A DNA stretch of 64,000 bases. Source: a virus. This document shows, one piece after another, positions 1 through 64,000 of the stretch. The notes beneath the pieces are model-generated. The model ran no database searches and was not told the DNA's origin. It worked only from the letters and a program-made list of their open reading frames with translations. The position numbers and the translations under genes were made by a program. The stretch's first letter is position 1, and the number at the start of each line of letters is the position of its first letter. Location of the stretch: IMG/VR virus record IMGVR_UViG_3300001202_000057, positions 1 to 64,000 of that record; one strand, given 5' to 3'.

Positions 1-28
1 TAAAAGAATTAAAAAAAGAACCAATACA

Positions 29-1038
29 ATGGCTCAAAAGAGAAAACTCGTAGGTGTAGTTGCTGCACCAATAAACAATAAAAGTCAAACCGGATTAAAT
101 TCAGCTTATATTGAATTTTTAAAGATAATGTTTAATACAGATGTTGTCATAATAGATGCTACTTCTGAGAAATTTTTTGAAGATTTAGATTTATTACTAC
201 TTCCTGGTGGAGCTGACGTAGATACATCTAGATATAATAGAAAACCTAGTAGACATACTCAAAGACCAAATATTTATTATGAATGGTTTGATACTAATAT
301 GTTAGGAAAGTATATTGATGCTAATATACCAATTTTTGGTATTTGTAGAGGATTTCAAACTTTATCTGTATATTTTGGATGTACATTGTCTCAACATATC
401 TCTCAAGCATATTCTGAAAACAGATATGAATTAGTAGATACTCAAATTTTAAATGTTGAAGCTATGAAGGAAGCAGGCTTTTCTATTAGAAGTTATATTA
501 AAATTAAAGGTAATTCAAAATTGAAAGCTATCAAAACTAATTCTATGCATCATCAAGGATTACGTGATGAAAATATTCCTCAAGATAGTTCTGTAATACC
601 TTTAGCTTATAATCATAGTAAAAATAATATAGAAGCTATGACTATTGAGGGTAAACCAATTATTGCCGTACAATGGCACCCTAAATCTTTGGGGCTCTAA
701 CTGGTGACAGTTAGATAAACTTTGCGTGAATTGTCTGGAAACCCATCTAAAAAGGGTAATCAGCAGCCAAGCTTACTTAGGAATGAGTTTGAAGGTTCAG
801 AGACTAGGAAACGACACCAGAACGGTGAGTAATTTTCCCACGAGCGCGCAATAACTATTAAAAATAAATAGTTAAAGATATAGTCCAATCCTATAAAATG
901 ATAAATTATAGGCCTAAGAGGTAAACTCTTTTAGAAATAAGTTCATCCCTCTTGGAAGAAATTTGGGATGAATTCTCAATCAACGCAATTGAATCATTAT
1001 TAGCTTACAAAGAATCTAAAATAGAAGAAATAGTATGA
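29..1038 (+). CDS. Class-I glutamine amidotransferase / peptidase C26 (gamma-glutamyl hydrolase-like), split gene: exon 1 29..682, exon 2 955..1038
   Basis: ORF 29..700 shows LLLPGGADVD, the nucleophile elbow GICRGFQ, NSMHHQG and AVQWHP, then reads into the intron (KSLGL*). Joining U682 to G955 gives QWHP|EEIWDEF..., restoring the catalytic His-Pro-Glu. The paralog at 18221..18877 has this uninterrupted as IQAHPE. The exon 2 frame ends at TGA 1036..1038, overlapping the next ATG (ATGA). Confidence 0.8.
683..954 (+). ncRNA. Group I self-splicing intron, no internal ORF (about 272 nt)
   Basis: The classical conserved elements occur in order: P-like aattgtctggaaac (729..742), Q-like aatcagcagcc (758..768), R gttcagagacta (795..806) and S aagatatagtcc (875..886). 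R and S can pair gacta/tagtc (P7). The internal guide 5'-tctttgggg-3' (686..694) pairs continuously with the ligated exons ccct|gaaga, with a U682-G691 wobble at the 5' splice site. G954 is the terminal G. P9-type hairpins lie at 890..896/906..912 and 916..920/926..930. Confidence 0.8.
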
Positions 1039-1880
1039 GTAAAATAGTAAATCCAACATTTGGATCAGACCCAGAATTTATAGCAATTAATATTGATACA
1101 CAACAACCAATTAGTTGTGTAGGTAAAATAGGTGGAACTAAACATGAACCATTATCTATTGGTGAAGGTTGTTCACGTCAAGAAGATAATGTTTTAGCAG
1201 AAGTATGTATTCCACCTGTAACTAATAAAAAAGATTTTGTTAAATATATTACTTATGCTAAAAATGAAGTAAATAAATTATTAACTAAATTTAATGCTAA
1301 ACTGATTAGTGCTTCATCTATGGAATACCCTAATGAAGAATTACAATCAAAAGCAGCTAGAAAATTTGGTTGTTCTGAATCATGGTGTGCTTGGACTGGT
1401 GAGAGTGTAGACGTACCACCTGCTGAAATGGTGGGCAATTTAAGAAGTGCTGGTTTCCACATCCACATAGGATTTAAAGGAGACATTGAAGACTTTGATT
1501 TAATAGAGACTCTAATTCGTAATATGGATAAGTACTTAGGTCTACCTTCTCTAATAATAGATCGTGATACTGATAGACGTAAAATCTATGGTAAAGCTGG
1601 TGATTTCAGAAGTGAAGAATTAGCTGATGATATTATTAAAATAGAATACAGAACTCTTGGTGCTAATATGGGAGCTACTGATGAGTTAATGGAATATTGT
1701 TTTGATCAAACTTTATTGGCTATTGAAGCTACAAATAGAGGAGAATCTCCTGATCCCGTAATTGAAAAAATTATTGATAACAGTGATTCAGAATCAGCAG
1801 CTCTTCTTATTGAAGAATATGGTATTAATCTACCAGGTATTTTTGTTGAAAATGAATTAAAAGTAGAACTACATGCCTAA
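1035..1880 (+). CDS. Carboxylate-amine (COOH-NH2) ligase, GCS2/glutamine-synthetase-like fold, phage phiEco32-type
   Basis: Motifs GSDPEF, GFHIHIGF and IEYRTLG match the E-x-E / H-x-H / E-x-R pattern of GCS2-like amidoligases. The ATGA overlap with exon 2 of the upstream gene indicates translational coupling. Confidence 0.6.
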   Translation: MSKIVNPTFGSDPEFIAINIDTQQPISCVGKIGGTKHEPLSIGEGCSRQEDNVLAEVCIPPVTNKKDFVKYITYAKNEVNKLLTKFNAKLISASSMEYPNEELQSKAARKFGCSESWCAWTGESVDVPPAEMVGNLRSAGFHIHIGFKGDIEDFDLIETLIRNMDKYLGLPSLIIDRDTDRRKIYGKAGDFRSEELADDIIKIEYRTLGANMGATDELMEYCFDQTLLAIEATNRGESPDPVIEKIIDNSDSESAALLIEEYGINLPGIFVENELKVELHA

Positions 1881-2322
1881 CAATTTAGATATTATTACTT
1901 ATGGCTCTTTGAGAAAAGGAGAATACAACTTTGATAGATTTCCTGGTATGATATATAATAGTACTCAAACTATTACAGGATACAAACTGTATTCTTTAGG
2001 ATCTTATCCAGGTGTTAAACCTACTGGAGATATTAATGATGTATTAATAGTAGATCATTTAACTTGTCCAGATCAAGAAACTAAAGATTCCATTAATAGA
2101 ATGGAAAGAGGAGCCGGTTATGCTGCTGTAACTCTAGTTTTACCAAATGGTGAATCAGGAGAATTTTATCCCTATTTAGGAAATGTAGAAGAAAAAAATC
2201 TAGTGCCTCACGGTGATTGGACAAAAAGACAATTAAGCAATGAAGAGTATATTAAAGAAAAAGAAAGTATTAAAGAAGAAGAAGGTAGTGCGCAAGCCAG
2301 TACAGAAATCTCCCAAGTCTAG
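1873..2322 (+). CDS. Gamma-glutamylcyclotransferase (AIG2/GGCT-like)
   Basis: N-terminal YGSLRKGEYNF (YGSL..G signature), a size of about 150 aa and an acidic C-terminal tail. It overlaps the upstream stop by 8 nt. Confidence 0.6.
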   Translation: MPNNLDIITYGSLRKGEYNFDRFPGMIYNSTQTITGYKLYSLGSYPGVKPTGDINDVLIVDHLTCPDQETKDSINRMERGAGYAAVTLVLPNGESGEFYPYLGNVEEKNLVPHGDWTKRQLSNEEYIKEKESIKEEEGSAQASTEISQV

Positions 2323-3103
2323 AGTTATTACTCGTAAGAGATGGCCTTCTACTATATTAAGAGTACTATCAAGACACCCATCTCATAAGCCATTAAGGAA
2401 TGAGCGTATCAGAACCTCAGTACCTACAGTTTTAAGATTGGGTTCTGAAACAGATTGGAGAAGGGCAGAAATAGAAATTAATACTGTGGCTGCTGTTCAA
2501 AACTCAGCTTCTAAATCTAGAATGAAAAGATGTTTTATCCAAGCAGGAGTAATTACTCCTAAATTTTATACTAGAGCTTCTTTACAAAGACTTACCAATG
2601 CTCAAAAAGAAGAAGCATTACCTATTATTGGTAAAAGAGTATTTGGTTCTAGAGCTCAAGGTATGGTAAAATTAGATACTTTAGCACAACTTAATGAGTT
2701 TTTAGCTACTCACAACAATGGTTATTTATATGAAGAGTTTGTCAACTATTCTCGTGAATATAGATTACATGTTTCTACCAGAGGTGTATGTTTCTATTCC
2801 TGTAGAAAAATGTTGAGAAATGAGATTACAGAAAGACGTTGGTTAAGAAATGATTCTAATTCTAATTGGATTATGGAAACTACTACTGAATTATTTAACA
2901 AGCCAGTTACTTGGAATGCTATTGTTGCAGATTGTGTAAGAGCTCTCAATGCAGTAGGATTAGATGTAGGTGCTTGTGATGTCAAAGTAGCCAAAGATGG
3001 CAGACATTCTATTATTGAAATCAATTCAGCTCCAAGTTTTGGTGATATTACTCTACAAAAGTATATCACTGAAGTAAAAGAGTTAATTAAAATTAAATCA
3101 TAA
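2240..3103 (+). CDS. ATP-grasp amidoligase (RimK-like). The start is uncertain: ATG 2240 or GTG 2288.
   Basis: IGKRVFGSRAQGMVKL, YLYEEFVNYSREYRLHV and DVGACDVKVAKDGRHSIIEINSAPSFG are typical ATP-grasp central and C-terminal motifs. The first ~28 codons overlap the GGCT gene and are Lys-rich, so the true start may be internal. Confidence 0.65.
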   Translation: MKSILKKKKVLKKKKVVRKPVQKSPKSRVITRKRWPSTILRVLSRHPSHKPLRNERIRTSVPTVLRLGSETDWRRAEIEINTVAAVQNSASKSRMKRCFIQAGVITPKFYTRASLQRLTNAQKEEALPIIGKRVFGSRAQGMVKLDTLAQLNEFLATHNNGYLYEEFVNYSREYRLHVSTRGVCFYSCRKMLRNEITERRWLRNDSNSNWIMETTTELFNKPVTWNAIVADCVRALNAVGLDVGACDVKVAKDGRHSIIEINSAPSFGDITLQKYITEVKELIKIKS

Positions 3104-3104
3104 T

Positions 3105-4847
3105 ATGTGTGGTATAATTGCTTACACAGGCAAACAAAGAATAGACATTGATAAGTTAAAATTACTTATGATGTTTTCTAGAAAAAGAGGTACTGATAGT
3201 TGTGGGTTTTGGTATAATGAAAAAAGAATTATTGGATATAATAGATTTGGAAATGGTTTAGATACTTCTGATTCAGTTAACTTATTTAAACATGTTATTT
3301 TTAAAAAGAGTAAAAATAGTAGAGTTAAAAATAAAACTGTTATTGCTCATACTAGACGTAAATCTTATGGCTTAGCCAAAGCTGAAAATGCCCATCCATT
3401 TGAAATTACAGATGATAATGATAACATATTAATAATAGGTTGTCATAATGGTACTTTACATAAATCTGGAATGAAACGTTTTTTAGAAAAATGGAAATTA
3501 GATTCTGAAGAACATGATGTTGATTCATATTTTTTACTTAAAGCTTTGGCTTTAAATAGAGACAATATGGGAGGTGTATTATCTAGTTATATAGGAACTG
3601 CTGCTCTAGCATTTAGCTTTCCTGATGATCCAGGTAGTTTATATCTTTGGTCTGGTGAATCCACTATTAACCAAAATACTTCTGCTAATCACATAGAGAG
3701 ACCTTTACATTACTATCAAAATAAAACTGGTATATATTTTGCCTCAGAAGAAAATTTCCTCACAGGAACATTCAATGTAGATTTAGAGGATATACAAGAG
3801 GTCCCTAGTAATACTTTGATGTATTTTAAAAATGGAGAGTTAATTGAATCTGTAAAATATAGTAGAGATAAAGCTTCTCAAGAGTTGTATTATAGTGTAC
3901 AAACTACTAATAATAGGATTAGAACTGACTATGGTCATGGAGCTTCAACTATAAAAAAGTTGCCAGCATCTACTCAGAAGAACTCTGGAGAACGAGATTC
4001 GATGCCATATTCAAGTAGAGAGAAAGCTTATAGTAGATTTTTAATGAGGCAGAAAAAGAATGCCACAAAACAAATTTTATTATTAAGTGACATCCCCACT
4101 CCAGTTAAAATTGCTAATAATAGAATATATGAGTGGAAACTCAGATATTGGAGAAATGGACATCTTGCAGAAGGAGAGTATTTATTATCTCCAGATGGAC
4201 TTGAAATATCTCCAAAAGATTTATTAAATGATCCTACTATTAAAGCTAAACTCTATTATTTTTATAAAGGTATAATGGTCTTTGATCAAAAAAGTATTGA
4301 TATATTAAAAACAATTAATGTTTCAGGATTAAAAAACTATTCTAGTTTACGTAAAATGTTAAATCCAGAACAAATACTTTTTAAAGGTGATAGAGATGTT
4401 TCTATTTATCATTTAGAAACTAAAGAGAAAGCTACTTCATTTTTTAGTAAAATACCTTTTTCATATTATAATTATAGAATAGAAGAAGGAGAATTACTTT
4501 ATGTACATTTAAAAGTTAAACATTCTAAGACATATGAACTTAAAGGTAAAAAATTAGTTTTAAAAGAAAATAGAACTAATAGTAAAATAGGGAATAAAAT
4601 ACCTTTAGATAATTTTATGTCTAATATTAAAAGAATTACAACTCCTTCTGAAGACATAAAAGGAAGATTTGACAATCTTCTTAATGAAGAAGATCAATTT
4701 ACTAATAAGATAAAATTATATAATCATTTTTGTGAAACACAATTTAAAACTTCTAAAGACTGCGACAACCACTTTGAGTGTCATTTGGGAATACCTTATG
4801 ATTGGAGTATGTCTCCCGAAGAAAATTGGATTCCTTTTACTGAGTAA
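3105..4847 (+). CDS. Class-II (Ntn) glutamine amidotransferase domain protein with a ~300-aa C-terminal extension of unknown function
   Basis: It starts MCGIIAYTG (Cys2 nucleophile after Met removal), followed by HTRRKSYG...NAHPF and GCHNGTL, which are typical of GATase type 2. The C-terminal half has no motif I recognise. Confidence 0.7.
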   Translation: MCGIIAYTGKQRIDIDKLKLLMMFSRKRGTDSCGFWYNEKRIIGYNRFGNGLDTSDSVNLFKHVIFKKSKNSRVKNKTVIAHTRRKSYGLAKAENAHPFEITDDNDNILIIGCHNGTLHKSGMKRFLEKWKLDSEEHDVDSYFLLKALALNRDNMGGVLSSYIGTAALAFSFPDDPGSLYLWSGESTINQNTSANHIERPLHYYQNKTGIYFASEENFLTGTFNVDLEDIQEVPSNTLMYFKNGELIESVKYSRDKASQELYYSVQTTNNRIRTDYGHGASTIKKLPASTQKNSGERDSMPYSSREKAYSRFLMRQKKNATKQILLLSDIPTPVKIANNRIYEWKLRYWRNGHLAEGEYLLSPDGLEISPKDLLNDPTIKAKLYYFYKGIMVFDQKSIDILKTINVSGLKNYSSLRKMLNPEQILFKGDRDVSIYHLETKEKATSFFSKIPFSYYNYRIEEGELLYVHLKVKHSKTYELKGKKLVLKENRTNSKIGNKIPLDNFMSNIKRITTPSEDIKGRFDNLLNEEDQFTNKIKLYNHFCETQFKTSKDCDNHFECHLGIPYDWSMSPEENWIPFTE

Positions 4848-4860
4848 GACACTTGAAATT

Positions 4861-6399
4861 ATGGGATTAAATATAGTAACATTTGATGGAACTTTATCTA
4901 AAAAATCTAAATGTATAATAATTGATAATGAATATTATATATTAGGTGATGTTAAGGTTAAAAATTCTGGACAATGTTTGAGATTAACACCAGATGGAGA
5001 GCCTATAAAACTTTCTTCTGGTGAAGTAGTTTGGGATCATGAAAATAATATTTATGATTATCGTAGAAAATTAATACATGGAGTTGTTTCAGCAAATAAA
5101 ACTGAAACAGTCCTTGGTTATTTTTCTCCAAACTTACTTGAAAATGTTAGTGTAATAACTGATACTAAATTTTATACTGCTTTAAATCAAAAATGTCTTG
5201 GTAGTTCTTTTAAAGAAGATATAATATCAGGATGGTTTTCTAGAAGTGTTCCTATTTCTAATAGAGTTAATACTAAAAATATTTCTCGTATAGTTTCTGA
5301 CATTAGTATTGGAGAAAAAAGAATGCCAGCAAAACAAAATTACAGAAGTATTTTTAAAAACACTTACAATGTTGAAGATGATAAGAGAATATTTGAAGCT
5401 CTTACTAAAACTTCTTTAAAAGCATTACCTAGTATTAAAAATACATTAAGTAAATATGAAAAGAATCTTTTTGACTATTCTATTGGAATAGAATTAGAGA
5501 CTATTTTTGGGAAAATACCAATGAAATACCTATTTAAATATGGTTTAATACCTCTTAGAGATGGTAGTATCAATGGTTTTGAATACACTTCAATACCTTA
5601 TAGACATAATAAAAAACTTTCTACATTGAAAGAAATTTGTGAAATGATGTCTAAAAGAACTGGAGTTAATAAGTATTGTAGTTTTCATATTCATTTTGGC
5701 AATGTGAATAAGGATAAACTATATATAATAGCTCTGTACATGTTGTGTTACCAATTACAACATGAGCTACATGAAATAGTTCCTCCTTTTAAAAAAGATC
5801 TTGAATATTTACGTAGTAAGAAAAAAGATCATTGTAAATTCTTAAATAGTTTATCATTATTTGATAACAGTATTTTTGAAGCTACTGGAAAAGAGGATTT
5901 TAACAAAAGAGTTGCAGAAGCATATTCTACTATCTTTAGTTTTTTAAATGAGAATAATAAACCTTCTCATCAATATAATAAGACTAACCAGTCTCATGTC
6001 AAGTCTGGTCAAGATAAATGGAATTTTACTACAAGGTATTATTTTGTTAATTTTTTAAACTTGTTATTTTCAAAAAGAGGTACTATTGAATTTAGGCTTC
6101 ATCACGGAACTGTAAACAAGTATAAAATAATTTATTGGACATTAATAAATTCTTTTATTCTTAAGTTTGCAGAAAACAATATCAAAGGCATTATTAATAA
6201 AGAATTTAAAGTTAATTTATCTGATATTATTACACAAACTTGTAAAGATGAAGATCTTGGTATAGCTTTGTTAGATTATATTAGAGAAAGAAAATCTTTA
6301 TTTTTAGATGACTATATGAATGGAAATCTCGGTGATACAGCTGATTTTATCAATGATCCAATGTATGTACATAACATGGGTAGAGAATTAGGTATATGA
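4861..6399 (+). CDS. Second GCS2-like amidoligase (Amidoligase_2-type)
   Basis: IGIELETIFG, RDGSINGFEYTS, SFHIHFG and TIEFRLHHGT give the E-x-E / H-x-H / E-F-R pattern. The ORF track begins at 4732 inside the upstream gene. ATG 4861, just after the upstream stop (4847), is the likelier start. Confidence 0.6.
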   Translation: MGLNIVTFDGTLSKKSKCIIIDNEYYILGDVKVKNSGQCLRLTPDGEPIKLSSGEVVWDHENNIYDYRRKLIHGVVSANKTETVLGYFSPNLLENVSVITDTKFYTALNQKCLGSSFKEDIISGWFSRSVPISNRVNTKNISRIVSDISIGEKRMPAKQNYRSIFKNTYNVEDDKRIFEALTKTSLKALPSIKNTLSKYEKNLFDYSIGIELETIFGKIPMKYLFKYGLIPLRDGSINGFEYTSIPYRHNKKLSTLKEICEMMSKRTGVNKYCSFHIHFGNVNKDKLYIIALYMLCYQLQHELHEIVPPFKKDLEYLRSKKKDHCKFLNSLSLFDNSIFEATGKEDFNKRVAEAYSTIFSFLNENNKPSHQYNKTNQSHVKSGQDKWNFTTRYYFVNFLNLLFSKRGTIEFRLHHGTVNKYKIIYWTLINSFILKFAENNIKGIINKEFKVNLSDIITQTCKDEDLGIALLDYIRERKSLFLDDYMNGNLGDTADFINDPMYVHNMGRELGI

Positions 6400-6827
6400 C
6401 AAATAAGAAACCTAGAAGTAATATAGGTAAACGTAATAGAAATAAAGGTAACAATTTTGAAAGGCAGTTAGCTAAACTTTTAAGAGAATATGGTTACAAG
6501 TATTGTAAGACTTCTAGGCAAGCATCAAGGCTTTTAGATGATTGTAAGATTGATATTTCTGGTATTAATATGATAATACAGGCTAAGGCTGGCTATAAAA
6601 GAGCTAGACCTAAGTATGATGTCATATTCAGAGAAATTAAAAAATGTATTAAAGATAATTTTCCTCCTAATCACACTATTCACAATTTACCAATTATATT
6701 GGTACATAAAATGGATGGTAGAAAACAAGAAAATTGGACTTGGACATTTAATCATGAAGATGTAAAGGAGTTAATTCTCCCTAATCTAATAAAAACTTTG
6801 AATGAACAGAATAGAGGAGTACTTTAA
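6396..6827 (+). CDS. Small basic PD-(D/E)XK nuclease, Holliday-junction-resolvase-like
   Basis: GNNFERQLAKLLREYGY ... DDCKIDISG ... IIQAKAG resembles the E / D / (E/Q)-x-K layout of Hjc-type resolvases. The ATGA overlap with the upstream gene indicates coupling. Confidence 0.4.
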   Translation: MTNKKPRSNIGKRNRNKGNNFERQLAKLLREYGYKYCKTSRQASRLLDDCKIDISGINMIIQAKAGYKRARPKYDVIFREIKKCIKDNFPPNHTIHNLPIILVHKMDGRKQENWTWTFNHEDVKELILPNLIKTLNEQNRGVL

Positions 6828-7836
6828 AACTGACGCTTACTCCCAATCTCAGCTTAAAGCTAAAGGAGGGAGTGAGCCTAGAATTAATAGTAAAAAAAAA
6901 GATGCAGAAGTGATGTATTATGAAGAGAAAAGACATTTTGTCAAAGGCTCTTTAGTAGATACTATACTGACTGCTCCTGAATTGTTAGATTCACTGTATC
7001 ATATTATAGAGGATGTAACATTATCAGAAAAACAAGTCTCTATTATTAAATATATTTGGGATAAGTGTGAGGATAAGTCTACGGACTTATCTGAACTCCC
7101 AGATTTAATAATAGAAGCTTATGAATTTCATAAGTACCAAGCCAGACAACTGAGGGACACTAAAATTAAAAAGTGTACTGAGGAATGTTCTGACTACTGG
7201 AATCAACTTAGAGAGGCTGGGGAAAGACAAATTATTCCTAAATCCTATTATGAAGTTGCTAAGGTTGCTGCTAATTCCCTCATGAGTGGGGAATATACTA
7301 AGCAGTACTTTCAGACCACTGGTGCTGAAGAAATTAAATTTCAATTAGCTGTGTACTTTGAGTACATGGGTAAGAATTGTAAAGCTCTTATGGATATGGT
7401 TAGATTTGACCATGTTAAAAGAACTATACAACTTATAGACATAAAAACTACTGGTGATTATCTTTCTAAATTTTCTATTTCTGTCAAGAAATTTAGATAT
7501 GATATTCAACTAGCATTTTATAACTTAGCTTTGAAAACTAAGTTTCCAGAATACACAATATTACAGCCTATATTATTAGCTGTAAGTTTTAAAGAACCTG
7601 AATTTGCTGAACCTTTTGAAATATCTTCTGAAGATCTACTTATTGGATCAGAAGGGTCTAAATATAAAACAGTAGAAACTAGTGATCTTAATACAGCACA
7701 CTACTATTTTAAAAGAGATAATTCTATTGATGGGTATGAACAACTATTAGAAAGAGTTATTAGAAGGGAAAAGCAAGAAGAATTTTACAATGAAGAATTA
7801 ATGTTTTCAGGAGTTAACAAATTAAAACTTTGGTAA
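6802..7836 (+). CDS. RecB-family PD-(D/E)XK exonuclease
   Basis: GSLVDTILT, LIDIKTTGD (D-x-K) and YDIQLAFYNLAL (Q-x-x-x-Y) are RecB/Cas4-type nuclease motifs. No Cys cluster is present. Confidence 0.55.
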   Translation: MNRIEEYFKTDAYSQSQLKAKGGSEPRINSKKKDAEVMYYEEKRHFVKGSLVDTILTAPELLDSLYHIIEDVTLSEKQVSIIKYIWDKCEDKSTDLSELPDLIIEAYEFHKYQARQLRDTKIKKCTEECSDYWNQLREAGERQIIPKSYYEVAKVAANSLMSGEYTKQYFQTTGAEEIKFQLAVYFEYMGKNCKALMDMVRFDHVKRTIQLIDIKTTGDYLSKFSISVKKFRYDIQLAFYNLALKTKFPEYTILQPILLAVSFKEPEFAEPFEISSEDLLIGSEGSKYKTVETSDLNTAHYYFKRDNSIDGYEQLLERVIRREKQEEFYNEELMFSGVNKLKLW

Positions 7837-8510
7837 AAACAAGAGAAGGACTTACTATCACTCCTGGTAAAAGATATGATAATAAAACAGCTAGATACTT
7901 AGCTCCATGTCTCAAAGATTGGGGACAAGAATTAGAATCTAATACATTTTCTAATTATATTTTAGCTGTGGGTATAGGTGATAGTGAGTATAGTGAAGAA
8001 ATACCTGATAGAATATTTTTACTATTTGATGTTAATGGAAAACGTAGGTATAATAAATACCCACAAAAAAGTAATGCCAATTTTAAATTTGGTGAATATT
8101 TAGAATTTATAAAATATCATCCGGCTTATGTAGATGATTATGTATATGACAATATGCAAGATGGTAACCAGCATATGGTTATATTAACTCTACCTCAACA
8201 TTTTAAAGATTCTGAATTATTTGATAAATTTTTACAAGGTAGATATTCTGAAATGTATACATCTGAAGAGATGGAAAGATTATTTAGTAGAGTTCTATTG
8301 AAAGATAGAGTTAAAATAGATAATCCTCAATACTTAATAATCAACAAAGATCCAAACTACGAAGAAACATTTAGAGAAAAATTAATGGAGGATTTTGATA
8401 TTAATAGACCTACATATGACATATCTGATAGAGAATGGGATTATAAACCATTTTTATCAGAAGAAGTATTTAACTATGAGCAAAAAAACAAAATCAGCCT
8501 TACGCTATAA
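7830..8510 (+). CDS. Hypothetical protein (TTG start inferred)
   Basis: A 226-codon ORF in the co-directional gene array with no recognisable motif. The only start near the upstream stop is TTG 7830. Confidence 0.45.
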   Translation: MVKTREGLTITPGKRYDNKTARYLAPCLKDWGQELESNTFSNYILAVGIGDSEYSEEIPDRIFLLFDVNGKRRYNKYPQKSNANFKFGEYLEFIKYHPAYVDDYVYDNMQDGNQHMVILTLPQHFKDSELFDKFLQGRYSEMYTSEEMERLFSRVLLKDRVKIDNPQYLIINKDPNYEETFREKLMEDFDINRPTYDISDREWDYKPFLSEEVFNYEQKNKISLTL

Positions 8511-8850
8511 TATTGGTAAGGAAGACTTTAACTTAATTGATTATAAATCTCTAATACCTTTAATAAAGGTTATGGAGTTTGGGGAAAATAAATATTCCAG
8601 AAATAATTGGAAGCAAGGTGGTTTTAGTAAGGAGAGTATTTTAAACTCACTTTTAAGACACACAGCTAAACTATCTGATGCTGTTAGTAATAACACTTCA
8701 GAATTTGATGAAGAGTCATTTGTTCATCATATTGGTAGTATAATGGCAAATGCCATGTTTTATAGCCACTATTTTGTTGATACCCCCATTGACCCAGACG
8801 TCAATTGGGAAGAACATTTAAATAACATTCAAAAAAAATTTAAACAATGA
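8476..8850 (+). CDS. All-alpha NTP pyrophosphohydrolase-like protein (resembles the dATP/dGTP diphosphohydrolase N-terminal domain family)
   Basis: LIDYKSLIPLIKVMEFGENKYSRNNWKQGG...LNSLLRHTAKL...EESFVHHIGSIMANAMF follows the family pattern LIP..AL...V..FG..KY...NW..G....L.A.LRH......ESG..HL....N..F. ATG 8476 was chosen over the upstream-extended ORF-track start at 8395. Confidence 0.45.
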   Translation: MSKKTKSALRYNIGKEDFNLIDYKSLIPLIKVMEFGENKYSRNNWKQGGFSKESILNSLLRHTAKLSDAVSNNTSEFDEESFVHHIGSIMANAMFYSHYFVDTPIDPDVNWEEHLNNIQKKFKQ

Positions 8851-9641
8851 TAAATTATTACATCTCAGATGGAGGATTTTTCAACACTAATTGGAAACAT
8901 GCGAGATTTTGTGCTACAGGCCCAGTAAACAATACTAGCCTTAAGTTCAAACGAACTTTATCTTTTACAACAAAAGAAAAAACTTTTGTAAAAGAAATAT
9001 GTGCTGCATTTGGTGCTACTTGTAGATTTGCTTGGTTTAGTGAGCAATTTTCTGTGAAGCATAGTCCTACTAGTACTAGATTTACTATTAAGGTATTGAA
9101 TAATATCTTACGTAATATGACTGAGAAAAATATTGATTTATATAATAGGTTTATTAATTCTAGTCAGTATCAATATTTAGATTTACTGGTAGCAGGAGTT
9201 CAAGAAAATCCTACTTACAGAGACTGTTGGTTCTCTGGCAAGGATGTAGATGATTACCCAATCTCTCCATTAACTTACAGAGTATTAAAAGATAGAAATA
9301 AAATGTACCCTGATGTGACTATGAGTTTTTCAGTTCTAGAGCTTATAAAGCTTTTAAATGATGAAAATCTTAATAACTTAAATTCATTTATCCATAGATT
9401 TACTGTTGTAGACTATGAGCGTTCAACTTTATATAGGTACAATACACAAATCTGTGAGAAGATCATTAATTTAGTTTTGGATCAATACCCACCAGTAATT
9501 AAGCCAAAGCCAACTAAAAAAGTTATAAAAACTGCTAAACCCAAAGCTGCAAAGAAGGGGACTACAGCAAAGAGAGCAACTAAGAAGCGTAAAACTACAA
9601 AGAAGACAACTACCAAAACTACTGCGGCTGAAAAAGCCTAA
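8847..9641 (+). CDS. Hypothetical protein with a histone-H1-like Lys/Ala/Thr/Pro-rich C-terminal tail
   Basis: 264-aa ORF. The last ~47 aa read KPKPTKKVIKTAKPKAAKKGTTAKRATKKRKTTKKTTTKTTAAEKA. Confidence 0.5.
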   Translation: MINYYISDGGFFNTNWKHARFCATGPVNNTSLKFKRTLSFTTKEKTFVKEICAAFGATCRFAWFSEQFSVKHSPTSTRFTIKVLNNILRNMTEKNIDLYNRFINSSQYQYLDLLVAGVQENPTYRDCWFSGKDVDDYPISPLTYRVLKDRNKMYPDVTMSFSVLELIKLLNDENLNNLNSFIHRFTVVDYERSTLYRYNTQICEKIINLVLDQYPPVIKPKPTKKVIKTAKPKAAKKGTTAKRATKKRKTTKKTTTKTTAAEKA

Positions 9642-9647
9642 TGATAG

Positions 9648-10622
9648 TTGAACATTTTTAAAAAACGTGAAAACATATTACCATATGAATATCCTCAGCT
9701 TCTTAAATATAAAGATGCTATAAGACATAGTTATTGGCTACATACTGAATTTAACTTAACTAATGATATCTCAGACTTTAAGACAAAGTTAACAGATTCT
9801 CAGAGGGAAGCAGTTAAAAGAGCTATGCTAGCTATTTCACAAATAGAAGTGAATGTAAAAGCATTTTGGGGAGATTTATATAAAAGAATGCCAAAGTTAG
9901 AAATACAAGCTACTGGTGCAACATTTAGTGATAGTGAGGTGCGTCATTTTGACGCATACTCATTTATCCTAGAAAAACTAGGTCTACAGAAAGAGTTCCT
10001 AGACATCTTAGAAGTCCCTGCTATAGTAGACAGAGTGAAGTACTTAAAGAAGTATCTCTCTGGAGCTCGTAGTAAGGATGATAAAATGTTCACTAAATCA
10101 GTTTTGTTATTTAGCTTATTTATAGAACATGTTAGCTTATTCAGTCAATTTTTGATTATTATGTCAGTAAATAAAGAGTTAAATCTTTTGTCTGGATTAG
10201 ATAACATTGTTAAGGCAACGTCTATAGAAGAAAATATACATGGACAATTTGGTACTGAGTTAATCAATATCATAAAAAAAGAAAACCCAAAATGGTTTGA
10301 TGAAGAATTTGAACAATTAATTAGATCAGCAGTAAATAAAGCTTATAAGGCAGAGAATAAACTATTAGAATGGATATTTGAACAAGGAGAATTTACTTTC
10401 TTACCAATTGAAGTAATCCAAGAATTTATTAAAAATAGATTCAATAATAGTTTAGAAAGTATTGGATACAAACCTGAGTTTGAAATCCAAGAAAAGTTGA
10501 TATCTCCTACATTATGGTTTGATATAATGTTAACGAGTAAGACAGAGGGAGATATATTTTATAAGCGGTCTACTAATTACTCCAAGAAGACCAAATCAGT
10601 TACTGCTAATGACTTATTCTAA
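9648..10622 (+). CDS. nrdB: Ribonucleotide reductase class I beta subunit
   Basis: YPQLLKYKDAIRHSYWLHTEF, the SDSEVRHFDAYSF and EENIHGQFG iron-ligand motifs, and C-terminal NDLF. A TTG start is inferred because three stops lie immediately upstream. Confidence 0.9.
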   Translation: MNIFKKRENILPYEYPQLLKYKDAIRHSYWLHTEFNLTNDISDFKTKLTDSQREAVKRAMLAISQIEVNVKAFWGDLYKRMPKLEIQATGATFSDSEVRHFDAYSFILEKLGLQKEFLDILEVPAIVDRVKYLKKYLSGARSKDDKMFTKSVLLFSLFIEHVSLFSQFLIIMSVNKELNLLSGLDNIVKATSIEENIHGQFGTELINIIKKENPKWFDEEFEQLIRSAVNKAYKAENKLLEWIFEQGEFTFLPIEVIQEFIKNRFNNSLESIGYKPEFEIQEKLISPTLWFDIMLTSKTEGDIFYKRSTNYSKKTKSVTANDLF

Positions 10623-12237
10623 ATACTATTGGTTAAATGACAAAAGTAGAAAATTCTTATCAAGAGGTTATTTGAAAGAGGGAGAAACAGGAGAATCTAG
10701 AATTATGGATATGGCTAAATATGCTGAAAGTATATTAGGTATTCAAGGTTTTGCTGAAGAATTTGAAGATTATGCCTCTAGAGGATTTTATTCTTTTGCT
10801 ACACCAGTATGGGTTAATTTTGGTAGATTAAAAGGACTAGGTATTAGTTGTTATGGTTCTTATTGTGAAGACAGCCTTGATTCCATCCTAAACATGGGTA
10901 GGGAGCTTGGTATGATGTCTAAATATGGCGGGGGTACATCAGCATACCTTGGAAATATACGTCCAAGAGGGACAGCTATATCAACAGGAGGCGAGGCAGA
11001 TGGACCCACTCATTATGCACATATTTATGATACCATTATAGATAAATGTAAACAAGCTGAGGCTCGTCGTGGTGCTTGTGCAATTTATCTAGATATTGAA
11101 CATCCAGATATACTTGAATTTTTAAAAGTTGGAACAGAGGGTAATGATATTCAAAATCTTCAAAATGGAGTCTGTGTTGGAGACTTATTTATGAAGAAAA
11201 TGATTGCAGGAGATCAGCACAGCAGAGATGTTTGGGCTGCAGTACTCAATTCTAGAATATCAGTAGGATACCCTTATTTATTTTTTAAGGATAATGTGAA
11301 TAACAATACTCCTTATAAAGGTAAATCCAAAATAGTAGCATCTAATTTATGCTCTGAAATTTGTTTGCCCTCTAAGATTGATGAATCCTTTGTATGTTGT
11401 TTAGGTAGTATAAACCTAAAACACTGGGATGAGATTAAAGAGACTAGAGCTATTGAGCTTTATGTATTATTTTTAAATGCAGTTATGGAAGACTTCATCC
11501 AAAAAGCGTCTAAGCTACCAGGAATGGGTAGAGCTGTCAGATTTGCTAAAAATCACAGAGCTCTTGGATTGGGTGTATTGGGCTACCATACATATTTGCA
11601 GGAGAACTTAATTGAGTTTGAGTCTCTCGCTGCCAAACAATTCAATCATGACGTGTTTAGTACTCTACAACAAAGGAGTTACGCTGCATCTGAGAAGGCC
11701 CTACGGTTAGGATTTTCCAATGCACACGTAGCTACCAGAGCTAACACAGTCTTAAATGCTATTGCACCTACAAAATCTTCAAGTTTTATATTAGGACAAA
11801 TGTCATTAGGCATAGAACCAATTTTGTCAAATTGTTTTACTAAAGACATTGCTAAAATACAAACTACGTATAGAAATCCTGTATTACTTAAACACCTCCA
11901 AAAACATAATATGGATAATCCCGAAATATGGAAGGACATTGCTAATAATAATGGTTCAATACAACATTTGGATATTCCAAATAAGGAAGTGTTTAAAAGC
12001 TTTATAGAAATATCTCCTGCAGAGATAATCTTACAAGCATCTCAAAGACAGAAATTTCTAGACCAATCCCAATCCCTTAATCTGAGTATACATGATTCTG
12101 TGTCTATAAAGGATATTAATAGATTGTATATAACAGCATGGGAAAAAGGAGTAAAAACATTATACTACCAGATAGGTGAATCAGCAGCCATGAATTTCTC
12201 TAGGGAGATAAATGAATGCGTAGCCTGTGAAGGATAA
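10609..12237 (+). CDS. nrdA: Ribonucleotide reductase class I alpha subunit (short form, no ATP-cone)
   Basis: The active-site motif SNLCSEI, plus CCLGSINL, ALGLGVLGYH, IAPTKSSS and the C-terminal redox pair CVACEG. It overlaps nrdB by 14 nt. Confidence 0.9.
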   Translation: MTYSKYYWLNDKSRKFLSRGYLKEGETGESRIMDMAKYAESILGIQGFAEEFEDYASRGFYSFATPVWVNFGRLKGLGISCYGSYCEDSLDSILNMGRELGMMSKYGGGTSAYLGNIRPRGTAISTGGEADGPTHYAHIYDTIIDKCKQAEARRGACAIYLDIEHPDILEFLKVGTEGNDIQNLQNGVCVGDLFMKKMIAGDQHSRDVWAAVLNSRISVGYPYLFFKDNVNNNTPYKGKSKIVASNLCSEICLPSKIDESFVCCLGSINLKHWDEIKETRAIELYVLFLNAVMEDFIQKASKLPGMGRAVRFAKNHRALGLGVLGYHTYLQENLIEFESLAAKQFNHDVFSTLQQRSYAASEKALRLGFSNAHVATRANTVLNAIAPTKSSSFILGQMSLGIEPILSNCFTKDIAKIQTTYRNPVLLKHLQKHNMDNPEIWKDIANNNGSIQHLDIPNKEVFKSFIEISPAEIILQASQRQKFLDQSQSLNLSIHDSVSIKDINRLYITAWEKGVKTLYYQIGESAAMNFSREINECVACEG

Positions 12238-12347
12238 TATATTTTTCTAACAACATTAAAATTTTAAATCTATGTTTGCAAGAATGTGGAGACGTAGCAA
12301 CAAAGTGAAAGCTTTGATTGCTCCACGTCATTACTAATGATGTATTT

Positions 12348-12384
12348 AATGGGGGACTTGTTCCCCCATTATTTTATTTATTTT
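12348..12384 (+). terminator. Rho-independent terminator after nrdA
   Basis: Stem aatggggg (12348..12355) pairs with cccccatt (12363..12370) across a 7-nt loop, followed by attttatttatttt. Confidence 0.7.
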
Positions 12385-12433
12385 AATGTGAATAATAATA
12401 GGTGATTATCCAGATTATTTGTATATTCATAAT

Positions 12434-13114
12434 ATGAAAAGAAATTATTATTTTTACGTATTAAAAGACCCAAAAACTTTTGAAATAAGATATTTTGGAA
12501 AAACAATTAATTTAAATAAAAGATTAAAAGATCATATTTATGAATCAAAGAATTGTAATACACACAAATGTAATTGGATTAAATCTATAAATTTTAACCC
12601 AATTATTCAATGTGTATTTTTTCAAGAATGTACTATTAAAGAAAGTTCTAAAATAGAAAAAACTATTCTTAGAAAATTAATGAAAAAATTTAATCTTACT
12701 AATTCTTGGGATAACTGTATAGGAGCATTTAAAACAGGCAAGCTTGTACATCAATATGATTTAAAAGGTAATTTTATAAAAACTTTTGAAAATGCTACAC
12801 ATGCAGAATCTGAAACTGATGTTTATAACTCTAATATTCTTAGATCTTGTAAAAAATCTGGACCAAAAGGTATGGTTTCAGCAGGAAATTATTTATGGCT
12901 ATTTAAAAAGTATAAAAAATATCCTTATCCACTAAAAAGAAATAATGGAGAAAAACCAATTATACAATATGATTTAAATGGCAATTACATAAAAGAATTT
13001 ATTTCAGCCAGAGAAGCTTCTAAAAAATTAAATATTAATTATAAATTAATCTCTCGTGTTTGTAGAGGTAAAAGAAATAAAACTTGTGGATACAAATTTA
13101 AATTTAAAACCTAA
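12434..13114 (+). CDS. Free-standing GIY-YIG homing endonuclease with two NUMOD/IENR-like DNA-binding repeats
   Basis: YYFYVLKDPKTFEIRYFGKT (GIY...YIG), then KRLKDH and a conserved Glu in IEKTILRKL. Repeats VHQYDLKGNFIKTFENATHAE and IIQYDLNGNYIKEFISAREASKKLNINYKLISRVCRGKR are present. The ORF track starts at TTG 12419, but ATG 12434 is likelier. Confidence 0.8.
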   Translation: MKRNYYFYVLKDPKTFEIRYFGKTINLNKRLKDHIYESKNCNTHKCNWIKSINFNPIIQCVFFQECTIKESSKIEKTILRKLMKKFNLTNSWDNCIGAFKTGKLVHQYDLKGNFIKTFENATHAESETDVYNSNILRSCKKSGPKGMVSAGNYLWLFKKYKKYPYPLKRNNGEKPIIQYDLNGNYIKEFISAREASKKLNINYKLISRVCRGKRNKTCGYKFKFKT

Positions 13115-13907
13115 AAGAACTTTAGTACTTGGAGATCAGCATGGTGCTTATAAGGCAGTACAACAAGTTTTAGGAGCATCAGGATTTAATTTAGAAACTG
13201 ACTTAATTATAAATCTTGGAGACGTTGTTGACGGATGGCCTCATTCTGCTGAATTAGTTCAATTTTGGATTGATTTAGAAAAAAAGTGTAGTTTTAAACC
13301 TATATTTTTAAGGGGGAATCACGATGACTGGGCTTGGGAGTGGATTCAAACAGGAATTAAAAAGGACATGTGGATTAATCAAGGAGGTCAATCAACTTAT
13401 GATTCATATCAAAAATGTAGACATTTTGATTTTGATGCTCATTATAACTTTTTTAAGTATTTACATCACTACTACATAGATGATCAAAATAGATTATTTC
13501 TACATGCTGGTTTTACTTCTCATAGAGGAGTTAAAGATGAAATACATAAACCTAATTTTTGGTGGGATAGAACTTTATGGGAATCTGCTGTAGCTGCTAA
13601 AAGAGTTAAAGATCCATTACATATTCCAAAAAGATTTAAAAACTATAAAGAAATTTATATAGGTCACACAACTACAGTTAATTGGGATTATAAGAAAAAT
13701 TGGGATGAAAATGGAAAATTAGGAACTAAAATAGTAACTCCTATGAATTCTCATAATGTATGGAATTTAGATACAGGTTGTGGATTTGCAGGTAAACTTA
13801 CTATAATGGATATTAATAGTAAAGAATATTGGCAATCAGATTTTGTTAATACACTTTATCCTAATGTTAAAGGTAGGGGTAAATTTAAAAGAAACTGGAA
13901 AAAATAA
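13056..13907 (+). CDS. PPP-family metallophosphoesterase (lambda-phosphatase / ApaH-like). The start is uncertain (GTG 13086 is possible).
   Basis: LGDQHGA (GDxHG), LGDVVDGW (GDxVDxG), LRGNHDDW (GNHD/E), LHAGF and IGHT. The 5' end of the ORF-track model overlaps the endonuclease gene by 59 nt. Confidence 0.75.
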   Translation: MFVEVKEIKLVDTNLNLKPKRTLVLGDQHGAYKAVQQVLGASGFNLETDLIINLGDVVDGWPHSAELVQFWIDLEKKCSFKPIFLRGNHDDWAWEWIQTGIKKDMWINQGGQSTYDSYQKCRHFDFDAHYNFFKYLHHYYIDDQNRLFLHAGFTSHRGVKDEIHKPNFWWDRTLWESAVAAKRVKDPLHIPKRFKNYKEIYIGHTTTVNWDYKKNWDENGKLGTKIVTPMNSHNVWNLDTGCGFAGKLTIMDINSKEYWQSDFVNTLYPNVKGRGKFKRNWKK

Positions 13908-13911
13908 TAAT

Positions 13912-14406
13912 ATGAGTGGACAAATAAGATTTATTTCAGATCCACACTTTGGACATAGAAATATAGCTATACATAGAGGATTCAAAGATGAATTTGAAAT
14001 GAATGAGCATATTATAGCTCAATGGAATAAAGTAGTTAAGAAGAAAGATACAACTTGGATACTAGGAGATATAACTATGGAAAAAGGTGAATATCACTAT
14101 TTAGATAGATTGAATGGCTTCAAAAGAATTATTTTAGGAAATCATGACAAAGGTAATCATACTAAAGTTATGTTAGATTATGTTAATTCTATACATGGAT
14201 TAAGTAAATTTAGATCTAAAGAATTTGGTAATATTTGGTTATCACATTGTCCTATATTTCCTAAAGAATTAGAGTTCCGAGTTAACTATAATATTCATGG
14301 TCACATACATACTGGTTATGTAATAAATGACCCTAGATATATAAATGTGTGTATGGAAGTTCAAGATTATACACCAAAAACTTTACAAGAACTTATTAAA
14401 AAATAG
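13912..14406 (+). CDS. Calcineurin-like metallophosphoesterase (small, YfcE/MJ0936-like)
   Basis: ISDPHFGH, ILGDIT, LGNHD, LSHCP and HGHIH. ATG 13912 follows the upstream stop, whereas the ORF-track start at 13843 lies inside the previous gene. Confidence 0.7.
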   Translation: MSGQIRFISDPHFGHRNIAIHRGFKDEFEMNEHIIAQWNKVVKKKDTTWILGDITMEKGEYHYLDRLNGFKRIILGNHDKGNHTKVMLDYVNSIHGLSKFRSKEFGNIWLSHCPIFPKELEFRVNYNIHGHIHTGYVINDPRYINVCMEVQDYTPKTLQELIKK

Positions 14407-14408
14407 TT

Positions 14409-14627
14409 ATGATATTTGATATAGGATTTCAATATAAATCAGAAGAAAGAGTAATGGGTGCTAGCATCGTAGTAGAGTGTGAAAGTGAAGGAATTGCTAA
14501 AAAATACTTAGTAAAACAAATGCTTTCTAGAATGCCTGATTGGATTAAACGTCAGGTAGATGTTAATTTTGAATCTACAGGGCCTTATAAAGTATATTGT
14601 GAAGAAATTAAAACAATTAAAATTTAA
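14409..14627 (+). CDS. Hypothetical small protein
   Basis: A 72-codon ORF filling the gap exactly between neighbouring genes. It has no motif. Confidence 0.4.
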   Translation: MIFDIGFQYKSEERVMGASIVVECESEGIAKKYLVKQMLSRMPDWIKRQVDVNFESTGPYKVYCEEIKTIKI

Positions 14628-14629
14628 TT

Positions 14630-15451
14630 ATGGAAATAATAAAATATCCAGATAAATCTAGTTATGTAACTGTTGACCCTAAAGAAAAAGGTAAAAATAT
14701 AATTTTTAAAATTAACAGTTATGAAGATCTTTGGCATCTTAACCAATATGTAGATGCTCTGAATAATGTAGGAGTAACACCACACATCATCATACCTTGT
14801 TTAATTGATGCACAAGCAGATAAAAGATTTGCTAATAATCAATCTTCTGGATTGTTATTAGTCACTAGATTATTAAATAGTATGAAAGCTACTTTTACAA
14901 TATTTCATCCACATAATCCAGAGGTACTAGAATCATTAATGCCTAATGTTAAAATTATAAATAATACAGAATATATTAAAACTGTACTTAAAAAACTTGG
15001 TCAAACAGATGGAACTGATGAAAGTATGATATTAATGTCTTCTGATGCAGGTGGTTTTAAACCACTTATGAATTTGTGTAAAGAACTTAATTGGAAAGGG
15101 TTAACTTATAGTGCAGCTAAACATAGATCATGGAGCTTAGCTGATGGAACTAAGTTTATACAAGAAATAGGCAGGAGAGATTTTGAGAAAAAAGATATTT
15201 TAATCATAGATGATTTATGTATTTATGGTGGGACATTTAAAGGATTATCTTCTATACTTAGAGATAGAAATGTAGGTAATTTATATTTAGCTACTACGCA
15301 CGCAACAATTCAAAATTTGGGAGATGACCCAGTAACTAATTACTTTGACCGAGTATTTTTCACTAACAGTAAACATGACAGTTATGGGACTTCAGACAAA
15401 TCTGAAGAATTAAAACCTATTGGTAACTTAGATGTTTTAGATTTATTTTAA
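14630..15451 (+). CDS. Ribose-phosphate pyrophosphokinase-like protein; candidate ADP-ribose pyrophosphokinase (Adps of NARP1)
   Basis: PCLIDAQADKRF (compare Prs PY..YARQDR) and the PRTase loop ILIIDDLCIYGGTF. It is placed 1 nt upstream of the NAMPT-like gene. Confidence 0.7.
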   Translation: MEIIKYPDKSSYVTVDPKEKGKNIIFKINSYEDLWHLNQYVDALNNVGVTPHIIIPCLIDAQADKRFANNQSSGLLLVTRLLNSMKATFTIFHPHNPEVLESLMPNVKIINNTEYIKTVLKKLGQTDGTDESMILMSSDAGGFKPLMNLCKELNWKGLTYSAAKHRSWSLADGTKFIQEIGRRDFEKKDILIIDDLCIYGGTFKGLSSILRDRNVGNLYLATTHATIQNLGDDPVTNYFDRVFFTNSKHDSYGTSDKSEELKPIGNLDVLDLF

Positions 15452-15452
15452 T

Positions 15453-17096
15453 ATGAAAATGACTAAAGAGTTGATGACTCTGATAATGATGCTGACTGAT
15501 GCCTACAAGCTTTTTCATCGTAGGATGTATCCTGCTAACACAGTAAGAGTGTATTCAAATAATACATTCAGAAGTATGAAGCATTATCCTGGAAAGAATA
15601 AAAAATATGGTATAGTTTTTGGTAATCAGAAATTGGTTATAGACCTTAAGGATAAGTTTGATGAATTTTTTGCAATGGATTGGCCTGTAGTAGCTGAGTT
15701 TTTAAAAACTCAATTAGATTCCTTCACAGGAACAGATTATGAGATTGAGCATATTAAATATCTCCACAGTCTTCAATACCTACCTATGGTATTTAAATCA
15801 CTGCCTGAAGGTACTAAGTGTCCTGTAGGAGTACCTAATCTTACTTTCTACAATACTGATGAAAAATGTTTTTGGTTGACCAACTTTTTAGAAACTTGGT
15901 TATCTAATAATGGTTGGCAAGGTCATTTCTCAGCTACTATGTCTAATGAGTATAGAGAAATTCTAGAACATTGGGCTATGAAAACTACAGGTAGTATTGA
16001 GAATGTACCTATTCAAGGTCATGATTTCTCTATGAGAGGTATGGGTGGTTCAGATGTAGCATTAGCTTCAGGTATGGGACATCTTACATCATTTGTAGGA
16101 ACAGATACAGTACCAGCATATTTAGGTATGCAATATTACTATGATAGTGGTATTAACAGATGGGCAGATTTAGCTACTCAAGGTTGGATGAATGCTATTG
16201 TGGGTACTTCAGTACCAGCAACAGAACATTCAGTACAATGTGCTCACTGGAATGAGAAAGCTATGACTGAAGCAGGTCATACTGATGAATTAGAATACTT
16301 AGATTACATATTAGCCAAATTCCCGACGGGGATAGTTTCTATTGTATGTGATGGATTTGATTTCTGGACATTTATTACAATCACTTTACCTAAACGTAAG
16401 TCTGTTATTATGGCTAGAGATGGTAAAGTAGTAGTAAGACCTGATTCAGGTAATCCTGCTGATATTATCTGTGGTATATCAGGTTATAATACTTATGATG
16501 CGTATTATAAAATGGAATATGCTCAACCTACTGAAAGAGGAATAGCAGATGTAAATGAATATAAAGGAGCAGTAGAATGTCTTTGGGATATATTTGGTGG
16601 AACTACTAATGATTTAGGCTATAAAGAACTAGATTCTCATATTGGCCTAATTTATGGAGATTCTATTACACTAGATTTATGTAATGAAATCTGTTCTAAG
16701 CTAACTGATAAAGAATTTGCATCTACTAATTGGGTAGCTGGTATAGGTAGTTTTACTTTTAGATTTGCTACTAGAGATTCAATGGGTGGAGCTTATAAAG
16801 CTACACATATTCAATTAGAAGAAGAAATTTATCATGGAGCCCCTACTACTCCATACACTGCGATAGTAGGTAAAAACATCTTCAAAGATCCTAAAACTGG
16901 AGACGGTACTAAAAAATCTGCTAAAGGTCTACTACGAGTTTATGAAGACAAAGTAGGGACATTAGTTCTTCAAAATGAAGTCTCAGAAGAAGATGAAAGA
17001 ACAGGAGAATTAAAAATAATTTTTCAAGATGGAGAATTATATAATCAAACTAATCTCTTTGAAATCAGAAACAGAATTACCAACAGAGAAAATTAA
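15453..17096 (+). CDS. Nicotinamide phosphoribosyltransferase-family protein; candidate nicotinamide ADP-ribose transferase (Namat of NARP1)
   Basis: LLTDAYKLFH, GHDFSMRGMGG, VPATEHSV, VVRPDSGNP and LIYGDSI are NAMPT/NadV family motifs along the full 547-aa length. Confidence 0.8.
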   Translation: MKMTKELMTLIMMLTDAYKLFHRRMYPANTVRVYSNNTFRSMKHYPGKNKKYGIVFGNQKLVIDLKDKFDEFFAMDWPVVAEFLKTQLDSFTGTDYEIEHIKYLHSLQYLPMVFKSLPEGTKCPVGVPNLTFYNTDEKCFWLTNFLETWLSNNGWQGHFSATMSNEYREILEHWAMKTTGSIENVPIQGHDFSMRGMGGSDVALASGMGHLTSFVGTDTVPAYLGMQYYYDSGINRWADLATQGWMNAIVGTSVPATEHSVQCAHWNEKAMTEAGHTDELEYLDYILAKFPTGIVSIVCDGFDFWTFITITLPKRKSVIMARDGKVVVRPDSGNPADIICGISGYNTYDAYYKMEYAQPTERGIADVNEYKGAVECLWDIFGGTTNDLGYKELDSHIGLIYGDSITLDLCNEICSKLTDKEFASTNWVAGIGSFTFRFATRDSMGGAYKATHIQLEEEIYHGAPTTPYTAIVGKNIFKDPKTGDGTKKSAKGLLRVYEDKVGTLVLQNEVSEEDERTGELKIIFQDGELYNQTNLFEIRNRITNREN

Positions 17097-17110
17097 ATAA
17101 TTATAACACA

Positions 17111-17683
17111 ATGCTAATAACTCCTGAAATATTAAAAGAGATTCACAGTTATATTTCTTTAGTTCTAAATAGAACAGAAGATATTAATAATATTAAATCT
17201 CTTAGAATAACTGAAAGACAGCCTCTTACAGAGAGGTTGTATTTTCAACTACCATCAGACCCTACTCTTAGAGTTTGTTTACATGTATTTCACCCTGCTG
17301 ATGCAGATGATTGTTTTCCACATCCACATGCTTGGGAAGCAGAAGTAATATTACTTAATGGTTTTTATAAACATTGGATAAAAAGTAATGTACCTTTTGA
17401 TTTTAATGCTAAAGTACTTTTTGGTAAGGGTCTTGCTAGTACTATATTAGCTCCTGGATCAACATATCATATGGATACTCCATTTATGTGGCATAAAGTA
17501 CAACCATTAACTGTATGTCATACACTAATGGTTAATAAGCCTACATGGAGACCAAAAAGTCAACATTGTAAATTTACAAAGGGTGAAGAGGTAGTAGAAA
17601 TGTCTGTTTCTAAAAAACTAATTAGATTAAGACAATTTAAAATATTTTTAGAAAATTTTGAAACAATTCCAACTTTAATTTAA
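17111..17683 (+). CDS. Hypothetical protein, possibly cupin-like metal-binding fold
   Basis: FPHPHAWEAEVILLNG loosely fits cupin motif 1 (HxH...E......G), and a later PGSTYHMD could be motif 2. This is weak. Confidence 0.35.
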   Translation: MLITPEILKEIHSYISLVLNRTEDINNIKSLRITERQPLTERLYFQLPSDPTLRVCLHVFHPADADDCFPHPHAWEAEVILLNGFYKHWIKSNVPFDFNAKVLFGKGLASTILAPGSTYHMDTPFMWHKVQPLTVCHTLMVNKPTWRPKSQHCKFTKGEEVVEMSVSKKLIRLRQFKIFLENFETIPTLI

Positions 17684-17696
17684 AACAATTAATATA

Positions 17697-18224
17697 ATGA
17701 AATTTATAGATTATAAAGAAATAATAAAAAAGACAGCTAAATTTCCCACTTCACTAAACAGTAGATCTTACTGCTTAATGGGGTTATTTGGTGAATTTGT
17801 AGAATTTTTAGAAAAAAGAATTGATCCTTCATCTTCTAGAAAAGATCTTAAAAAAGAATTAGGTGATGTTTTTTGGTATCTTACAGCATTGTGTTCAGTG
17901 TTGGGTAGTGATGTTATGGAAATTATTCCTACTGCAGAACTCTCTAAAAGCAGTTTCACAGCTTCTAAGAATAGATTTATTATAAATTATGGTAAATTAT
18001 CAGAAGTAATTAAAAAGGTTTATAGAGACAACAATAGTATTAATAAGGAGATAAATGATGTCTTTCTTAGAAGTATGATGTTATCTCTATATAATCTAAG
18101 CACTTTATCTGGATTTACTGTAGAAGAAGTCTTAGAGACTAATTATAATAAATTAATTAAAAGACGTGAAACTAATACTTTATTAGGTAGTGGTGATAAC
18201 CGTGAAGAAATAATTGTAGTATGA
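17697..18224 (+). CDS. mazG: MazG-family nucleoside triphosphate pyrophosphohydrolase
   Basis: GLFGEFVEFLEK, KELGDVFWYLTALC and NYNKLIKRRETNTLLGSGDNR give the E..E...E..D core plus the C-terminal N..KL..R...G.GD.R. Confidence 0.8.
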   Translation: MKFIDYKEIIKKTAKFPTSLNSRSYCLMGLFGEFVEFLEKRIDPSSSRKDLKKELGDVFWYLTALCSVLGSDVMEIIPTAELSKSSFTASKNRFIINYGKLSEVIKKVYRDNNSINKEINDVFLRSMMLSLYNLSTLSGFTVEEVLETNYNKLIKRRETNTLLGSGDNREEIIVV

Positions 18225-18877
18225 TAAAAGTATTTGTACCCGGTCTTAGAAGTGGTAGTACTAGTTTCTCTAGTTGGATAGATGATGGAATACCAGTAGC
18301 AACTTTGGAAGAAGCAGATTTAATGGTTTTACGTGGAGGACAAGATATTAATCCTGTTATCTATGGAGATCATAGTTTACATCCTCAAACTCAAGAACCT
18401 AATAGAACTAGAGATTTTAGTGAATTAGTATATTGTATTAGAGCTGAAAGAATGGGTATTCCAATAATTGGAATATGTCGAGGAGCACAAATGTTAAGTG
18501 GTTTTTCTGGTAATAGATTAGTACAACATGTAAATAATCATACTGGAGAAGGACATGATATGTATACCATAGATGGTAAAAAATTTGTTATTAATTCACT
18601 ACACCATCAAATGCAATGGCCTATTAGAAAAGATGCTGAAGTATTAGCATGGGCTGATAGATCTACTGTTAGAGAAGATGAAAATGGAGAGCAAGTATTA
18701 GATAGAGATATAGAAGTAGTTTACTATGGAAATATTAATTCTTTAGGAATACAAGCCCATCCAGAATTTGAGACTAATGGACCAGTCTTAACATGGTATA
18801 ATGATATAATCAGAGAATATTTATTCTCTAAAAAAAATAAATTTGAAAAAGAAATTGAAAATAGCATTAGATGTTGA
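18221..18877 (+). CDS. Class-I glutamine amidotransferase / peptidase C26 (intron-less paralog of 29..1038)
   Basis: LRGGQDINP, GICRGAQML, NSLHHQM and GIQAHPEFE give an intact Cys-His-Glu triad. Confidence 0.8.
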   Translation: MIKVFVPGLRSGSTSFSSWIDDGIPVATLEEADLMVLRGGQDINPVIYGDHSLHPQTQEPNRTRDFSELVYCIRAERMGIPIIGICRGAQMLSGFSGNRLVQHVNNHTGEGHDMYTIDGKKFVINSLHHQMQWPIRKDAEVLAWADRSTVREDENGEQVLDRDIEVVYYGNINSLGIQAHPEFETNGPVLTWYNDIIREYLFSKKNKFEKEIENSIRC

Positions 18878-19406
18878 TGGAGTTTTAGCAAACTTTTGGG
18901 CTCCATTTAGTGCAATGGCTGATATACCATTACCAACAGACAGTTGGAGTAGTAATCATAAGAATTTTGGACCAACCTTTGAAAAAATTAAAAATGACAA
19001 AGAGTTTTGGGGCAACCTCCCAATTATTACTAATCCTAACAATATAGATTTTGAAATTACAGCGTATGTAACATCTCTCCCTCCTGAGATGAAATCTACT
19101 AGAGAAGCTTGGTTAAAAGCAAATGGATTCCCTGATGCTCCAGTTATTGTAGCAGATGATAAACTGCCTGTGCTAAAAGAATTAGGTATTGATGTATTTG
19201 TAGATGATAAACCTTCTACTTGTGATTATTTACAAGAAAATGGTATTATGACTATGCAGTATATACCTTACTATGTAAATGTAAAGACTTATTGCCCAAG
19301 TACTAAAGCTAATGTGATATTCCACATTTCTGAAGTTACTGAGACACTAGCTCTTTGGAGTTTTGCAGAAAAACAAAAAATGGCAAATGCGTCAGCACTA
19401 AACTAG
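18843..19406 (+). CDS. HAD-family 5'(3')-deoxyribonucleotidase-like protein
   Basis: N-terminal IALDVDGVLANF (DxDxV/T motif I), later VTS and FVDDKP. The TTG start (18843 or 18855) overlaps the upstream gene. Confidence 0.6.
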   Translation: MKKKLKIALDVDGVLANFWAPFSAMADIPLPTDSWSSNHKNFGPTFEKIKNDKEFWGNLPIITNPNNIDFEITAYVTSLPPEMKSTREAWLKANGFPDAPVIVADDKLPVLKELGIDVFVDDKPSTCDYLQENGIMTMQYIPYYVNVKTYCPSTKANVIFHISEVTETLALWSFAEKQKMANASALN

Positions 19407-19434
19407 AAACCATAATTGAATTTATATTAAAAAA

Positions 19435-19460
19435 GCCAGACTACAATTAAGTAGTCTGGC
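19435..19460. terminator. Bidirectional hairpin terminator at the convergence of the + and - gene arms
   Basis: gccagactac (19435..19444) pairs perfectly with gtagtctggc (19451..19460) across the loop aattaa. It is flanked by aaaaa upstream and tatatttt downstream. Confidence 0.75.
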
Positions 19461-19502
19461 TATATTTTAGGCTTAGTAGTTTTTTTTATCTCTGCCTATT
19501 TA

Positions 19503-22500
19503 TTATCTGTAAAATCTTTCTGCTAATTTTCTAGCCTCTTCTGATGCATATAAATGCCCATTAAATCCTAATGCTTTAAGTATTTTAGCATTGATTTTTA
19601 GATCTCCCTTATTAAATACTCCAGAGTCACGCTTGTATCTTTCACCCATATTAGGAAATTGTTTGAATATTTCTACAACCTTATTAAAACCTGATTCAGT
19701 TAAAGTTACAGTATTAGTAGTTCTACTAATAGCATTAAAATCTGGTAATCCAGCACTATTAATATCACCAACCATACCATAAGTCTTTAATTCTGAAAGT
19801 AATCTTAAACTAAAATACACTGCTAAGTTATATCCCGTATTCTTTTTGAGTTCTTCATCATTTTCACCCGCCTTAAGTAGAGCAAAACTAAGAACCCCTA
19901 CAGTAATAACAGCAGTTAATTCAAATATAGCTCGTTTAATATTAGCTTTTTCTCTCTTAGTCAAATTAACAGATTCTTTATTGAAAGGATTTAGTAATTT
20001 ACCTAATTCATTTCTCTGAAATAACAACATATCAACAAATTCTCTGTAACTACCTTTAGTTAGATCTCCAATTTCTTCATCAAAAGAAGTAGATTTAAAC
20101 CTTTTTTGAACACCAGGAACTAAGAATTTTCTATACATAGCTATTAATCCACCTAACCAATGTCTTTCTATATCTGTTTTATCTAATTGATTATATACAC
20201 CATGAAGTCTTTTATTAACTCCATGAAGCTTACTCATAAGCTTATAATCAACTTCTATAGCATCTACTCCATGTTTTTCATAGACCTCTAACATAGACAT
20301 CTGTTTACCTTGAAAAGTGATTTTTTTTTGTTGTAACATAGCTATCATAGCAGTTGCAGCAGCTTGATGTTCACCCTTTTCTTGAGCTTTAAACCAAGCA
20401 CCATCTAATAATTTTTTAGTTGTACTATTAGTCATTTTATTAATTGCACTGGAGTTATATTCTCTCATAGGATCATATAGTTCTATTAGTTTGGCAATAG
20501 TGCTTTGTGGTCTATCATGTCTATATCTATCATTAACAAAAGCTAACTGGGCTTCATATTTTCCATACAGGTAGAGAGCATTAGCCCATTCTGATTTATC
20601 AAAATACTCTCCTGCTATAGCTTCCATAGCTACCATAACATTAGCTTGTAGGGCATTAGCAATGTTAGTCAATTTAAGAGGGCCCATTTGAATGGTAGAC
20701 ACATATCTCATAAGACCAGCAGCAGCTTTATTAGCATCTACAGGTCCAAGATCTTGTTTAATTTTAGTTCTACCAATAATTTTATCATCAAAATAATCTA
20801 AAAAAGCTTTTTCAACATTATTTTCTCCATTTTTAACTCTTTCATATCTATCATCACCCTCAAACTCATGTGCATTATGCTTAAGTATTCTTTTACCAAC
20901 AGCATTAAGTTTAAATGGATTATCTGATTTTTTAATAGTAGTTATTAAAGATTCACCAAAACTTAATAAAGAATTTCTAGCTTCATATTCATTAGCTGCA
21001 TGATTATACAATAATACTGACTGCATTAAATCTAATGAGCTATCTTTAACATCCATGTGAAAATCATATTTCATATGAACAGAATTTTTAGCTGGATGTC
21101 CATACAAATCTATATCTTCCTCTTGACTGAGTAACTGATTTTTTAAACTGTATACAACATTATCTTTTAATTGTTCTAAAGAGTTATTTTCTAACAATTT
21201 TTCATCAGTACCTTTTGGTACTGAAGGAGTGTAAAATTTATCTTGTTCATTAGATTTCTCTGGTAATAATGATTGTGCTTTAAAGTATTGTCTAATCATT
21301 AAAGAATATACTTTCTGTTTAGGAGTAGTTGATTTATAACTAGTTTTAGGACTGCCATATAGATCTCTGAACTTAGGATCAAAAAATTTAGTCATATTAG
21401 GTATAGATAGCTCTCCAATTAGATCACCTTCAGCAGTTACATTCTTATCTCTCCAAGCTTTAAAATCTCCACGAGTTAACTGTTTTTCTTTTCTGGCTAC
21501 TATTGTATCAACACCTTCTAAAAGAATTTGACCATCTAGTATAATAGATTTTTGAGGTCTAGCTTGTCTATTAGCTTTATACCAACCTTTCATATGTCTA
21601 TTATAACCAGCACTATTAAATTCATGAAGTTTTAAAGCATCTTGTTTAGCTTTATATAAAGCTTTATTATATGCAGAATAACTTATAGGAGATATAAAAG
21701 ATCTACGTTCAGTTTCTTTACCATCTTTATCAAAAAAAGAATTAGTAGTATAAAAAGGTTCATTAATTTTAGCATAATTAGATCTATTACCACCTAATGT
21801 TTTTAAATAAGCATTATAAGTCTTACTAGCTTCATTCATAAATGGTGTAGATTTAACTCTGGCTTTCTCCATCCTTTCTTTTAGCAATTTAGCAAAACCT
21901 GCTATAAATTTATTTCTATTTTGAGATAAAGAAGTTACTTTATGTTCTAAAAAGCTTATATTATTATATAAACCATCTTTAAGTTGTTGATAAACTAATT
22001 CTTCCATAGAATCAGGCAGTATTAATTCACCATTAATTATTTTACCACCATTAGTTTCTATTTGTCTTTTTAAATCTTTTATTTTTAAATCTAAAACTTT
22101 TTTTCTACCTAAGCCCACTAATCCATTTCCTAAAGTTGCTATTTTAGCTTCTAATCTTTCTTTTTTTCTGAGTAGTTTTCTGGTATCAGCATTTTCTTTA
22201 GTTAATCTAGTTTCATCTAAAGTACTAGCAATAACTTTAGCCTGGAGCCTAGTAATAGTCTCTAAATGATTCTTTTCCATTAAGGCTACATGTTCTACTA
22301 TTTCTTTCATTTGAGCTAGTGGTGAACCTTTATCTGGCTCTAATCCAGTATCTCTCTCATTATACAAAGCTATTAAATCCCTAATCACAGGATTATTTTC
22401 TGGTAACATATCATATACCATATCATATATACCCTGTAACTTTTTTATTTCTTTTTCAACGTCAATATTTTCACTATTGTTTATTCTTTGAATAGAAGAA

Positions 22501-24116
22501 TTTAACATAGCTTTATAACCAGGAAAAGAAGTTCCATTACCAAATATCTGAGTGTGCATACCTTTTACAAAATTACCTACACCCATAGATTTCTCTACAA
22601 TATCCAAAGATTCTTTTAAATTAGATATAATACTAGTTTCAGTAATTTTACCTCTAGCTTCTAATTTAGCAATTTTTAATAATAAATGTTCTTTTAACTT
22701 ACTAGCTATTTTAGTAAATTCACTGTCAAACTTTTCATTAGATTTAGTTTTAGAAATATTTTCATCAATTTTATAAGCTTCAAATACTTCTTCATTAAGA
22801 TTTATTGTAAATTGATGTTCAGGCGATATAGATTCTATTGTGTTACCAGCAGTCTCTGTAAGATGTAGTGGTAAAATAGAAATAGGATTATTACCTAATC
22901 TATATCCTTTAGAATGAGCCATAGCTAAATACATACTTTGTTGAGCAGAGTGTTTCTCTTTAGTGCTAGCATGTTTATTACCTTCAGTATCTGTGAATCT
23001 TCTATTGTACTCTTTACTATGTTTTTTACCATCCATTGTAGGATTTATACTAGATTTTAAATCTACTATTTCAATAGCACCATTAGGTTTAATAGCTACA
23101 ACATCTAATGCACCACCAACACCTTTCTGCTTATTAAACATATTGACCTGGGTAAGAATAATATCATTAGGATTAGCTTTAACAAAGGTTTTAAATCTTT
23201 TATAAGTAGTATCAAATGCATCTTCTGAAATAGTTACCGGAAATTCATTTATAGCTTTTATAATATCAGATTTAGATTTCTTTTGTATAATACCACTTAA
23301 CATTTCATCTAATAGGTTACCCCACTCTCTATTATTTTCATATTTACTAGAATCTCCAGTGAATTTAAAATAGTCTTTTTCACCACTAGGACCTAACATT
23401 TGAGAAATAACATTAGAAGTTCTTTCTAATCTTAAACTACCATCTAGTATATAATGACTAAGATCATCAGATAATTCCATTCTATTAGAATCATTTAATA
23501 AATCTTCTACAGTTTCTCTTTGATTAACTGGAGAACTTTCAAGTATTTGACTAAAATATTGATTTACTCTGGGATCTTTATCTATTAATTGATTAAATAC
23601 ATTACCTTGCCTATTTGGATCAAATAAAGCACTATATACCATATCTATACTAGGTTCTGGTAGTGTTTGCTCTACTATTTCATTATTTTGTCTATCATCA
23701 AATAAGGATTTTTTAGCATTTTCTAAAGAGCCATTTAAAGCTCTAAAATTAGGATTCTCATCTTTATAGTGCATAAGACCAGAAGTACCAGTAACAGGTA
23801 TATATTCTATATTATTATCTCTAATAAAAACAGCTTCTATTTCTGAATCAGACATACCAGATTCTTGTAAGTCTCTGTAATGTCTTTTTAAACTATCAGA
23901 GAGTTGTGATGGAGAAAATTTAGAATCAAAATATTTAATATCTTTAGCCATAAGAAGAGATTTAGCCCATACTCTTAGGGCTAAGTCTTTATCTCCATGT
24001 ATTTCTTTCAAATTTAATATGTCTTGATATAATTGTGATGGATCACCATTAGTATCTAATACTTTAGTGATAATTCCATTATCATCTCTAAATATTCTTT
24101 GTCCACAATTTTTCAT
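19503..24116 (-). CDS. 1537-aa virion/ejected-type protein with an embedded RecB-like PD-(D/E)XK nuclease domain and a C-terminal hydrophobic segment
   Basis: GGALDVVAIKPNGAIEIVDLKSS (D338 ... D352-L-K354, nt 23049..23105) followed by HSAQQSMYLAMA (QxxxY). The rest is long coiled-coil-like sequence, with a hydrophobic stretch LTAVITVGVLSFALL near the C-terminus. The start is separated by 1 nt from the stop of the 4496-aa gene. Confidence 0.55.
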   Translation of the reverse strand: MKNCGQRIFRDDNGIITKVLDTNGDPSQLYQDILNLKEIHGDKDLALRVWAKSLLMAKDIKYFDSKFSPSQLSDSLKRHYRDLQESGMSDSEIEAVFIRDNNIEYIPVTGTSGLMHYKDENPNFRALNGSLENAKKSLFDDRQNNEIVEQTLPEPSIDMVYSALFDPNRQGNVFNQLIDKDPRVNQYFSQILESSPVNQRETVEDLLNDSNRMELSDDLSHYILDGSLRLERTSNVISQMLGPSGEKDYFKFTGDSSKYENNREWGNLLDEMLSGIIQKKSKSDIIKAINEFPVTISEDAFDTTYKRFKTFVKANPNDIILTQVNMFNKQKGVGGALDVVAIKPNGAIEIVDLKSSINPTMDGKKHSKEYNRRFTDTEGNKHASTKEKHSAQQSMYLAMAHSKGYRLGNNPISILPLHLTETAGNTIESISPEHQFTINLNEEVFEAYKIDENISKTKSNEKFDSEFTKIASKLKEHLLLKIAKLEARGKITETSIISNLKESLDIVEKSMGVGNFVKGMHTQIFGNGTSFPGYKAMLNSSIQRINNSENIDVEKEIKKLQGIYDMVYDMLPENNPVIRDLIALYNERDTGLEPDKGSPLAQMKEIVEHVALMEKNHLETITRLQAKVIASTLDETRLTKENADTRKLLRKKERLEAKIATLGNGLVGLGRKKVLDLKIKDLKRQIETNGGKIINGELILPDSMEELVYQQLKDGLYNNISFLEHKVTSLSQNRNKFIAGFAKLLKERMEKARVKSTPFMNEASKTYNAYLKTLGGNRSNYAKINEPFYTTNSFFDKDGKETERRSFISPISYSAYNKALYKAKQDALKLHEFNSAGYNRHMKGWYKANRQARPQKSIILDGQILLEGVDTIVARKEKQLTRGDFKAWRDKNVTAEGDLIGELSIPNMTKFFDPKFRDLYGSPKTSYKSTTPKQKVYSLMIRQYFKAQSLLPEKSNEQDKFYTPSVPKGTDEKLLENNSLEQLKDNVVYSLKNQLLSQEEDIDLYGHPAKNSVHMKYDFHMDVKDSSLDLMQSVLLYNHAANEYEARNSLLSFGESLITTIKKSDNPFKLNAVGKRILKHNAHEFEGDDRYERVKNGENNVEKAFLDYFDDKIIGRTKIKQDLGPVDANKAAAGLMRYVSTIQMGPLKLTNIANALQANVMVAMEAIAGEYFDKSEWANALYLYGKYEAQLAFVNDRYRHDRPQSTIAKLIELYDPMREYNSSAINKMTNSTTKKLLDGAWFKAQEKGEHQAAATAMIAMLQQKKITFQGKQMSMLEVYEKHGVDAIEVDYKLMSKLHGVNKRLHGVYNQLDKTDIERHWLGGLIAMYRKFLVPGVQKRFKSTSFDEEIGDLTKGSYREFVDMLLFQRNELGKLLNPFNKESVNLTKREKANIKRAIFELTAVITVGVLSFALLKAGENDEELKKNTGYNLAVYFSLRLLSELKTYGMVGDINSAGLPDFNAISRTTNTVTLTESGFNKVVEIFKQFPNMGERYKRDSGVFNKGDLKINAKILKALGFNGHLYASEEARKLAERFYR

Positions 24117-24117
24117 A

Positions 24118-27100
24118 TTATTCGCATTTACTTAGTTGTTCAATTAAATCATCTACTTTTTGCTGAGTAACTAACTCAGCTTTATTTCTATTAATCATAA
24201 TGTCTTCATTAACTAATAATTCAGCCAACTCTATAATAGTAGTATTAGCAGGTATAGTATCAGAATCCAAGTTTTTAATTCCTAATATTTCTTTTATGAA
24301 CTTTAAAAACTTGTTCAATATATTAGTCAATTTCTTAGGTTGAGATATTTGTGCTGCATGTTCTCCTAGCTTAGTTACAATAGCTTCTTCTATTAGTTCA
24401 TTAGTTTTATAGCCATTTTCTTTAAGTCTCTCTACTAGAGCCTTATCTTTCATGACTTCTCTCTCTAATTGTCTGTAGAGGGGCTTATTAGTTTTTTTTA
24501 TGGCTGCTATAAATGGGTGAGCAAATTCATGATACAAAGTATCTAATCTCATTTTGTTTGGGTTGAGGTATACAATATTAGTACTTTCATCATAAGCTCC
24601 TAAACCTCTTATCTCAGTAGAGAAGGCATATTCAATCCCAAATTTAGTACGTAGTTTTTCAAGAATAGTTCTAGCGTGCTTAATAGTGACTTTCTGCAAG
24701 TGAGAATCTAATTGATCTTTCATTCCAAAACTAGCAGCAGTAACACCTTTCTTACCACTTAAAGAAGATTTAAACTTTTTCTTTTTATCTTTCTTCTTTT
24801 TAGGCTCTTCTGAAATATCATCAGATAATTCACTAGCACCTAGTATAGCTGCATTTTCTTCAGTTGATACTTCTTCAACAGAAGCAGGTTCTGTAGAAAC
24901 ACCTGGAATATACCCAGGAGTTAACATAGCTTGATTGGTGGATAAAGGAATAGAACTAGCATCAAAATCTTTATTACCAATAGGAGCTACAGGAATATAT
25001 TCAAAAGAGTGACCTACAGAAGTATTACCAGTTATAGGTAACTCATTTCCTCTATAATCTTTAACTTTATGTAATTTAAACAATACAGTTTTAACACTAG
25101 CCCCTTTAGTGTACCTAAAAAATCCTTCTGCATCTTGAGTTATTTGTACTCCCATTCTAATTATTCTAGGAGCTATAATAACTGCATCTTCTGAAGCTTT
25201 GCCAGGTCTAATAAAAGGAAGTACTTTTTCAAATACTTGATTACCTTCACCATTAGTAAGATTCTTAATATTAGTAGCTAAAGTAGCTTCATGATCATTT
25301 TTAACTCCTTCTCCGACGTTTACAATAAGAGATTGCTTACTATCTTGCCAACTAACTAATCTTCTAGCTTTTTCAACTTTAAAATCTCTAACTCTTCTCC
25401 CCCTTACAAAGGTATACATATTCTGGGGATTTCTAGTAAATAATTCAAAGAATTCTTCAGGAATATTTTCTCCAAGTAAATCCTTATGACTTTCATCATT
25501 TAAAAAGTTTTCATGAACTTCTCCTAAAGATCTGGTAACTTTAGTTAATAATTGAGGAGCTATTTGTTTAACTAATCCATTATTAGAATATTTTAAACTA
25601 TCTTTAACCATTATATACTCAAACAAGTCAATAGCAAAATTCTTGTGATCAGAATTATTACTCTGAGCTAAAGCTAAAAAGTCATTTGTCAATTGTTCTA
25701 TAAAAGTTTCAGAATACTTATTTCTAGTATCACCTTCTATAACAGTAATACTCTTAGGAGTACCATCATAATAAGGAGATTTAGGAGTAAGTTCATAAGA
25801 GTTAAATTTTAAAAATTGTAGTAATAAATTTTCAGGTAATTCTTCTCTAAGAGCATTAACCTGACTCTTCATATAATTCTCATCAAACATTAACTGTTCA
25901 ACCCTTACTTGTGATACATCAATATTATTTTTCTTAATAAATGCCTTATTTTGTAAATAAGCCATCATACTAGAAACTACTTTATTTTTATTATCACTAA
26001 ACTCTATACTAGAAGTTTTTAATCCACTGGCTATCTCTCTAAATATTTTTTTAAATTTATCAGTTCTAGAAATAAAGAATTTTTTAGCTTGATTATCTAA
26101 TTCAAATAAGTTTTCTATTTGAGATTTTAAATAAGAATTAGCTAATAATATTTCTCCAAAATTTGTTATAGGAACAGGAATAATATTATCTGCAAAATAT
26201 AATTCTTTAGTTTCAGAATCGTATTTAATATTTAATTTATCAATAGCATTAAATATTCTATCTACATCAGACCAAGTACCTGATAAACCCTTAGCTAAAT
26301 CAGTTACAATAGCTACATTTTTAAAGTTGTCATTAATATCTGCTAAAGCCCTAAATTGTAATAATAAATAGTGTTGTAATTTATTAGCGTCATCAGTGCT
26401 AGCACCATTTTTAAGAGATTCAATTAAATCTTTTTCAGTTAATTTATAATCTTCTTCACTAGTAGGATATTCACCAATCATTTCATCAATAATGTCCTTC
26501 ATTTTAGTTTTAAGCTCTCTTTTTTCTTCTCTCTTAAGTACAGAAGATTTAGCTTTATCTATTTTATTAGACAATCTAACAATAGCAGGTTGCTTAAGAA
26601 TCATCATAGTCTTATTAAAAGACAGACCTGAAGAAATCATTATTAATGCTGGACCAATCATTTCCTTAGTTAAGTTAAACTCAGATGCAAATTGTTCTTT
26701 AGCATTATCCGTCATGGCAGCAAGTACAGAAGATATTAGACCATTAATTCTAGCTTTATCTTCATTTAAAAATTTACCATTCTCAATAGTAGTAGGTCCA
26801 ATAACTCTTTGGCCAAATAAATTTCCTACTGAATTACTTATAATAGATAAATGACCAGAAAAATTAGCTAACAACTGAAATGTAATATTCATTTTAGCTG
26901 CAGGACCAATATTAGCTCCACCAATATCAATAGCTTCAGCAGCATTTTGTTTGTTATTTTGATTGTGTACAGAACCAGATAATTTAACTTTTTTAGCTAT
27001 ACCCCTATCTTTTAGGAATTGTCTTAATGTTAAAAATGGATCAAAATTTGCTCCAGAAGCAGCTTGTACTTTATTACCAGAATTTTGAACAAAACGATTT

Positions 27101-30100
27101 TGAATATCTAATAAAGTATTGTTGTTTTCTTCTCTGCTTAGTGGTTTATATTTAGTTAAATCTCCTTTTTTAAAAGCTTTAATATTTCTTTTAATTCTTC
27201 TGCCATATTTAGCTTCAAAATCTTTAAAAGTATCAGGTTGTCCAAGAGCAATTAATAATTGTTGGTCAGAATATTTATTCTTTTTAACTAATAATTTAGC
27301 TTTAGGAGTTTTAAACAAACCTAATTTAAATTCTTCATAAGCAGTTTCTACTGGATTCTTAGAAGTCAAGTATCCACCAAATTTATTAATCCCAGAAACA
27401 TTAGTATAGAGTTCATATCTATTAGAGAATAATGAATCAATATCAAAATCCGCCCCTGATAAATATTGTATTTCAGCCGGAAGAACTATGGAGTTACCGT
27501 ATTCTCTAGGTAGAAAATCAACTATTCTAATATTAATCATAGAATACTTATCTTCCGTAGGAATTCTTACTCCTAGCTCCTTAGCTATATGTTCTGATAT
27601 AGAAATAGTTTCTCCTAGTTTAACATCATACTTATCTAATATCTCTTTAGAAATCATAACCTCAGAATAGTAAGTACCATCTTTATCCTTAATTCTGTGT
27701 CTTAATCTATCTGGGATAGATTTCTTTGGGGGAGGACTTCCTTGTTTATGTGGAGTAACAGAACCATCTAAATTTCTATTAACTTTAATATCTTGTCCTG
27801 GATATAGAGTATATTTAGTACCAGCAGTCTTTTGTTTAAGACTATTCTTAGATACACTAGATAAGAACATTGATTCAAACTTAGTTACTATAGCAGAAAA
27901 ATTCCAATTATATACTGGTCTATTAAGTTCATCTACTTTAAATATTTCTAATAAATAAGGATCAACGTTAGATTGCTTTAGAGATTCAATAAACTTAGAA
28001 TATAAATATTCAAAATCAGCTTGTCCATCTTTATTAATAACATCTACAATATTCTCAAGACCTTGTTGATTCCTAAGAGCTAACAAACCTTCATATATAG
28101 TTTGTAATTGACTAAGTTTAAATTCAGTACCTTTTATAGTAACTGGAGTAAGAGGATTTTGTTCTGAAAATATTAAGCCTAATTTTTGAGTACCATCTGT
28201 AATTTCAGATTTGTTACCATCTGTAATTACTTGTTCTCTCATATTAGTGTTCTCTATAATAGTAGGGTCTTGTTGGGACCATTTACCATCTTTAAATTCA
28301 GATACATTAGCCGTAGAACTCTTAGATACAGAAGTAGAAGCTAGTATTTCTACTACACCATCTTCTTCTAAGTTTAAAAACTCATGAAATTTTTCATACC
28401 CAGGTCTAGCTGTATATGCTTCTTGAACATCTTGAATAGAAATTTCATTTCTGTCATACTTGTCCCATAAAGCTAATAAAGATTCGTCACTAAGTTCTGA
28501 ATAGGAAGCTAATCCTCTAGTTACAGTACCCATAGACATCTTCATAGTACCAGTTAAATCTTTATACACAAACTTTCTAGACCTTATATCTGCATTGTTC
28601 TCTTTTAAGATTCTATACTCAGCAGGAGTAAGTTCTACACCGGTTCTAATTTTGTTCATGTAGATTTTCTCAACCTCTTTAGTGTAGACACCTTTATTCT
28701 TAAGATACATGATTGTATTTCTTAATCCTTGAGTTGCAAAACCATCTGCTAATTCTACTTCTGTTTTTTCATCTAATTTTACTCCATGATCTTCAAAATC
28801 TCTAATATTATCAATTTCCTCTTGAGTATAACCTTTTTCTAATAATTCTTCATTAGTAAATTGTCTGAATGGGTTAGCTAAATCAAATGGATTACTAGCA
28901 CTGAATGTTTCATCATTAGTATACATTACTTTTGATTGCCCATAGCCAACACTATTACCAGAAGCATTCTTAAGACCATTACGCTTTACAACATCAGTAG
29001 GGTTCTTATACATCATAGCATAATCACCATCTAATATATTAGATATAGCAAATGAATTTAACCAATCATTTAAAAAATAATTTCCTATATTAGCATGTAA
29101 TCCAGCCCCACCTACATATTCTTTAGGTAGTAGTTTATTTTTAGGATTTTTTCTATCACCAGTAATAAGACCTAGTTCTAATAATTTATCACTGAATACT
29201 TTAACTTCTGTATCCATAAACTTTTTAAGAGCTTCTCTAGTAGAATCTACAGTATTAATCTTCTTACCTTGAATAGCAGCTATAAATAACTTTCTTCTAG
29301 TATCTACATCTAAATCATAAAAATTGAAAAAATCTAAACCACTAAAATTAACTTTACCAGCACCAGATTCATTAGCTTTGTCAATTAAAGTTTGTTCCAT
29401 TTTGTCAAAAATTTCACGTGCTTTATTAACATCTGTTTTAGCCTCAATCATCTCCTGTTGAGTAAATTGCTTAAATCCAGTATTATAATTTTTAATTTTT
29501 CTAGTAGCTAATTCAGGATTTCTAATCTCATTAGCAATTCTAGCTATCCTAGTAAATTCTTGGTTTAATAAATCAGACATCCAATCTACAGCAAAACCAG
29601 ATGGCTTACCTCCTAAAAAGAAATTATGTATTGGTAATCTTAAATTGTAATTAGTGGATTTCTCTGCTATTACTCCTGTGTTGAAAAGTCTAGTATCAGT
29701 ACTAAATTTATTCTTATTAAAAGTAGCAGATGAATCAGCAAATTGCATCATATTCATAAGAGTTTTAGAAACTCTATCTGAAGACTTAAATGTTCTAGCT
29801 GTTCTTCTTAAAGCACCAGGAATACCAGTTTCTTTAGCATCATTAACATTATCAATAACTAAACCATCTTGAATAGTGTATGTTAATGTTTCAAATAGTT
29901 GTTGAGCATATTCTAAATTTTCTAAAGACACATTACCTTCTTTATCAACAGACATACCTTTAATAAGAGGATTATTAACAAATACTTCTAACATCATCTT
30001 AGCATCATAAGGATCACTAACTATTCCATTATCAATTATAAGTTGTAATAGTTGTTTTCTTGTTAAATCTCCTTTACCTATATCAGTGGCAGTAGCATAC

Positions 30101-33100
30101 TTAAATAATTCTTTTACTAATTCTTTCCTATCAGATCTCCACAACATTATTTGTTCAGTATAAAAACTATGAAATCTTCTAGGATAAATAGTTTTACCTT
30201 CAGAATTTTGAAATGTAGAATCAACTACAGATGGGTCAAATACAGCATTACCTTTAGCCATTTCTAAAAATAAACCAGAAAGACCTAAATTAGCATTATT
30301 ACGATTATTACTAAAGTCAGTAGAACTGTAAGGACCTTCAGGACCTACTTGCTCATCTTTAGTTTGTTCCATAATTTTAATATGAGCACCCATACCCATT
30401 ACTAATTTACCACCAGCAGCATGTTCACTTAAGAATAAAGGTACTTCACTAAATGCTTCTACAGTATCTAAAGCTTCTCTGTAAGCTGCAGCTTCATTTT
30501 CATCTCTAGCATTTTTAATTTTGTTTATTAAACCTTGCTTTCTTGTTTTAGAGGAACCACCAAAATTAATATAAGAATATAAGTTTAATTTAATATATTC
30601 AGGATCAAGAGTAATACCTAATTCTTTAAACTCATTTCTAATATTTTCTATAATAGTATCTGGGTCAGTAAATACTGATCCCACATTCTTATCAATTTGT
30701 AATTGAATATTTTTTAATCTCTGTAATACTTCTTTTCTAAGTTTTCCACCCTTAAGCTTTTTAGACTCCATCAAAGATGTAAACTTATTACGCCATCTAT
30801 CAAACTGCACCTGTTGTACATCCTTCTGATTAGCATTAAGAATTTTATAATTAGTATTCTCAGTATCAAAAATCATAGTCATAAAAGTAGACGTACTTTG
30901 ATAAAATCCATTAGAGATTAGATTATAAGTATTAGATTTAGATAATTCTTCTACAGTTAGGGACGTAATATCCCCATTATGGTCTATGACACCATTTAAT
31001 TCTTCCATGACATCTCTAAAGAACTCATGTCTGAACACATTCATATTTACATCAGTATTACCTAAATACTGTATTCTTTTAATTATATTTTCCCTAGTAG
31101 TATCAGACAGACCTCTAGCCAACATTGTATATATTTGTGGACCATCAGTAGCTAATATGTGTTTAGGATCAGTGTTATCTAAATTACTAAATTCTAAACC
31201 TAAATTAAATTCATCATAAGCATATGGTATTAAAGATATATACTGCTTAATTCTTTTAGATAGATTACCAAATCCACCTAATTCAAATTTAGACTTATCA
31301 AAGTTTTGTACTCCACCATTATTGTTTTCATCAGCTTCAGAAGAACTCTCAGAATCAAGAGCACTTACATCATAAAAATTAATAGAGTTTCTAACTTCTT
31401 TAATAATCTCTTTAATATTAGGATTATTAGAATCTTCAACATTGAAAGAATCTCTTCTTAATCCAATTGTATGTAATACTTTAGATAATTTATCAAAGTC
31501 TTCTCTTTTAGACAACTCTTTAATTTCATTGTTCCAATTTTCATCTTTAAAATTATCAGAAAACTTTTGAGTTTCTTCAAGTATTAATTCATTAGTAAGT
31601 TTTTCATTTTTTAATCTATTAAGTACATTTCTAGTAATAATACTAATAAACTTTTTAGCTTCATTAGCATTATAATATTGTATAGCTTCAGATTCATCTT
31701 CATCTATTTTTTTTAAACTAAATGCTAAATCAACAGAAGGGGGAGTAAACTTGGGGTTAAAATTTTTATATTTACCTTCAGAAATATTCTTAAATAAGTT
31801 CTCTACTTCATCAGACTTATTAAATATAGACTTAATTAAATCTATTAATTGATCAAATATACGTCTAATTAAAGATTTAGGTTTTTTAGCCTTATCATTA
31901 TTCATATAGTCTTGAAACATGTCAGCTAATTTCTCTTCATAATACAGTTCTAACAATTCTTGATTAGTCAAATTCTCATATTGAGTAACTCTACCTTGAA
32001 GTTGTGTCAATTCTGCTTGTAATTCTTTTGGAGAAAGTTTATTAGCTTTTTTCATAGCTCTATATAAAGAAGCTTTTTCTGAAGGTTTCAGAATTGTTCT
32101 AAATACATAATGAAATGCCTCATGGTATTCAGTACCTTTAGGTAAATTTTCAGCTAGATATATAATACCATTACTAAACAAACCATGTGGTATACCTGTA
32201 ATATCAAAGTTATGAAGAATAGTTTCTAATCTATCTACTGAGACATGATCACCTAAAATAGACTTAAGATTATCAACAGCTTTTTGTCTGTCTATTGAAT
32301 CTCCAAAATTACCATTTGTTATTTTAAATGGTGTATTATCTTTTGTATCTTTAGGTGTATTATCATTTATATAATCTTTAATCTGCTTATTAACTTTAGC
32401 AAGATTTAATTTAGTTAAATCTAAATTAAGATCTATACCAGTAGCATTTGAAAGTTCTGTTATAATTTCTAATACTTTTTCATTAACTTCTTGAGTAGCA
32501 GCAGGAGTTCCTATTATTCTAGATAAAGTACTTAGCTTTTTGTTCTCTGCAGCAACAGTCTTTAAATGTCCAGTACTATTATTGACTCCAGGATTAGATT
32601 TAGTAATAGGTGTTGGCCCTGAGCCACTATTTTCACCATTGTCAAAACCACCATTTACTATAGCTTTTAATTTTGATTTAGCTTCAGTAGATACTTTTAA
32701 TTTAAGTTTTCTTTTCTTCTTTTTCTTTTTACCCTTAACTCCTTTACCTTTATTTTTAATACTAGGAGTACTATTAAAAGGCAACATGCCTACTTTTTTA
32801 GGAGTAGTTTTAGGTACAAAAAATGGTACTGAATCAGAAGGTGCATTAGTAACAACCATTTGTTCAATACCTTCAGTTGTAGGAGCTGTATTCTTTTTAA
32901 AAGCACTCATTTTAACAGTAGATGCAATAGGATTAGCTTCATCTTTAGTTTCTCCATTATTTTTGTTAATTTGGTTAAATACACCAATAACATTATCAAG
33001 TGAGAAATCAATAAAACTAATACCAGATTTTATCTCAAGATTACCATTATCTTTACGTTTAACTTCAATGTTTCTAAATCTAGTTTCATCTTGTCCAACT

Positions 33101-36100
33101 TTAACTTGAAGACCTATAGTTAACCGATTTTTAGAAAAACCAGGAATTTTTTCATGTGTAGCTTCAACAAATTCATCATTAGCAAGTTCTTCTTTATTAG
33201 CTATAGCAGATTTAAGATTCATATTAATGTAAACGGTTCTATTATCATCATTCTTTACAGAAATAAATGTTTCAGAACCAGCACCTAATAAATCAATACC
33301 AGTACCAACACCATTAGTACCATTAGTAATAGTATCTAACTTTTGTTCATGTACTTCATCAGTAAAAAATCCAGGTTGTTCTATAGTATCAAACAAATCC
33401 TGTATAGTTCTAGTTATTCCAAATTCTAATGATTTAGATTCAGCTTCTGATAAATCAGTACTATTTAACCCTGGTGGAATACCCTCATACAAATAAATAT
33501 TACTATTTTCTGCATTAGCTCCATTTTCAGCGTATATTTCTAAATTAGGTTTTTTATTACTTAATTTTTCAAACTTTTTACCTGCTTTACCTTGTTTATT
33601 GTGAGTAGTAGATATTAATTTACCATCTATTTCTTCAATAGAATTGTATACTTTAATATTAGGATCAGAAGCATTAGCTTTAGTATGTTTTTTAAAGTAA
33701 GATTCTCTAACTCCTGCTACTTTATCATATAACTCTTTATCATCTACAGAATTTACTTCTCTAATACCATCATTGTCTTTAATATAGTAATCTCCCCTTC
33801 TACGATCAAAAATAACTAAACCTTTTACTCCATCACCTAAATCTACATAATGGTTAGATTTAAATGCTTCATCAATAGGCAAATTCTTTTTTTCTTTATT
33901 AGAATTTAAAGCTACTGAACGAGTACTACTATATAATTTAAAGTGCTTAGCCCAAACTTCATTAGGAATTTCTTCATCAGTATCATACTCATAAATTTTA
34001 TCCATCATTTTAGACATTTCAGTAAAATAATGTTGAAAATCAAGTCCTTTTTGAGTTATATTACCTTTAGCAGATACAAATGCTGGATTAAATAATTTTA
34101 AATCTGCCACATCATTTGGATCTAAAGGTACTTTTTCTTTGTCAACTACTTTATGAAATCTTCTAGGGTCTAATACAATACCTAATTCTCTATTTTCCTC
34201 ATTTGTACCAAAAGCTTTTTTTATATAAGCAGTTACTTTATACTGAGATTGTTGGTTTCTATCTTTATTATTAGACATAATACCAATCTTTTCAAATACA
34301 CCAGTATTACCTTTTGGTTTAAAACCAGAAGGATTAGTTTTATGCTCTGATTTTTCAATTTTGAATTGAACTCTATTTCTAGCTCCAGAATTCTCTCTAA
34401 AAAATTGTTGATTATCTTTTATCTCATTATTATCATAATGCCAAATTTCAGAAATAAATTTAGCTACATGTGCTATAGTATTAGGTTTAGTAACAACAGT
34501 TTCAAGATCTTTAGCAGAACTAACTAACAATTGTTCAACTTCAGTCATATGATTATTTAACATAGTCAAATAACTCTCAAAATCTTGTTTGGCTTCTCCC
34601 TCAGGAAATTGAGATATATGATTGGTGACATGTTGAATCTCTGATTTTAAAATCTTTTTTATACTATTTAATGTAGAAATATTTTTATCTATAGATTCTT
34701 TACTTTCAGGATCTTTAACATAGTTTTTACTATGTGGTGCAAGTTTACCTAAATGATTATTTATTGCTTCTTTAACAGCTTCAGTTTGAATATCATCAGA
34801 TTGATATCTTACAGAGAAAATATATTCATTATTTGATTTATCTACTACATCTTCAGACTTTTGTAATTCTTCAGTAATCTCTTGTTCAGAAACTTCTGTC
34901 CTACTTAATCTCTCTTGAATAGATTTTCTAGCTAAATCTCTAGTTAAAGCTTTCTTTTGATCTAAAAAATTTCCAGTTAATCTAGTCAGTCTTTCTTTAT
35001 CAACTTTTCTAGTGTGGTGTTTTTCAATTTCCTTTTTAAATATTTCTATATCAGATAAAAAATTTCTTTTACCTTGTGTACTAGTCAGTTGTTCAAATTC
35101 CCAAATAGCAGACTTTTGTCTATTAGTAGCTTCTTCAACCTCTTTGAATAAATTGTCTACTTCAGTTTTTATATACGGATGTTCTTTTAAAAGACTATTA
35201 AGATTTCTTTTGTGATGATTTGCATTTTCTACAACTTTAGTAATTTTTTCTATAGATAAATTCTTAAACTGATTAGGTTTTTTAGCTTTACTTTTAGTTT
35301 GAATCTCTTTAGCTATAACATCATATTCAGCTAACAGTTTTTTCTTGACTTCTGGAGAAGAGGCTGCATCAATAGCTCTTCTTTTAGATATAGCCTCTTT
35401 AATTGGACCTGAAAATCTATTTACATCAGCTATTGCTTCTGCATCTATACCATCAACACCTAACTTATCAAAAGTATCTTCAAAAGATTTATTAATTTGA
35501 CCAATTTTAGTGGCTCTAACTTTATTCAAATGATTTATACTATGTATAGTATAAGCTAATGCTTCTTCATAATCAGTATCTAAATCTTCATTACTAACTA
35601 TCTTTTTAGCATTTTTAAGAGCTTTAGCTACAGACTGATTAGCCTCTTTAACATGAGTTCTAATTTCATTTTTAATTTGATCTAAAGATTTATCTCCAAC
35701 TTCAATATCTTCAGGAGTTACTCCCTTTGAGTTAGCTGCAAAATCTTTATAATCTTCAATTGATTTAATATTGTCAAGAATGTGATTTACATCTGACTCA
35801 TAAACGTCCCCCATACCTGCCCTGTGTCTAGCAGCAGAGGCTCTAAAAAAAGCATCATTTTCAGCTATTTCATTAGAAAGAATAGTTTTCCCATCTCCTT
35901 TTAAACTTTCAAAGTTAGCTACAACAACAGACATAGTTTCTGTTAGATTTTTCTTGGCAAATGTTGAATTGATATCTTTAGCCATTTTTTCTTGATCAGC
36001 TTTAATTTTACCCCAATCACCAGTAAATACATCTAATCCATTGACTTCATTACCTTTTGCATTTTGTACAAAAGAAGAAGTTTTACCAATAACAGCACCT

Positions 36101-37608
36101 ATTAAAACTTCTTTCAAGCCTTCAGTAGTACCGTATTGATGTGCAAAAGCATCTATATATCCATTTATCATAGATATAGCATTTTGAGTTCCTTCTGGAG
36201 AATATTTAGAAGTAACATAATTCATAGCTCCCCCCGAGAGAACACCTTGACCACCTTCTTCAACTACACCTTCCATAAAGCCATCTTTAGCTGTATGATA
36301 TAAAACTCTACCAGTTTTACCTAATTTAGAATAAGATTTATGAGCAGCTTTCCACAAACCAGTTCCAGCATCTTGAACAATATCAGTTGTTGCTTGAGAA
36401 GCAAGTTCTCTAGACCCAGTTTTTAAAGCTAGCCCATCAAAAATTGATGGAAGAGTTACAGCATTAGAAGCTGAAATTAAAGCCATATTACCAAGCATAA
36501 CTACGTTAGCTTGAAGTTTTAAATCATCATTAATTTGCTTGTATTTTTCAGGATTAATTTCTTTTAACTCTTCTAAAGATTTAATATCTATACCATCAGA
36601 TTCTTTTAAATTAGCAATTATATTTTGTTCAGCCTCAGTTAAGAAACCTCTAGCTTCCATACCAGCTTCAAAATAAGAACCAGTAGTTAACTGTCTTGCT
36701 TTTTTACCAATATTATTAATAGTTGCAGACTTAGCTATATCATCTAAAATCTTATCATTTATAATTTCATCAAAATTACCTTTTCTAACAGCAGACTTCA
36801 TTCTTCCAAATAATCTGGATACTTGAGTAGCTTTTTGTGCCAATCTACCAGTAGCAGCCACTTGTAGTGGTGCAGCAGCGCCCCCTGTAACCCCTGTAAG
36901 AGTACTTAATGCAAGTTCTTGCAATATAGCACCCCCTGTAAAAGCGGCAGCCCCAAATAAATCATTAAAAACAAAATTTTGCCACCCTTCTCCCACTATA
37001 GGAAAAACTCTTTCATTTTCAGCATCTGTTCTATGATTAGGTAAGACTTTTTGTAGATAAGCTGCAAAGTCATCAGACTGCTTAAAGAAGAAGTTATTAT
37101 CTCCTCTAAAAGCTTCTCCAATAGTTTCATCAGATAATCCTGATGTCAACACCCTAACAGCAGATTCAGCTACTCCCAACAATCCTATAGTAGGCATAGT
37201 AATTAAAGTATTAGCAGCCTTTATAGTACCATTAGCAGCTTTAGCCCATCCAGATTGTTGATGTGCTCTGTGGTTTTCACCTTTTGTAAGAGCATTAGCC
37301 CCTTTATCATATTTAGACCACTCTCCTGTATACAAGAAATTATCTTGACTTGCTTGAGCTGCATTATCAATACCTTGTAACAAATCTTTCAAAGAACCTA
37401 ATTGCTCAGGTTCTGGATTTGATTGTGGAGACTCAACCTTAGGCGGATCTACATTTGTAGGTTCTGTATCTGATGAATTAGAAACAGCATTAGGATTAGG
37501 TTTTAAATCTAAAGATCCTATATCTTCTCTAATTATTTCAGGCCCACCAGTTAATGGTGGTACAATGTTTTTTGGTAGTCCCGTAGTACTATCTATATTG
37601 TTATCCAT
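24118..37608 (-). CDS. 4496-aa giant protein: candidate virion-packaged two-barrel RNA polymerase fused to two zincin (HExxH) modules and an N-terminal Gly/Ala-rich hydrophobic region
   Basis: An uninterrupted 13.5-kb ORF. GVRIPTEDKYSM...IVLPAEIQYLSGADFDID (aa ~3346..3391, nt 27436..27573) resembles the beta-prime NRAPTLH...LHPLVCAAYNADFDGD barrel. HEAFH lies at aa 1829..1833 (nt 32110..32124) and HEFAH at aa 4360..4364 (nt 24517..24531). Poly-Lys linkers lie at about nt 32700..32760 and 24770..24815. Confidence 0.65.
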   Translation of the reverse strand: MDNNIDSTTGLPKNIVPPLTGGPEIIREDIGSLDLKPNPNAVSNSSDTEPTNVDPPKVESPQSNPEPEQLGSLKDLLQGIDNAAQASQDNFLYTGEWSKYDKGANALTKGENHRAHQQSGWAKAANGTIKAANTLITMPTIGLLGVAESAVRVLTSGLSDETIGEAFRGDNNFFFKQSDDFAAYLQKVLPNHRTDAENERVFPIVGEGWQNFVFNDLFGAAAFTGGAILQELALSTLTGVTGGAAAPLQVAATGRLAQKATQVSRLFGRMKSAVRKGNFDEIINDKILDDIAKSATINNIGKKARQLTTGSYFEAGMEARGFLTEAEQNIIANLKESDGIDIKSLEELKEINPEKYKQINDDLKLQANVVMLGNMALISASNAVTLPSIFDGLALKTGSRELASQATTDIVQDAGTGLWKAAHKSYSKLGKTGRVLYHTAKDGFMEGVVEEGGQGVLSGGAMNYVTSKYSPEGTQNAISMINGYIDAFAHQYGTTEGLKEVLIGAVIGKTSSFVQNAKGNEVNGLDVFTGDWGKIKADQEKMAKDINSTFAKKNLTETMSVVVANFESLKGDGKTILSNEIAENDAFFRASAARHRAGMGDVYESDVNHILDNIKSIEDYKDFAANSKGVTPEDIEVGDKSLDQIKNEIRTHVKEANQSVAKALKNAKKIVSNEDLDTDYEEALAYTIHSINHLNKVRATKIGQINKSFEDTFDKLGVDGIDAEAIADVNRFSGPIKEAISKRRAIDAASSPEVKKKLLAEYDVIAKEIQTKSKAKKPNQFKNLSIEKITKVVENANHHKRNLNSLLKEHPYIKTEVDNLFKEVEEATNRQKSAIWEFEQLTSTQGKRNFLSDIEIFKKEIEKHHTRKVDKERLTRLTGNFLDQKKALTRDLARKSIQERLSRTEVSEQEITEELQKSEDVVDKSNNEYIFSVRYQSDDIQTEAVKEAINNHLGKLAPHSKNYVKDPESKESIDKNISTLNSIKKILKSEIQHVTNHISQFPEGEAKQDFESYLTMLNNHMTEVEQLLVSSAKDLETVVTKPNTIAHVAKFISEIWHYDNNEIKDNQQFFRENSGARNRVQFKIEKSEHKTNPSGFKPKGNTGVFEKIGIMSNNKDRNQQSQYKVTAYIKKAFGTNEENRELGIVLDPRRFHKVVDKEKVPLDPNDVADLKLFNPAFVSAKGNITQKGLDFQHYFTEMSKMMDKIYEYDTDEEIPNEVWAKHFKLYSSTRSVALNSNKEKKNLPIDEAFKSNHYVDLGDGVKGLVIFDRRRGDYYIKDNDGIREVNSVDDKELYDKVAGVRESYFKKHTKANASDPNIKVYNSIEEIDGKLISTTHNKQGKAGKKFEKLSNKKPNLEIYAENGANAENSNIYLYEGIPPGLNSTDLSEAESKSLEFGITRTIQDLFDTIEQPGFFTDEVHEQKLDTITNGTNGVGTGIDLLGAGSETFISVKNDDNRTVYINMNLKSAIANKEELANDEFVEATHEKIPGFSKNRLTIGLQVKVGQDETRFRNIEVKRKDNGNLEIKSGISFIDFSLDNVIGVFNQINKNNGETKDEANPIASTVKMSAFKKNTAPTTEGIEQMVVTNAPSDSVPFFVPKTTPKKVGMLPFNSTPSIKNKGKGVKGKKKKKKRKLKLKVSTEAKSKLKAIVNGGFDNGENSGSGPTPITKSNPGVNNSTGHLKTVAAENKKLSTLSRIIGTPAATQEVNEKVLEIITELSNATGIDLNLDLTKLNLAKVNKQIKDYINDNTPKDTKDNTPFKITNGNFGDSIDRQKAVDNLKSILGDHVSVDRLETILHNFDITGIPHGLFSNGIIYLAENLPKGTEYHEAFHYVFRTILKPSEKASLYRAMKKANKLSPKELQAELTQLQGRVTQYENLTNQELLELYYEEKLADMFQDYMNNDKAKKPKSLIRRIFDQLIDLIKSIFNKSDEVENLFKNISEGKYKNFNPKFTPPSVDLAFSLKKIDEDESEAIQYYNANEAKKFISIITRNVLNRLKNEKLTNELILEETQKFSDNFKDENWNNEIKELSKREDFDKLSKVLHTIGLRRDSFNVEDSNNPNIKEIIKEVRNSINFYDVSALDSESSSEADENNNGGVQNFDKSKFELGGFGNLSKRIKQYISLIPYAYDEFNLGLEFSNLDNTDPKHILATDGPQIYTMLARGLSDTTRENIIKRIQYLGNTDVNMNVFRHEFFRDVMEELNGVIDHNGDITSLTVEELSKSNTYNLISNGFYQSTSTFMTMIFDTENTNYKILNANQKDVQQVQFDRWRNKFTSLMESKKLKGGKLRKEVLQRLKNIQLQIDKNVGSVFTDPDTIIENIRNEFKELGITLDPEYIKLNLYSYINFGGSSKTRKQGLINKIKNARDENEAAAYREALDTVEAFSEVPLFLSEHAAGGKLVMGMGAHIKIMEQTKDEQVGPEGPYSSTDFSNNRNNANLGLSGLFLEMAKGNAVFDPSVVDSTFQNSEGKTIYPRRFHSFYTEQIMLWRSDRKELVKELFKYATATDIGKGDLTRKQLLQLIIDNGIVSDPYDAKMMLEVFVNNPLIKGMSVDKEGNVSLENLEYAQQLFETLTYTIQDGLVIDNVNDAKETGIPGALRRTARTFKSSDRVSKTLMNMMQFADSSATFNKNKFSTDTRLFNTGVIAEKSTNYNLRLPIHNFFLGGKPSGFAVDWMSDLLNQEFTRIARIANEIRNPELATRKIKNYNTGFKQFTQQEMIEAKTDVNKAREIFDKMEQTLIDKANESGAGKVNFSGLDFFNFYDLDVDTRRKLFIAAIQGKKINTVDSTREALKKFMDTEVKVFSDKLLELGLITGDRKNPKNKLLPKEYVGGAGLHANIGNYFLNDWLNSFAISNILDGDYAMMYKNPTDVVKRNGLKNASGNSVGYGQSKVMYTNDETFSASNPFDLANPFRQFTNEELLEKGYTQEEIDNIRDFEDHGVKLDEKTEVELADGFATQGLRNTIMYLKNKGVYTKEVEKIYMNKIRTGVELTPAEYRILKENNADIRSRKFVYKDLTGTMKMSMGTVTRGLASYSELSDESLLALWDKYDRNEISIQDVQEAYTARPGYEKFHEFLNLEEDGVVEILASTSVSKSSTANVSEFKDGKWSQQDPTIIENTNMREQVITDGNKSEITDGTQKLGLIFSEQNPLTPVTIKGTEFKLSQLQTIYEGLLALRNQQGLENIVDVINKDGQADFEYLYSKFIESLKQSNVDPYLLEIFKVDELNRPVYNWNFSAIVTKFESMFLSSVSKNSLKQKTAGTKYTLYPGQDIKVNRNLDGSVTPHKQGSPPPKKSIPDRLRHRIKDKDGTYYSEVMISKEILDKYDVKLGETISISEHIAKELGVRIPTEDKYSMINIRIVDFLPREYGNSIVLPAEIQYLSGADFDIDSLFSNRYELYTNVSGINKFGGYLTSKNPVETAYEEFKLGLFKTPKAKLLVKKNKYSDQQLLIALGQPDTFKDFEAKYGRRIKRNIKAFKKGDLTKYKPLSREENNNTLLDIQNRFVQNSGNKVQAASGANFDPFLTLRQFLKDRGIAKKVKLSGSVHNQNNKQNAAEAIDIGGANIGPAAKMNITFQLLANFSGHLSIISNSVGNLFGQRVIGPTTIENGKFLNEDKARINGLISSVLAAMTDNAKEQFASEFNLTKEMIGPALIMISSGLSFNKTMMILKQPAIVRLSNKIDKAKSSVLKREEKRELKTKMKDIIDEMIGEYPTSEEDYKLTEKDLIESLKNGASTDDANKLQHYLLLQFRALADINDNFKNVAIVTDLAKGLSGTWSDVDRIFNAIDKLNIKYDSETKELYFADNIIPVPITNFGEILLANSYLKSQIENLFELDNQAKKFFISRTDKFKKIFREIASGLKTSSIEFSDNKNKVVSSMMAYLQNKAFIKKNNIDVSQVRVEQLMFDENYMKSQVNALREELPENLLLQFLKFNSYELTPKSPYYDGTPKSITVIEGDTRNKYSETFIEQLTNDFLALAQSNNSDHKNFAIDLFEYIMVKDSLKYSNNGLVKQIAPQLLTKVTRSLGEVHENFLNDESHKDLLGENIPEEFFELFTRNPQNMYTFVRGRRVRDFKVEKARRLVSWQDSKQSLIVNVGEGVKNDHEATLATNIKNLTNGEGNQVFEKVLPFIRPGKASEDAVIIAPRIIRMGVQITQDAEGFFRYTKGASVKTVLFKLHKVKDYRGNELPITGNTSVGHSFEYIPVAPIGNKDFDASSIPLSTNQAMLTPGYIPGVSTEPASVEEVSTEENAAILGASELSDDISEEPKKKKDKKKKFKSSLSGKKGVTAASFGMKDQLDSHLQKVTIKHARTILEKLRTKFGIEYAFSTEIRGLGAYDESTNIVYLNPNKMRLDTLYHEFAHPFIAAIKKTNKPLYRQLEREVMKDKALVERLKENGYKTNELIEEAIVTKLGEHAAQISQPKKLTNILNKFLKFIKEILGIKNLDSDTIPANTTIIELAELLVNEDIMINRNKAELVTQQKVDDLIEQLSKCE

Positions 37609-37610
37609 AA

Positions 37611-39740
37611 TTAATTTATATTAATAGTTTTTTGAGCTTGTATTGATTTATCTAACATTAAATTAGCAAAATCTGCAAATGGTATTTTACCATCAGAAGT
37701 TATAAATACTGGCATAAAAGCATTGTTTTGCCTATCATGCTCTACTTGTATTTTATACTTAACTCCATCTACAGTTATACTTTGAGGTTCAAAGTAATTT
37801 GATTTTGTAGGATCTGCATAAACCATATCTAAAGCTTTTTCTATAGGTTTTTTATACTCTTTTGTTTTAGAATTTTCTATTCTAACATGAAGATTTGTTT
37901 GTACACCTTCTTCATTAACAGTACTAACTAAATAATCTGGTAATTTAAATTTACCATCAACTCTACTAGGAGTATTAAATCCTGATCTAGCTTGAATTTT
38001 TATTTTAGCTCCTTGTAAAATATTACCATCAGAAACTACCTTACCATCTTCATCAAATATAGTACCTCCTGGAGGCATTATAAAGACATTACCAGGACCT
38101 ATTAAAGCTTTTTCAGCTTCTTCTATTCCTGCTTCAGATAAAGGTATATGAGCTGCAGCTACTGATCTAGTATTATTAACTGTATCTTCAAAATAAGCTA
38201 TAAGTTCATCCTGTTGTTTTGAAGTATACCTAGAATTAGATTTAGACTCTTCAAACTCTTTAATTTTTTCTTTAAATTTAGGATCACCACTAGCTTTTAA
38301 AGCTTCTATAAAGTTTCCTGCAAAAGAGTCCATTTTAGTATTTATAATTTTTCCATCTGTTTTAGCAGCTCCGCCTGGTGCAAATAAATCCTTAAATCTA
38401 CCAATTATTGTATCTGTAGATTCAATTTCACCATCATGAACTTCAGTAACTTTACCAAATATACTATGATCAGGTCTTTTCTCAGACTTAGAAGTGCTCT
38501 TTTTATCAAAAGATTTTTCAGCTATAGTTCTTTTAAAAGTTTTACCTAAAGACTTTATAGTTTCACTTGTTTCAAAAGATCTAAGTGATTCAACGAACGG
38601 TTTAGAAATATTACTAAAATGTTCTGTAGTTAAATTATTAATTATATCATTATCTGATAAAGTAGATAATTTTTTAGTTCTATCATTTAAAGTTCCTATA
38701 TTAGTATTTATAGCTTCAATACCTTCATCCAATTTTGATATAGCATCTTCTAAAGCTGCTCTAGTTCTAGGTCCGTCTGCATTATCTACATCTAATCCAG
38801 CATTAAAATTATCATTCAATGCTTTTTGCAATCCTTTTATATCTGTATCAGCTAAATTTTGTAAATTGGCTTTTAAATTTGTGGCTTCAGTAAGCCCTTC
38901 ATTTTGAGTTGTTAAATTAGTATCTATATTATCTTTAAGTCCAGTTCTATGAGTATTAAAATCAGTTTTTGCTCTAGTAAACTGTTGAAATAGCTCTAAA
39001 TGTCCTGACTCTTTAGCTCTTCTAGCAACTAATGAATCTACATCATTTTGAAGTTTCTGAATTTCTTTATTTGTCCAACCTTTTTCTGTTAAAGTTCTAG
39101 CAATATTAATTCCATCTACTTGGCCTAATTCTGTAGTAGTTAATGAATTTTTAACTTTAGGTTGTAATTTAATAAATTCAGTTATTTCTTTATTATAATC
39201 TGGTATATCAGCAGGCTTTCCAAAATTAAGTGATTTACCTGCAGCTAGTCCACCAACACCATTATCATTAAGAGTATTATATTGCTCTAAACCCCTATTT
39301 ACATATGCCCAATAAGCTTCCCTATTTTGTAGTTTACCCTCACTTCTAAGTTTATCTGCTTCAGCTATTCTAGTTGCAACTGCTTTTTTATTAGCAGCTA
39401 TTTTAGCTAAGTTCCCAGTTGCAACATTTCTAGCTATAGAAGTACTTGCTTCTTTTAAAGCCCTATTAGCTTTACTAATATTATCTGGACTATCTGCAAA
39501 CATTTGAGTAACACCATCTACAGTTTGTTTTATCTGCTCAAGTTCATTGTCTCTAAGTGCTTCATCTACTTGCAATGCATCTACATTAATATCAGATAAT
39601 GTTTTAAAAGTATCAAATTTCTGTTGTTGTCCAGCTAATACTGCTCCGAAAGCTTCAAAGTTTGGAGTTGGTATTTCATCAGGAACATAATAGTTTGTAC
39701 TAAAATCTCTCCTGAATGGTTGAAAATATCTATTTGTCAT
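37611..39740 (-). CDS. 709-aa virion-associated protein, largely coiled-coil (function unknown)
   Basis: A long ORF 2 nt upstream of the giant gene. It is rich in Ala/Lys/Glu/Asn heptad-like sequence and has no enzymatic motif. Confidence 0.45.
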   Translation of the reverse strand: MTNRYFQPFRRDFSTNYYVPDEIPTPNFEAFGAVLAGQQQKFDTFKTLSDINVDALQVDEALRDNELEQIKQTVDGVTQMFADSPDNISKANRALKEASTSIARNVATGNLAKIAANKKAVATRIAEADKLRSEGKLQNREAYWAYVNRGLEQYNTLNDNGVGGLAAGKSLNFGKPADIPDYNKEITEFIKLQPKVKNSLTTTELGQVDGINIARTLTEKGWTNKEIQKLQNDVDSLVARRAKESGHLELFQQFTRAKTDFNTHRTGLKDNIDTNLTTQNEGLTEATNLKANLQNLADTDIKGLQKALNDNFNAGLDVDNADGPRTRAALEDAISKLDEGIEAINTNIGTLNDRTKKLSTLSDNDIINNLTTEHFSNISKPFVESLRSFETSETIKSLGKTFKRTIAEKSFDKKSTSKSEKRPDHSIFGKVTEVHDGEIESTDTIIGRFKDLFAPGGAAKTDGKIINTKMDSFAGNFIEALKASGDPKFKEKIKEFEESKSNSRYTSKQQDELIAYFEDTVNNTRSVAAAHIPLSEAGIEEAEKALIGPGNVFIMPPGGTIFDEDGKVVSDGNILQGAKIKIQARSGFNTPSRVDGKFKLPDYLVSTVNEEGVQTNLHVRIENSKTKEYKKPIEKALDMVYADPTKSNYFEPQSITVDGVKYKIQVEHDRQNNAFMPVFITSDGKIPFADFANLMLDKSIQAQKTININ

Positions 39741-39742
39741 TA

Positions 39743-41239
39743 TTAATTATTTTGTTTTTTACCAATAACTTTGTTAGCCTCCTCTATTACGGCTTTTTTA
39801 TTAGCTTCTGTTGGATTTTGTTGGTATTTTAACCAAGCTTCTTTTCCAGTCAATTCAAAATCTTCAGCAAAATGTTCTAATAAAGCAAAACCTTCTGCTG
39901 TTTTTAATTGTGCAATATCTATTTTATTAGCTAACATATCTGCAGCAAATTGCTTGTTAGATAAATCCTTACCATAGTTATTAAGAGTATCTAAAGCTCT
40001 TTCTCTTTGAGCATCTACAGCTCCTTCATTTTGAGCAAATAATTGATCAGCTTGGAATAACTTACGAGCTTCATCTTGAGCTTTAGTAGATTCATACTGT
40101 CCTAATTGAGAATTAATTTGGTTTCTGACATCACGTTCATGGTTTTCCACTCTATTTAATGCATCTCCCAAATTAGCATAATTATTAGACTTTAATGCAT
40201 GTTGAGCTGGAAGTGATCTAGTAGAGTTTTCTATTGCACTATTAGCAGCATTAGAAGCTGCTATAGCATCTTGTCTCTGTTGAGTACTATCAGAGGATAG
40301 AGCTTGAAAATGTCTATCAGCTTGAGAGTAATCAGTTAATCTAGGATTAACATGATCTGGTGTAGCTAAAGCTCCTTTAAGAAGATCAGCTCCAGTTATA
40401 GTTCCTTTAATAATATCAGAAGCCTGTCCATGAGTAATAGGATTTTTTTGGTTATCTGGAGTATATATAGGTGCTTGTATCTGAGGTAAGGTAGTATCAA
40501 CTTCTGAAGGAGTTAGTGTAGAGTCACTTACTTTAGGCTGTGCTGCTGAAGAAGGTGGTCCTGCTACAAAATTATTAGCTAACCCCTGTATATTATGTAG
40601 TGCATTAAGATCTAGTGGACTATTAGTAGCACCACCAGCCATAAACTTTTTAAGTGATCCTCCATATTTAGCTTCTAGGGCTCCTCCAATTTGTTCATTA
40701 ATCTGAGCTGATTGCTGCTGAGCTGCTTCTTTAGCTGCTTTCTTTTGATCATTGGCTTTAGCTAGTCTATCATGTACAAACCTTAAAGCATTAAGCTCTG
40801 TAGGATCTGTATCATCTGAGTATAACTTTTTAGCCTGTTCAGCCATATAAGACTCTATAGAGTCCTTTGGAAGAATATACTTAGATTTGTCTGATAAAGT
40901 GATAATATCCTCCTCACCCTCTGCTTCCAGCTCAGGAGAGGGAGTCTGTTGGCCCTCTGATGTTAGTGGTACACCACCCTGATCATGTGAGGGTCCTTCA
41001 ATCTTTTGAGAATCTGGGTGTGAAGTATTACCTCCCTCTCTATACATGGCAGTACCATCTCTAGTTGGGTTAATAGGATCATAAGGTCCTGTTTGAAGAG
41101 CATTGGCTAAATTACCAACACCCTGTAGAGCTAAGTTATAAACAGCTCCAGAAGCTATATTAGCTCCTGACTGTGCTAATGCACCTCCTTCCATATACTT
41201 AGGTAATTTCTTTTTATTTTTAGACTTTTTCTTTTTCAT
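39743..41239 (-). CDS. 498-aa Gln/Ala-rich virion-associated protein (function unknown)
   Basis: A basic N-terminus MKKKKSKNKKKLPKY, a Gly-rich segment, EGPSHDQGGVP, and a Q/A-rich helical C-terminal half. Confidence 0.45.
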   Translation of the reverse strand: MKKKKSKNKKKLPKYMEGGALAQSGANIASGAVYNLALQGVGNLANALQTGPYDPINPTRDGTAMYREGGNTSHPDSQKIEGPSHDQGGVPLTSEGQQTPSPELEAEGEEDIITLSDKSKYILPKDSIESYMAEQAKKLYSDDTDPTELNALRFVHDRLAKANDQKKAAKEAAQQQSAQINEQIGGALEAKYGGSLKKFMAGGATNSPLDLNALHNIQGLANNFVAGPPSSAAQPKVSDSTLTPSEVDTTLPQIQAPIYTPDNQKNPITHGQASDIIKGTITGADLLKGALATPDHVNPRLTDYSQADRHFQALSSDSTQQRQDAIAASNAANSAIENSTRSLPAQHALKSNNYANLGDALNRVENHERDVRNQINSQLGQYESTKAQDEARKLFQADQLFAQNEGAVDAQRERALDTLNNYGKDLSNKQFAADMLANKIDIAQLKTAEGFALLEHFAEDFELTGKEAWLKYQQNPTEANKKAVIEEANKVIGKKQNN

Positions 41240-41251
41240 AATAATAATTTT

Positions 41252-44200
41252 TTACCTCATTGAAGGTAGAGTGTTTTGAACACTTAAATAAAAGAATTGT
41301 TTTATGTCCTCATCATTAGGGACGTATATTAATCTTGTTTTAAAATATTTTCCATCCAGTTGTTTGTACTGGTATTGATCTGTTGGAACTTCAGTATTAA
41401 TAGGTATCTCATCTAAATAACCATGTCCATTCTGATAAAATCCACAATCCTCAGTTTCTAGCAATTCACAATTAGAACTACATAATGGCTGAGAGATTGA
41501 GAAATCATATATACCACAAATTTTATAATGATCATCAACTGGAGTTACTGTCATAACATCTGCATCTACAATTACATTTTGATAGGGATTATTTTGTTGA
41601 TCTATATATTCTAGATTCTGTAATCCTGTAGATTCACAATCAGTAGCTATTACAGCTTTATTAAATGTATAAGGACAGTGTACCCACTTCTTGTGTTGTT
41701 TATCAAACTTTTTAGCCTGAGCTATATAATGTATAGTTTGTAAATCTTCAGTAGCATATTCATTAGTCTGAATCCATTCAATTGCAAAAGGATACTTATT
41801 ACCATAATATGTATGATAATCACACTCATGTAAGTGTTTATTAATAGTAGCTGTTCTACAATCCATTGAATAGAAATACAAATTATCACTGAAATAATAG
41901 TATGGTAGATATGAGTGCCATGAAGTCCAAGATTGATATTTAAAACTGTAGGAAATAGTCCATGATTGACAGGATTGTGTATCTCTTTTAGTTATTAATA
42001 ATCTTTCATACCTATTATCATAAGTTAAAGTAATTCCATTTGAACTACATGAAGTGATCTCTCCTGGGTTATTAGTACCTGATTTAGGTAAATTAGTTTT
42101 AAACCATTGGTCAAGACCTATTTTAGAAATCTCATTTAATTGAGATGTATATTGAAATATTTCTCCATTTTGTTGATCTACCCAGAAATATCCATATTCA
42201 TTAAGACTGTAAGCTATTCTTGACTGTGAACCTCCATACCCTAAATCTGTTTGTCTAATCTCTATTTCTGGAATACCTAAGAAATCTCCTGTATCAATAA
42301 ATACTGTGGTTTGATCTGCTCTCAGTTGTTGAGGATTAGGTTGAAGTATAAATGTAGTCTGTTCTGTATGAACTAATAATCTGTTTCCTATATATTTCAT
42401 ACCAGTAATTTGTCCTCTATGGGCTGGTATATCTATGAAGTCTGCAGCTAACGTTCTCAAGTATCTATCCTGTAATTGTACATCCTCACTCTGAGGAGAA
42501 TAAATAATCCTATTTGGAAATAATCCTTGACATTCAGAACAGAAGTCATAAGTTATAGTGTTAATAGGAAAATAAGGAGTATCTCTATTATGTCTAGAAT
42601 AGTCTCTATTATATAAATAGTATTGTGGACAAGTTAAATTGAAATGTCTTCTATCATCACCATCTTCATCAGCTATAGTTTCAAAAAATCTAGGAATCAT
42701 CCAGTTTATAATATCTTGAGCACTTTCACCATTAAAATATTCACCACATACATCAGTTCCAGAATGTCTTAGTTCTGTATTAATTTCTGAGTATAAATGT
42801 ATTCCACTAAATAATCTAGTACTTAATCCCATCCAAGAATCTCCTTGAATATTTAAAAAATTATTATTAGCATCTTTTCTACATTGTTCATAATGATCTT
42901 CATCTGTAAATACCCCATAAGTACCGTCAGAAAAATGTGTTATAAGACCAGCAACTAAATTAGCTGTTATTCCAACAGCACCTGCTATAATAATAGGAGC
43001 TATAACTGCTCCAGCACCTGCTGTAGCTACTGTAAGTAAAACTGCTACAATAGTTGCTACATAAATTGCTAAAGCTTGTAATAGTGCTGTTGCTGGAGTT
43101 TCTTCAAAAGCAAATATTCTAGAATCTGTAAATTTAGCTTCTGAATGATATATATCTCCACCATAAATAGTTTGAGTCCTACTTCCATTAATTACAGTTT
43201 CATTTACATTAGATGTACAATTATGTGTTTTAACATAAGTTAAAGCATTAAGATTACAATATACATCTTTACAAGATTTAATTGTTACAGACATTATAGA
43301 GTGAGCATCAAACTGTAGATTATTAGGTAACATCATATGTTGTACTCTATTATCTAAAGATAGATTTATGACTCTTTGTATGTCAGTACCAGTATATTGT
43401 GGATCTGTTCTTCTTAGATCATAGAATGAACCTGGATCAAGTAAGTGTGTAGATAGTGGAACTATATTAGTTTGAGGAGGTTCATTACAAACTTTAAAGT
43501 CCATAACATCTCCCAACAAATAGGCATCTACTTTCTCTCCTCCTAATCTAGTTTGATTAATTCTAAAACACTCTATATCTGTAGTCCTCCCACCTGGAGA
43601 ATGTTGTTTATTAAGTGTAATATAACAATCAGAAATATATTCATTGTAGAAAGCCATTTTAGGACTCCACATCCAAACATGATTAGTAGAACGAGGTACA
43701 GTATCAGTTCCTAAACCAAATGCAATACCATTGTAATCTACTTTAGCAATCTCTATTTGTTCAGTCCTCATAGGACCTATAAGACCTTGATCTAAGACTG
43801 TTTTATCAACTTCATTTCTTTGTGCTCTTACTATATAGTGTCCTGTAACTCCTGGTGGGTAATTAATATTAGTAATTTGTAATCCTAATACTTGTACATT
43901 ATCACATAAAGTAACACTAGGCATTCTGTGATGTCTAATAGGTTGACCTGTTAAAGAATTTCCATCACAATCTGTAGACCAGTAATCTGGAGTACAACAT
44001 TTATCTGGTTCAATGTAATTATTAGGACACTCATAGTATCCCATTGTAGTTTCTGTGCCAGAATTAAATACTCTAAAATGTGGTTGATCTGAGTTATATG
44101 GATTTTGAGAATTAGATCCTGAAACTATAACTTTATCAAAAGCAGTGGCTGGTCTTCCTGGTATATGGAATACTGGTGTCTCAGTACCATCATCTAATAT

Positions 44201-45409
44201 ATACACAATTCCTAAAGCATATACCTCATCTGGCATATAAGAAACTCTTTCAAGATTAGGGTCTTTAGGATTACCTATAACTACTTGATTAGTTGGTCTT
44301 CTATTAAATGTAGGAGCTACTTTAATTTTAGAAGCAAATGATTGAAACGGTGAATAATCTTGAATAGTTTCTATTAAATTAGCTCTTAATAATCTCCCCT
44401 GTACTTGTTCCATCACAGCAGAAGAATCATAAGATAGTGGTTTAATTAGTAAACCAGAATAATCAATTTGCTGATCTCCTCTAGTGACATTAAATCCATC
44501 ATATATAAAACATTCTTTATCTGTGTTAATTGGTATTAATGTACCAATTGTATGTGCATCTGTAGTTACTCCATCACCAGTTATAGCTCTGATGACATTA
44601 ACTCTGATAAAACTTGCTCCCGCAGGTAGGTTAGCAAAACAAACACTAATACTCTTATTAGTAGGCTGAATTCCTCCAAATTGTTCTGTTGCTTGTAAAA
44701 TATTGAATCCCCCATCTATTTGAGTATAATCATCATTAGTAGGATCATCATATATATTTACTGGTAAACTAATATCTGATCTTTGAATTAAGTTTAGATC
44801 TTCATCTAATAGATCAGCAGAGAAGCTGTATTGTCCTAATGGAAGTTCTCCACCAGAATTCAACACTTCAATTTCTTGTATGCAGATAGGTTGATTATCA
44901 GGATTAAAATTCATTTGGTTACAATCCCAACTAAATGCAGTACATTCATCATTTAAAAATTCTTTATAATCATTTAACTGATCTAAATTAATTCTTCTAT
45001 CTGGATTAATCCCATCATTAAAATACAGCACCCTTTCACAACCATGAATTACTCTGTATTCTCCTGTAATAGGATGGTTTCTCTCAAAATTTAAACATGG
45101 TGCTCTTAAAATAGTACTATATTCACAATTTTGAACTTGTCCTATTTCAGACATACCAGCATTAGCATTAACAGAAAAAACATATACAGTGTTGTTATCA
45201 CCGTATATGCTTCCTACTACCCTCTGATTTTCATCCTCAAAAGTATGTGTTACTTCTGTACCTGGCTCAGAAGAATATGTAAATGCATCTCCAATAGAAG
45301 AGTCCCTAACAGCATTAAGAGCTAAAGTTAGAGTATCTTTTTTAGTGTGTAATTCAGAGAAAGTCTGATCTAACCCACCATGTAGCTGCGTTGTTCTATT
45401 TTTCTCCAT
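41252..45409 (-). CDS. 1385-aa large structural (tail/ejection-type) protein with an internal ~48-aa hydrophobic segment
   Basis: The N-terminal region has beta-propeller-like repeats (VLYFNDGINPDRRINL resembles YWTD-type blades) and many Cys. The hydrophobic block ALLQALAIYVATIVAVLLTVATAGAGAVIAPIIIAGAVGITANLVAGLI lies at nt ~42944..43092. Confidence 0.45.
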   Translation of the reverse strand: MEKNRTTQLHGGLDQTFSELHTKKDTLTLALNAVRDSSIGDAFTYSSEPGTEVTHTFEDENQRVVGSIYGDNNTVYVFSVNANAGMSEIGQVQNCEYSTILRAPCLNFERNHPITGEYRVIHGCERVLYFNDGINPDRRINLDQLNDYKEFLNDECTAFSWDCNQMNFNPDNQPICIQEIEVLNSGGELPLGQYSFSADLLDEDLNLIQRSDISLPVNIYDDPTNDDYTQIDGGFNILQATEQFGGIQPTNKSISVCFANLPAGASFIRVNVIRAITGDGVTTDAHTIGTLIPINTDKECFIYDGFNVTRGDQQIDYSGLLIKPLSYDSSAVMEQVQGRLLRANLIETIQDYSPFQSFASKIKVAPTFNRRPTNQVVIGNPKDPNLERVSYMPDEVYALGIVYILDDGTETPVFHIPGRPATAFDKVIVSGSNSQNPYNSDQPHFRVFNSGTETTMGYYECPNNYIEPDKCCTPDYWSTDCDGNSLTGQPIRHHRMPSVTLCDNVQVLGLQITNINYPPGVTGHYIVRAQRNEVDKTVLDQGLIGPMRTEQIEIAKVDYNGIAFGLGTDTVPRSTNHVWMWSPKMAFYNEYISDCYITLNKQHSPGGRTTDIECFRINQTRLGGEKVDAYLLGDVMDFKVCNEPPQTNIVPLSTHLLDPGSFYDLRRTDPQYTGTDIQRVINLSLDNRVQHMMLPNNLQFDAHSIMSVTIKSCKDVYCNLNALTYVKTHNCTSNVNETVINGSRTQTIYGGDIYHSEAKFTDSRIFAFEETPATALLQALAIYVATIVAVLLTVATAGAGAVIAPIIIAGAVGITANLVAGLITHFSDGTYGVFTDEDHYEQCRKDANNNFLNIQGDSWMGLSTRLFSGIHLYSEINTELRHSGTDVCGEYFNGESAQDIINWMIPRFFETIADEDGDDRRHFNLTCPQYYLYNRDYSRHNRDTPYFPINTITYDFCSECQGLFPNRIIYSPQSEDVQLQDRYLRTLAADFIDIPAHRGQITGMKYIGNRLLVHTEQTTFILQPNPQQLRADQTTVFIDTGDFLGIPEIEIRQTDLGYGGSQSRIAYSLNEYGYFWVDQQNGEIFQYTSQLNEISKIGLDQWFKTNLPKSGTNNPGEITSCSSNGITLTYDNRYERLLITKRDTQSCQSWTISYSFKYQSWTSWHSYLPYYYFSDNLYFYSMDCRTATINKHLHECDYHTYYGNKYPFAIEWIQTNEYATEDLQTIHYIAQAKKFDKQHKKWVHCPYTFNKAVIATDCESTGLQNLEYIDQQNNPYQNVIVDADVMTVTPVDDHYKICGIYDFSISQPLCSSNCELLETEDCGFYQNGHGYLDEIPINTEVPTDQYQYKQLDGKYFKTRLIYVPNDEDIKQFFYLSVQNTLPSMR

Positions 45410-45411
45410 TA

Positions 45412-46650
45412 TTAATGTTTATTGCCGTATGGCTTTTTAGTTTTAATATGTTCACCAAAATCTCTGTGGTAATATCTTTCACTAAATTTAGAAGGTATCT
45501 TTAAAATAGCTGTAGTAGCTGTATTCTCTGAGATACTATTAATTAGTGATAGATCAATAGTTCTTTGTGTAAGAGCACCTTTAGCTGCTTTGAGAGCTAT
45601 TTCTGCCTGAGATAATAATCTGTCAGACATACTAAATGCATGTTCTTCTTTAACAAATGCTCTACCTAACCAGTGCATATATAGTGTCCACAATCTTAAC
45701 CAATGCCTCACTTTGGGATGATCTATAATCATAAAATCTCCATCCTCATCTTTAAGCTCTTCTTCATAATTAAGACAGATAAATCCCTCTTCACAAGAAG
45801 TAATAATTTGTTGTGTGATTGGATTAATTGAAAATGTATCTTCACACTGTACTTGTTTATTAGGACAACCATCACACAAAAATTCTGTAGAATTTCCTAC
45901 ATATTTAAGTGGTACATTACAGTTATTATAGAACTCACTATTTAAAACAAATTGGTAGGTTAATGGTAACTTACAAACTCTGTTCATCCTGTGATTAGCT
46001 CTGTCTTGACAACAACTATAAAAACTATACCCAGGATTTTCTACTTCTTCTGTCCCACAACCACAACTAAAAGTTTCATCATTAAATACACTAGAAGCAG
46101 CACAATCTATAGGAGATCCAAATATGGACATACAATCTGCAGAATTTAAGCAATCTACATTTACTCCAAATACTGATTGACAATCATCATCTGTATTTAT
46201 AACTGTAGTGGTTCCCGGTACATAATGTACTTTAAAACCTTGTTTAGGTACACTAGAAGGCACTGTTAAAATAGATTCTTCTGTATATGGACTATTATGA
46301 CATTTACATCCACAATTATTGTGACACTTATTACATCCACAATCAATTTTAGGTGGAGACATAATAGGTGGTTTAGGAATTTTTAAATTACATAATAAAG
46401 AACAAGATTCTTTTTCTGTTAAATCATTTTCAAAGTATGTTACTACATTAATCTTACAAAGCCCTTTAGGCATTTCTACTTTATGTGAATTAATAGGTAG
46501 AATTACAATCTTATTTATATATCTCTGAGATATATTCAATCTTCTATATGCATCTAAAGCATATGTAAGAAGATCTAAATCATCTTCATTCTCCCTAATA
46601 GTTTTAGGTATGAAGTTTAAGATGTGTTTTAACTTAGTATATTTCAGCAT
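45412..46650 (-). CDS. 412-aa Cys-rich structural protein (function unknown)
   Basis: Contains CGCNKCHNNCGCKCHN and many further Cys. Its start overlaps the stop of the upstream gene by 1 nt (46650). Confidence 0.45.
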   Translation of the reverse strand: MLKYTKLKHILNFIPKTIRENEDDLDLLTYALDAYRRLNISQRYINKIVILPINSHKVEMPKGLCKINVVTYFENDLTEKESCSLLCNLKIPKPPIMSPPKIDCGCNKCHNNCGCKCHNSPYTEESILTVPSSVPKQGFKVHYVPGTTTVINTDDDCQSVFGVNVDCLNSADCMSIFGSPIDCAASSVFNDETFSCGCGTEEVENPGYSFYSCCQDRANHRMNRVCKLPLTYQFVLNSEFYNNCNVPLKYVGNSTEFLCDGCPNKQVQCEDTFSINPITQQIITSCEEGFICLNYEEELKDEDGDFMIIDHPKVRHWLRLWTLYMHWLGRAFVKEEHAFSMSDRLLSQAEIALKAAKGALTQRTIDLSLINSISENTATTAILKIPSKFSERYYHRDFGEHIKTKKPYGNKH

Positions 46651-47141
46651 TATTTAGTATTGTTATATTTGTTCATTCTATTGAAGTCTTCTCTAAGGAA
46701 TTCTCCTTTTAGTTTATTGAACGTTGATAAAGTCTTAAAAGACCAATGATTTTTATAAAGTAATTTACAACCTTTATACCGCTTTTTCCACTTTAAAACA
46801 GATTTAAAATTACCTGTTTGTGGATTCTTCTTATATACATGTTTGCCAGCTTTTTTAGTAGCTGGCCAATCTATAAATCTACCTTTGTATTTTTCAAATA
46901 CTATCTTACCCATAAATTTAGGTAATGTAAAAGTATATCCATGTAATAGTAGCATCATTAAATGCTTAAGATAGGTTTTTATAATCAATTTATATTCTTG
47001 TTTAGTACAAGAATATCTGTGATTACATTTAAGTTTCTCTTTTGGTATATATGGATTTATAGGTATTGTTGATGATTCTACATCATAACAAGGATACATA
47101 TACTGTCCATAAAAGTCATTTAATGATGTTAATTTAGCCAT
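46650..47141 (-). CDS. Basic HU/IHF-like DNA-binding protein (tentative)
   Basis: LLHGYTFTLPKFMGKIVFEKYKGRF...KKNPQTGNFKSVLKWKK resembles the HU/IHF pattern G..v.l.gfG.f....r.gRNP.TGe.i.i. Confidence 0.4.
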   Translation of the reverse strand: MAKLTSLNDFYGQYMYPCYDVESSTIPINPYIPKEKLKCNHRYSCTKQEYKLIIKTYLKHLMMLLLHGYTFTLPKFMGKIVFEKYKGRFIDWPATKKAGKHVYKKNPQTGNFKSVLKWKKRYKGCKLLYKNHWSFKTLSTFNKLKGEFLREDFNRMNKYNNTK

Positions 47142-47280
47142 AAACTCTAGGTTTTCTATGCTTATTACAATGTTTACATTTTAATACTATAAGACCTCTA
47201 GTTGACCTAGGCTTATAATTTTTACAAGTACAATACTTAGGGTTTATAAATCCAGATTTAAATCTTTTAGACATTAACAT
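47134..47280 (-). CDS. Unlisted 48-aa basic zinc-ribbon-like ORF
   Basis: Hand translation gives MLMSKRFKSGFINPKYCTCKNYKPRSTRGLIVLKCKHCNKHRKPRVYG*. Its ATG shares the A of the upstream TAA (TAATG at 47282..47278). Its stop (47136..47134) lies just inside the next gene, whose ATG is at 47141..47139. It has the CxC...CxxC arrangement. Confidence 0.45.
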   Translation of the reverse strand: MLMSKRFKSGFINPKYCTCKNYKPRSTRGLIVLKCKHCNKHRKPRVYG

Positions 47281-47975
47281 TATACTTTAATTTCTTCTTG
47301 TGAATCATTAGTTCTATCAGGTAGTACTGATAGAGGTATTCTAAGTAGATTGAGGACCATATTAAGTATATCATAATGCATATCTTCATCTACATCAACT
47401 TCCATCTCATATACATCTACACAACTATTACTGGCCTGTAAATTAGGCTCTTGATCTTCTTCACAGTTATTATCACAATATTGTATGTTTTCCCAATCAG
47501 TTAAATTTCCCCACACAGCAGTAAGAAGTACTGCTGCCACTTTTTTAGTATTCCATAGGATTAAATTTCCATTGACAATAGAGTATGAAGGTTTATTAAC
47601 TTTCAGCTCATTAGTAGCTACTATATCTGCATCTGCCTCATCTAATTCATTTAATAATGTACCATCTAGTAATTGTACTCTAAGAGTTGATTTATTTCTA
47701 GAAGATAAAAATGTAGGTATTTCAACACAAGAAGCTAGTACTTTACAGCCAACTGTAATACAACCACAATCATGTGATAATTTTTCTGAAAGACCAATAC
47801 AAAAAGTTCTCCGATTAAGAGGGGAAATAGCTTTAAATTTATCTAATCTTTGTTTTAGTAATTTAGCCTTAGTAACATTGTATAATTCCCAAGCTAGTGC
47901 TGGAGTATAATGAGACTCATTAGAGTGCTCTTTAATAAGATTAGTTACTAATGCTACTGCTGTTGAAACTTTCAT
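47280..47975 (-). CDS. Hypothetical 231-aa protein
   Basis: An ORF in the co-directional array with an acidic C-terminal half. No motif recognised. Confidence 0.45.
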   Translation of the reverse strand: MKVSTAVALVTNLIKEHSNESHYTPALAWELYNVTKAKLLKQRLDKFKAISPLNRRTFCIGLSEKLSHDCGCITVGCKVLASCVEIPTFLSSRNKSTLRVQLLDGTLLNELDEADADIVATNELKVNKPSYSIVNGNLILWNTKKVAAVLLTAVWGNLTDWENIQYCDNNCEEDQEPNLQASNSCVDVYEMEVDVDEDMHYDILNMVLNLLRIPLSVLPDRTNDSQEEIKV

Positions 47976-48095
47976 TAATTAAGATATATTTCACCAATTA
48001 CTGAGTTGTATTCTCCATCTGTTAGGAAAAATTCTATTGGTGCTGTTATAGTGAAAAAGTCAACTCCGTAATTACAGTGGTTGACTTCAAAAGTT

Positions 48096-48893
48096 CTAAA
48101 TGATTGACTTCTTATTGGATTGAAGGGTGTATAATTCATGTACTTCATCTTTTAAATATGCTAAATCAATTATCCTATATGATTCATTATTAGCATTAAG
48201 CCAAACTATTTTACTTGTACCAAGTTTTATTGAGGTATATTTTTCAAGTAAATATCTATACAAGGATATTTGTAAACAGTACTTATTGTATTCACAATAT
48301 TCTAAATGTGATATAGGATCAAAGAAGTACTTATCATACCTAGTGGTAAAATCTATCTTCTTATCTGTTTTATAATCTATTATTAAATACTCTTTAGTTG
48401 TTGAATCCCAAAATAACCCATCTACTTGTCCAGCTATAACTTCATCACCTACTACAAGTTCCATTTTAATAGGAACTAAATTTGGATGGTGATATACAAA
48501 GGCTTTAGCGTGATTTAAACAAGCAGTTAATTGAGAGGAGTAGTGAGCTTTTAAAGTAGTGGATAATCTTTCCCACACATGAGGAAGAGGTTGTCTGAGC
48601 ACTTTTCTGTTAAATCTGTTTTCAAGATAGTTATGAGTATCAGATCCTTTACTAGTGCCAAAGTCTCTTTTGAGATCCCACACAGTTTGTAGCTCTGAGG
48701 GAGCTACATTTAACTGTTGGGCTTTTATCTCTAACATCTCCGGTGGAAATGGTGGTGAGTATATTCCTAAAGTCTGGGTTACTGACTTTATATATTTTTG
48801 AGTGTTGGTATTAAGATACACGTGGCTTCTTCCTTTATAATGATCTAAGAACACTATATTGGAAAAAGCTTTGTGTATTTCATATAACAACAT
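48096..48893 (-). CDS. RecB-family PD-(D/E)XK exonuclease
   Basis: GQVDGLFWD ... YLIIDYKTDKK (D-x-K) ... YCLQISLYRYLL (QxxxY). Confidence 0.6.
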   Translation of the reverse strand: MLLYEIHKAFSNIVFLDHYKGRSHVYLNTNTQKYIKSVTQTLGIYSPPFPPEMLEIKAQQLNVAPSELQTVWDLKRDFGTSKGSDTHNYLENRFNRKVLRQPLPHVWERLSTTLKAHYSSQLTACLNHAKAFVYHHPNLVPIKMELVVGDEVIAGQVDGLFWDSTTKEYLIIDYKTDKKIDFTTRYDKYFFDPISHLEYCEYNKYCLQISLYRYLLEKYTSIKLGTSKIVWLNANNESYRIIDLAYLKDEVHELYTLQSNKKSII

Positions 48894-49328
48894 TTAAACT
48901 ATTATTTTAGTATAGACACCAGGAACTAAATCTTTATTTTGTTCTCTTCTGTATCTAAGAGTATCATATTTAATTCCTGTAATCTCTGATAATTCTGCCA
49001 TACAAATAATTTTATTTTTATATAATATTTTTATATTTGCAGATGTGTTTCTATTCTGTTGAAGAGTAGTTGCCCATCTACAATTATTAGGTTGATAATC
49101 ACCATTTGAATTAATTCTATCTAATGATAACCCTTTTATCCAATTTGGGTACATGTCTTTTGCAAAAGCTTCAAAATTATTTAACCACTTATTACAAACT
49201 TTAATGCCCCTACCTCCGTATCTATAATATCTAGGAGATGTTTTTCTATAACATCTAGCTTTCATATTGTCCCAATGACTATACAAAGGATGTTTTCTAG
49301 ATGGATAACCGTGTATAATTTTAGCCAT
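48894..49328 (-). CDS. HNH-type homing endonuclease (free-standing)
   Basis: YSHWDNMKARCY...YGGRGIKVCNKW and SLDRINSNGDYQPNNCRWATTLQQNRN are typical of a phage HNH endonuclease family. The gene abuts both neighbours with no gap. Confidence 0.6.
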   Translation of the reverse strand: MAKIIHGYPSRKHPLYSHWDNMKARCYRKTSPRYYRYGGRGIKVCNKWLNNFEAFAKDMYPNWIKGLSLDRINSNGDYQPNNCRWATTLQQNRNTSANIKILYKNKIICMAELSEITGIKYDTLRYRREQNKDLVPGVYTKIIV

Positions 49329-50593
49329 TAAGATTTTATATTAATCTGTTGTTCTCCAATAACTCCTGCTGAACTGTGAAACATAGTTCCTATAACTCTT
49401 CTACGATGTTTATATCCAGAATTTTCTTCCCACTTACTATTTCCAGCAGGACTGGGCATATGTTTAATTTGAATTCCTCTAACTTCATCTTGCATTCTTT
49501 TATGTAAATGGGCTAAATTTATTACTTTGTGTTCACAAGAGGCAAATTCTTCTGGAAAAGTAGTTGCAAATATTAATGGAAAATCTCCAATTTTAACTTT
49601 ATCTCCATGATGATAACCTATAAAATTTGATCCATATTGATGTAATTTAAAAGGGCTTTCAGAATTATCTACATAAACATTTTTATTATTATGAAAATAA
49701 GCCGACACAACATCTGCTACATAAAAAGATCTATAATAGTCATGATTACCTCTAACCATAATTACATATACAGGAGCTATAGTTTCTAAATATTTTATAG
49801 CTTCTACTAACATAGTCCAAGCTGTTCTAAAAGTTTGTTCTAAAGAATCTACGTCTTTTTGTGGAGTACCTCTAGTAGTAGAGGTATATCCCCCTGGAGT
49901 TAATGTATCACTATTAAGTAAATCTCCACCAATAGAAAGTATAATTCTTTCTATGTTATAATTATTTTTTACTCTCCCAATTAGGTCTGAAACAAGACTT
50001 AAATATAAAGTTTTAGTCTCATTACCACCTTGTCTACCTATATGTAAGTCAGATAAATTTAATTCATAAGCTATAGTAGGTTTATTAGGATTTATTTCAG
50101 AAATTGACGTAGGATTTACGTTTGGAGCAAGATTTTTAATATCTTCTATAAGATTTTTTCTAAATTCATTTAACTTATTTTCACTATCAATTTTTTTATC
50201 AGCAGCAAAACTGTATAACCATTTTCCAGAAGCCCCTTGCCATTTTTTAGAAATCTTCATACCTTCAGGCACTTCTATTTCTAAATTTGTCTCAGAATTC
50301 TTTTTAGACACTCTCATGCCATCAGGGATATCAGCTGGACTTACTTCTTTAACTTTAGGTAAAATTCCTTGAGAAGCTCCAAAAGGACTACATCCAGTTG
50401 TTGCACAATCTGGTGTACAACTAAATTTTTCACACTTCCTTTGATAAGCTCTCCAGATATCATTAGTAGCTTTAGCTCTTTTAATATCTGATTTATTTGG
50501 TTTAATATCAAATCTATTGGCTAAATCTAACCAAGTTAAAGTACCTTTCCCATTATTTACAAGAAAGTCAATTAGTAATTCTTTATTACTCAT
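49328..50593 (-). CDS. Metallophosphoesterase with an N-terminal extra domain
   Basis: LSDLHIGRQG, IGGDLLNSD, MVRGNHDY, GYHHGD and NLAHLH follow the order of the calcineurin-like phosphoesterase motifs. Confidence 0.65.
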   Translation of the reverse strand: MSNKELLIDFLVNNGKGTLTWLDLANRFDIKPNKSDIKRAKATNDIWRAYQRKCEKFSCTPDCATTGCSPFGASQGILPKVKEVSPADIPDGMRVSKKNSETNLEIEVPEGMKISKKWQGASGKWLYSFAADKKIDSENKLNEFRKNLIEDIKNLAPNVNPTSISEINPNKPTIAYELNLSDLHIGRQGGNETKTLYLSLVSDLIGRVKNNYNIERIILSIGGDLLNSDTLTPGGYTSTTRGTPQKDVDSLEQTFRTAWTMLVEAIKYLETIAPVYVIMVRGNHDYYRSFYVADVVSAYFHNNKNVYVDNSESPFKLHQYGSNFIGYHHGDKVKIGDFPLIFATTFPEEFASCEHKVINLAHLHKRMQDEVRGIQIKHMPSPAGNSKWEENSGYKHRRRVIGTMFHSSAGVIGEQQINIKS

Positions 50594-50685
50594 ATTATTT
50601 TTTAGTTTTTATAATGTTGTTAATTATGTCTGTAAGTTACAACCTTTCTGGAGATTAAGGTCTAGTTATTTACAATAAAATGAAT

Positions 50686-50719
50686 AAAAGTCCCAAATTA
50701 ATTAAAATAAGGGACTTTT
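50686..50719 (-). terminator. Rho-independent terminator downstream of the 50744..51199 gene
   Basis: aaaagtccc (50686..50694) pairs with gggactttt (50711..50719). On the - strand the hairpin is followed by a T-rich run (ttttattcatttta). Confidence 0.55.
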
Positions 50720-50743
50720 AATAATAAATTTATAAGAAAATAT

Positions 50744-51199
50744 CTAAAGAGTACTATATATAAATTCAGCCATTTTTATTTCACTAGTATTACCTACACC
50801 TCCAAGATGTTGATATATTTGTGTGGTAGAAAAATTATTTTTACCAGTTGAAGTTTTATAGTACCTAGAAGCTATATATTTTGCATTTGTAGCATTATCT
50901 CTTAAAAACTGTATTTCAGTATCAATTGCTGAAGTATCTCCCCCTAAAGCTCTTAAACCATCTTCAACGGAGACTAAATTTTTTTTTAGTAAATTGACTT
51001 CACTTAAAAGATCTTCATTAGTTTTTTCAAGATTGTCTATTTTATCAATAAATATTTTAAATCTTTCTACTATTTTTTGTGTATCTTTTGAAGATTTAGA
51101 TATATTACTAATCATATTGTCATATTCTTCTGCTAGAAGAAGGTAACAATCAATTATAGTTCCATCATCTTGTGGATATGGATATGGGATGACTTTCAT
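50744..51199 (-). CDS. Hypothetical 151-aa coiled-coil protein
   Basis: An ORF with a heptad-like central region (IDKIDNLEKTNEDLLSEVNLLKKNL). Confidence 0.4.
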   Translation of the reverse strand: MKVIPYPYPQDDGTIIDCYLLLAEEYDNMISNISKSSKDTQKIVERFKIFIDKIDNLEKTNEDLLSEVNLLKKNLVSVEDGLRALGGDTSAIDTEIQFLRDNATNAKYIASRYYKTSTGKNNFSTTQIYQHLGGVGNTSEIKMAEFIYSTL

Positions 51200-51210
51200 A
51201 ATATAATATT

Positions 51211-52860
51211 TTATATAGGTGCAGGAGTTAAATAATTAAGTTCTTCAACCATTTCAATACTTATTTGTCCATAAGTTACATTTAATATATCTGTTTGTGT
51301 AGAACCTCTTTGAGATCTAATACTCCAAACATCACCAGCAGATGGTGATCCATCAAAATAAACTATAGTATTAGATGAACTTGCATGATCATTTGCGTGT
51401 CTTTGATATGCTGAACCAGCTTGAGTTACTGGAACTCCATTTTTTAGTAATTGTATTTCAGGAGCAATCCTTTGATATGCAGGACTATCTATAGGTCCAA
51501 AATCATAATAAGCATGAACGTGAATTTTAGCATATTCAGGAGTGATAGTCTCACTCTGAACTATACCAGTCCATGTAACTTCATCATTAGCTAAAGTCCA
51601 TCCTGTATTAGTTGTTATAGGAGTTAGTGTAAGTTTTACATCGTCTGCATTACCATTTCCAGAAATATCATAAGCAGTAATATAAGTATTAGATGCCTTA
51701 CGTACTGGAAAAGTATCTGCTCCTACTATAGTATTGCCATTTTCTGTAACACTTACTCTTACTATATTAAGTTGAGTAGTTACATCTACAGCAGATACAT
51801 CAGTATCAGATGAACTTCCTATAGTTGCAGGATCAACCTCAATTATGTCTCCTGTTGCTGTAGTACCTAAAAGTCTAGTTGGAGTAGCATCAAATGTACC
51901 TTGTCCATATTGAGGAAATCTATGTTGACCAGTGGCCATATTATACCCATGTATTTCTCCCCATACAATAGGATCACCTGCTGGGAGTCTATCTGCTCCT
52001 CTTATAATATACCAAGGACTAGAAGCTGTGTATAATTCATGTAAAGCATATCCAAAATCTAAATAAGTAGGTGCAGTACCCCCTTCTGTATTCCAGTACT
52101 TGTGAAAATTACCTGTACCATCATTAGAATTTTGTATATAAGCAGAAGGAAGGCCAGTAGTTCCTAATGACGCTGTAAAATCTTGTCTAAATTCAACAAG
52201 ACTATTTACATTTACACCTCCAAGATGTAATTGAGCTAAAGGTTGTATTACACCAATACCAACATTACCTGCATCATACTTTATATCTGTAGATCCTTGA
52301 GTTGCAAAATTATTACTATTTGCATTATCCCAAGGAGAAGCAGTATTTGGAATAACAATAGTACCACTACTAACAACTCCATTAGAAGTAGTATGTGTGA
52401 TATTATGTGTAACAGTACCATCAAGATCTAGTGTAGTTATAATAGAAAAACTTCCTTGATCTATAATAACAGGTGGTGCTGGTATATTAATTACAACATC
52501 TTTTGTTGCACCAGTAGAGCTAATATGAGTAAGAGTTATTGTTTCATCACCATTACCAGTAAAAACACTATTACTAGTAAGATCACCTTGATCTGCAGGT
52601 ATTAAGTTTGATAAATCAATAATTACATTTGCATCTGCAAAAACAGTACTAGTATTATTGTTATGATATAACCCAATACTATTTGATAGGGGATCAAAAG
52701 ACCCCCTATCAATATAAATATCATTAGAACTCAAAGTACCATTTGGAGCAATATTAAGGTTATTACCAAGTTTTAATCTAATTTTACCTGGAGTAATAGC
52801 TCCAGTAGTTTCAAATTCTGGTCCTAACTCACTAGATATTACTATTTTTTCATTTGCCAT
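51211..52860 (-). CDS. Tail-fibre-like protein (549 aa)
   Basis: Gly/Thr/Ser/Asn-rich composition. The N-terminus MANEKIVISSELGPEFETTG is paralogous to MAQNIILSTELGQEFLIG of 53496..54050. Confidence 0.5.
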   Translation of the reverse strand: MANEKIVISSELGPEFETTGAITPGKIRLKLGNNLNIAPNGTLSSNDIYIDRGSFDPLSNSIGLYHNNNTSTVFADANVIIDLSNLIPADQGDLTSNSVFTGNGDETITLTHISSTGATKDVVINIPAPPVIIDQGSFSIITTLDLDGTVTHNITHTTSNGVVSSGTIVIPNTASPWDNANSNNFATQGSTDIKYDAGNVGIGVIQPLAQLHLGGVNVNSLVEFRQDFTASLGTTGLPSAYIQNSNDGTGNFHKYWNTEGGTAPTYLDFGYALHELYTASSPWYIIRGADRLPAGDPIVWGEIHGYNMATGQHRFPQYGQGTFDATPTRLLGTTATGDIIEVDPATIGSSSDTDVSAVDVTTQLNIVRVSVTENGNTIVGADTFPVRKASNTYITAYDISGNGNADDVKLTLTPITTNTGWTLANDEVTWTGIVQSETITPEYAKIHVHAYYDFGPIDSPAYQRIAPEIQLLKNGVPVTQAGSAYQRHANDHASSSNTIVYFDGSPSAGDVWSIRSQRGSTQTDILNVTYGQISIEMVEELNYLTPAPI

Positions 52861-53485
52861 TTTTAATTAATTTTAATGTTTCTGCTCTTTGGTATGCCTT
52901 ACGTATAGTAGACATTTTAAACCCTAAAATTTCAGAACATTGTTTCCAAGTATTGCCTAGATTTCTAGTTTCAAAACATTTTAGATCATCTTCTGCAGTA
53001 AGTCTAATTTTTTTATTTTTATTTACAAAATCTACTAAATAATCTGGTACATCTATATATAAGTAATTTTTTCTAGCTAATACTTGTTGTACAATATTTC
53101 TAGTAATATTTTTAAATTCACTTATTTTTAAAGGTTTAAATCCTGCTTTACTAAGTTTAAATATATCTAATATATCTTCCTTAGTTAAGCTTCCTCCATG
53201 ACCCCCTGTTGCACACCTGTTAATATTATAATGACATTTGTAATTATCTAAGTAATATTGTTCCTTGAACCTACAATACTCAGGTTCAAGAAACTCTATT
53301 ATTTCAAATTTAAAGTTATCAACACCATATTTATTGTAAGAATTTTGCAAATAATTATTCTTATGAATATTATTTTCTAATTTATTTTTATGGTGCTGTA
53401 ATCTTTTTTTTAAACTAGATATAGAACTGCCAATATAAAATTTATTATTTTTTAAATTAGTTATTTTATATATTCCAGTATTCAT
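52850..53485 (-). CDS. GIY-YIG homing endonuclease (free-standing, I-TevI/Seg-like)
   Basis: GIYKITNLKNNKFYIGSS, KKRLQHHKNKL, NxxLQNSYNKYG and FKFEIIE. Its last 11 nt overlap the ATG region of the fibre gene downstream. Confidence 0.85.
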   Translation of the reverse strand: MNTGIYKITNLKNNKFYIGSSISSLKKRLQHHKNKLENNIHKNNYLQNSYNKYGVDNFKFEIIEFLEPEYCRFKEQYYLDNYKCHYNINRCATGGHGGSLTKEDILDIFKLSKAGFKPLKISEFKNITRNIVQQVLARKNYLYIDVPDYLVDFVNKNKKIRLTAEDDLKCFETRNLGNTWKQCSEILGFKMSTIRKAYQRAETLKLIKNGK

Positions 53486-53495
53486 TTATAATTTT

Positions 53496-54050
53496 TTAAG
53501 TAAGCATAAACCCAAGACTTGTGTTAAACACTGAAAAACATTCAGTACCACAATCATCTTTAACTTTGTCACAATCTAGAAACGCTCCTCCATCTGCTCC
53601 TGCTGTGATGAGATTGTTAGCATCAGTTGAAACAATACCAAGAGCTGCAGTATCAAGATAGGGTCTTCCATCTGTACCATTAACAAGAATGTTATTAGCA
53701 TCTGTAGATACTCCTAAAAGAGCACTAAGGTCAACCACAATATCTGGAGAAACTCCATCATTGTCTACTAATGTAAGAACATTAGTAGTAGGATTAAAAG
53801 AGCCACCATTAACAAATACATCGGTAGTTAGAGCTGATAAATCAATAGTCATAGGAGCTTGTCCTGGAGCTGTATAGGTTAATATAGTAGTTGTATTATC
53901 ATAGGTAAGTGTAGCTTGTTCAGCTTGTAATATATTACCTGGTTTAGTTATAGTAGTACCATCTACTGCTATAGTAATAAGATTTGGAGTTTCAGCCCCA
54001 ATTAAAAATTCTTGTCCTAACTCTGTGGACAGTATAATATTTTGTGCCAT
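53496..54050 (-). CDS. Short fibre-like protein (184 aa) sharing the N-terminal module with 51211..52860
   Basis: MAQNIILSTELGQEF, VNGGSFNPTTN and VVDLSALLG parallel MANEKIVISSELGPEF, DRGSFDPLSN and IIDLSNLIP in the larger paralog. Confidence 0.5.
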   Translation of the reverse strand: MAQNIILSTELGQEFLIGAETPNLITIAVDGTTITKPGNILQAEQATLTYDNTTTILTYTAPGQAPMTIDLSALTTDVFVNGGSFNPTTNVLTLVDNDGVSPDIVVDLSALLGVSTDANNILVNGTDGRPYLDTAALGIVSTDANNLITAGADGGAFLDCDKVKDDCGTECFSVFNTSLGFMLT

Positions 54051-54089
54051 TTTAAATTAATTTTAAAAATTATTAATAATTATGTAAAT

Positions 54090-57000
54090 TTATACCCAAC
54101 TTGCTGTTCCATCACCATTAGCAGTAAGAACTTGTCCTGCTGTTCCTGGAGAATTAATAATCCAAGATGGTTGCGAGTTAATTGCATTATAAGTTCCACA
54201 TGAAACAAAATTAGCTGGAGGTAAGACTGGGTTTCCATCTAAGTCTGTAAATTCATTTAACCCACACCTGATTAACTTGATAATTGCGCCTTGTGAAATA
54301 GTAACATTAGAAACAAAATCCCATTCTGCTATGAACTCTCTGTATCCAACTCTGTTAGTACCACCTGTAAAGACTCTTTGCTGTGCATCTACTGTCGTTA
54401 TACCACCTTCAAAAGTTGCAATGATACTAACATTATTAGCAGTTGGGTCAATTCTAGTGCCTGTCTGCGTCCAATTAGGATTATTTGCAACCCCTTCTAT
54501 GTTATCAGGGAGTAAGCTGAAATCAATAAATTCTCCTGGACCAATATCCAAGTCTTGAATCTGTATCTTAAGCCTATCTGGAGCTACCCAACCTGGATAA
54601 GTAGAAGATATACTTAATACTGCTGGGGTATTTGCTTCAGAAGCTCCTGGAATAATACCAGCACCATTAGAAGGTCCATTATTAGGATGAGGAGTAGCCA
54701 AAGTAATCGTTCCTGTAAGATCTCTCTGAGTCCTCTGCCATTCTAGGTTTGGAACTGTTTCTATTGGGTTAAAATTACTATTAAAGACTAACTGATTGTC
54801 TACAAATGTATTAATACCAGTAGGATAAACATCACCTACAGCAAAAGTAGCTTCAATTGTATTTCCATTAGCAGTCCAAGTTCCTGGAATATCAGTATCA
54901 TTAGTAAACGCTGTAGCCCATTCTATTGCTTGATCAGCAGTAGTAGTTTGTGCATTTGCATTTCTACCAAATGTTCCAATAGTTCCATCACTATTAGTAA
55001 TTGTTACATCATATGGGTTAACCAATGTATAAGGATCTGGCATTTCAACAGTGACTATGTTGTCACTCTGAGCTTCTATGTAGTCACAAGACTTCAATCC
55101 CACTACATCATCAGCTTTTACTTTAATACCCATCGGACAACTAAAACTTCCTTGATTCGCTACTATTCCTGTAAAAGAAGTACCATCTGTATTAAATAAA
55201 TTACCATCACAATCTTGCTCTAGATCAACTAATTTAGCAATAACATCTCCTGCGCTAGGTGCAAAGAAATTTACTAAATCTCCAGTATATGTTACACTAC
55301 TACTTTGTCCATCATGATCGACATTAAGAACTCTTACTTTATGCAAGCCTGGATCTAATGAAAATGAAATTGTAGGTGTTGCTGTTCCTCCAGATTGTGT
55401 TTCAAATCCTTGTAAAACCTCTTCACTACATCCACATTCGTCCACATAAATATACATTGATCCCCAACCTGTTAAAGTCCATTCCAATGTAGTAGATTCA
55501 GATACAAATACCCAAGCTTCTGTCTGTGAAATATCTGTTTGTCCTGGTGTTGATTGATCTTGTGCATCAAAACTATTGATTTGCGTCAATGTACCTGTGG
55601 TAACATCTATATTGTTAGTCGTTAACCAATCAAGTATCCCTTGCTCGGTTCTTTCAGGTCCTGGTATAGTTCCTGCATTTGGATTAAGATAATAATTATC
55701 TGCTTCATCTATATTACCTGGATAATCAATTTCTACTTTTGTTACAGGGCTATTGCAGTCTAATTCCTTTGCTAGTTCAGTTATTCTACTTTCATCTAAA
55801 TCTGACAAACATGATACTTCCGTCCAAGATGGATCAACAATAATAGCATTATCATCGGCATCCAACACCATATCTGGGTATACACCATTTTTATCTACAA
55901 AAGTTCTAACTATTTGTTTTACGTTTGGTTGAACTCTACCTATAATTTGCCCGTGAACTTCATTACCAGCAGCACCTCCACTAACTAAAATTTGGTTTCC
56001 TGCTGTGTCAGCATTAACCAATAAGTTTCCAACATGAGAACCTGTAAAATCAAGCCTATAATCAGTTGTAGCACTTACAAGTGTATTAGGTGCCGCCATC
56101 CAAGTAGCAACAACTCTATTACTTTCTTGTACATAAGTAGGTGTATTACCTAATCCTGGTACATTGAATATTCCATCATCTCCACCTGTGGCTGTAGCTA
56201 CATACACTAATGTAAGTCCATCAATTTCATAATTAGTATAAATTTGACCCCCATCGCTTCCATCTAATCTAGGAGAGAAAAGATTATTAGGGGGGATATT
56301 TGGACCTGCTGGAGCAGGTGGTAACGTAGTTTGATCTAAGTTAGATATTGTAAAGGGGACTGTGTAATCAGCATTGACATCTACAACACCTGTATCATAA
56401 CACTTAGTAGAAGCTAAATAATAATCAGCTTCACAAACTACTTCTACCCATCCTGTAGGAATGGAAGCTAAGATTGTATCAGTAGTATTTCCATCAGTAT
56501 TCAATTGATGTAAAGTGCCATCTGTATATTCTCTAACTTTATGAGAAATTAAAGGTACTTGTTCAAAATAGAATTCCATCTCTAAAGATGAATTAGCGTC
56601 TATAAAGTTTGGAGGAAATCCATTACCACCACCATCCAATGTTGGATCGTCATTTGAAAAAGTCCATCTACCATCTACATCTGGAAACCATTGAAGTACA
56701 CCTTGTTGATTGGCTACCCCTACAAACCTCCAAACATCTGTAGGCTCTGGCTTTATTTCATCATTGGGATTGAATGTAAATACTGTTGGTCCAGAATTAG
56801 TCAAAACTCCTCCTGTAGAAGTCCCTTTTATATTACCTTGAGCATCTGTTATTTGTAGATTAAAGTTATTAGAAGCATTAAAAGGGGAACTACCTCTTGT
56901 CAAGATGACTTCTTCTAAATACCAATCATTATTAGTCTGATCAGCTATCAAAGGAGCTGTAAAATCTGAAAGGTCTACTCTATATTCTACACCTATCCAT

Positions 57001-60000
57001 GCTTGATGTGCTATTTGTCCTGTAGAAGTACCCCCTGTATTATTATACTTACTGGCTGCAATAGCATCTACAGCAGTTCCACTTTCCACATAACACTTAT
57101 CTATAAATCCTGTATGAACATTCTCTACAGCACCTAATTCATTAGTATAAGTATATGATTGGTCATCATTATCTATTAAAGCAGTACTCGTCTCCCCTAC
57201 AATAGATCCGCTTGATGTGTTTTGAACTACATATTCCGCTAATCTTTCCTCCGCAATACACGTTGTGCTATTTAAAGAGGAAGATCCACCACCTGACCAC
57301 CTTACTATTTCATATTCTACTCCTTCTTCAAGGCTAACAATTACGAAATTTTCTAGACGAGTCGGGCTTAATCTTGACCCATCAGCATCACCCGTAGCAG
57401 GATCAGTAACATATACATCTGCTCCACTTAGTATCCTAATAGTCATCCCTGAACTTGGAGTAGCACCTCCTTGTATTTCTTCTGAAGAATAGTCTATTCT
57501 ATAATCACCATTGGCATGAGGTGTAAATGTCCCTACTATAACAGGATTTGGACCTGCTATTGGGCCACCATTATTAATTACTGGAATAATGTCTCCACAA
57601 AAAGCATATCCTGCGTTCGGATGTTCTGGTAGATCATTTATTTGATTTTGTAAGCTAGCAAGAGTTTCACAAATTGGAATCTCTTTAAGTCCTGGACCTT
57701 CAACTAAGCCTAAGTTTACACCTGCTCCAACATTATTAGCACCATTCATTACAAATGAAATACTTGTTTTATTTTGCCATACAAGAGATGCTACACCGTT
57801 GTTTGCCCCCCCAAAACTTAGAGGATATGGTGCTGGTATTTGTGGAGCATTATTCAATCTTCTATAAATATCAGCAGGTGTATCATCTGGATCTGCTAGT
57901 ACAAAAGATTCAGCTCCAAATGACGTCATTCTAGCATGAAATGAGTATAATCCAACTCCATTAGTATCTTTAGGATGAGTATCTAAAGTAATCACTACCC
58001 TATAACCGCCTCTATCAGATATATTAAGTCCTCCATTGACATTTAATGTTAAAGTACCTTCGTCATTATCAAATAACCTTTCTGCTGTAAGTGTACCTGT
58101 TATAGTTTCACCATTTAATAGTCTATATTCTACTGGTGCAGAAACAATAGAACCTATTGCTGAACCTGGAGAATGCAGAATAATGTTAGATGGTATTTCA
58201 ACAAATGAACCTGGTTCACCAGCAGATGGACCTGATTGACTCATTATATCTGAATACTCCACTTTAGTATTAAAATCTAAATCAGGACAAGTAGATGTAT
58301 CTTCGATATTATCTATGGTTGCTTGAAGAATTTCTAATTGATTATCTGTGAAAACCTCATTGCACTTAATCCAACTTGAATCAAATGGAACTTCTTGATT
58401 ATTCTCATCACAAGCAGTTACTATACCATTTGAATCTGTTCTAACAGAAAAAGTATCTCTACCCGGCATAATTATTTCTACCATAGGTAGAGAACCATCT
58501 CCTGGATCAGTAACCCAAGTAGCTTGAGGTGTAGAGAAATTAGATAATGGTGAAGTTGTTCCAAAAATAGTTACACTTGGAGCAGTTGTTGAAGGAACAA
58601 ACAAATAAGTTGAACCAAATTCAAAGTCTAATTGTCCAAAATGACCATCAGAAAATCCACCGCCTTGAACTGTTGCTGTAAGCGTTTTATAAGGATTACC
58701 ATCTTTAAATACATCAAGAGTTACCTCATAAGACAGAGTTGGTGGATTATTTGTTTCATCAAAACGTATTCTAATATTTTGAGCAGTACCGTCTTCACCT
58801 GCTACCCATTGGAACGAAGCATCAGCAATTGGAATTCCTCCATTATCTATACTTTCAATTTGGTCAATACCGTTATTGTTTACATAGCACTCAATGTTTT
58901 TTATACTATCAAGGTTTTGATATTCTACTTCTCCCGTAATTGGATCAACGAGAGTAAGTACCTGTCCTGTACTGGCAGCACCTCTACCTACATCACCTGT
59001 TCTTACAAACAATTCAGTGGAAGCACCATTTCCTCCATCTGGTATAGTTTTACCATCAATACCTACTGTAGTACCATTTAAAAACTCAGAAGATTGATGT
59101 TCTAAAGTAAAACCTTGTTCAGAACCTTCTAATTTTAATTGAGATCTTTCAGCATCTGAAGTATTAATATTTTCTACTCTAAGATCTACTGTACCATCAG
59201 TTTGATTAATTTCTGATTCACTAGCTCCAGAAGTTGCAGTTCTATTATATCCATTACCAGACTGTAATCTTTCTTCTACAGAAGTACCATTAGGATTTCC
59301 TGAAGTAGCTTCTACAACTCTTCCACTTGTATTCTCTGTTATTTCATGCGTTCCTGCTCCAAATACAGCACTGATTTCGTAATTTCTTTCATGGGAACCT
59401 CCATCAAAATTTTCAGTTTGATTATGATTCCAAGAATGAGTTCTATTTGCAATAGATGTTAGATCAGTATTAGCATAATTTGTATCTGGAACTGTTTGTA
59501 TAATAATAGGAGTGGGGTCAGTAGTTACATGAGTAACACCATCACCATCTACCCAAGTAATTTCTACAGTATAATTATTTATAAGAGGATTACCATTACC
59601 ATCAATAGCAGGTTTAAGATCTATATTAGTAATAGCTGTATGAGCTATACCTGCTAATACAGTAGGATTTAATTGAGCACCTATAATTACAGAACCTTCT
59701 GTAACTGTGTATAGAATTGAATTATCTGGTGAATAGAAGTGTAATGTTTCTCCCCATTCAGCAGTAGCTGTAGAGGTGGCGTTAGCAGGATCATTATCTG
59801 GTCCTGTAGAGACATTAAGAATTACTCCCATTTTTCCACAAAACTCTTCAAATTGAGCTTGTGTACTATTGTCAATTATACATTGAAATATTAGTTGACA
59901 ATTAGTAGGATCTAACATAGTCAGTAATTGAGTTAAATCAACTAATTGAGTTAAATCACAACCTGCTGCTATAACAGCATCACATAAAGCTGTTTGTTCT

Positions 60001-60116
60001 GCAGGATTTAAATTAGAAATAAGATCAGTGAAATCTACAGCAGCAGGATTACTACAATCACATTTGCAATTTCTTGATTGACCTCTGTTTCCACCTAATC
60101 TTGAGCTTGAATACAT
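54090..60116 (-). CDS. 2008-aa fibre/adhesin-like protein
   Basis: Gly/Thr/Asn/Ser-rich beta-type sequence with a Cys-rich N-terminus. GQVLT motifs typical of phage fibres occur internally (STGQVLTLVD) and at the C-terminus (GTAGQVLTANGDGTASWV). Confidence 0.55.
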   Translation of the reverse strand: MYSSSRLGGNRGQSRNCKCDCSNPAAVDFTDLISNLNPAEQTALCDAVIAAGCDLTQLVDLTQLLTMLDPTNCQLIFQCIIDNSTQAQFEEFCGKMGVILNVSTGPDNDPANATSTATAEWGETLHFYSPDNSILYTVTEGSVIIGAQLNPTVLAGIAHTAITNIDLKPAIDGNGNPLINNYTVEITWVDGDGVTHVTTDPTPIIIQTVPDTNYANTDLTSIANRTHSWNHNQTENFDGGSHERNYEISAVFGAGTHEITENTSGRVVEATSGNPNGTSVEERLQSGNGYNRTATSGASESEINQTDGTVDLRVENINTSDAERSQLKLEGSEQGFTLEHQSSEFLNGTTVGIDGKTIPDGGNGASTELFVRTGDVGRGAASTGQVLTLVDPITGEVEYQNLDSIKNIECYVNNNGIDQIESIDNGGIPIADASFQWVAGEDGTAQNIRIRFDETNNPPTLSYEVTLDVFKDGNPYKTLTATVQGGGFSDGHFGQLDFEFGSTYLFVPSTTAPSVTIFGTTSPLSNFSTPQATWVTDPGDGSLPMVEIIMPGRDTFSVRTDSNGIVTACDENNQEVPFDSSWIKCNEVFTDNQLEILQATIDNIEDTSTCPDLDFNTKVEYSDIMSQSGPSAGEPGSFVEIPSNIILHSPGSAIGSIVSAPVEYRLLNGETITGTLTAERLFDNDEGTLTLNVNGGLNISDRGGYRVVITLDTHPKDTNGVGLYSFHARMTSFGAESFVLADPDDTPADIYRRLNNAPQIPAPYPLSFGGANNGVASLVWQNKTSISFVMNGANNVGAGVNLGLVEGPGLKEIPICETLASLQNQINDLPEHPNAGYAFCGDIIPVINNGGPIAGPNPVIVGTFTPHANGDYRIDYSSEEIQGGATPSSGMTIRILSGADVYVTDPATGDADGSRLSPTRLENFVIVSLEEGVEYEIVRWSGGGSSSLNSTTCIAEERLAEYVVQNTSSGSIVGETSTALIDNDDQSYTYTNELGAVENVHTGFIDKCYVESGTAVDAIAASKYNNTGGTSTGQIAHQAWIGVEYRVDLSDFTAPLIADQTNNDWYLEEVILTRGSSPFNASNNFNLQITDAQGNIKGTSTGGVLTNSGPTVFTFNPNDEIKPEPTDVWRFVGVANQQGVLQWFPDVDGRWTFSNDDPTLDGGGNGFPPNFIDANSSLEMEFYFEQVPLISHKVREYTDGTLHQLNTDGNTTDTILASIPTGWVEVVCEADYYLASTKCYDTGVVDVNADYTVPFTISNLDQTTLPPAPAGPNIPPNNLFSPRLDGSDGGQIYTNYEIDGLTLVYVATATGGDDGIFNVPGLGNTPTYVQESNRVVATWMAAPNTLVSATTDYRLDFTGSHVGNLLVNADTAGNQILVSGGAAGNEVHGQIIGRVQPNVKQIVRTFVDKNGVYPDMVLDADDNAIIVDPSWTEVSCLSDLDESRITELAKELDCNSPVTKVEIDYPGNIDEADNYYLNPNAGTIPGPERTEQGILDWLTTNNIDVTTGTLTQINSFDAQDQSTPGQTDISQTEAWVFVSESTTLEWTLTGWGSMYIYVDECGCSEEVLQGFETQSGGTATPTISFSLDPGLHKVRVLNVDHDGQSSSVTYTGDLVNFFAPSAGDVIAKLVDLEQDCDGNLFNTDGTSFTGIVANQGSFSCPMGIKVKADDVVGLKSCDYIEAQSDNIVTVEMPDPYTLVNPYDVTITNSDGTIGTFGRNANAQTTTADQAIEWATAFTNDTDIPGTWTANGNTIEATFAVGDVYPTGINTFVDNQLVFNSNFNPIETVPNLEWQRTQRDLTGTITLATPHPNNGPSNGAGIIPGASEANTPAVLSISSTYPGWVAPDRLKIQIQDLDIGPGEFIDFSLLPDNIEGVANNPNWTQTGTRIDPTANNVSIIATFEGGITTVDAQQRVFTGGTNRVGYREFIAEWDFVSNVTISQGAIIKLIRCGLNEFTDLDGNPVLPPANFVSCGTYNAINSQPSWIINSPGTAGQVLTANGDGTASWV

Positions 60117-60139
60117 ATTTAATTATTTTAATTTATTTA

Positions 60140-63100
60140 TTAACAATTTGTTGTTGGACCAAAGAAGTCAGGTGTTCCTGCCAATGTTCCTTGCCACTGT
60201 TGTGCAGAAGCCTCATAAGTCATATTTATAGTGTATTCTTGACATATACCACAACTTTCAGATATTAGTCTGACAGGAACTGCAATTACTTCTTGATCTA
60301 CTCCTGGTTGGAATAATATTTCAGGAAATACTTGATTAGGTCCCGGTGGTGGATTAAGATTATTTCTATCAAAAATAATTATAGCCTCCGTTTGAGGATC
60401 TTCAACTTCTATCCTAGTATCTTGTGGAGAAAATGAAAAAGGATTTGCACCACTTAATAAAACACTAACTTGAGGATTGTTAGTATTTTGATTAGAAAAG
60501 CTTGAAACAAGTTGCACTGCAGCCCCTCTATTTACAGTAGAAATAGTAGAATTAAATTGACAATCTGAAGAGTTATAATTAGCTTGATAATGACTAATAG
60601 AATTAAAATTTCTAGAATTATCAGGGTTAAGAGCTAAAAAACTATTTGAATCAATTAAATATTGAGGTGCTATAGGCTCTAAGCCATTTCCAATATCATA
60701 TAATAGTTGTAAATTATCAGCACAATCAGATTCAAAATCATAAGCATCTACTTGACATGTTAAATTAACAGTACCACAATCTTGTATATCATAAATACCA
60801 GGAGTTGTAGGAATACCATTTGTAAATTCAAATTTCACACTAGTTATACCTGATTGAGTTCCACAAGGTAGATTTTCAATTTCATTTTCTGGAGTAGTAA
60901 AATCTAAAATAAAATTAACTGTTTTACAAGGATCTAAAGGTTGAAATGTTGAAGGATCTAGTATTAAAGTTTGTTCAACTGAATTAGCTGAATTAACACT
61001 GTTAATAACTACTCTATCATATCTATATTTTAAAGTACCATTATCATCAAATACTTCAATAGTAGGAGGAAGAACTTCTGTAAATTCTACTTCTACTGTA
61101 CTAGCATTTAATTCTGAAAGACAATCTATACATTCAGGTAAAACTGAACCTTGACAAGGATTACTAGATTTTATAACTTGTAATGAACCACATCCTACTG
61201 TAGGATTAAAAGATACACTATATTCTATACAAGGGCAATCTGTAACTTCATGCTTAAATATAATATTAGGATTAACTCCTCCTAGATAACTAAGACATAC
61301 AAAAGACATAGTTGGACCCTCTACTTCATAAGTATCTGCAAAACTATTTAATAATTCATAAGTACCATTTACATCTTCTAAGACTAAAGATTCACAATCA
61401 TTACTAACAACTGTTGGATTATCAACATATTCAAAATACAATCCATTATTTGTAGTAGCTATATTAGAAATATTATTTCTGAACATATTAAAAACCTGTG
61501 GCCCTGCAGTTGTAGCTACAATTACTCTAAACACACTTCCATTTAAACAAAAATTATCAAGTATTGTTTGTGGATCAGTGATACCTTCAAATTGAAAATA
61601 ATAATAACTTCCAGCATTAGTAATTCTAAGACTGGCATCTGTCATTTCTCTATAAATAGTTTCAAAATTTCTTGTACAACCAACTTCTATACAATATTCT
61701 GTTCCTTGTATAAAATTAACACCATCTTTTGAAAATGAAGTAACACCTGGCATACTAGGAATAGCTGTAATACAAAATTCATCATCAACTTGATTACAAG
61801 TAAATGTTAAATTATTATTTTCACAACAAGTATTAACTTGAATATTTACTACACCAGTACATTGTTCACCATCAAATGTTGTAAATTGATATGTGAATGA
61901 AGTATCAGTATCATTTTCAAATCCTGGAGTATAAAGAAAACTCCCATTAGTAGTAGTTACAAAACCATTAGTAGGTACATCAATTACTTGTACAGTATTT
62001 AAATTTACTACAGTAGGATCTACAACTCCTTCTAAAGTAATCTGATTATTCATAGAACCACAATCTACTACAGAAGAAATTGGATTTACTATGGGACATA
62101 CAGGACAATCTAAATTAATAAATACACACACTGTACCAGAAGATAATCCATCATTATCAGACACACTAAATTTAAAAGCATCAGTAGTAGCTGAGATAGG
62201 ACTATTAGGAGTATATGTAAAAGTACCCCCTACGTTAATAGAAACTGTACCAGCATTAGCTGGTGTAACTACAGCTAAAGTAGTAAAATTTAATTTTGAA
62301 TTAGATACTAAAAAATCTATTGGATCAATAGTAATTGGATCTAGAGTACAAGCTTCAGTAATAAAATCTGCAAAAACAGGAGCTTTATTATCTGGACAAG
62401 GCTGAGGAATATTAAGAGTAATATTAGCCGTATTTGTTAAATTCCCAAATATATCTGCCACCTGATAGGTGAGAGTAATTTGTGGCTCTGTAGTTGTTAC
62501 ACAAAATTTAACTCTGTTTTCTTCTTGAATTATTGTTACATCAGGATTATTAGAAATTTCTAATGTAGGCCAATCTACTGGTAAACATTTAGTAGATAAA
62601 AATAGTGGAATAAATACAGAACAAGTTTGATCATCTACACAAAAAAGTTGAATTTCTCTGTCTGGTATTTCATTTCCACAAAATGTATAAACATGTTGTA
62701 ATTCTATAGTACACCCAGTTACATTATCTGTAATAGTTACAAATATAGTAGTAGGAAACTCATCTGATGGAGGATTATTAAATTGTAAATCTAGTATAGA
62801 ATTATTACCATCTGTATTAGGTTTAAGAGAGAAATAAGTATCATCCCAATTCCATTGATAGGAATAGTCCCCTGAACCATTTAAACCAAATGTAGAAAAT
62901 GTTAAATTATTAGTATTAGTTATAGGATTTGCTTGTAATGTACAAGGAGTGCCTAAACTAAAATCTTGCGTTGAAGTACAATTTTTAGCATCTGTCACTG
63001 TGAGAGTAACTATACCAAAACAATCTTCATCAGTATAAGTAATATCTGTCTCAATAACTCCACCTACAGTTGATACTGTACCAGAAATTTGACTAAAAGA

Positions 63101-63184
63101 CAAACATGGACTAGAAGTAGACCAATTATATGTAAATGGTGCTGTTCCAGTATTTATTCTAATTTCTCTTCTAATTGTTATCAT
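60140..63184 (-). CDS. 1014-aa Cys-rich protein with Ig/cadherin-like repeats (adhesin-like)
   Basis: GGTFTYTPNSPISATTDAFKFSVSDNDGLSSGTVCVFI and NGSFLYTPGFENDTDTSFTYQF resemble bacterial cadherin/Ig-like repeat signatures. There are more than 40 Cys. Confidence 0.45.
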   Translation of the reverse strand: MITIRREIRINTGTAPFTYNWSTSSPCLSFSQISGTVSTVGGVIETDITYTDEDCFGIVTLTVTDAKNCTSTQDFSLGTPCTLQANPITNTNNLTFSTFGLNGSGDYSYQWNWDDTYFSLKPNTDGNNSILDLQFNNPPSDEFPTTIFVTITDNVTGCTIELQHVYTFCGNEIPDREIQLFCVDDQTCSVFIPLFLSTKCLPVDWPTLEISNNPDVTIIQEENRVKFCVTTTEPQITLTYQVADIFGNLTNTANITLNIPQPCPDNKAPVFADFITEACTLDPITIDPIDFLVSNSKLNFTTLAVVTPANAGTVSINVGGTFTYTPNSPISATTDAFKFSVSDNDGLSSGTVCVFINLDCPVCPIVNPISSVVDCGSMNNQITLEGVVDPTVVNLNTVQVIDVPTNGFVTTTNGSFLYTPGFENDTDTSFTYQFTTFDGEQCTGVVNIQVNTCCENNNLTFTCNQVDDEFCITAIPSMPGVTSFSKDGVNFIQGTEYCIEVGCTRNFETIYREMTDASLRITNAGSYYYFQFEGITDPQTILDNFCLNGSVFRVIVATTAGPQVFNMFRNNISNIATTNNGLYFEYVDNPTVVSNDCESLVLEDVNGTYELLNSFADTYEVEGPTMSFVCLSYLGGVNPNIIFKHEVTDCPCIEYSVSFNPTVGCGSLQVIKSSNPCQGSVLPECIDCLSELNASTVEVEFTEVLPPTIEVFDDNGTLKYRYDRVVINSVNSANSVEQTLILDPSTFQPLDPCKTVNFILDFTTPENEIENLPCGTQSGITSVKFEFTNGIPTTPGIYDIQDCGTVNLTCQVDAYDFESDCADNLQLLYDIGNGLEPIAPQYLIDSNSFLALNPDNSRNFNSISHYQANYNSSDCQFNSTISTVNRGAAVQLVSSFSNQNTNNPQVSVLLSGANPFSFSPQDTRIEVEDPQTEAIIIFDRNNLNPPPGPNQVFPEILFQPGVDQEVIAVPVRLISESCGICQEYTINMTYEASAQQWQGTLAGTPDFFGPTTNC

Positions 63185-63510
63185 ATTAAAATTTCTAAAT
63201 CGGGGTTATCACAGCTATCACCAAAAATAGTGACATTAACTTGACAAACTTCTATAGTTGGATTAGTGGGATTACACTCCTCAACAGGAGGGCAAGTAAT
63301 ACAATCTTTAATAGAAAATAGATGTCTATTTATAATTTTTGTAGTAGAAGTTGGACAATCTGTATTTAAAAGAAATGCTTCATTTAATAGCTTAACAGTA
63401 TCTTTAAATATTTTTTCTGCTGCACATTCTAATCCAAATTTTTCATTTTCCACCATATTTGTATGATTGATAATCATACTGCATTTTATTTGATTTAACA
63501 ATTTATTCAT
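63181..63510 (-). CDS. Hypothetical 109-aa Cys-containing protein
   Basis: An ORF with ATGA-type overlaps to both neighbours. No motif. Confidence 0.4.
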   Translation of the reverse strand: MNKLLNQIKCSMIINHTNMVENEKFGLECAAEKIFKDTVKLLNEAFLLNTDCPTSTTKIINRHLFSIKDCITCPPVEECNPTNPTIEVCQVNVTIFGDSCDNPDLEILI

Positions 63511-64000
63511 AATTTAAAACATTCTGTAATACCTGGAAAATAAATATTAGGTTTATAATTATAATTTTTATAAAGTTCATGCAAACTTTTTTCTAAAAGA
63601 CAAATTTCTTTAGCTGTTTTATTTACAACATTAATTACTTTATAATTATACGGCATATTAGTTTTTCCAGAAAATCTCTTTTTTATTTTTAAATAAGTTT
63701 TACCTATTTTATAAAAAGATTCTTTTTCATTATAACAGTATATAATATAAAGTTTAAAGTTGTCAAAATTATTACTAATTTTCCCTCTTTTCTCCCACTC
63801 TTTGTCACTATATACACAAAACTTAGTTCCACATTTTTTACATCCATGTTTATTAGAAGTTAAATTAGTAGGATAAGTTTTCCAACTTCCATGTTTAGGA
63901 CAAATTATTTCTACTTTATTTTTATCTCCTAAATATGTAACTTTATTGTATAAGTATTTATTACCGTGAACTTCTTTAACTTTATTGATATAATATTTTG
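63507..64000 (-). CDS. T5orf172 / GIY-YIG-superfamily endonuclease, 5'-truncated by the window edge
   Basis: Hand translation of the - strand gives ...KYYINKVKEVHGNKYLYNKVTYLGDKNKVEIICPKHGSWKTYPTNLTSNKHGCKKCG...FKLYIIYCYNEKESFYKIGKTYLKIKKRFSG...EKSLHELYKNYNYKPNIYFPGITECFKL*. This shows a CPxHG...CxxCG zinc-finger-like head, then YIIYC...FYKIGKT...R...E..LH...F.G.TE.F. The TGA at 63509..63507 overlaps the next ATG. Confidence 0.6.
   Translation of the reverse strand, partial: KYYINKVKEVHGNKYLYNKVTYLGDKNKVEIICPKHGSWKTYPTNLTSNKHGCKKCGTKFCVYSDKEWEKRGKISNNFDNFKLYIIYCYNEKESFYKIGKTYLKIKKRFSGKTNMPYNYKVINVVNKTAKEICLLEKSLHELYKNYNYKPNIYFPGITECFKL

Follow-up and report, generated by a model that had tools for sequence, protein, structure and literature searches.

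The question raised by this locus is why the gene of a glutamine amidotransferase-like enzyme should appear to end close to its catalytic His-Pro and be followed by several hundred nucleotides that hold no long ORF. The DNA analyzed, referred to here as the window, is a stretch of 64 kb (64,000 nt) from a virus. In the ORF list, the protein encoded by ORF 29..700 (+ strand) terminates in ...AVQWHPKSLGL, and the public gene call for this gene also stops at 700. No further long ORF begins until 1035, and none of more than 42 residues was found on either strand of the intervening 701-1034. A sequence-only reading of the window had proposed that this gap conceals a group I intron that lacks an ORF and splits the gene between the codons for the catalytic His-Pro and Glu. 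The gap that it described is present, although its length is 334 nt and not the 335 nt given. Its higher G+C content relative to the surroundings was also evident, with 36.8% in 683-954 versus 29% in the first and 27% in the second of the proposed exons, and a peak of 44% in the 150 nt from 676 to 825.

The upstream neighbors of the split gene encode a primase-like protein and two unknown proteins. Downstream lies a cassette whose genes encode a COOH-NH2 ligase, a GGACT-type cyclotransferase, an ATP-grasp protein, a class II glutamine amidotransferase (GATase) and an Amidoligase_2 protein, and the cassette genes after the COOH-NH2 ligase also overlap or abut. A megablast search of positions 1-3200 of the window against 50,697 phage records gave no match. 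A 1385-residue virion protein of the same contig has 26-29% identity to proteins of FpV4, Fpv1 and Lbo-JY46; FpV4 and Fpv1 are phages of Flavobacterium psychrophilum and Lbo-JY46 is a Leptolyngbya phage.

Our analyses led us to conclude, with high confidence, that the gap is explained by a 272-nt, ORF-less group I intron of subgroup IA in a PuuD/SpuA-like gamma-glutamyl hydrolase gene, whose splicing would be initiated by guanosine. The layout of the split gene is as follows.

29..682, + strand: exon 1 of the Peptidase_C26/class I GATase gene, residues 1-218, ending in ...VQWHP
683..954, + strand: group I intron of 272 nt, ORF-less, subgroup IA (RF00028 match; stops in all three frames)
698..700, + strand: TAA stop in the exon-1 frame, five codons inside the intron, at the P1/P2 boundary
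954..954, + strand: terminal (omega) G of the intron
955..1038, + strand: exon 2, encoding EEIWDEFSINAIESLLAYKESKIEEIV and a stop, with the catalytic Glu219 as its first residue

The covariance-model search that had been suggested as a check of the sequence-only reading was strongly positive. The scan with Rfam 15 took in all 64 kb of the window and returned one match only, to RF00028 (Intron_gpI), at 672-906 on the + strand with 91.5 bits (gathering score 50) and an E-value of 3.7e-22. The match covers model positions 1-253 of 253. No second group I intron was found in the window, either by Rfam or by a custom model of the intron core. The coordinates that had been proposed for the classical P, Q, R and S elements proved to be correct. 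The P element (729-742) corresponds to J3/4 and the 5' strand of P4, and the Q element (758-768) to J5/4 and the 3' strand of P4, whereas R and S both align to invariant stretches of RF00028.

795..806, + strand: R element, GUUCAGAGACUA
875..886, + strand: S element, AAGAUAUAGUCC, formed by J8/7 and the 3' strand of P7

The description of the intron as ORF-less stands as well, as 683-954 is interrupted by stops in each of the three frames, and the longest ORFs inside it (36-42 residues) run across the P3-P8 core.

An unconstrained minimum-free-energy fold of positions 670-965 recovered P1, P2, P3, P4, P5, P6, P7.1/P7.2, P8 and P9, and a repeat of the fold gave the same core. The z-score of the whole-intron fold was only -2.33. 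Helix P7 crosses P3 and is therefore invisible to a nested fold; its two strands form standard pairs at five of five positions. The P4 pairing between the P and Q elements, which had been left unfolded in the sequence-only reading, does form. The helices were assigned as follows.

679..694, + strand: P1 hairpin, 679-684 (CCCU/AA, the slash marking the splice site) with 689-694 (UUGGGG)
696..715, + strand: P2 hairpin, 696-703 with 708-715, loop GUGA (fold)
722..728 and 845..851, + strand: 5' and 3' strands of P3 (RF00028 alignment, fold, covariation)
731..766, + strand: P4-P5 domain, which includes the P and Q elements (RF00028 alignment, fold, covariation)
731-733 and 735-738 with 760-766, + strand: P4, 7 bp with U734 bulged
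741-744 with 754-757, + strand: P5
768..791, + strand: P6 hairpin, 768-775 with 784-791 (fold, covariation)
802-806 with 881-885, + strand: P7
807..838, + strand: P7.1/P7.2, 807-812 with 829-838 and 815-818 with 824-827 (fold)
852..874, + strand: P8 hairpin, 852-859 with 867-874 (RF00028 alignment, fold, covariation)
890..912, + strand: P9 hairpin, 890-896 with 906-912 (fold)
913..953, + strand: 3' peripheral region, P9.1-like, of ambiguous fold

By analogy with known group I introns, from which the guanosine-binding pairs of P7 are assigned, G802-C885 and A803-U884 would correspond to these pairs. The 3' peripheral region could be folded in two ways, as a local hairpin of 914-921 with 927-934 or by a long-range pairing of 915-921 with 948-954, the latter of which sequesters G954. 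Read by hand, a P9.0 that joins A887-A888 to U952-U953 is possible.

Relative to the RF00028 family, P6, P8 and P9 are shorter or shifted and there is a 36-nt insertion at 807-842, all of which is normal subgroup variation. The insertion lies between the 5' strand of P7 and the 3' strand of P3 and folds as two stacked helices. It is exactly between these strands that P7.1/P7.2 occur in IA introns. Because P7.1/P7.2 are carried by introns of subgroup IA (PMC3984707) and the insertion is where IA introns have it, 683..954 belongs to subgroup IA, an assignment made from the insertion together with its covariation. Within the subgroup we describe the intron as IA2-like, since its nearest matches in isolated phages are the DNA polymerase introns of Bacillus phages (74-75% identity, ~125 nt); this similarity and general knowledge of these introns favor IA2 over IA1 or IA3.

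The exact junctions could be read directly from the sequence. As had been proposed, the guide sequence UCUUUGGGG (686-694) pairs with both exon ends. It forms P1 with CCCU 679-682, in which the wobble U682·G691 marks the 5' splice site, and its 5' part (UCUUU, 686-690) pairs with GAAGA (955-959) to give a P10 of 5 bp that includes one G·U. The automatic RF00028 alignment placed the splice-site U·G one base off, whereas in the sequence itself it is U682·G691. Exon 1 ends on a codon boundary (CAC CCT, His-Pro) and G954 immediately precedes the in-frame GAA at 955, in agreement with its assignment as the terminal G. We enumerated all junctions between exon-1 ends at 660-700 and exon-2 starts at 900-999. 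Only 681/954 and 682/955 restored QWHPEEIWDEF, and of these only 682/955 has a U before the 5' site and a G before the 3' site, which bears out the claim that it is the sole such junction. There are 26 in-frame junctions of the U...G type near the site, and all except 682/955 were rejected as it alone restores the conserved motif. The intron thus sits between the codons for Pro218 and Glu219 of the His-Pro-Glu motif.

Joining 29..682 to 955..1038 gives a protein of 245 residues whose translation is that stated in the sequence-only reading, with the catalytic His-Pro-Glu restored. Exon 1 holds the catalytic Cys106 and His217, and the Cys-His-Glu triad, in the motifs GxCxG and HPE, is present in the spliced host protein. 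As exon 2 opens with the Glu219 codon, the complete active site is encoded by the spliced mRNA only. In the proposed comparison with C26 peptidases, the spliced product matched Peptidase_C26 in Pfam with an E-value of 1.3e-29, to the last position of the profile, and class I GATase with 2.7e-13. When aligned with 22 homologs, the junction, ...VQWHP/EEIWDEFS...LL, was free of gaps and agreed with the consensus VQWHPEEIxDxFSxxxIxxLL, with C106, H217 and P218 invariant and E219 nearly so. The VQWHPE of the spliced product aligned with that of Lin1909 (PDB 3fij) and SpuA (7d4r), and its catalytic His with H221 of SpuA, the residue that was changed in the H221N structures. AlphaFold2, run on the 22-homolog alignment, predicted a model of the spliced protein with a pLDDT of 85 and a pTM of 0.87. 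The ten-residue blocks over residues 201-230, which include the junction, had pLDDT values of 94, 90 and 87, and exon 2 forms C-terminal helices in the predicted model. The top Foldseek matches of this model were SpuA, PuuD and Lin1909, with the SpuA H221N structures leading. The host gene is a PuuD/SpuA-like gamma-glutamyl hydrolase (Peptidase_C26) with the class I glutamine amidotransferase fold.

When 5.8 billion proteins were searched, 1065 matches to the spliced protein were obtained. The only near-identical match was the truncated call of this same gene from the same contig (Logan SRR2835678_1497, 116,892 bp), and the next best had 49% identity. Homologs that naturally end at QWHP had been named as a finding that would speak against an intron. 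Among the best 120 of the 1065 homologs, a stop after His-Pro was seen in the truncated call of the gene itself and in no other protein, so this objection to the intron fails. In the same 120 the tail after the His-Pro motif has a median length of 20 residues, which matches exon 2. One of the other 119, a protein of 184 residues on a 1.2-kb contig, is without any His-Pro motif.

The window also contains a paralog (18221..18877), which had been offered as a natural comparison for the split gene. It is a Peptidase_C26 protein and has no intron, as claimed, but it is a weak comparator since it is only 27% identical to the spliced protein and its target site differs, matching at 18 of 42 nt and having A instead of U as the last base on the 5' side.

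To place the intron among its relatives we built a covariance model from the core in the window alone (720-888, 44 pairs). The pattern GGTTCAGAGACTA-N(55-85)-AAGATATAGTCC was found in at least 120 IMG/VR contigs, and in the window plus 99 of these loci the core model identified 127 introns, exactly one of them in the window. With P7 added, 91.0% of the 4906 alignment cells were standard pairs versus 22.9-40.1% in slid controls with partners shifted by 1-3 columns; the alignment was fitted to the core model, which favors the structure, although the slid controls still fall far below it. Compensatory changes on both sides were present in 46 of the 49 pairs, and none of 500 shuffles reached any of the observed covariation measures. 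The P7.1/P7.2 helices were paired in 85-95% of cells, with many compensatory changes and pair types across the relatives. Helix P7 was nearly invariant in 119 relatives, in part because the loci had been chosen by the R/S pattern. The best relative (L173) has 75% identity over 165 nt, and there was no close copy among the matches listed. An exon 21-mer, ATTGCCGTACAATGGCACCCT, had no exact match in IMG/VR and the JGI metagenomes, and an intron 21-mer, GGAAACGACACCAGAACGGTG, had none in the JGI metagenomes. The intron in the window is the single copy of its lineage that was found, and these searches turned up neither a near-identical copy nor an allele lacking the intron.

The intron has the stops in all frames noted above and encodes no homing endonuclease, the ORF that characterizes a mobile intron. 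Neither the upstream nor the downstream neighbors of the split gene include a free-standing endonuclease gene. The only endonuclease gene found is a free-standing GIY-YIG gene with NUMOD1 (12419-13114), which comes just after the gene for the large subunit of ribonucleotide reductase. It was considered as a homing partner and rejected, being too far away at 11.5 kb from the intron, and it more likely serves its own spread. With no endonuclease gene inside it, the intron may now be immobile or its endonuclease may be supplied in trans.

The missing endonuclease gene and the single copy are also what might be expected of a decayed relic that has lost splicing, in which case the gene would be a pseudogene or would make a protein of 223 residues while the paralog at 18221..18877 covered its function. 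The existence of that second C26 gene and the uncertain fold of the 3' peripheral region (913-953) are in keeping with such decay. However, every helix of the core pairs, J8/7, P7 and the invariant stretches in R and S are intact, and the RF00028 score is well above the gathering score. In addition, exon 2 is in frame, matches the consensus EEIWDEFS..LL and ends in an ATGA overlap, a degree of conservation that is unlike 84 nt left untranslated, and the paralog is only 27% identical. We consider it very unlikely that the intron is such a relic.

There is even less chance, in our view a slight one, that the locus consists of two genes, a short GATase and a 28-residue ORF, with a structured non-coding RNA between them that stays in the transcript. 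This would accord with the public call that stops at 700 and with ORF 952..1038, which has a possible TTG start at 952. Against this, none of the 119 non-self proteins among the best 120 of 1065 homologs stops after His-Pro and their tails match exon 2, while the RNA between the two ORFs is a group I ribozyme of full length, with a guide that pairs with exactly these exon ends. That foreign sequence was joined into the contig during assembly has a negligible probability, for although the contig has only one sample as its source (SRR2835678), the inserted piece fits to the exact base, restores the frame and has a guide complementary to both exons, an outcome that a chimeric join would not give.

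An intact intron is thus the reading that we prefer. Its membership of the group I family by sequence and structure, its exact junctions and the conserved protein restored across them are direct observations; from these we infer that splicing of 683..954 takes place, and the intron is probably splicing-competent. On analogy with known group I introns, the transcribed RNA would fold into the P1-P9 core and an external guanosine bound in P7 would attack the phosphate 3' of U682, which would be held in P1 by U682·G691. The freed 3' OH of exon 1 would then attack after G954, with exon 2 aligned by P10 (955-959 with 686-690) and the step probably also guided by P9.0. The ligated mRNA would encode the complete enzyme of 245 residues. 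Ribosomes on unspliced RNA would be expected to stop at TAA 698-700 and release a product of 223 residues in which both the triad Glu and the C-terminal helix are missing. Introns of this kind typically have an early in-frame stop, whose placement is said to aid ribozyme folding during coupled transcription and translation (PMC3984707). The position of TAA 698-700 at the P1/P2 boundary agrees with that arrangement, and the exon-1 frame of many of the related introns likewise stops 11-21 nt 5' of P3. The stop in the unspliced RNA lies 334 nt upstream of the start of the cassette.

At the other end of the split gene, the stop of exon 2 (TGA, 1036-1038) overlaps the ATG (1035-1037) of the COOH-NH2 ligase gene, as had been claimed from the sequence. 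Because of this ATGA overlap and the abutting genes that follow, translational coupling to the cassette would be possible only on spliced mRNA. This raises the idea that the intron, instead of being a neutral passenger, gates the expression of the amidoligase cassette, with its splicing dependent on guanosine nucleotide and RNA folding. We regard such a gate as unlikely. If it did operate, splicing would set not only the activity of the hydrolase, via Glu219, but also the output of the peptide-ligase genes linked to it.

The insertion point falls where the gene is most conserved at the nucleotide level, GTNCAATGGCAYCCN/GAAGA, as determined from 77 homolog loci in which many positions around it reach 2.0 bits. 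Insertions of the homing type are expected in highly conserved stretches (PMC3984707). One homolog locus has an identical 12-nt target without an intron, and in Leptolyngbya phage Lbo-JY46 the homolog, which is part of a similar cassette, is uninterrupted. The R/S core motif was absent from all 80 IMG/VR loci that encode C26 homologs, and Rfam gave no match in the 20 of these 80 that were scanned. Two over-long C26 matches were considered as split genes and rejected, as they are tandem C26 paralogs. In the literature we found no report of a group I intron in a peptidase C26 gene or a phage glutamine amidotransferase gene. Since no intron was present in the other C26 homolog loci checked and none has been reported, the C26 gamma-glutamyl hydrolase is a new host gene for group I introns.

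The sequence-only reading had considered the location unusual, and with respect to the gene itself this was upheld by the absence of introns from the 80 other loci. The relatives of the intron, however, occupy many genes that are not concerned with nucleotide metabolism. In a Pfam scan of the exons upstream of the 127 related introns, among 84 relatives surveyed for their host gene we identified photosystem II D1 (psbA, 16), major capsid proteins (13), Hsp70 (3), UvrD helicase (2), family A DNA polymerase (2), AmoC (1), a portal protein (1) and a tail protein (1). The closest relative is just upstream of the capsid domain in an HK97-type capsid gene, and the window is the only Peptidase_C26 case among the related introns scanned. 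Phage group I introns are known to favor conserved protein-coding genes, such as those for polymerases, ribonucleotide reductases and terminases (PMC3984707; PMC12350094). With related introns in psbA, capsid, Hsp70 and other genes, it is not unusual in kind for the host gene to lie outside nucleotide metabolism, and the textbook preference for nucleotide metabolism reflects the phages that have been cultured more than it does a rule.

The conceptual interest of the intron is modest, as it involves no new mechanism, and its practical value is in mending a truncated gene call. Gene callers truncate the enzyme at ...HPKSLGL, with the loss of the catalytic Glu and the C-terminal helix, and recognition of the intron regains a complete enzyme in a little-studied phage amidoligase/gamma-glutamyl cassette.

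Among known systems, the closest matches in isolated phages are the polymerase introns of Bacillus phages (SPO1/Bastille type; Belinda, Hakuna) and of Fpv1, where the split DNA polymerase gene holds a group I core that had not been annotated. Their identity to the intron in the window is 74-76% and is limited to the P3-P7 core (~125 nt); they split DNA polymerase genes and usually have an endonuclease ORF. The psbA intron of cyanophage S-PM2 is, like the intron in the window, small, ORF-less and in a phage auxiliary metabolic gene instead of a replication gene. An intron in an auxiliary phage gene is thus already known, and that of S-PM2 is mobilized in trans by the free-standing F-CphI, in what is termed collaborative homing (PMC6083498). 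Unlike the S-PM2 system, the intron in the window is not flanked by an endonuclease gene. The IA2 introns of T4 in td, nrdB and nrdD (sunY) share with it the IA-type core with P7.1/P7.2 (PMC3984707 and general knowledge). The T4 introns are longer, at ~0.6-1 kb with intact or defunct endonuclease ORFs versus 272 nt with no ORF, and their hosts function in nucleotide metabolism whereas the host here is a C26 gamma-glutamyl hydrolase gene. Splicing of the T4 introns is initiated by guanosine, and by analogy the same would be expected here. As in the T4 genes, the intron interrupts conserved, functionally critical codons of a phage protein-coding gene, and it provides a further case of an intron whose position coincides exactly with the catalytic, most conserved codons of the gene that holds it.

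Group I intron cores were located in other viral loci, two of which are the following:

L168 (an IMG/VR contig, IMGVR_UViG), 743-892, + strand: group I intron core belonging to the family of the intron in the window
L203, 2501-2588 (KU599877.1 79726-79813), Flavobacterium phage Fpv1: unannotated group I intron core

The ORF 5' of the L168 core matched AmoC (ammonia monooxygenase subunit C; E 2.6e-111) and the core appears to mark an intron that interrupts an amoC gene carried by a virus. In Fpv1, one CDS flanking the core is labeled "DNA polymerase" and the other "putative DNA polymerase"; an ORF labeled "hypothetical protein" also lies between the two. The polymerase gene is probably split here, and the ORF associated with the intron. 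Three to five related group I intron cores lay within 1–2 kb of one another in each of the viral contigs L113 (3140-4919), L089, L165, L157, L140, L160 and L166. The host genes of these clustered cores encode capsid proteins or are psbA, and they appear to have been invaded by multiple introns.

The coding strand of the window changes from + over 1-19406 to - over 19503-63510, and ARAGORN identified neither tRNA nor tmRNA genes anywhere in the window (1-64000). The second region contains several long ORFs:

19503-24116, - strand: very large ORF, 1537 aa
24118-37608, - strand: very large ORF, 4496 aa
41252-45409: virion structural protein ORF, 1385 aa
54090-60116, - strand: very large ORF, 2008 aa

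The 4496-aa and 2008-aa ORFs had no Pfam match and the 1537-aa ORF had no PHROG match. The virion protein, which neighbors these ORFs, shares 26–29% identity with proteins encoded by the Flavobacterium phages FpV4/Fpv1 and by Lbo-JY46, a Leptolyngbya phage.

The + strand region has an unusually rich set of amide-bond genes (29-6399 and 18221-18877), including two Peptidase_C26 paralogs and the following members:

within the cassette, + strand: COOH-NH2 ligase
within the cassette, + strand: GGACT cyclotransferase
within the cassette, + strand: R2K-type ATP-grasp protein
3105-4847, + strand: class II GATase
4732-6399, + strand: Amidoligase_2 protein

If the Amidoligase_2 ORF does start at the GTG at 4732, it shares 116 nt with the end of the class II GATase ORF.

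Nucleotide and NAD metabolism genes, also on the + strand, form a block (8395-8850, 9648-12237 and 14630-18224) encoding a dATP/dGTP diphosphohydrolase-like protein, both subunits of ribonucleotide reductase, a phosphoribosyltransferase-domain protein, nicotinamide phosphoribosyltransferase and a MazG-like protein. Two genes of the block and an endonuclease gene have these positions:

10609-12237, + strand: ribonucleotide reductase large-subunit gene
15453-17096, + strand: nicotinamide phosphoribosyltransferase
12419-13114, + strand: free-standing GIY-YIG + NUMOD1 homing endonuclease gene, I-TevI/Seg-like

The endonuclease gene directly follows the large-subunit gene on its 3' side, after a gap of 181 nt, a placement similar to that of the free-standing endonucleases found near the nrd genes of T4-like phages.

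What the first reader, a model, noticed from the sequence alone, without database searches (positions are those of the whole stretch)
29..6399. Six-gene gamma-glutamyl / amidoligase cassette of unknown product
Six consecutive, translationally coupled genes encode:
- a class-I GATase/C26 gamma-glutamyl hydrolase (intron-containing);
- a GCS2-like COOH-NH2 ligase;
- an AIG2/GGCT gamma-glutamylcyclotransferase;
- an ATP-grasp ligase;
- an Ntn class-II GATase with a long unknown C-terminal domain;
- a second GCS2-like amidoligase.

That makes three ATP-dependent amide-bond-forming enzymes plus three enzymes that make or break gamma-glutamyl or amide bonds. As I recall, comparative genomics by Iyer, Aravind and co-workers (2009) predicted that phiEco32-type phage cassettes of this kind synthesise a peptide-like metabolite or attach amino acids to a protein or other macromolecule. 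To my knowledge no product or target has been shown biochemically.

Possible roles, all inference:
- a gamma-glutamyl-tagged virion or host protein;
- remodelling of glutathione, polyamine or peptidoglycan precursors;
- amino-acid decoration of a nucleotide or DNA base.
Basis: partly seen in the sequence, partly recalled or inferred. Interest (0 to 1): 0.8.

Follow-up and report, generated by a model that had tools for sequence, protein, structure and literature searches.

The report
Phage amide-ligase cassette, product unknown
This is a real, intact copy of a gene cluster already described in many lytic phages (three ATP-dependent amide-bond ligases plus gamma-glutamyl/amide hydrolases, usually called a putative peptidoglycan-modification module), found here in an uncultured crAss-like phage; what it makes is still unknown.

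Summary
The first gene is interrupted by a 272-nt group I intron that separates the catalytic His from the catalytic Glu. Corrections:
- the last gene most likely starts at ATG 4861, not GTG 4732;
- a seventh member, a second C26 paralogue, lies 12 kb downstream at 18221-18877.

The window comes from a 117-kb crAss-like phage contig, probably with a Bacteroidota host. The same gene set lies between primase and UDG/recombination genes in Cellulophaga phage phi14:2, crAssphage cr108_1 and about 80 IMG/VR contigs. It also occurs in PaP3/LUZ24-like podoviruses and a cyanophage. The class II GATase and Amidoligase_2 genes are adjacent in 84 of 84 loci. C26 + COOH-NH2 ligase and GGCT + ATP-grasp also tend to stay together when gene order changes.

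The cassette is not new. Papers from 2017 to 2025, citing Iyer et al. and Hardies 2013, call it a "peptidoglycan modification cassette". No paper I found shows a product.

My best reading is a cytoplasmic, early-expressed pathway that builds and trims a gamma-glutamyl or peptide-like small molecule. Protein tagging and DNA modification are not excluded.

Novelty: new member of a known kind. Interest: moderate.

The parts
29..682 (+). Exon 1 of the C26a gene (class I glutamine amidotransferase / gamma-glutamyl hydrolase type). It encodes M1-P218, including the nucleophile Cys106 (GICRG) and His217.
   Evidence: Peptidase_C26, E 7e-29. C106, H217 and P218 are conserved in at least 80% of 67 homologues. 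The unspliced frame runs into a stop at 698-700, giving WHPKSLGL*.
683..954 (+). Group I intron, 272 nt, with no ORF. It is inserted between the Pro and Glu codons of the catalytic His-Pro-Glu motif.
   Evidence: RF00028, 91.5 bits, 672-906. Read from the sequence: U682 pairs with G691 as a U.G wobble in P1 (CCCU/GGGG), G954 serves as omega-G, and P10 forms between 955-959 GAAGA and 686-690 UCUUU. A terminal hairpin spans 917-953. The closest relative, L006, has the gene uninterrupted.
955..1038 (+). Exon 2 of C26a. It encodes EEIWDEFSINAIESLLAYKESKIEEIV and supplies the triad Glu219. The stop TGA overlaps the ATG of the next gene.
   Evidence: The spliced 245-aa product aligns through WHP|EE with intact homologues, for example L006 ...AAVQWHPEELDSSQFSDNLINWLMDYKE. 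E219 is conserved in at least 80% of homologues.
1035..1880 (+). COOH-NH2 ligase type 2, a phiEco32-like carboxylate-amine ligase of the glutamine synthetase / GCS superfamily; 281 aa.
   Evidence: PF14395, 1.2e-7; phrog_3815, 8e-49. It is 33-38% identical to the genes of cr108_1, PaP3, phi14:2 and Lbo-JY46. Invariant D12, E14, E56, R137, H142, H144, R181, E204 and R206.
1873..2322 (+). AIG2/GGACT-type gamma-glutamyl(amine) cyclotransferase; 149 aa.
   Evidence: PF06094, 2e-9; phrog_2520. The YGxL motif (Y10, G11, L13) and E78 are conserved among 68 homologues.
2240..3103 (+). ATP-grasp ligase, RimK-like / R2K-like, 287 aa from ATG 2240 (the public gene call uses GTG 2288). It has a strongly basic N-terminal tail and an SRHPSH motif.
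   Evidence: phrog_2599, 1e-29; rimK_fam, 5.5e-9, and MptN, 1.4e-7, both below cut-off. Conserved E157, R159, H161, K174, D231 and E244. Median net charge of the first 50 residues is +8 across 72 homologues, against -1 to +3 for the other cassette proteins.
3105..4847 (+). Class II (Ntn) glutamine amidotransferase domain (~1-255), a disordered linker, then a family-private C-terminal region (~336-580) with an LRYWRNGH motif; 580 aa.
   Evidence: GATase_6, 4e-7. Invariant C2, R28, G29, R84, N95, H97, P98, H114, N115, G116 and D140. The AlphaFold N-domain matches GlmS, PurF, AsnB and EgtC at E 1e-10 to 1e-7. The C-terminal 250 aa finds only 5 representatives among 1.84 billion, each C-terminal to the same GATase domain.
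4861..6399 (+). Amidoligase_2, a carboxylate-amine ligase of the glutamine synthetase / GCL fold, with an N-terminal beta-rich domain (~1-130); 512 aa. The ORF is open back to GTG 4732.
   Evidence: PF12224, 1.5e-9. M1 is conserved in at least 90% of 43 homologues; invariant E211, E213, D234, E241, H276, H278, R392, E410 and R412. Model pLDDT 88.5. The only fold neighbours are GshF, GS, YbdK, gamma-GCS and PafA/Dop, and these matches are weak (E 8e-4 and worse).
18221..18877 (+). C26b, a second class I GATase / C26 paralogue with an intact GICRG...HPE triad. It is the orthologue of the copy that sits next to the COOH-NH2 ligase in most related phages.
   Evidence: Peptidase_C26, 1.7e-18. Its best matches are the ligase-adjacent copies in L041, L072, L063 and cr108_1, whereas C26a matches the copies next to GGCT/ATP-grasp. 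It is 33% identical to C26a over 72 residues.

Best explanation
The cassette is a phage-private, cytoplasmic enzyme set that makes and trims amide bonds around glutamate or glutamine. It is expressed early. In rearranged genomes its genes tend to travel as ligase + hydrolase pairs:
- C26 + COOH-NH2 ligase;
- GGCT + ATP-grasp;
- class II GATase + Amidoligase_2.

The mechanism I think most likely is as follows. Each ligase activates a carboxylate with ATP, as an acyl-phosphate, and joins it to an amine. This builds a short gamma-glutamyl-containing peptide or amide on a small-molecule acceptor. The cysteine hydrolases (C26a, C26b and the Ntn GATase) and the cyclotransferase then act in one of two ways: they remove gamma-glutamyl groups used as temporary handles, or they deliver amide nitrogen from glutamine to the ligase next door.

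The acceptor is unknown. The published guess is a peptidoglycan stem-peptide precursor. A polyamine, another amine or a cofactor-like acceptor fits the enzyme families equally well.

Shown here: family membership, conserved catalytic residues, gene linkage and restriction to phages.
Taken from papers on relatives: early expression.
Inferred: every chemical step and the substrate.
For: 1. All seven proteins keep their catalytic residues across 60-85 homologues. The Glu of the C26a triad is restored only by splicing. These look like working enzymes under selection.

2. Linkage. GnAT2 and Amidolig2 are neighbours in 84/84 loci, C26 and COOH-NH2 ligase in 57/65, and GGCT and ATP-grasp in 33/63. 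The pairs persist when their order is permuted in the window, in L060 and in PaP3.

3. The best-characterised relatives of each family act on small molecules, and they form ligase/hydrolase pairs of just this kind. From established knowledge: PuuA/PuuD, EgtA/EgtC, BtrJ/BtrG and GshA-GshB/GGCT. Tool support comes from fold hits to EgtC, GlmS, PurF, GshF, YbdK and gamma-GCS and NCBIfam hits to PuuD, gamma-glutamyl-CDP-amidate hydrolase, RimK, MptN and LysX (all below cut-off).

4. No transmembrane segment or signal-like N-terminus is present (maximum KD19 1.33), so the enzymes act in the cytoplasm.

5. The homologous cassette of Pseudoalteromonas phage HP1 is 'expressed immediately'. SU10 proteomics lists the ATP-grasp, GATase and YtfP proteins as early gene products.

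6. A scan of 185,579 species genomes found the COOH-NH2 ligase in only four MAG contigs. Three carry all three ligase families with the GATases; the fourth (L089) shows no Amidoligase_2 hit. Two sit beside phage-type primase or exonuclease genes.

7. The region has no intrinsic-terminator-like site stronger than a weak 6-bp stem between 1 and 9900.
Against: - No product, substrate or phenotype is known for any member.
- Most family hits to characterised enzymes are far below curated cut-offs, and fold matches for the ligases are weak (E ~1e-3). Substrate inference by analogy is therefore soft.
- The 85 loci are mostly related crAss-like genomes, so adjacency partly reflects inherited synteny rather than selection.
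- The cassette contains no Mur-type ligase or UDP-sugar-binding domain, which weakens the peptidoglycan version.
- GGCT and C26 enzymes are known for L-gamma-glutamyl substrates, not D-isoglutamate.
- The RimK-like ATP-grasp has a conserved, very basic tail, which fits a macromolecular polyanionic target better than a small molecule.
- The genes always sit in the replication module, between primase and UDG.
Confidence: 0.45

Rival explanations
1. Specific published version: the enzymes rebuild cytoplasmic peptidoglycan stem-peptide precursors. This could add unusual peptide linkages or amidate the D-Glu / meso-DAP carboxylates. The infected cell's wall would then either exclude superinfecting phages or be primed for the phage's own lysis enzymes. 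This is a subset of the best explanation and is scored here on its own.
For: - Secondary literature attributes this hypothesis to Iyer et al. and Hardies 2013.
- ATP-grasp (Ddl-type) ligases, gamma-glutamyl amide bonds and glutamine-dependent amidation (MurT/GatD, AsnB/LtsA) are the chemistry of stem peptides (established knowledge).
- Early expression in HP1 suits superinfection exclusion.
- Identified hosts of carriers are Proteobacteria, Bacteroidota and cyanobacteria, which generally have meso-DAP-type walls (my knowledge).
Against: - No Mur-ligase-family member, no UDP-MurNAc- or lipid-binding domain, and no membrane or periplasmic targeting.
- The closest characterised relatives of the hydrolases act on L-gamma-glutamyl amides.
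- No muropeptide data exist more than ten years after the proposal.
- A paper on viruses of Poseidoniales archaea, which lack peptidoglycan, mentions amidoligase and GATase genes. I could not read it.
Confidence: 0.25
2. Protein tagging: the ligases add glutamate or other amino-acid tags, or a short peptide, to a host or phage protein. Possible targets include a ribosomal protein, RNA polymerase or a virion or replication protein. The C26, Ntn and GGCT enzymes would trim or erase the tags.
For: - The ATP-grasp's nearest named families are RimK (which poly-glutamylates ribosomal protein S6), LysX (which ligates to a carrier protein) and the R2K clade, which is predicted to modify proteins in phage-host conflict.
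- Its N-terminus is conserved and strongly basic (+8 median, +20 in the window), as expected for binding an acidic protein, a ribosome or a nucleic acid.
- The amidoligase fold group includes the Pup ligase PafA and the depupylase Dop.
- GGACT-type enzymes process epsilon-(gamma-glutamyl)-lysine (cited).
Against: - No conserved small tag or target gene accompanies the cassette. ORFs interspersed in relatives are lineage-specific or are homing endonucleases.
- The PafA/Dop fold hits are the weakest in the list (E > 0.4).
- The R2K_2 and RimK hits are below threshold.
Confidence: 0.2
3. Nucleic-acid decoration: the cassette attaches an amino acid or amine to a nucleotide or DNA base of the phage genome, as protection against host nucleases.
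For: - In crAss-like genomes the cassette always sits inside the replication and nucleotide-metabolism block, between primase and UDG / RusA-like / exonuclease / RNR genes.
- Lee et al. 2021 note amidoligase and amidotransferase genes of unknown role next to thymidine-hypermodification genes in viral contigs.
- ATP-dependent amide ligation onto a DNA base has a precedent in CmoY, which belongs to a different family.
- The ATP-grasp has a basic tail.
Against: - No enzyme that would create a handle on a base was found among the ORFs scanned in the + strand block of the window, nor in the 9 kb upstream. That covers dUMP/dCMP hydroxymethylase, 5-HMUDK kinase, aGPT-Pplase, TET/JBP, DpdA and CmoX-type methyltransferase.
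- DNA of the LUZ24-like carrier U17 was cut by 11 of 16 restriction enzymes and was the most sensitive of four phages tested.
- The papers read here on cultured carriers (PaP3/LUZ24-like phages, SU10/phiEco32-like phages, HP1) report no DNA modification. This is an argument from silence.
Confidence: 0.1

Closest known systems
phiEco32 / RIO-1 / LUZ24-PaP3-type 'peptidoglycan modification cassette' of lytic podoviruses (Iyer et al. 2009; Hardies et al. 2013; Duhaime et al. 2017)
   Same: Same protein families: COOH-NH2 ligase type 2, Amidoligase_2, ATP-grasp, class II GATase with a C-terminal extension, and AIG2/GGCT. Other carriers described in the literature also have a class I GATase. The genes are clustered among early/replication genes of a lytic phage. 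The COOH-NH2 ligase is 35% identical to PaP3 orf48.
   Different: - The host virus here is a ~117-kb crAss-like phage rather than a 45-77-kb podovirus.
- The order of the pairs is permuted.
- There are two C26 paralogues, one displaced by 12 kb.
- The C26a gene carries a group I intron.
- PaP3's orf47 (which sits where a class I GATase would be), orf49 and orf50 show no detectable similarity to anything in this cassette.
Cassette of Cellulophaga phage phi14:2 (g037-g041) and crAssphage cr108_1 (gp028-gp034), Crassvirales, Steigviridae
   Same: The neighbourhood is syntenic: primase, then cassette, then UDG / RusA-like / PD-(D/E)XK exonuclease / RNR. Protein identities are 26-40%. The GnAT2 then Amidoligase_2 order is identical.
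   Different: - phi14:2 has no class I GATase annotated in the stretch examined.
- cr108_1 lacks a recognisable GGCT and has two extra unknown genes.
- In the window, UDG lies upstream rather than downstream.
- There is no DNA-level similarity.
Gamma-glutamyl 'handle' pathways of cellular metabolism: Puu (PuuA/PuuD), ergothioneine (EgtA/EgtC), butirosin (BtrJ/BtrG), glutathione cycle (GshA, GshB, GGCT)
   Same: The same fold pairings occur: a GS/GCL-fold or ATP-grasp ligase installs a gamma-glutamyl amide, and a C26, Ntn or cyclotransferase enzyme removes it. Fold and profile hits point to these families.
   Different: Similarity is at superfamily level only, below every curated cut-off. The phage cassette has no oxidase, methylase or other tailoring enzyme between ligation and removal. 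It combines all three pair types in one cluster, an arrangement I know of in no cellular pathway.
Glutamine-dependent carboxylate amidation pairs (MurT/GatD, AsnB, NadE)
   Same: A glutaminase is encoded next to, or fused with, an ATP-dependent carboxylate-activating enzyme. The invariant GnAT2-Amidolig2 adjacency would fit an ammonia-channelling pair.
   Different: The activating partners here have the glutamine-synthetase fold, which is not known to take ammonia from a GATase subunit. The C26 family is typically a stand-alone hydrolase. No interaction was tested.

Membership tests
phiEco32/RIO-1-type phage amidoligase ('peptidoglycan modification') cassette | COOH-NH2 ligase type 2 (PF14395) present | tested here: met
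   PF14395, 31.7 bits against a cut-off of 25; phrog_3815, 8e-49; 35% identity to PaP3 orf48.
phiEco32/RIO-1-type phage amidoligase ('peptidoglycan modification') cassette | Second ligase of the Amidoligase_2 family (PF12224) and an ATP-grasp ligase in the same cluster | tested here: met
   PF12224, 38.6 bits against a cut-off of 22. The ATP-grasp is supported by phrog_2599, 1e-29 and 36-40% identity to the phi14:2, cr108_1 and Lbo-JY46 genes; its Pfam ATP-grasp hits are below threshold.
phiEco32/RIO-1-type phage amidoligase ('peptidoglycan modification') cassette | Class II GATase with C-terminal extension, GGCT/AIG2 and class I GATase accompany the ligases | tested here: met
   The same set is listed for UFV-P2/LUZ24, PaP3 and HP1.
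phiEco32/RIO-1-type phage amidoligase ('peptidoglycan modification') cassette | Located among early / replication genes of a virulent tailed phage and expressed early | tested here: inconclusive
   The location criterion is met: primase upstream, nucleases and RNR downstream. Timing cannot be read from sequence. Early expression is reported only for HP1 and SU10.
phiEco32/RIO-1-type phage amidoligase ('peptidoglycan modification') cassette | Modifies peptidoglycan peptide side chains (the function that gives the module its name) | not testable with these tools
   This is a hypothesis only in every paper read. No Mur-type or envelope-targeting feature is present.
Group I self-splicing intron | Matches the group I covariance model above the curated threshold | tested here: met
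   RF00028, 91.5 bits against 50, full-length model 1-253.
Group I self-splicing intron | U.G pair at the 5' splice site in P1, omega-G at the 3' end, and P10 with the 3' exon | tested here: met
   Read from the sequence: U682.G691, G954, and GAAGA(955-959) paired with UCUUU(686-690).
Group I self-splicing intron | Removal restores a conserved reading frame | tested here: met
   The spliced product aligns without a gap through WHPEE with uninterrupted homologues, and the gene then ends in an ATGA overlap with the next gene.
Group I self-splicing intron | Splices in vivo or in vitro | not testable with these tools
   Needs RT-PCR or an in-vitro GTP-dependent splicing assay.
Peptidase C26 / class I glutamine amidotransferase | Cys-His-Glu catalytic triad | tested here: met
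   C26a has C106, H217 and E219, the last only after splicing. C26b has GICRGAQ ... AHPE.
Class II (Ntn) glutamine amidotransferase | N-terminal nucleophile Cys directly after Met, oxyanion Asn-Gly, and Arg/Asp that bind the alpha-carboxylate and alpha-amino groups of the glutamyl substrate | tested here: met
   MCGI...; invariant C2, R84, N115-G116 and D140 in 15 homologues. Fold matches to GlmS, PurF, AsnB and EgtC, E 1e-10 to 1e-7. Assigning individual residues to these roles is by analogy with GlmS (my knowledge).
Class II (Ntn) glutamine amidotransferase | Fused or partnered synthase domain of a known type (PRTase, SIS, Asn synthetase) | tested here: not met
   The C-terminal 250 aa has no Pfam, PHROG or PDB match. 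It occurs only in this protein family.
Phage DNA hypermodification pathways (5-hmdU / 5-hmdC / 7-deazaguanine / carboxymethyl-C derived) | An enzyme that installs the primary handle on the base: hydroxymethylase, TET/JBP, DpdA, CmoX or 5-HMUDK | tested here: not met
   None was found among the ORFs scanned in window 1-19.4 kb or in the precomputed Pfam calls for the 9 kb upstream. The rest of the 117-kb contig was not examined.
Known anti-phage defence system components (PADLOC) | Match to a defence-system profile | tested here: not met
   No hit for any of the seven proteins at E <= 0.01.

The most novel reading that the evidence does not exclude
The cassette may have nothing to do with peptidoglycan. 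It would instead be a phage-only three-module machine: three ligases, each working with a dedicated gamma-glutamyl or amide hydrolase. On this reading it builds a product of a kind not yet described. One candidate is an amino-acid or polyamine adduct on a macromolecule, such as replicating DNA, a ribosomal or replication protein, or a nucleotide pool. Another is a counter-defence metabolite. Under strong selection, lytic phages as different as 45-kb podoviruses and 100-kb crAss-like viruses would then keep it. The evidence leaves this open:
- a conserved position between primase and UDG;
- a strongly basic ATP-grasp tail;
- a private C-terminal domain on the GATase;
- near-absence from cellular genomes;
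- repeated invasion of its genes by homing introns.
Probability: 0.3. Interest if true: 0.75.

Novelty: new member of a known kind. Interest (0 to 1): 0.4.

Why it matters
If someone determined the product, it would explain a gene set that takes up 6-7 kb, more than a tenth of a PaP3-type genome. The set is kept by many therapeutic-candidate Pseudomonas and E. coli phages and, as shown here, by a large group of crAss-like phages. The answer could reveal a new way for a virus to rewire host chemistry: wall remodelling, a new metabolite, or a new macromolecular mark.

This window adds little leverage of its own, because the phage is uncultured. Cellulophaga phage phi14:2, LUZ24/PaP3, phiEco32 and HP1 carry the same genes and can be grown.

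Three points go beyond what I found in the literature:
- the spread of the cassette across crAss-like genomes;
- a tendency of the genes to stay together as ligase/hydrolase pairs;
- introns that repeatedly target the cassette genes.

Tried and rejected
- **DNA similarity.** Megablast of 1-6500 against 50,697 phage records found nothing.
- **Solved structures.** Sequence searches of four of the proteins (both GS-type ligases, the ATP-grasp, the class II GATase) against the PDB gave only superfamily-level or noise hits.
- **GATase C-terminal domain.** No Pfam or PHROG match. The AlphaFold model is only moderately confident there (pLDDT 55-84 for 336-480). The fold search was dominated by the N-domain. 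A search of 1.84 billion representatives found five proteins of the same architecture. No functional clue emerged.
- **Amidoligase N-terminal beta domain.** It is modelled confidently but has no fold neighbour.
- **An eighth conserved component.** I clustered the unlabelled ORFs that lie inside cassettes of 85 loci. The clusters are lineage-specific or are LAGLIDADG homing endonucleases. hhalign found no link between them, PaP3 orf47/49/50, the 318-aa upstream ORF and the cassette families; the only weak link was cl0-cl6 at 72%.
- **The two GS-type ligases.** hhalign between them gave no significant match (6%), although they share a C-x-x-H-x-H-x-G motif.
- **Defence-system profiles.** PADLOC gave no hits.
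- **Link to NAD salvage.** In Lbo-JY46 the cassette abuts PncB/PrsA, and the window has a PRS+NAMPT pair 8 kb away. However, PRS was found within 10 kb in only 2 of 85 loci and NAMPT in none. I rejected this as a general association.
- **Cellular homologues for context.** A scan of 185,579 genomes returned only four phage-like MAG contigs.
- **Primary sources.** Iyer 2009 and Hardies 2013 are not held.

Full report
**What is there**

Positions 29-6399 of the + strand carry six tightly packed ORFs.

| ORF | Family | Evidence |
|---|---|---|
| 29-700 | Peptidase_C26 / class I GATase | E 7e-29 |
| 1035-1880 | phiEco32-type COOH-NH2 ligase | PF14395, 1.2e-7; phrog_3815, 8e-49 |
| 1873-2322 | GGACT/AIG2 cyclotransferase | 2e-9 |
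| 2240-3103 | ATP-grasp ligase | phrog_2599, 1e-29; RimK family, 5.5e-9; Pfam hits below threshold |
| 3105-4847 | Class II GATase, then ~330 unassigned residues | GATase_6, 4e-7 |
| 4732-6399 | Amidoligase_2 | 1.5e-9; phrog_2443, 5.5e-24 |

None has a transmembrane segment, and none has a close solved structure.

The catalytic residues expected for each fold are conserved across 15-85 homologues:
- Cys2, Arg84, Asn115-Gly116 and Asp140 in the Ntn domain;
- the Glu/His/Arg constellation of glutamine-synthetase-type ligases in both ligases;
- the YGxL motif and Glu78 in the cyclotransferase;
- Cys106, His217 and Glu219 in the C26 enzyme.

**The intron**

Rfam finds a full-length group I intron at 672-906, scoring 91.5 bits against a gathering score of 50. 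Reading the sequence, I place the splice sites as follows:
- The 5' splice site lies after U682, which pairs with G691 in a CCCU/GGGG P1 helix.
- The 3' splice site lies after G954.
- The first five exon-2 bases (GAAGA) can pair with UCUUU at 686-690, forming P10.

The intron is 272 nt and has no ORF. Splicing joins ...AVQWHP to EEIWDEF...EEIV. The frame then ends in a TGA that overlaps the ATG of the next gene.

The 245-aa product aligns without a gap to uninterrupted homologues. The closest relative, L006, reads ...AAVQWHPEELDS. The intron therefore splits the catalytic His-Pro-Glu motif. The unspliced message would give an enzyme lacking the triad glutamate.

**Corrections to the coordinates**

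- The amidoligase ORF is open from GTG 4732. However, the public gene call and 43 aligned homologues start at ATG 4861, with M1 conserved in at least 90%.
- The ATP-grasp gene starts at ATG 2240 or GTG 2288.
- A second C26 gene with an intact triad lies at 18221-18877. It is only 33% identical to the first over 72 residues. It is the orthologue of the copy that sits beside the COOH-NH2 ligase in most related phages. The intron-bearing copy corresponds to the one usually found beside GGCT/ATP-grasp. The system therefore has seven genes here, one of them displaced by 12 kb.

**Where it comes from**

- The COOH-NH2 ligase sequence is found on one 116,892-bp contig, from run SRR2835678.
- Directly upstream of the window lie a primase, an unknown 318-aa gene and a UDG-like gene.
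- Downstream are a RusA-like protein, a PD-(D/E)XK exonuclease, a MazZ-like pyrophosphatase, ribonucleotide reductase, a PRPP-synthetase-like + NAMPT-like pair, and MazG.
- The - strand from 19.5 kb onward encodes giant proteins of 4496, 2008, 1537 and 1385 aa.
- The 1385-aa protein has relatives in Flavobacterium psychrophilum phages, Cellulophaga phages and crAssphages.
- There is no DNA-level match to any deposited phage.

This is a divergent crAss-like phage, probably of a Bacteroidota host.

**How widespread and how linked**

The same genes occur in several places:
- in synteny in Cellulophaga phage phi14:2 (g037-g041) and crAssphage cr108_1;
- in PaP3 and the LUZ24-like phages;
- in a Leptolyngbya phage;
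- as the COOH-NH2 ligase alone, in 306 phage records.

A scan of IMG/VR with the amidoligase alignment gave 80 loci, mostly from contigs of about 100 kb. Iterated HMM searches over these plus five reference loci gave the following counts:

| Family | Loci (of 85) |
|---|---|
| GnAT2 | 85 |
| Amidoligase_2 | 84 |
| ATP-grasp | 79 |
| COOH-NH2 ligase | 76 |
| C26 | 67 |
| GGCT | 63 |
| All six | 48 |

The usual order is primase, GGCT, ATP-grasp, C26, COOH-NH2 ligase, GnAT2, Amidoligase_2, UDG.

Adjacency counts are GnAT2 with Amidoligase_2 in 84/84 loci, C26 with the COOH-NH2 ligase in 57/65, and GGCT with ATP-grasp in 33/63. These pairs survive rearrangement:
- The window has the order pair 2, pair 1, pair 3.
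- L060 has moved C26 + ligase upstream of primase.
- PaP3 keeps Amidolig2 + GnAT2 and ATP-grasp + GGCT adjacent, with the order inside each pair inverted.

One caveat applies. Most loci are related genomes, so part of this signal is inherited synteny.

In relatives the cassette genes are often split by introns that carry LAGLIDADG endonucleases. This affects the COOH-NH2 ligase in six loci, as well as UDG, C26 and the amidoligase. That fits the window's intron and suggests conserved, important target sequences.

A scan of 185,579 species genomes found the ligase in only four MAG contigs. Three carry all three ligase families with the GATases (no Amidoligase_2 hit in L089), and two lie next to phage-type genes.

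**What is already known**

The primary sources (Iyer et al. 2009; Hardies et al. 2013) are not in the library. Later papers describe this gene set clearly:
- Duhaime et al. 2017 call it a seven-gene "peptidoglycan modification cassette". They report it as shared by RIO-1, phiEco32, 7-11, PA11, tf, MR299-2, LUZ24, PaP3 and CW02, and hypothesise that it blocks superinfection.
- A 2025 paper repeats this and adds the idea that it creates endolysin targets or weakens the wall.
- A 2023 paper attributes the cell-wall idea to Iyer et al..
- In phage HP1 the genes are "expressed immediately".
- SU10 proteomics lists three of the proteins as early gene products.

I found no paper that shows a product, a substrate or a knockout phenotype. 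No paper held both 'crAss-like' and 'amidoligase'.

**How it most likely works**

The secure part is this: seven soluble, apparently active enzymes, comprising three ATP-dependent carboxylate-amine ligases and four enzymes that cleave gamma-glutamyl or glutamine amide bonds. They are inherited together, often as ligase + hydrolase pairs. The rest is inference.

The same fold pairings recur in cellular pathways that use a gamma-glutamyl group as a temporary handle or build gamma-glutamyl peptides (established knowledge): PuuA/PuuD, EgtA/EgtC, BtrJ/BtrG, and GshA-GshB with GGCT. The tool hits point to these superfamilies, though always below family cut-offs.

I therefore favour stepwise assembly and trimming of a gamma-glutamyl or peptide-like compound in the cytoplasm early in infection (confidence 0.45). 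A variant is that the two GATases feed ammonia to their neighbouring ligases.

My confidence in each reading (the peptidoglycan version is a subset of the first, so the figures are not additive):

| Reading | Confidence |
|---|---|
| Small-molecule gamma-glutamyl / peptide-like pathway as a whole | 0.45 |
| of which: peptidoglycan precursors (the published idea) | 0.25 |
| Protein tagging | 0.20 |
| DNA or nucleotide decoration | 0.10 |

The peptidoglycan idea is weakened by the lack of any Mur-type or envelope-directed feature.

Protein tagging gains some support from two observations. The ATP-grasp is RimK-like, and its basic N-terminus is conserved (median +8 in the first 50 residues, +20 here).

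DNA decoration is suggested by the fixed position between primase and UDG and by remarks in Lee et al. 2021. Two findings count against it. No handle-installing enzyme was found in the regions examined. DNA of a LUZ24-like carrier was cut by 11 of 16 restriction enzymes.

**Verdict**

The cassette is a further member of a known but biochemically unsolved phage module, so it is neither a discovery nor an artefact.

Three points go beyond the literature I could read:
- its wide presence in crAss-like phages;
- a tendency of the genes to stay together as ligase/hydrolase pairs;
- the repeated invasion of its genes by introns.

Cheap decisive experiments exist in cultured carriers: nucleoside LC-MS, muropeptide analysis, metabolomics and proteomics of deletion mutants.

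Noticed in passing
window 14630-15451 and 15453-17096 (+): Adjacent PRPP-synthetase-like (273 aa) and NAMPT-like (547 aa; phrog_448, 2.8e-150) genes. From memory, this two-gene layout resembles the NARP1 NAD+-reconstitution counter-defence pair (Osterman et al. 2024). I did not test that. Leptolyngbya phage Lbo-JY46 has PncB and PrsA right next to its copy of the cassette.
   Followed up: partly
window 18221-18877 (+): A second Peptidase_C26 paralogue lies far from the flagged span, after MazG. It is orthologous to the cassette-internal copy of most relatives.
   Followed up: yes
L038, L056, L064, L071, L074, L082 (COOH-NH2 ligase); L042/L044/L055 (UDG); L082 (amidoligase); several C26 genes: In related viral contigs the cassette genes and UDG are split into two ORFs with a 237-294-aa ORF between them. 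Representatives of these inserts are LAGLIDADG homing endonucleases. The cassette is a hotspot for mobile introns.
   Followed up: partly
window 2240-2420 (+), N-terminus of the ATP-grasp protein: A lysine/arginine-rich tail (MKSILKKKKVLKKKKVVRKPVQKSPKSR...) is followed by a conserved SRHPSHxxLR motif. The positive charge is conserved across 72 homologues and is absent from the other cassette proteins. The binding partner is unknown.
   Followed up: partly
window 12419-13114 (+), with hairpin 12347-12371: A free-standing GIY-YIG + NUMOD1 homing endonuclease gene lies just after the ribonucleotide reductase large-subunit gene. A strong terminator-like hairpin precedes it.
   Followed up: no
window 8395-8850 and 17697-18224 (+): Two all-alpha NTP pyrophosphohydrolases are present. 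One has the dATP/dGTP diphosphohydrolase N-terminal domain (MazZ-like, 3.7e-17) and the other is MazG-like (6e-12). No PurZ-like gene was seen among the ORFs scanned.
   Followed up: no
window 19503-63184 (-): A run of giant ORFs (1537, 4496, 709, 498, 1385... 2008, 1014 aa) is mostly without PHROG hits. The 2008-aa protein has no tblastn match in 50,697 phage records. The 4496-aa ORF is exceptionally long for a phage.
   Followed up: partly
window 19434-19461 (both strands): A perfect 11-bp stem hairpin scores as a terminator on both strands. It lies exactly where the + strand and - strand gene blocks converge, and GC skew changes sign there.
   Followed up: no
window 49328-50593 (-): An SbcD/Mre11-like DNA repair exonuclease gene (phrog_704, 3.9e-54) sits inside the - strand block otherwise filled with presumed virion genes.
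   Followed up: no
L005 7363-8319 and 8261-9019 (just upstream of window position 1): The window edge hides two genes. One is a UDG-like gene (homologous to the UDGs of cr108_1 and phi14:2) directly before the cassette. The other is a 318-aa ORF found in only two loci.
   Followed up: partly
L086-L089 (genome contigs): The only 'bacterial genome' hits to the COOH-NH2 ligase are MAG contigs labelled Peptococcaceae, Pedobacter, Acetivibrio and Alcanivorax. All four carry most of the cassette families, and L086 also has primase and exonuclease genes. They are probably phage contigs binned into MAGs.
   Followed up: partly

Follow-up and report, generated by a model that had tools for sequence, protein, structure and literature searches.

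Gene Pair and Proposed Pathway

This locus raises the question of whether a phage gene resembling ribose-phosphate pyrophosphokinase (Prs) and an adjoining gene of the NAMPT family serve classical NAD+ salvage or a counter-defense pathway that rebuilds NAD+ from the products of host NADases. Both genes lie in the window, the stretch of 64,000 nucleotides analyzed here:

14630..15451, + strand: adps-like gene, 273 aa (ORF listing, profile HMMs, residue map, neighbor-joining tree, AlphaFold model)
15453..17096, + strand: namat-like gene, 547 aa (ORF listing, solved-structure matches, motifs, tblastn, neighbor-joining tree)

The two genes are co-directional, with the Adps-type gene first and the Namat-type gene adjoining it after a 1-nt spacer: the stop codon TAA at 15449–15451 is followed by a single t at 15452 and by the ATG of the namat-like gene at 15453. 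The ORF list and the sequence thus confirm the first-pass annotation, which had reported a Prs-like ORF of 273 aa and, 1 nt downstream, a NAMPT-family ORF of 547 aa. An alternative in-frame ATG at 15474, used by a public gene caller, would give a Namat-like protein of 540 aa, and either start is possible. No near-identical DNA was found by megablast of positions 14000–18300 against 50,697 phage records.

The pair likely forms a minimal version of NARP1 (NAD+ reconstitution pathway 1) carried by an uncultured Crassvirales phage. This reading had been proposed in the first-pass annotation, whose account of the NARP1 literature is accurate (Osterman et al., bioRxiv 10.1101/2024.02.11.579819), and every sequence test run on both genes supports it. 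For the pair, the structure of the genes, their placement in families and clades, the conservation of motifs and residues, the fold, and the conserved synteny were computed here, and its substrates, products, and counter-defense role are predicted from homology to characterized enzymes. According to this model, a host NADase defense (Thoeris, DSR1/2, SIR2-HerA, SEFIR, and similar) would cleave NAD+ to ADP-ribose and nicotinamide. The Adps-like enzyme, with K164 as catalytic residue, would then pyrophosphorylate ADP-ribose at its terminal ribose with the β,γ-pyrophosphate of ATP, yielding ADPR-PP and AMP, and the Namat-like enzyme would put nicotinamide in place of the pyrophosphate of ADPR-PP and so form NAD+ directly. 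The adenine of ADPR-PP would be recognized by an aromatic clamp of the Namat-like enzyme consisting of F434, F436, and F438 (SCH) and K43/H44/Y45 (SCL).

The Adps-Like Protein

The family assignments of both predicted proteins in Pfam, PHROG, and NCBIfam are far beyond chance. The best family of the Adps-like protein is PHROG 619 "ribose-phosphate pyrophosphokinase" (E 2.2e-31). Its match to Pfam Pribosyltran (22.7 bits) lies under the gathering score of 26.3, and it stays under the cutoff on all curated NCBIfam Prs models, with 50.3 bits against a cutoff of 113 for TIGR01251 and 55 bits against a cutoff of 296 for the best Prs equivalog. The validated Adps of ICP1 has an identical HMM pattern, with PHROG 619 as best family and the NCBIfam Prs models below cutoff. 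Among the Adps proteins scored, the one encoded here is the most divergent (110 bits to PHROG 619 vs. 188–305 bits for the references), and it is at most 30% (about 25–30%) identical to the Prs-like and Adps proteins of deposited phages in tblastn searches.

Placement in a phage-specific clade apart from cellular Prs is the Adps criterion of Osterman et al. (bioRxiv 10.1101/2024.02.11.579819). A neighbor-joining tree separated bacterial and archaeal Prs from phage-type proteins with a bootstrap of 99/100, and the clade of the Adps-like protein was nested on the phage-type side, bracketed by the validated enzymes of SPβL1/FADO and ICP1. The trees of Adps and Namat were both built by neighbor joining from simple distances, and the cellular Prs outgroup is thin: E. 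coli Prs as a query retrieved nothing but γ-proteobacterial sequences of at least 80% identity from the genomes, and the outgroup was extended with archaeal and Legionella sequences that were partly reconstructed from printed PDB alignments. All 120 of the nearest representative clusters are Adps-type. Together with the results for its partner described below, the comparison of HMMs and phylogeny with characterized Adps/Namat and Prs/NadV that the first-pass annotation had suggested places the two proteins in the Adps and Namat clades, respectively.

In the alignment, the catalytic Lys is kept (K164, equivalent to K185 of ICP1 and K162 of SPβL1), as are the acceptor-site residues H95, D139, D194, and D195 (H121, D161, D212, and D213 in the reference), and all of these vary little or not at all among 119 family members. 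The donor (PP) loop of Adps is remodeled and distinct from the cellular DTGGT[LI]. The Thr-containing D/S-T-GGT loop of PRPS holds the 5-phosphate of R5P. In the Adps-like protein this loop reads DDLCIYGGTFKG, without Thr217 and with a Phe after GGT (Phe203, equivalent to F221 of ICP1), and can be compared with the following sequences:

Donor loop, references: SPβL1/FADO DDSS[FY]GGTF; G1 DDLTSYGGTF; ICP1 DDICDGAASF
Donor loop, cellular: E. coli DDMIDTGGTL; archaeal DDIISTGGTI

Of the 120 nearest clusters, 111 have Phe221, and none of the 120 has Thr217 among its common residues at that position. The C-terminus is short (273 aa vs. 315 aa in E. coli Prs), ends in the alignment like that of ICP1 Adps (280 aa), and does not include the α11-α12 regulatory/filament module found at the end of PRPS. 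The Adps-like protein thus has the residue-level Adps discriminators described in 2026, namely the donor loop, the catalytic Lys, and the missing C-terminal module (PMC13586617). An AlphaFold2 model based on a 32-sequence alignment (pLDDT 87.6, pTM 0.86) has the PRPS two-domain fold, as all top Foldseek matches are PRPP synthetases with TM values of 0.70–0.77; sequence and fold searches of the PDB with the protein and its model retrieved no solved Adps structure.

The Namat-Like Protein

The second protein matches PHROG 448 (E 2.8e-150), Pfam NAPRTase (E 2.8e-25), and NCBIfam PRK09198 (402 bits). Its best solved-structure matches are chains of 9w5x/9w5w (345 bits), compared to about 150 bits for mammalian NAMPT. 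Judging from residue numbering and the SCH motif, these chains are presumably SPβL1 Namat; their PDB name is only "nicotinamide phosphoribosyltransferase."

The published SCH signature of Namat is GS-X-Φ1-X-Φ2-X-Φ3-TRD with aromatic X at positions 3 and 7, and the selectivity clamp also includes a lengthened SCL in which Arg, Lys, or Tyr takes the stacking position (PMC12774641). The SCH motif encoded here is GSFTFRFATRD (residues 432–442), with Phe at positions 3, 5, and 7; the validated Namats of SPβL1, FADO, and ICP1 have GS[FY]TYQY.TRD, and the Nampt proteins of the phages K567, AS-gz, and CfP1 have GGGLLQ. According to the alignment, the SCL is long and places K43 opposite R40 of SPβL1, followed by H44-Y45, whereas the Nampt references have a short loop. 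The catalytic core is identical to that of SPβL1 Namat (D13, Y15, F189, R192, D215, R306, D308, and the catalytic His), and 13 of 13 NAM/NMN-site residues are conserved along with the catalytic His.

Sequence identity is 43–46% to the validated Namat references and 27–28% to the Prs-less phage Nampt references. The Nampt references serve as unvalidated stand-ins for KVP40 and come from Vibrio phage K567, Aeromonas phage AS-gz, and Citrobacter phage CfP1. PDB 9ke8 was rejected as a NARP2 reference, since it is not a phage protein in the collection and falls, with its degenerate SCH, inside the Namat clade. The neighbor-joining tree split the Namat-like protein from Prs-less T4/KVP40-like Nampt (100/100) and placed it between validated Namats, and tblastn scores against phages were bimodal (257–399 bits vs. 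about 100–155 bits). The two structure-derived rules of 2026, based on the SCH clamp for Namat and on the donor loop for Adps, sort even this very divergent pair cleanly, which should help annotation.

Distribution of the Adps-Like Family

A Namat homolog lies within a few kb and on the same strand as the Prs-like gene in 37 of 41 loci of the family. In some of these loci, genes are inserted between the pair: a Macro gene that is Adpp-like (E 5e-16 to the phi 3 Macro protein), an ADP-ribosylglycohydrolase gene (Pfam E 1e-23), or HAD-like genes. The Macro and ADP-ribosylglycohydrolase genes both act on ADP-ribose derivatives. Upstream phosphoesterases, MazG, GATase, and HAD-like genes were considered as conserved NARP1 partners and rejected, each occurring in at most 4 of the 41 loci. 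The family is virus-specific, with just 2 MAG contigs in 185,579 cellular species genomes.

The Gln-87 Sub-Branch

In ICP1 Adps, the adenine of ADPR is contacted by F18, R87, and F92. An Arg at position 87 is invariant in validated Adps and cellular Prs, but the Adps-like protein has Gln (Q62) instead and so does not keep this conserved ADPR/ATP-contact residue. Within the phage Adps clade, the putative Adps gene falls in a divergent "Gln-87" sub-branch that is so far uncultured: Gln occupies this position in 119 of 119 family members, 25 of 25 nearest clusters, and 49 of 120 representative clusters, and the sub-branch comprises more than 1000 clusters at 90% identity in metagenomes and none in 50,697 deposited phage genomes. 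Since R87 is common to Adps and cellular Prs, it is a conserved contact that does not discriminate between the families; its replacement thus lowers confidence in identical substrate handling and leaves clade membership unaffected. Compensating covariation was not found, and the basic residue R66 (ICP1 position 91) was ruled out as a compensation for Gln on these grounds. A further difference is Ile at the position of ICP1 D216, where SPβL1 and FADO have Ser.

That the Gln-87 sub-branch departs from characterized Adps in how it binds the nucleotide moiety of its substrate is unlikely, but this clade-wide exchange at a substrate-contact position is the sole feature of the locus that could teach something new. 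If binding does differ, the sub-branch would represent a distinct NARP1 specificity variant, tuned for example to modified ADP-ribose from an uncharacterized NADase defense. The corresponding reading of the whole pair, in which the sub-branch reads the acceptor nucleotide or the ATP donor differently and might use an ADPR derivative or another NDP-ribose, is rather improbable. It draws on the loss of the otherwise invariant Arg, on the invariance of Q62 across the subfamily, a sign of selection and not of decay, on the largely coherent clade formed by this subfamily in the neighbor-joining tree, and on the model, whose only low-confidence part is the flexible loop bearing Q62. However, F18 and F92, the remaining adenine contacts, are preserved as Y6 and F67, and the Namat partner retains the canonical adenine clamp, so that the intermediate should still carry adenine. 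Moreover, the Adpp-like Macro and ADP-ribosylglycohydrolase genes of the family loci yield plain ADPR, and Gln could presumably still stack on adenine or form a hydrogen bond with it. NARP1 with ordinary ADP-ribose is the preferred assignment, and apart from its divergent, so far uncultured Adps sub-branch the pair is an ordinary addition to this already described pathway.

Genomic Neighborhood and Other NAD+ Routes

Two terminator-like sites flank the region that contains the pair:

12347..12371, + strand: strong hairpin terminator-like site after the RNR genes; 10-bp stem, 5 GC pairs, T-rich tail
19434..19461, both strands: bidirectional hairpin terminator-like site; 11-bp stem, 6 GC pairs

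The first probably marks where the co-directional block with the pair is bounded upstream, and the second probably bounds this + strand block downstream, against the structural genes that converge on it from the − strand. A promoter scan was uninformative (47 sites vs. 63 expected). Stop-codon recoding was considered at a 512-aa Amidoligase_2 gene and rejected, as the ORF is open in the standard code.

The block encodes nucleotide metabolism (RNR, a MazG-like protein, phosphoesterases, an amidotransferase) and no recognizable anti-defense genes surround the pair. This setting would suit a different role with unchanged chemistry, in which the pair mainly recycles ADP-ribose from phage or housekeeping NAD+ consumption and thereby sustains NAD+ for replication. 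Such a main role is nonetheless very unlikely, because NARP1 deletion sensitized every tested phage specifically to NADase defenses and ADPR-PP was seen in Bas63 only with the defense present (bioRxiv 10.1101/2024.02.11.579819); recycling and counter-defense are also not mutually exclusive.

The first-pass annotation had seen neither an NMN adenylyltransferase nor a Nudix gene in the window, and this observation held: there is no such Pfam match, with the 4496-aa ORF at 24118–37608 falling outside the Pfam result. On the parent contig, the 10 kb before the window and the 3.8 kb after it likewise have no NMNAT/Nudix Pfam family, and CTP_transf_like, NUDIX, and NadR had no match at contig positions 40.1–116.9 kb (about 77 of 117 kb, the 4496-aa ORF excepted). 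Classical salvage, in which a true Prs makes PRPP from R5P, a true Nampt makes NMN, and a host or phage adenylyltransferase completes NAD+ in a NARP2-like or auxiliary-metabolic manner, would agree with the Pfam, PHROG, and NCBIfam names (Prs and NAPRTase/NAMPT) and with the PRPS catalytic core kept in the Adps-like protein, and the NMNAT scan covers the contig from 40.1 kb onward. Validated Namat enzymes also still make NMN from PRPP in vitro (PMC12774641; bioRxiv 10.1101/2024.02.11.579819), so some NMN output by the Namat-like enzyme is possible. As a description of the pair, however, classical salvage is highly improbable in view of the subthreshold scores on all curated Prs models, the missing Thr of the cellular and archaeal loop, which all Adps lack, the nesting in the Adps clade (99/100), the aromatic adenine clamp of the partner, which is absent from Prs-less phage Nampt, the lack of an NMNAT/Nudix gene in the 77 kb examined, and the absence of any phage with both NARP1 and NARP2 in Osterman et al. 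(bioRxiv 10.1101/2024.02.11.579819).

NARP3 consists of a PnuC-like nicotinamide riboside transporter and a NadR-like bifunctional enzyme (PMC13464706), and the genes of the window and its flanks gave no PnuC or NadR-type Pfam match.

Comparison with Known Systems

NARP1 occurs in about 4% of phages and is described by Osterman et al. (2024), with structures in PMC12774641 and PMC13586617. In SPβL1 and FADO (Bacillus), Bas63 (E. coli), and ICP1 (Vibrio), adps and namat are adjacent and co-directional in this order, as here. The pair shares with these validated systems the SCH aromatic motif, the SCL loop, and the Namat catalytic core, as well as the catalytic Lys, acceptor Asp/His residues, remodeled donor loop, truncated C-terminus, and PRPS fold of Adps. 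It differs in the Gln at ICP1 R87 and the Ile at ICP1 D216, in a longer Namat-like protein (547 vs. about 490 aa, with several insertions) that carries Arg at Φ2 of the SCH and Phe at its fifth position, and in its carrier, an uncultured Crassvirales phage. Besides the Gln-87 exchange, the finding is an expected occurrence of NARP1 and extends a known anti-defense pathway to environmental, uncultured Crassvirales.

NARP2 (Nampt and Nmnat, as in Vibrio phage KVP40) and cellular Prs-NadV salvage have PRPS-like and NAMPT-like folds and the substrate nicotinamide in common with the pair. The Nmnat of NARP2 is a NadM-like adenylyltransferase-Nudix protein. NARP2 phages have no Prs-like partner (Osterman et al., bioRxiv 10.1101/2024.02.11.579819), whereas the window has one, and the Namat-like protein falls outside the Prs-less Nampt group, with 27–28% identity and an aromatic SCH instead of GGGLLQ.

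The core two enzymes also occur in NARP1-AP of Vibrio phage Gary, which comprises Adps, the Macro-domain ADPR-1''-P phosphatase Adpp, and Namat (bioRxiv 10.64898/2026.01.28.702374). As mentioned above, some loci of the Adps family carry an Adpp-like Macro gene between the pair, but this gene is absent from the window: the neighbors have no Pfam match to a Macro domain, and phmmer with an Adpp-like family member found nothing there. By the published logic of NARP1-AP, ADPR-1''-phosphate made by aRES would thus not be handled.

The closest annotated relatives of the Namat-like protein are in the crAss-like Kolpuevirus phages cr126_1 and "frurule," for which the supplementary tables by Osterman et al. 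(bioRxiv 10.1101/2024.02.11.579819) list Adps and "Adps-associated" Namat. They belong to the same viral order and also pair Namat with a Prs-like protein, and their Namats are 43% (tblastn) to 46.5% (alignment) identical to the one encoded here. The gene order differs, being Namat, HAD-like, Prs-like in cr126_1, Namat then Prs-like in frurule, and Prs-like then Namat in the window, where no HAD-like gene separates the pair. A 190-aa ORF after the Namat-like gene was considered as a relative of the inter-gene protein of cr126_1 and rejected. This ORF has no Pfam match even at E 10. The Prs-like proteins of cr126_1 and frurule keep Arg87 and branch elsewhere in the tree.

Organization of the gene pair

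Two tightly spaced genes, one Prs-like and one NAMPT-like, are encoded on the plus strand (coordinates from the ORF listing):

14630–15451, plus strand, Prs-like ORF, 273 aa
15453–17096, plus strand, NAMPT-like ORF, 547 aa

Inspection of the sequence places a single base between the TAA stop of the first ORF (15449–15451) and the ATG of the second, for which an in-frame ATG at 15474, the choice of a public gene caller, would give 540 aa. The genes are packed tightly on either side of the pair, with a 72-aa ORF ending 2 nt upstream and the next ORF beginning 14 nt downstream. The Prs-like protein matches PHROG 619 ('ribose-phosphate pyrophosphokinase', E 2e-31) and scores under the gathering threshold of Pfam Pribosyltran. 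Its neighbor matches PHROG 448 (E 3e-150), Pfam NAPRTase (E 3e-25), and NCBIfam PRK09198 (402 bits). ORFs, sequence and family matches thus agree on the adjacent pair described in the first-pass annotation.

NARP1 consists of Adps and Namat (Osterman et al., bioRxiv 10.1101/2024.02.11.579819). According to the same study, the Prs-like Adps pyrophosphorylates ADP-ribose (ADPR) and depends on K162 in Bacillus phage SPβL1, and the NAMPT-like Namat couples nicotinamide to the product, ADPR-PP, with R306 being essential. The Adps enzymes make up a clade specific to phages, and 97% of them have a Namat gene in the vicinity. The Namat clade is separate from the KVP40-type Nampt, which pairs with Nmnat in NARP2, and none of the phages in that study carried both systems (bioRxiv 10.1101/2024.02.11.579819). 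The composition of NARP1 and NARP2 was given correctly in the first-pass annotation.

The Prs-like protein

In Adps of Vibrio phage ICP1, F18, R87, and F92 contact the adenine of ADPR; K185 is catalytic, and H121, D161, D212, D213, and D216 are further residues described. The donor loop (C215–S220) is remodelled and capped by F221/F223, and the C-terminal helices of PRPS are lacking (PMC13586617). In the window protein, residue mapping identified conserved K164 (corresponding to ICP1 K185), H95, D139, and D194/D195, and the C-terminus is short. Its donor loop, DDLCIYGGTFKG, lacks the Thr of the cellular and archaeal [DS]-T-GGT-[LI] and contains the Adps Phe. The absence of Asp216 falls within validated variation, because the loops of SPβL1 and the Bacillus phage FADO read DDSS[FY]GGTF. 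PHROG 619 was the best family throughout (ICP1 287, Staphylococcus phage G1 305, crAss-like phage cr126_1 188, window 110 bits). All curated cellular Prs models stayed under their cutoffs for the four proteins alike, as for TIGR01251 (98, 70, 55, and 50 bits, respectively; cutoff 113).

An exhaustive search over 1.84 billion representatives retrieved 1928 clusters at E ≤1e-3, and all 120 nearest full-length clusters carry an Adps-type loop. The family is essentially missing from 185,579 cellular species genomes. A tblastn search of the deposited phage genomes gave 21 weak matches, none exceeding 30% identity. In a neighbor-joining (NJ) tree rooted on cellular sequences, bacterial and archaeal Prs were split from the phage-type group with 99/100 support; the window clade lies inside this group, in which SPβL1 and FADO are basal and ICP1 is internal. 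The AlphaFold model has the PRPS fold (pLDDT 87.6). Sequence comparison therefore identifies the protein as a predicted divergent Adps: the HMM pattern resembles that of the references, and the tree places it on the Adps side.

One contact residue deviates. The Arg equivalent to ICP1 R87 and E. coli R96 occurs in all validated Adps, isolated-phage relatives, and cellular Prs; the window protein has Gln (Q62). This Gln is shared by all 119 close family members and by 49 of the 120 representative clusters; these fall together in a largely coherent clade. Neither compensating covariation nor any other position co-segregating with Gln-87 was found. Q62 lies within a flexible loop, the sole low-confidence part of the AlphaFold model, and the PDB set searched contained no Adps structure. 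Gln-87 is the one unexplained feature of the predicted Adps.

The NAMPT-like protein

Namat is distinguished from Nampt by the SCH motif GS-X-Φ1-X-Φ2-X-Φ3-TRD (part of the selectivity clamp), in which X is aromatic, and by an extended SCL loop (PMC12774641). The window protein reads GSFTFRFATRD, compared with GSFTYQYNTRD in SPβL1 and FADO and GSYTYQYVTRD in ICP1; three Nampt of phages without Prs (Vibrio K567, Aeromonas AS-gz, Citrobacter CfP1) have GGGLLQ and a short SCL. The alignment with validated SPβL1, FADO, and ICP1 Namat shows no substitution at any NAM/NMN-site residue or in the catalytic His region. Identities are 43–46% to Namat versus 27–28% to Nampt references. The best solved structures were chains 9w5x/9w5w (345 bits; mammalian NAMPT ~150 bits), which we take to be SPβL1 Namat since they agree with the published enzyme in both sequence, as aligned, and residue numbering. 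The tblastn scores against all phage records were bimodal, with a large group including the known NARP1 phages at 257–399 bits and T4-like and jumbo phages at ~100–155 bits. In a bootstrapped NJ tree the Nampt group split off with 100/100 support, and the window protein was nested among Namat sequences. The comparison with characterized enzymes proposed in the first-pass annotation thus puts this protein on the Namat side by tree, SCH motif and identities, and we predict it to be Namat-type.

The solved 'nicotinamide phosphoribosyltransferase' PDB 9ke8 falls inside the Namat clade beside SPβL1/FADO (58% identity). Its SCH is degenerate (GAQTYQRNTRD); loss of the adenine clamp in a bacterial derivative is one possible explanation. 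The annotated nadV CDS of Staphylococcus phage G1 (L007:1522–2985) stops in frame at 454 aa, and Namat similarity runs ~33 codons beyond this stop.

Probable assignment to NARP1

Another described route, NARP3, comprises PnuC and a NadR-like protein. No match to NMNAT (CTP_transf_like), Nudix, NadR, PnuC, or Macro was found among the genes of the window, 10 kb upstream, and 3.8 kb downstream, the 4496-aa ORF apart; within the window, the Pfam searches thereby bear out the reported lack of NMNAT and Nudix genes. Clade, synteny, and motif tests all agree with the match to NARP1 made in the first-pass annotation, and the one deviation is Gln at the conserved Arg contact, which is not a family-defining position. 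Judged from its sequence, the pair probably works by the NARP1 mechanism. The cr126_1 pair is already listed in published supplementary tables as Adps and 'Adps-associated' Namat (Osterman et al.); hence NARP1 in Crassvirales is not new. Among the supplementary-table entries listed, none contains a signature string from the subfamily to which the window protein belongs.

Related loci and accessory genes

In 37 of 41 related loci a Namat homolog lies within a few kb on the same strand, in varying order and spacing, and SCH position 3 is aromatic in all but one of these homologs. No other window neighbor is a conserved partner: the two phosphoesterase genes upstream of the pair recur near it in 4/41 loci each, the MazG-like, amidotransferase, and HAD-like genes likewise in at most 4/41, and homologs of the 72-aa and 190-aa ORFs in none of the 41.

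NARP1 has known extensions: Adpp, a Macro-domain phosphatase (NARP1-AP), and RyDEP. Genes of several kinds lie between the core genes of related loci. Four loci have an Adpp-like Macro protein that matches the phi 3 Macro 'phosphatase' at E 5e-16, four an ADP-ribosylglycohydrolase (Pfam E 1e-23), and five a Nuc_deoxyri_tr2 protein (E 5e-33). The commonest gene at this position, in at least 12–16 of 38 loci, encodes a small HAD-like protein of ~130 aa with a DxDxT motif, which falls in PHROG 1238 (annotated 'phosphoheptose isomerase'). In the Kolpuevirus phage cr126_1, a homolog (E 2e-18) separates Namat from the Prs-like gene. Examples are:

L046:13093–13704, Macro protein
L042:9118–9885, ADP-ribosylglycohydrolase
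L036:10837–11481, Nuc_deoxyri_tr2 protein
L028:8831–9553, L041:9604–10002, L015:9600–10004, and L008:5496–5921 (cr126_1), small HAD-like protein

Like Adpp, the small HAD-like protein may serve as a phosphatase associated with NARP1 and would then represent a second type; the NARP1-AP preprint says nothing of it in its main text. Since two of these accessory genes, those for the Macro protein and the ADP-ribosylglycohydrolase, encode enzymes that act on ADP-ribose derivatives, their location supports ADPR as the likely working substrate of the Gln-87 subfamily. None of the four, the small HAD-like gene included, occurs in the window, which therefore represents a minimal two-gene form.

Two related contigs have a Namat gene broken into two ORFs (L002:6920–9733; L036:12318–13941). 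In L002 the break is due to an insertion carrying a homing endonuclease (NUMOD4/HNH_3) along with a NikA-like ORF; this insertion could be an intron or homing element inside namat.

Phage genome and neighborhood

An identical 273-aa protein is recorded on the 116.9-kb contig Logan SRR2835678_1497, of which the window represents ~49.1–113.1 kb. GC content is ~30%, and no DNA-level similarity to deposited phages was found. The minus strand carries giant ORFs (4496, 2008, 1537, 1385, and 1014 aa) and matches to families of crAss tail ring 1, tail ring 2, and muzzle protein. The muzzle and tail ring proteins mark the source as crAss-like, an uncultured Crassvirales phage. The pair lies in a 7-kb co-directional block flanked by strong hairpins.

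12347–12371, strong hairpin, upstream flank
17111–17683, plus strand, 190-aa ORF right after the Namat gene, cupin-like HPH..E..G motif by eye; no Pfam or PHROG match even at E 10
19434–19461, strong hairpin, downstream flank
19503–24116, minus strand, giant ORF, 1537 aa, no Pfam match on record
24118–37608, minus strand, giant ORF, 4496 aa
41252–45409, minus strand, muzzle protein, crAss family match
45412–46650 and 47280–47975, minus strand, tail ring proteins, crAss family matches
54090–60116, minus strand, giant ORF, 2008 aa, no Pfam match on record

Three calcineurin-like metallophosphoesterase genes are present (13056–13907, 13843–14406, and 49328–50593, the last on the minus strand), and two of them immediately precede the pair, a NinI-like gene (PHROG 246) and a PHROG 547 gene. 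A dGTP_diPhyd_N gene (MazZ-like dATP/dGTP diphosphohydrolase N-terminal domain; ~8476–8850, plus strand) and a MazG-like pyrophosphatase gene (17697–18224, plus strand) share a nucleotide-metabolism block with the genes for the small and large RNR subunits (9648–12237). Two GIY-YIG homing-endonuclease-like genes were detected at 52850–53485 (minus strand) and 12419–13114 (plus strand), the latter with NUMOD1 domains and a position just past the terminator that follows the gene for the large RNR subunit. Peptidase_C26/GATase, COOH-NH2_lig, GGACT (γ-glutamyl cyclotransferase), GATase_6 (580 aa), and Amidoligase_2 (512 aa) genes cluster at 29–6399 (plus strand), and the cluster resembles amidoligase-type systems that modify small molecules or peptides. 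A second Peptidase_C26 gene (18221–18877) lies three genes past the Namat gene. In Leptolyngbya phage Lbo-JY46, GATase and γ-glutamyl cyclotransferase genes directly follow PrsA.
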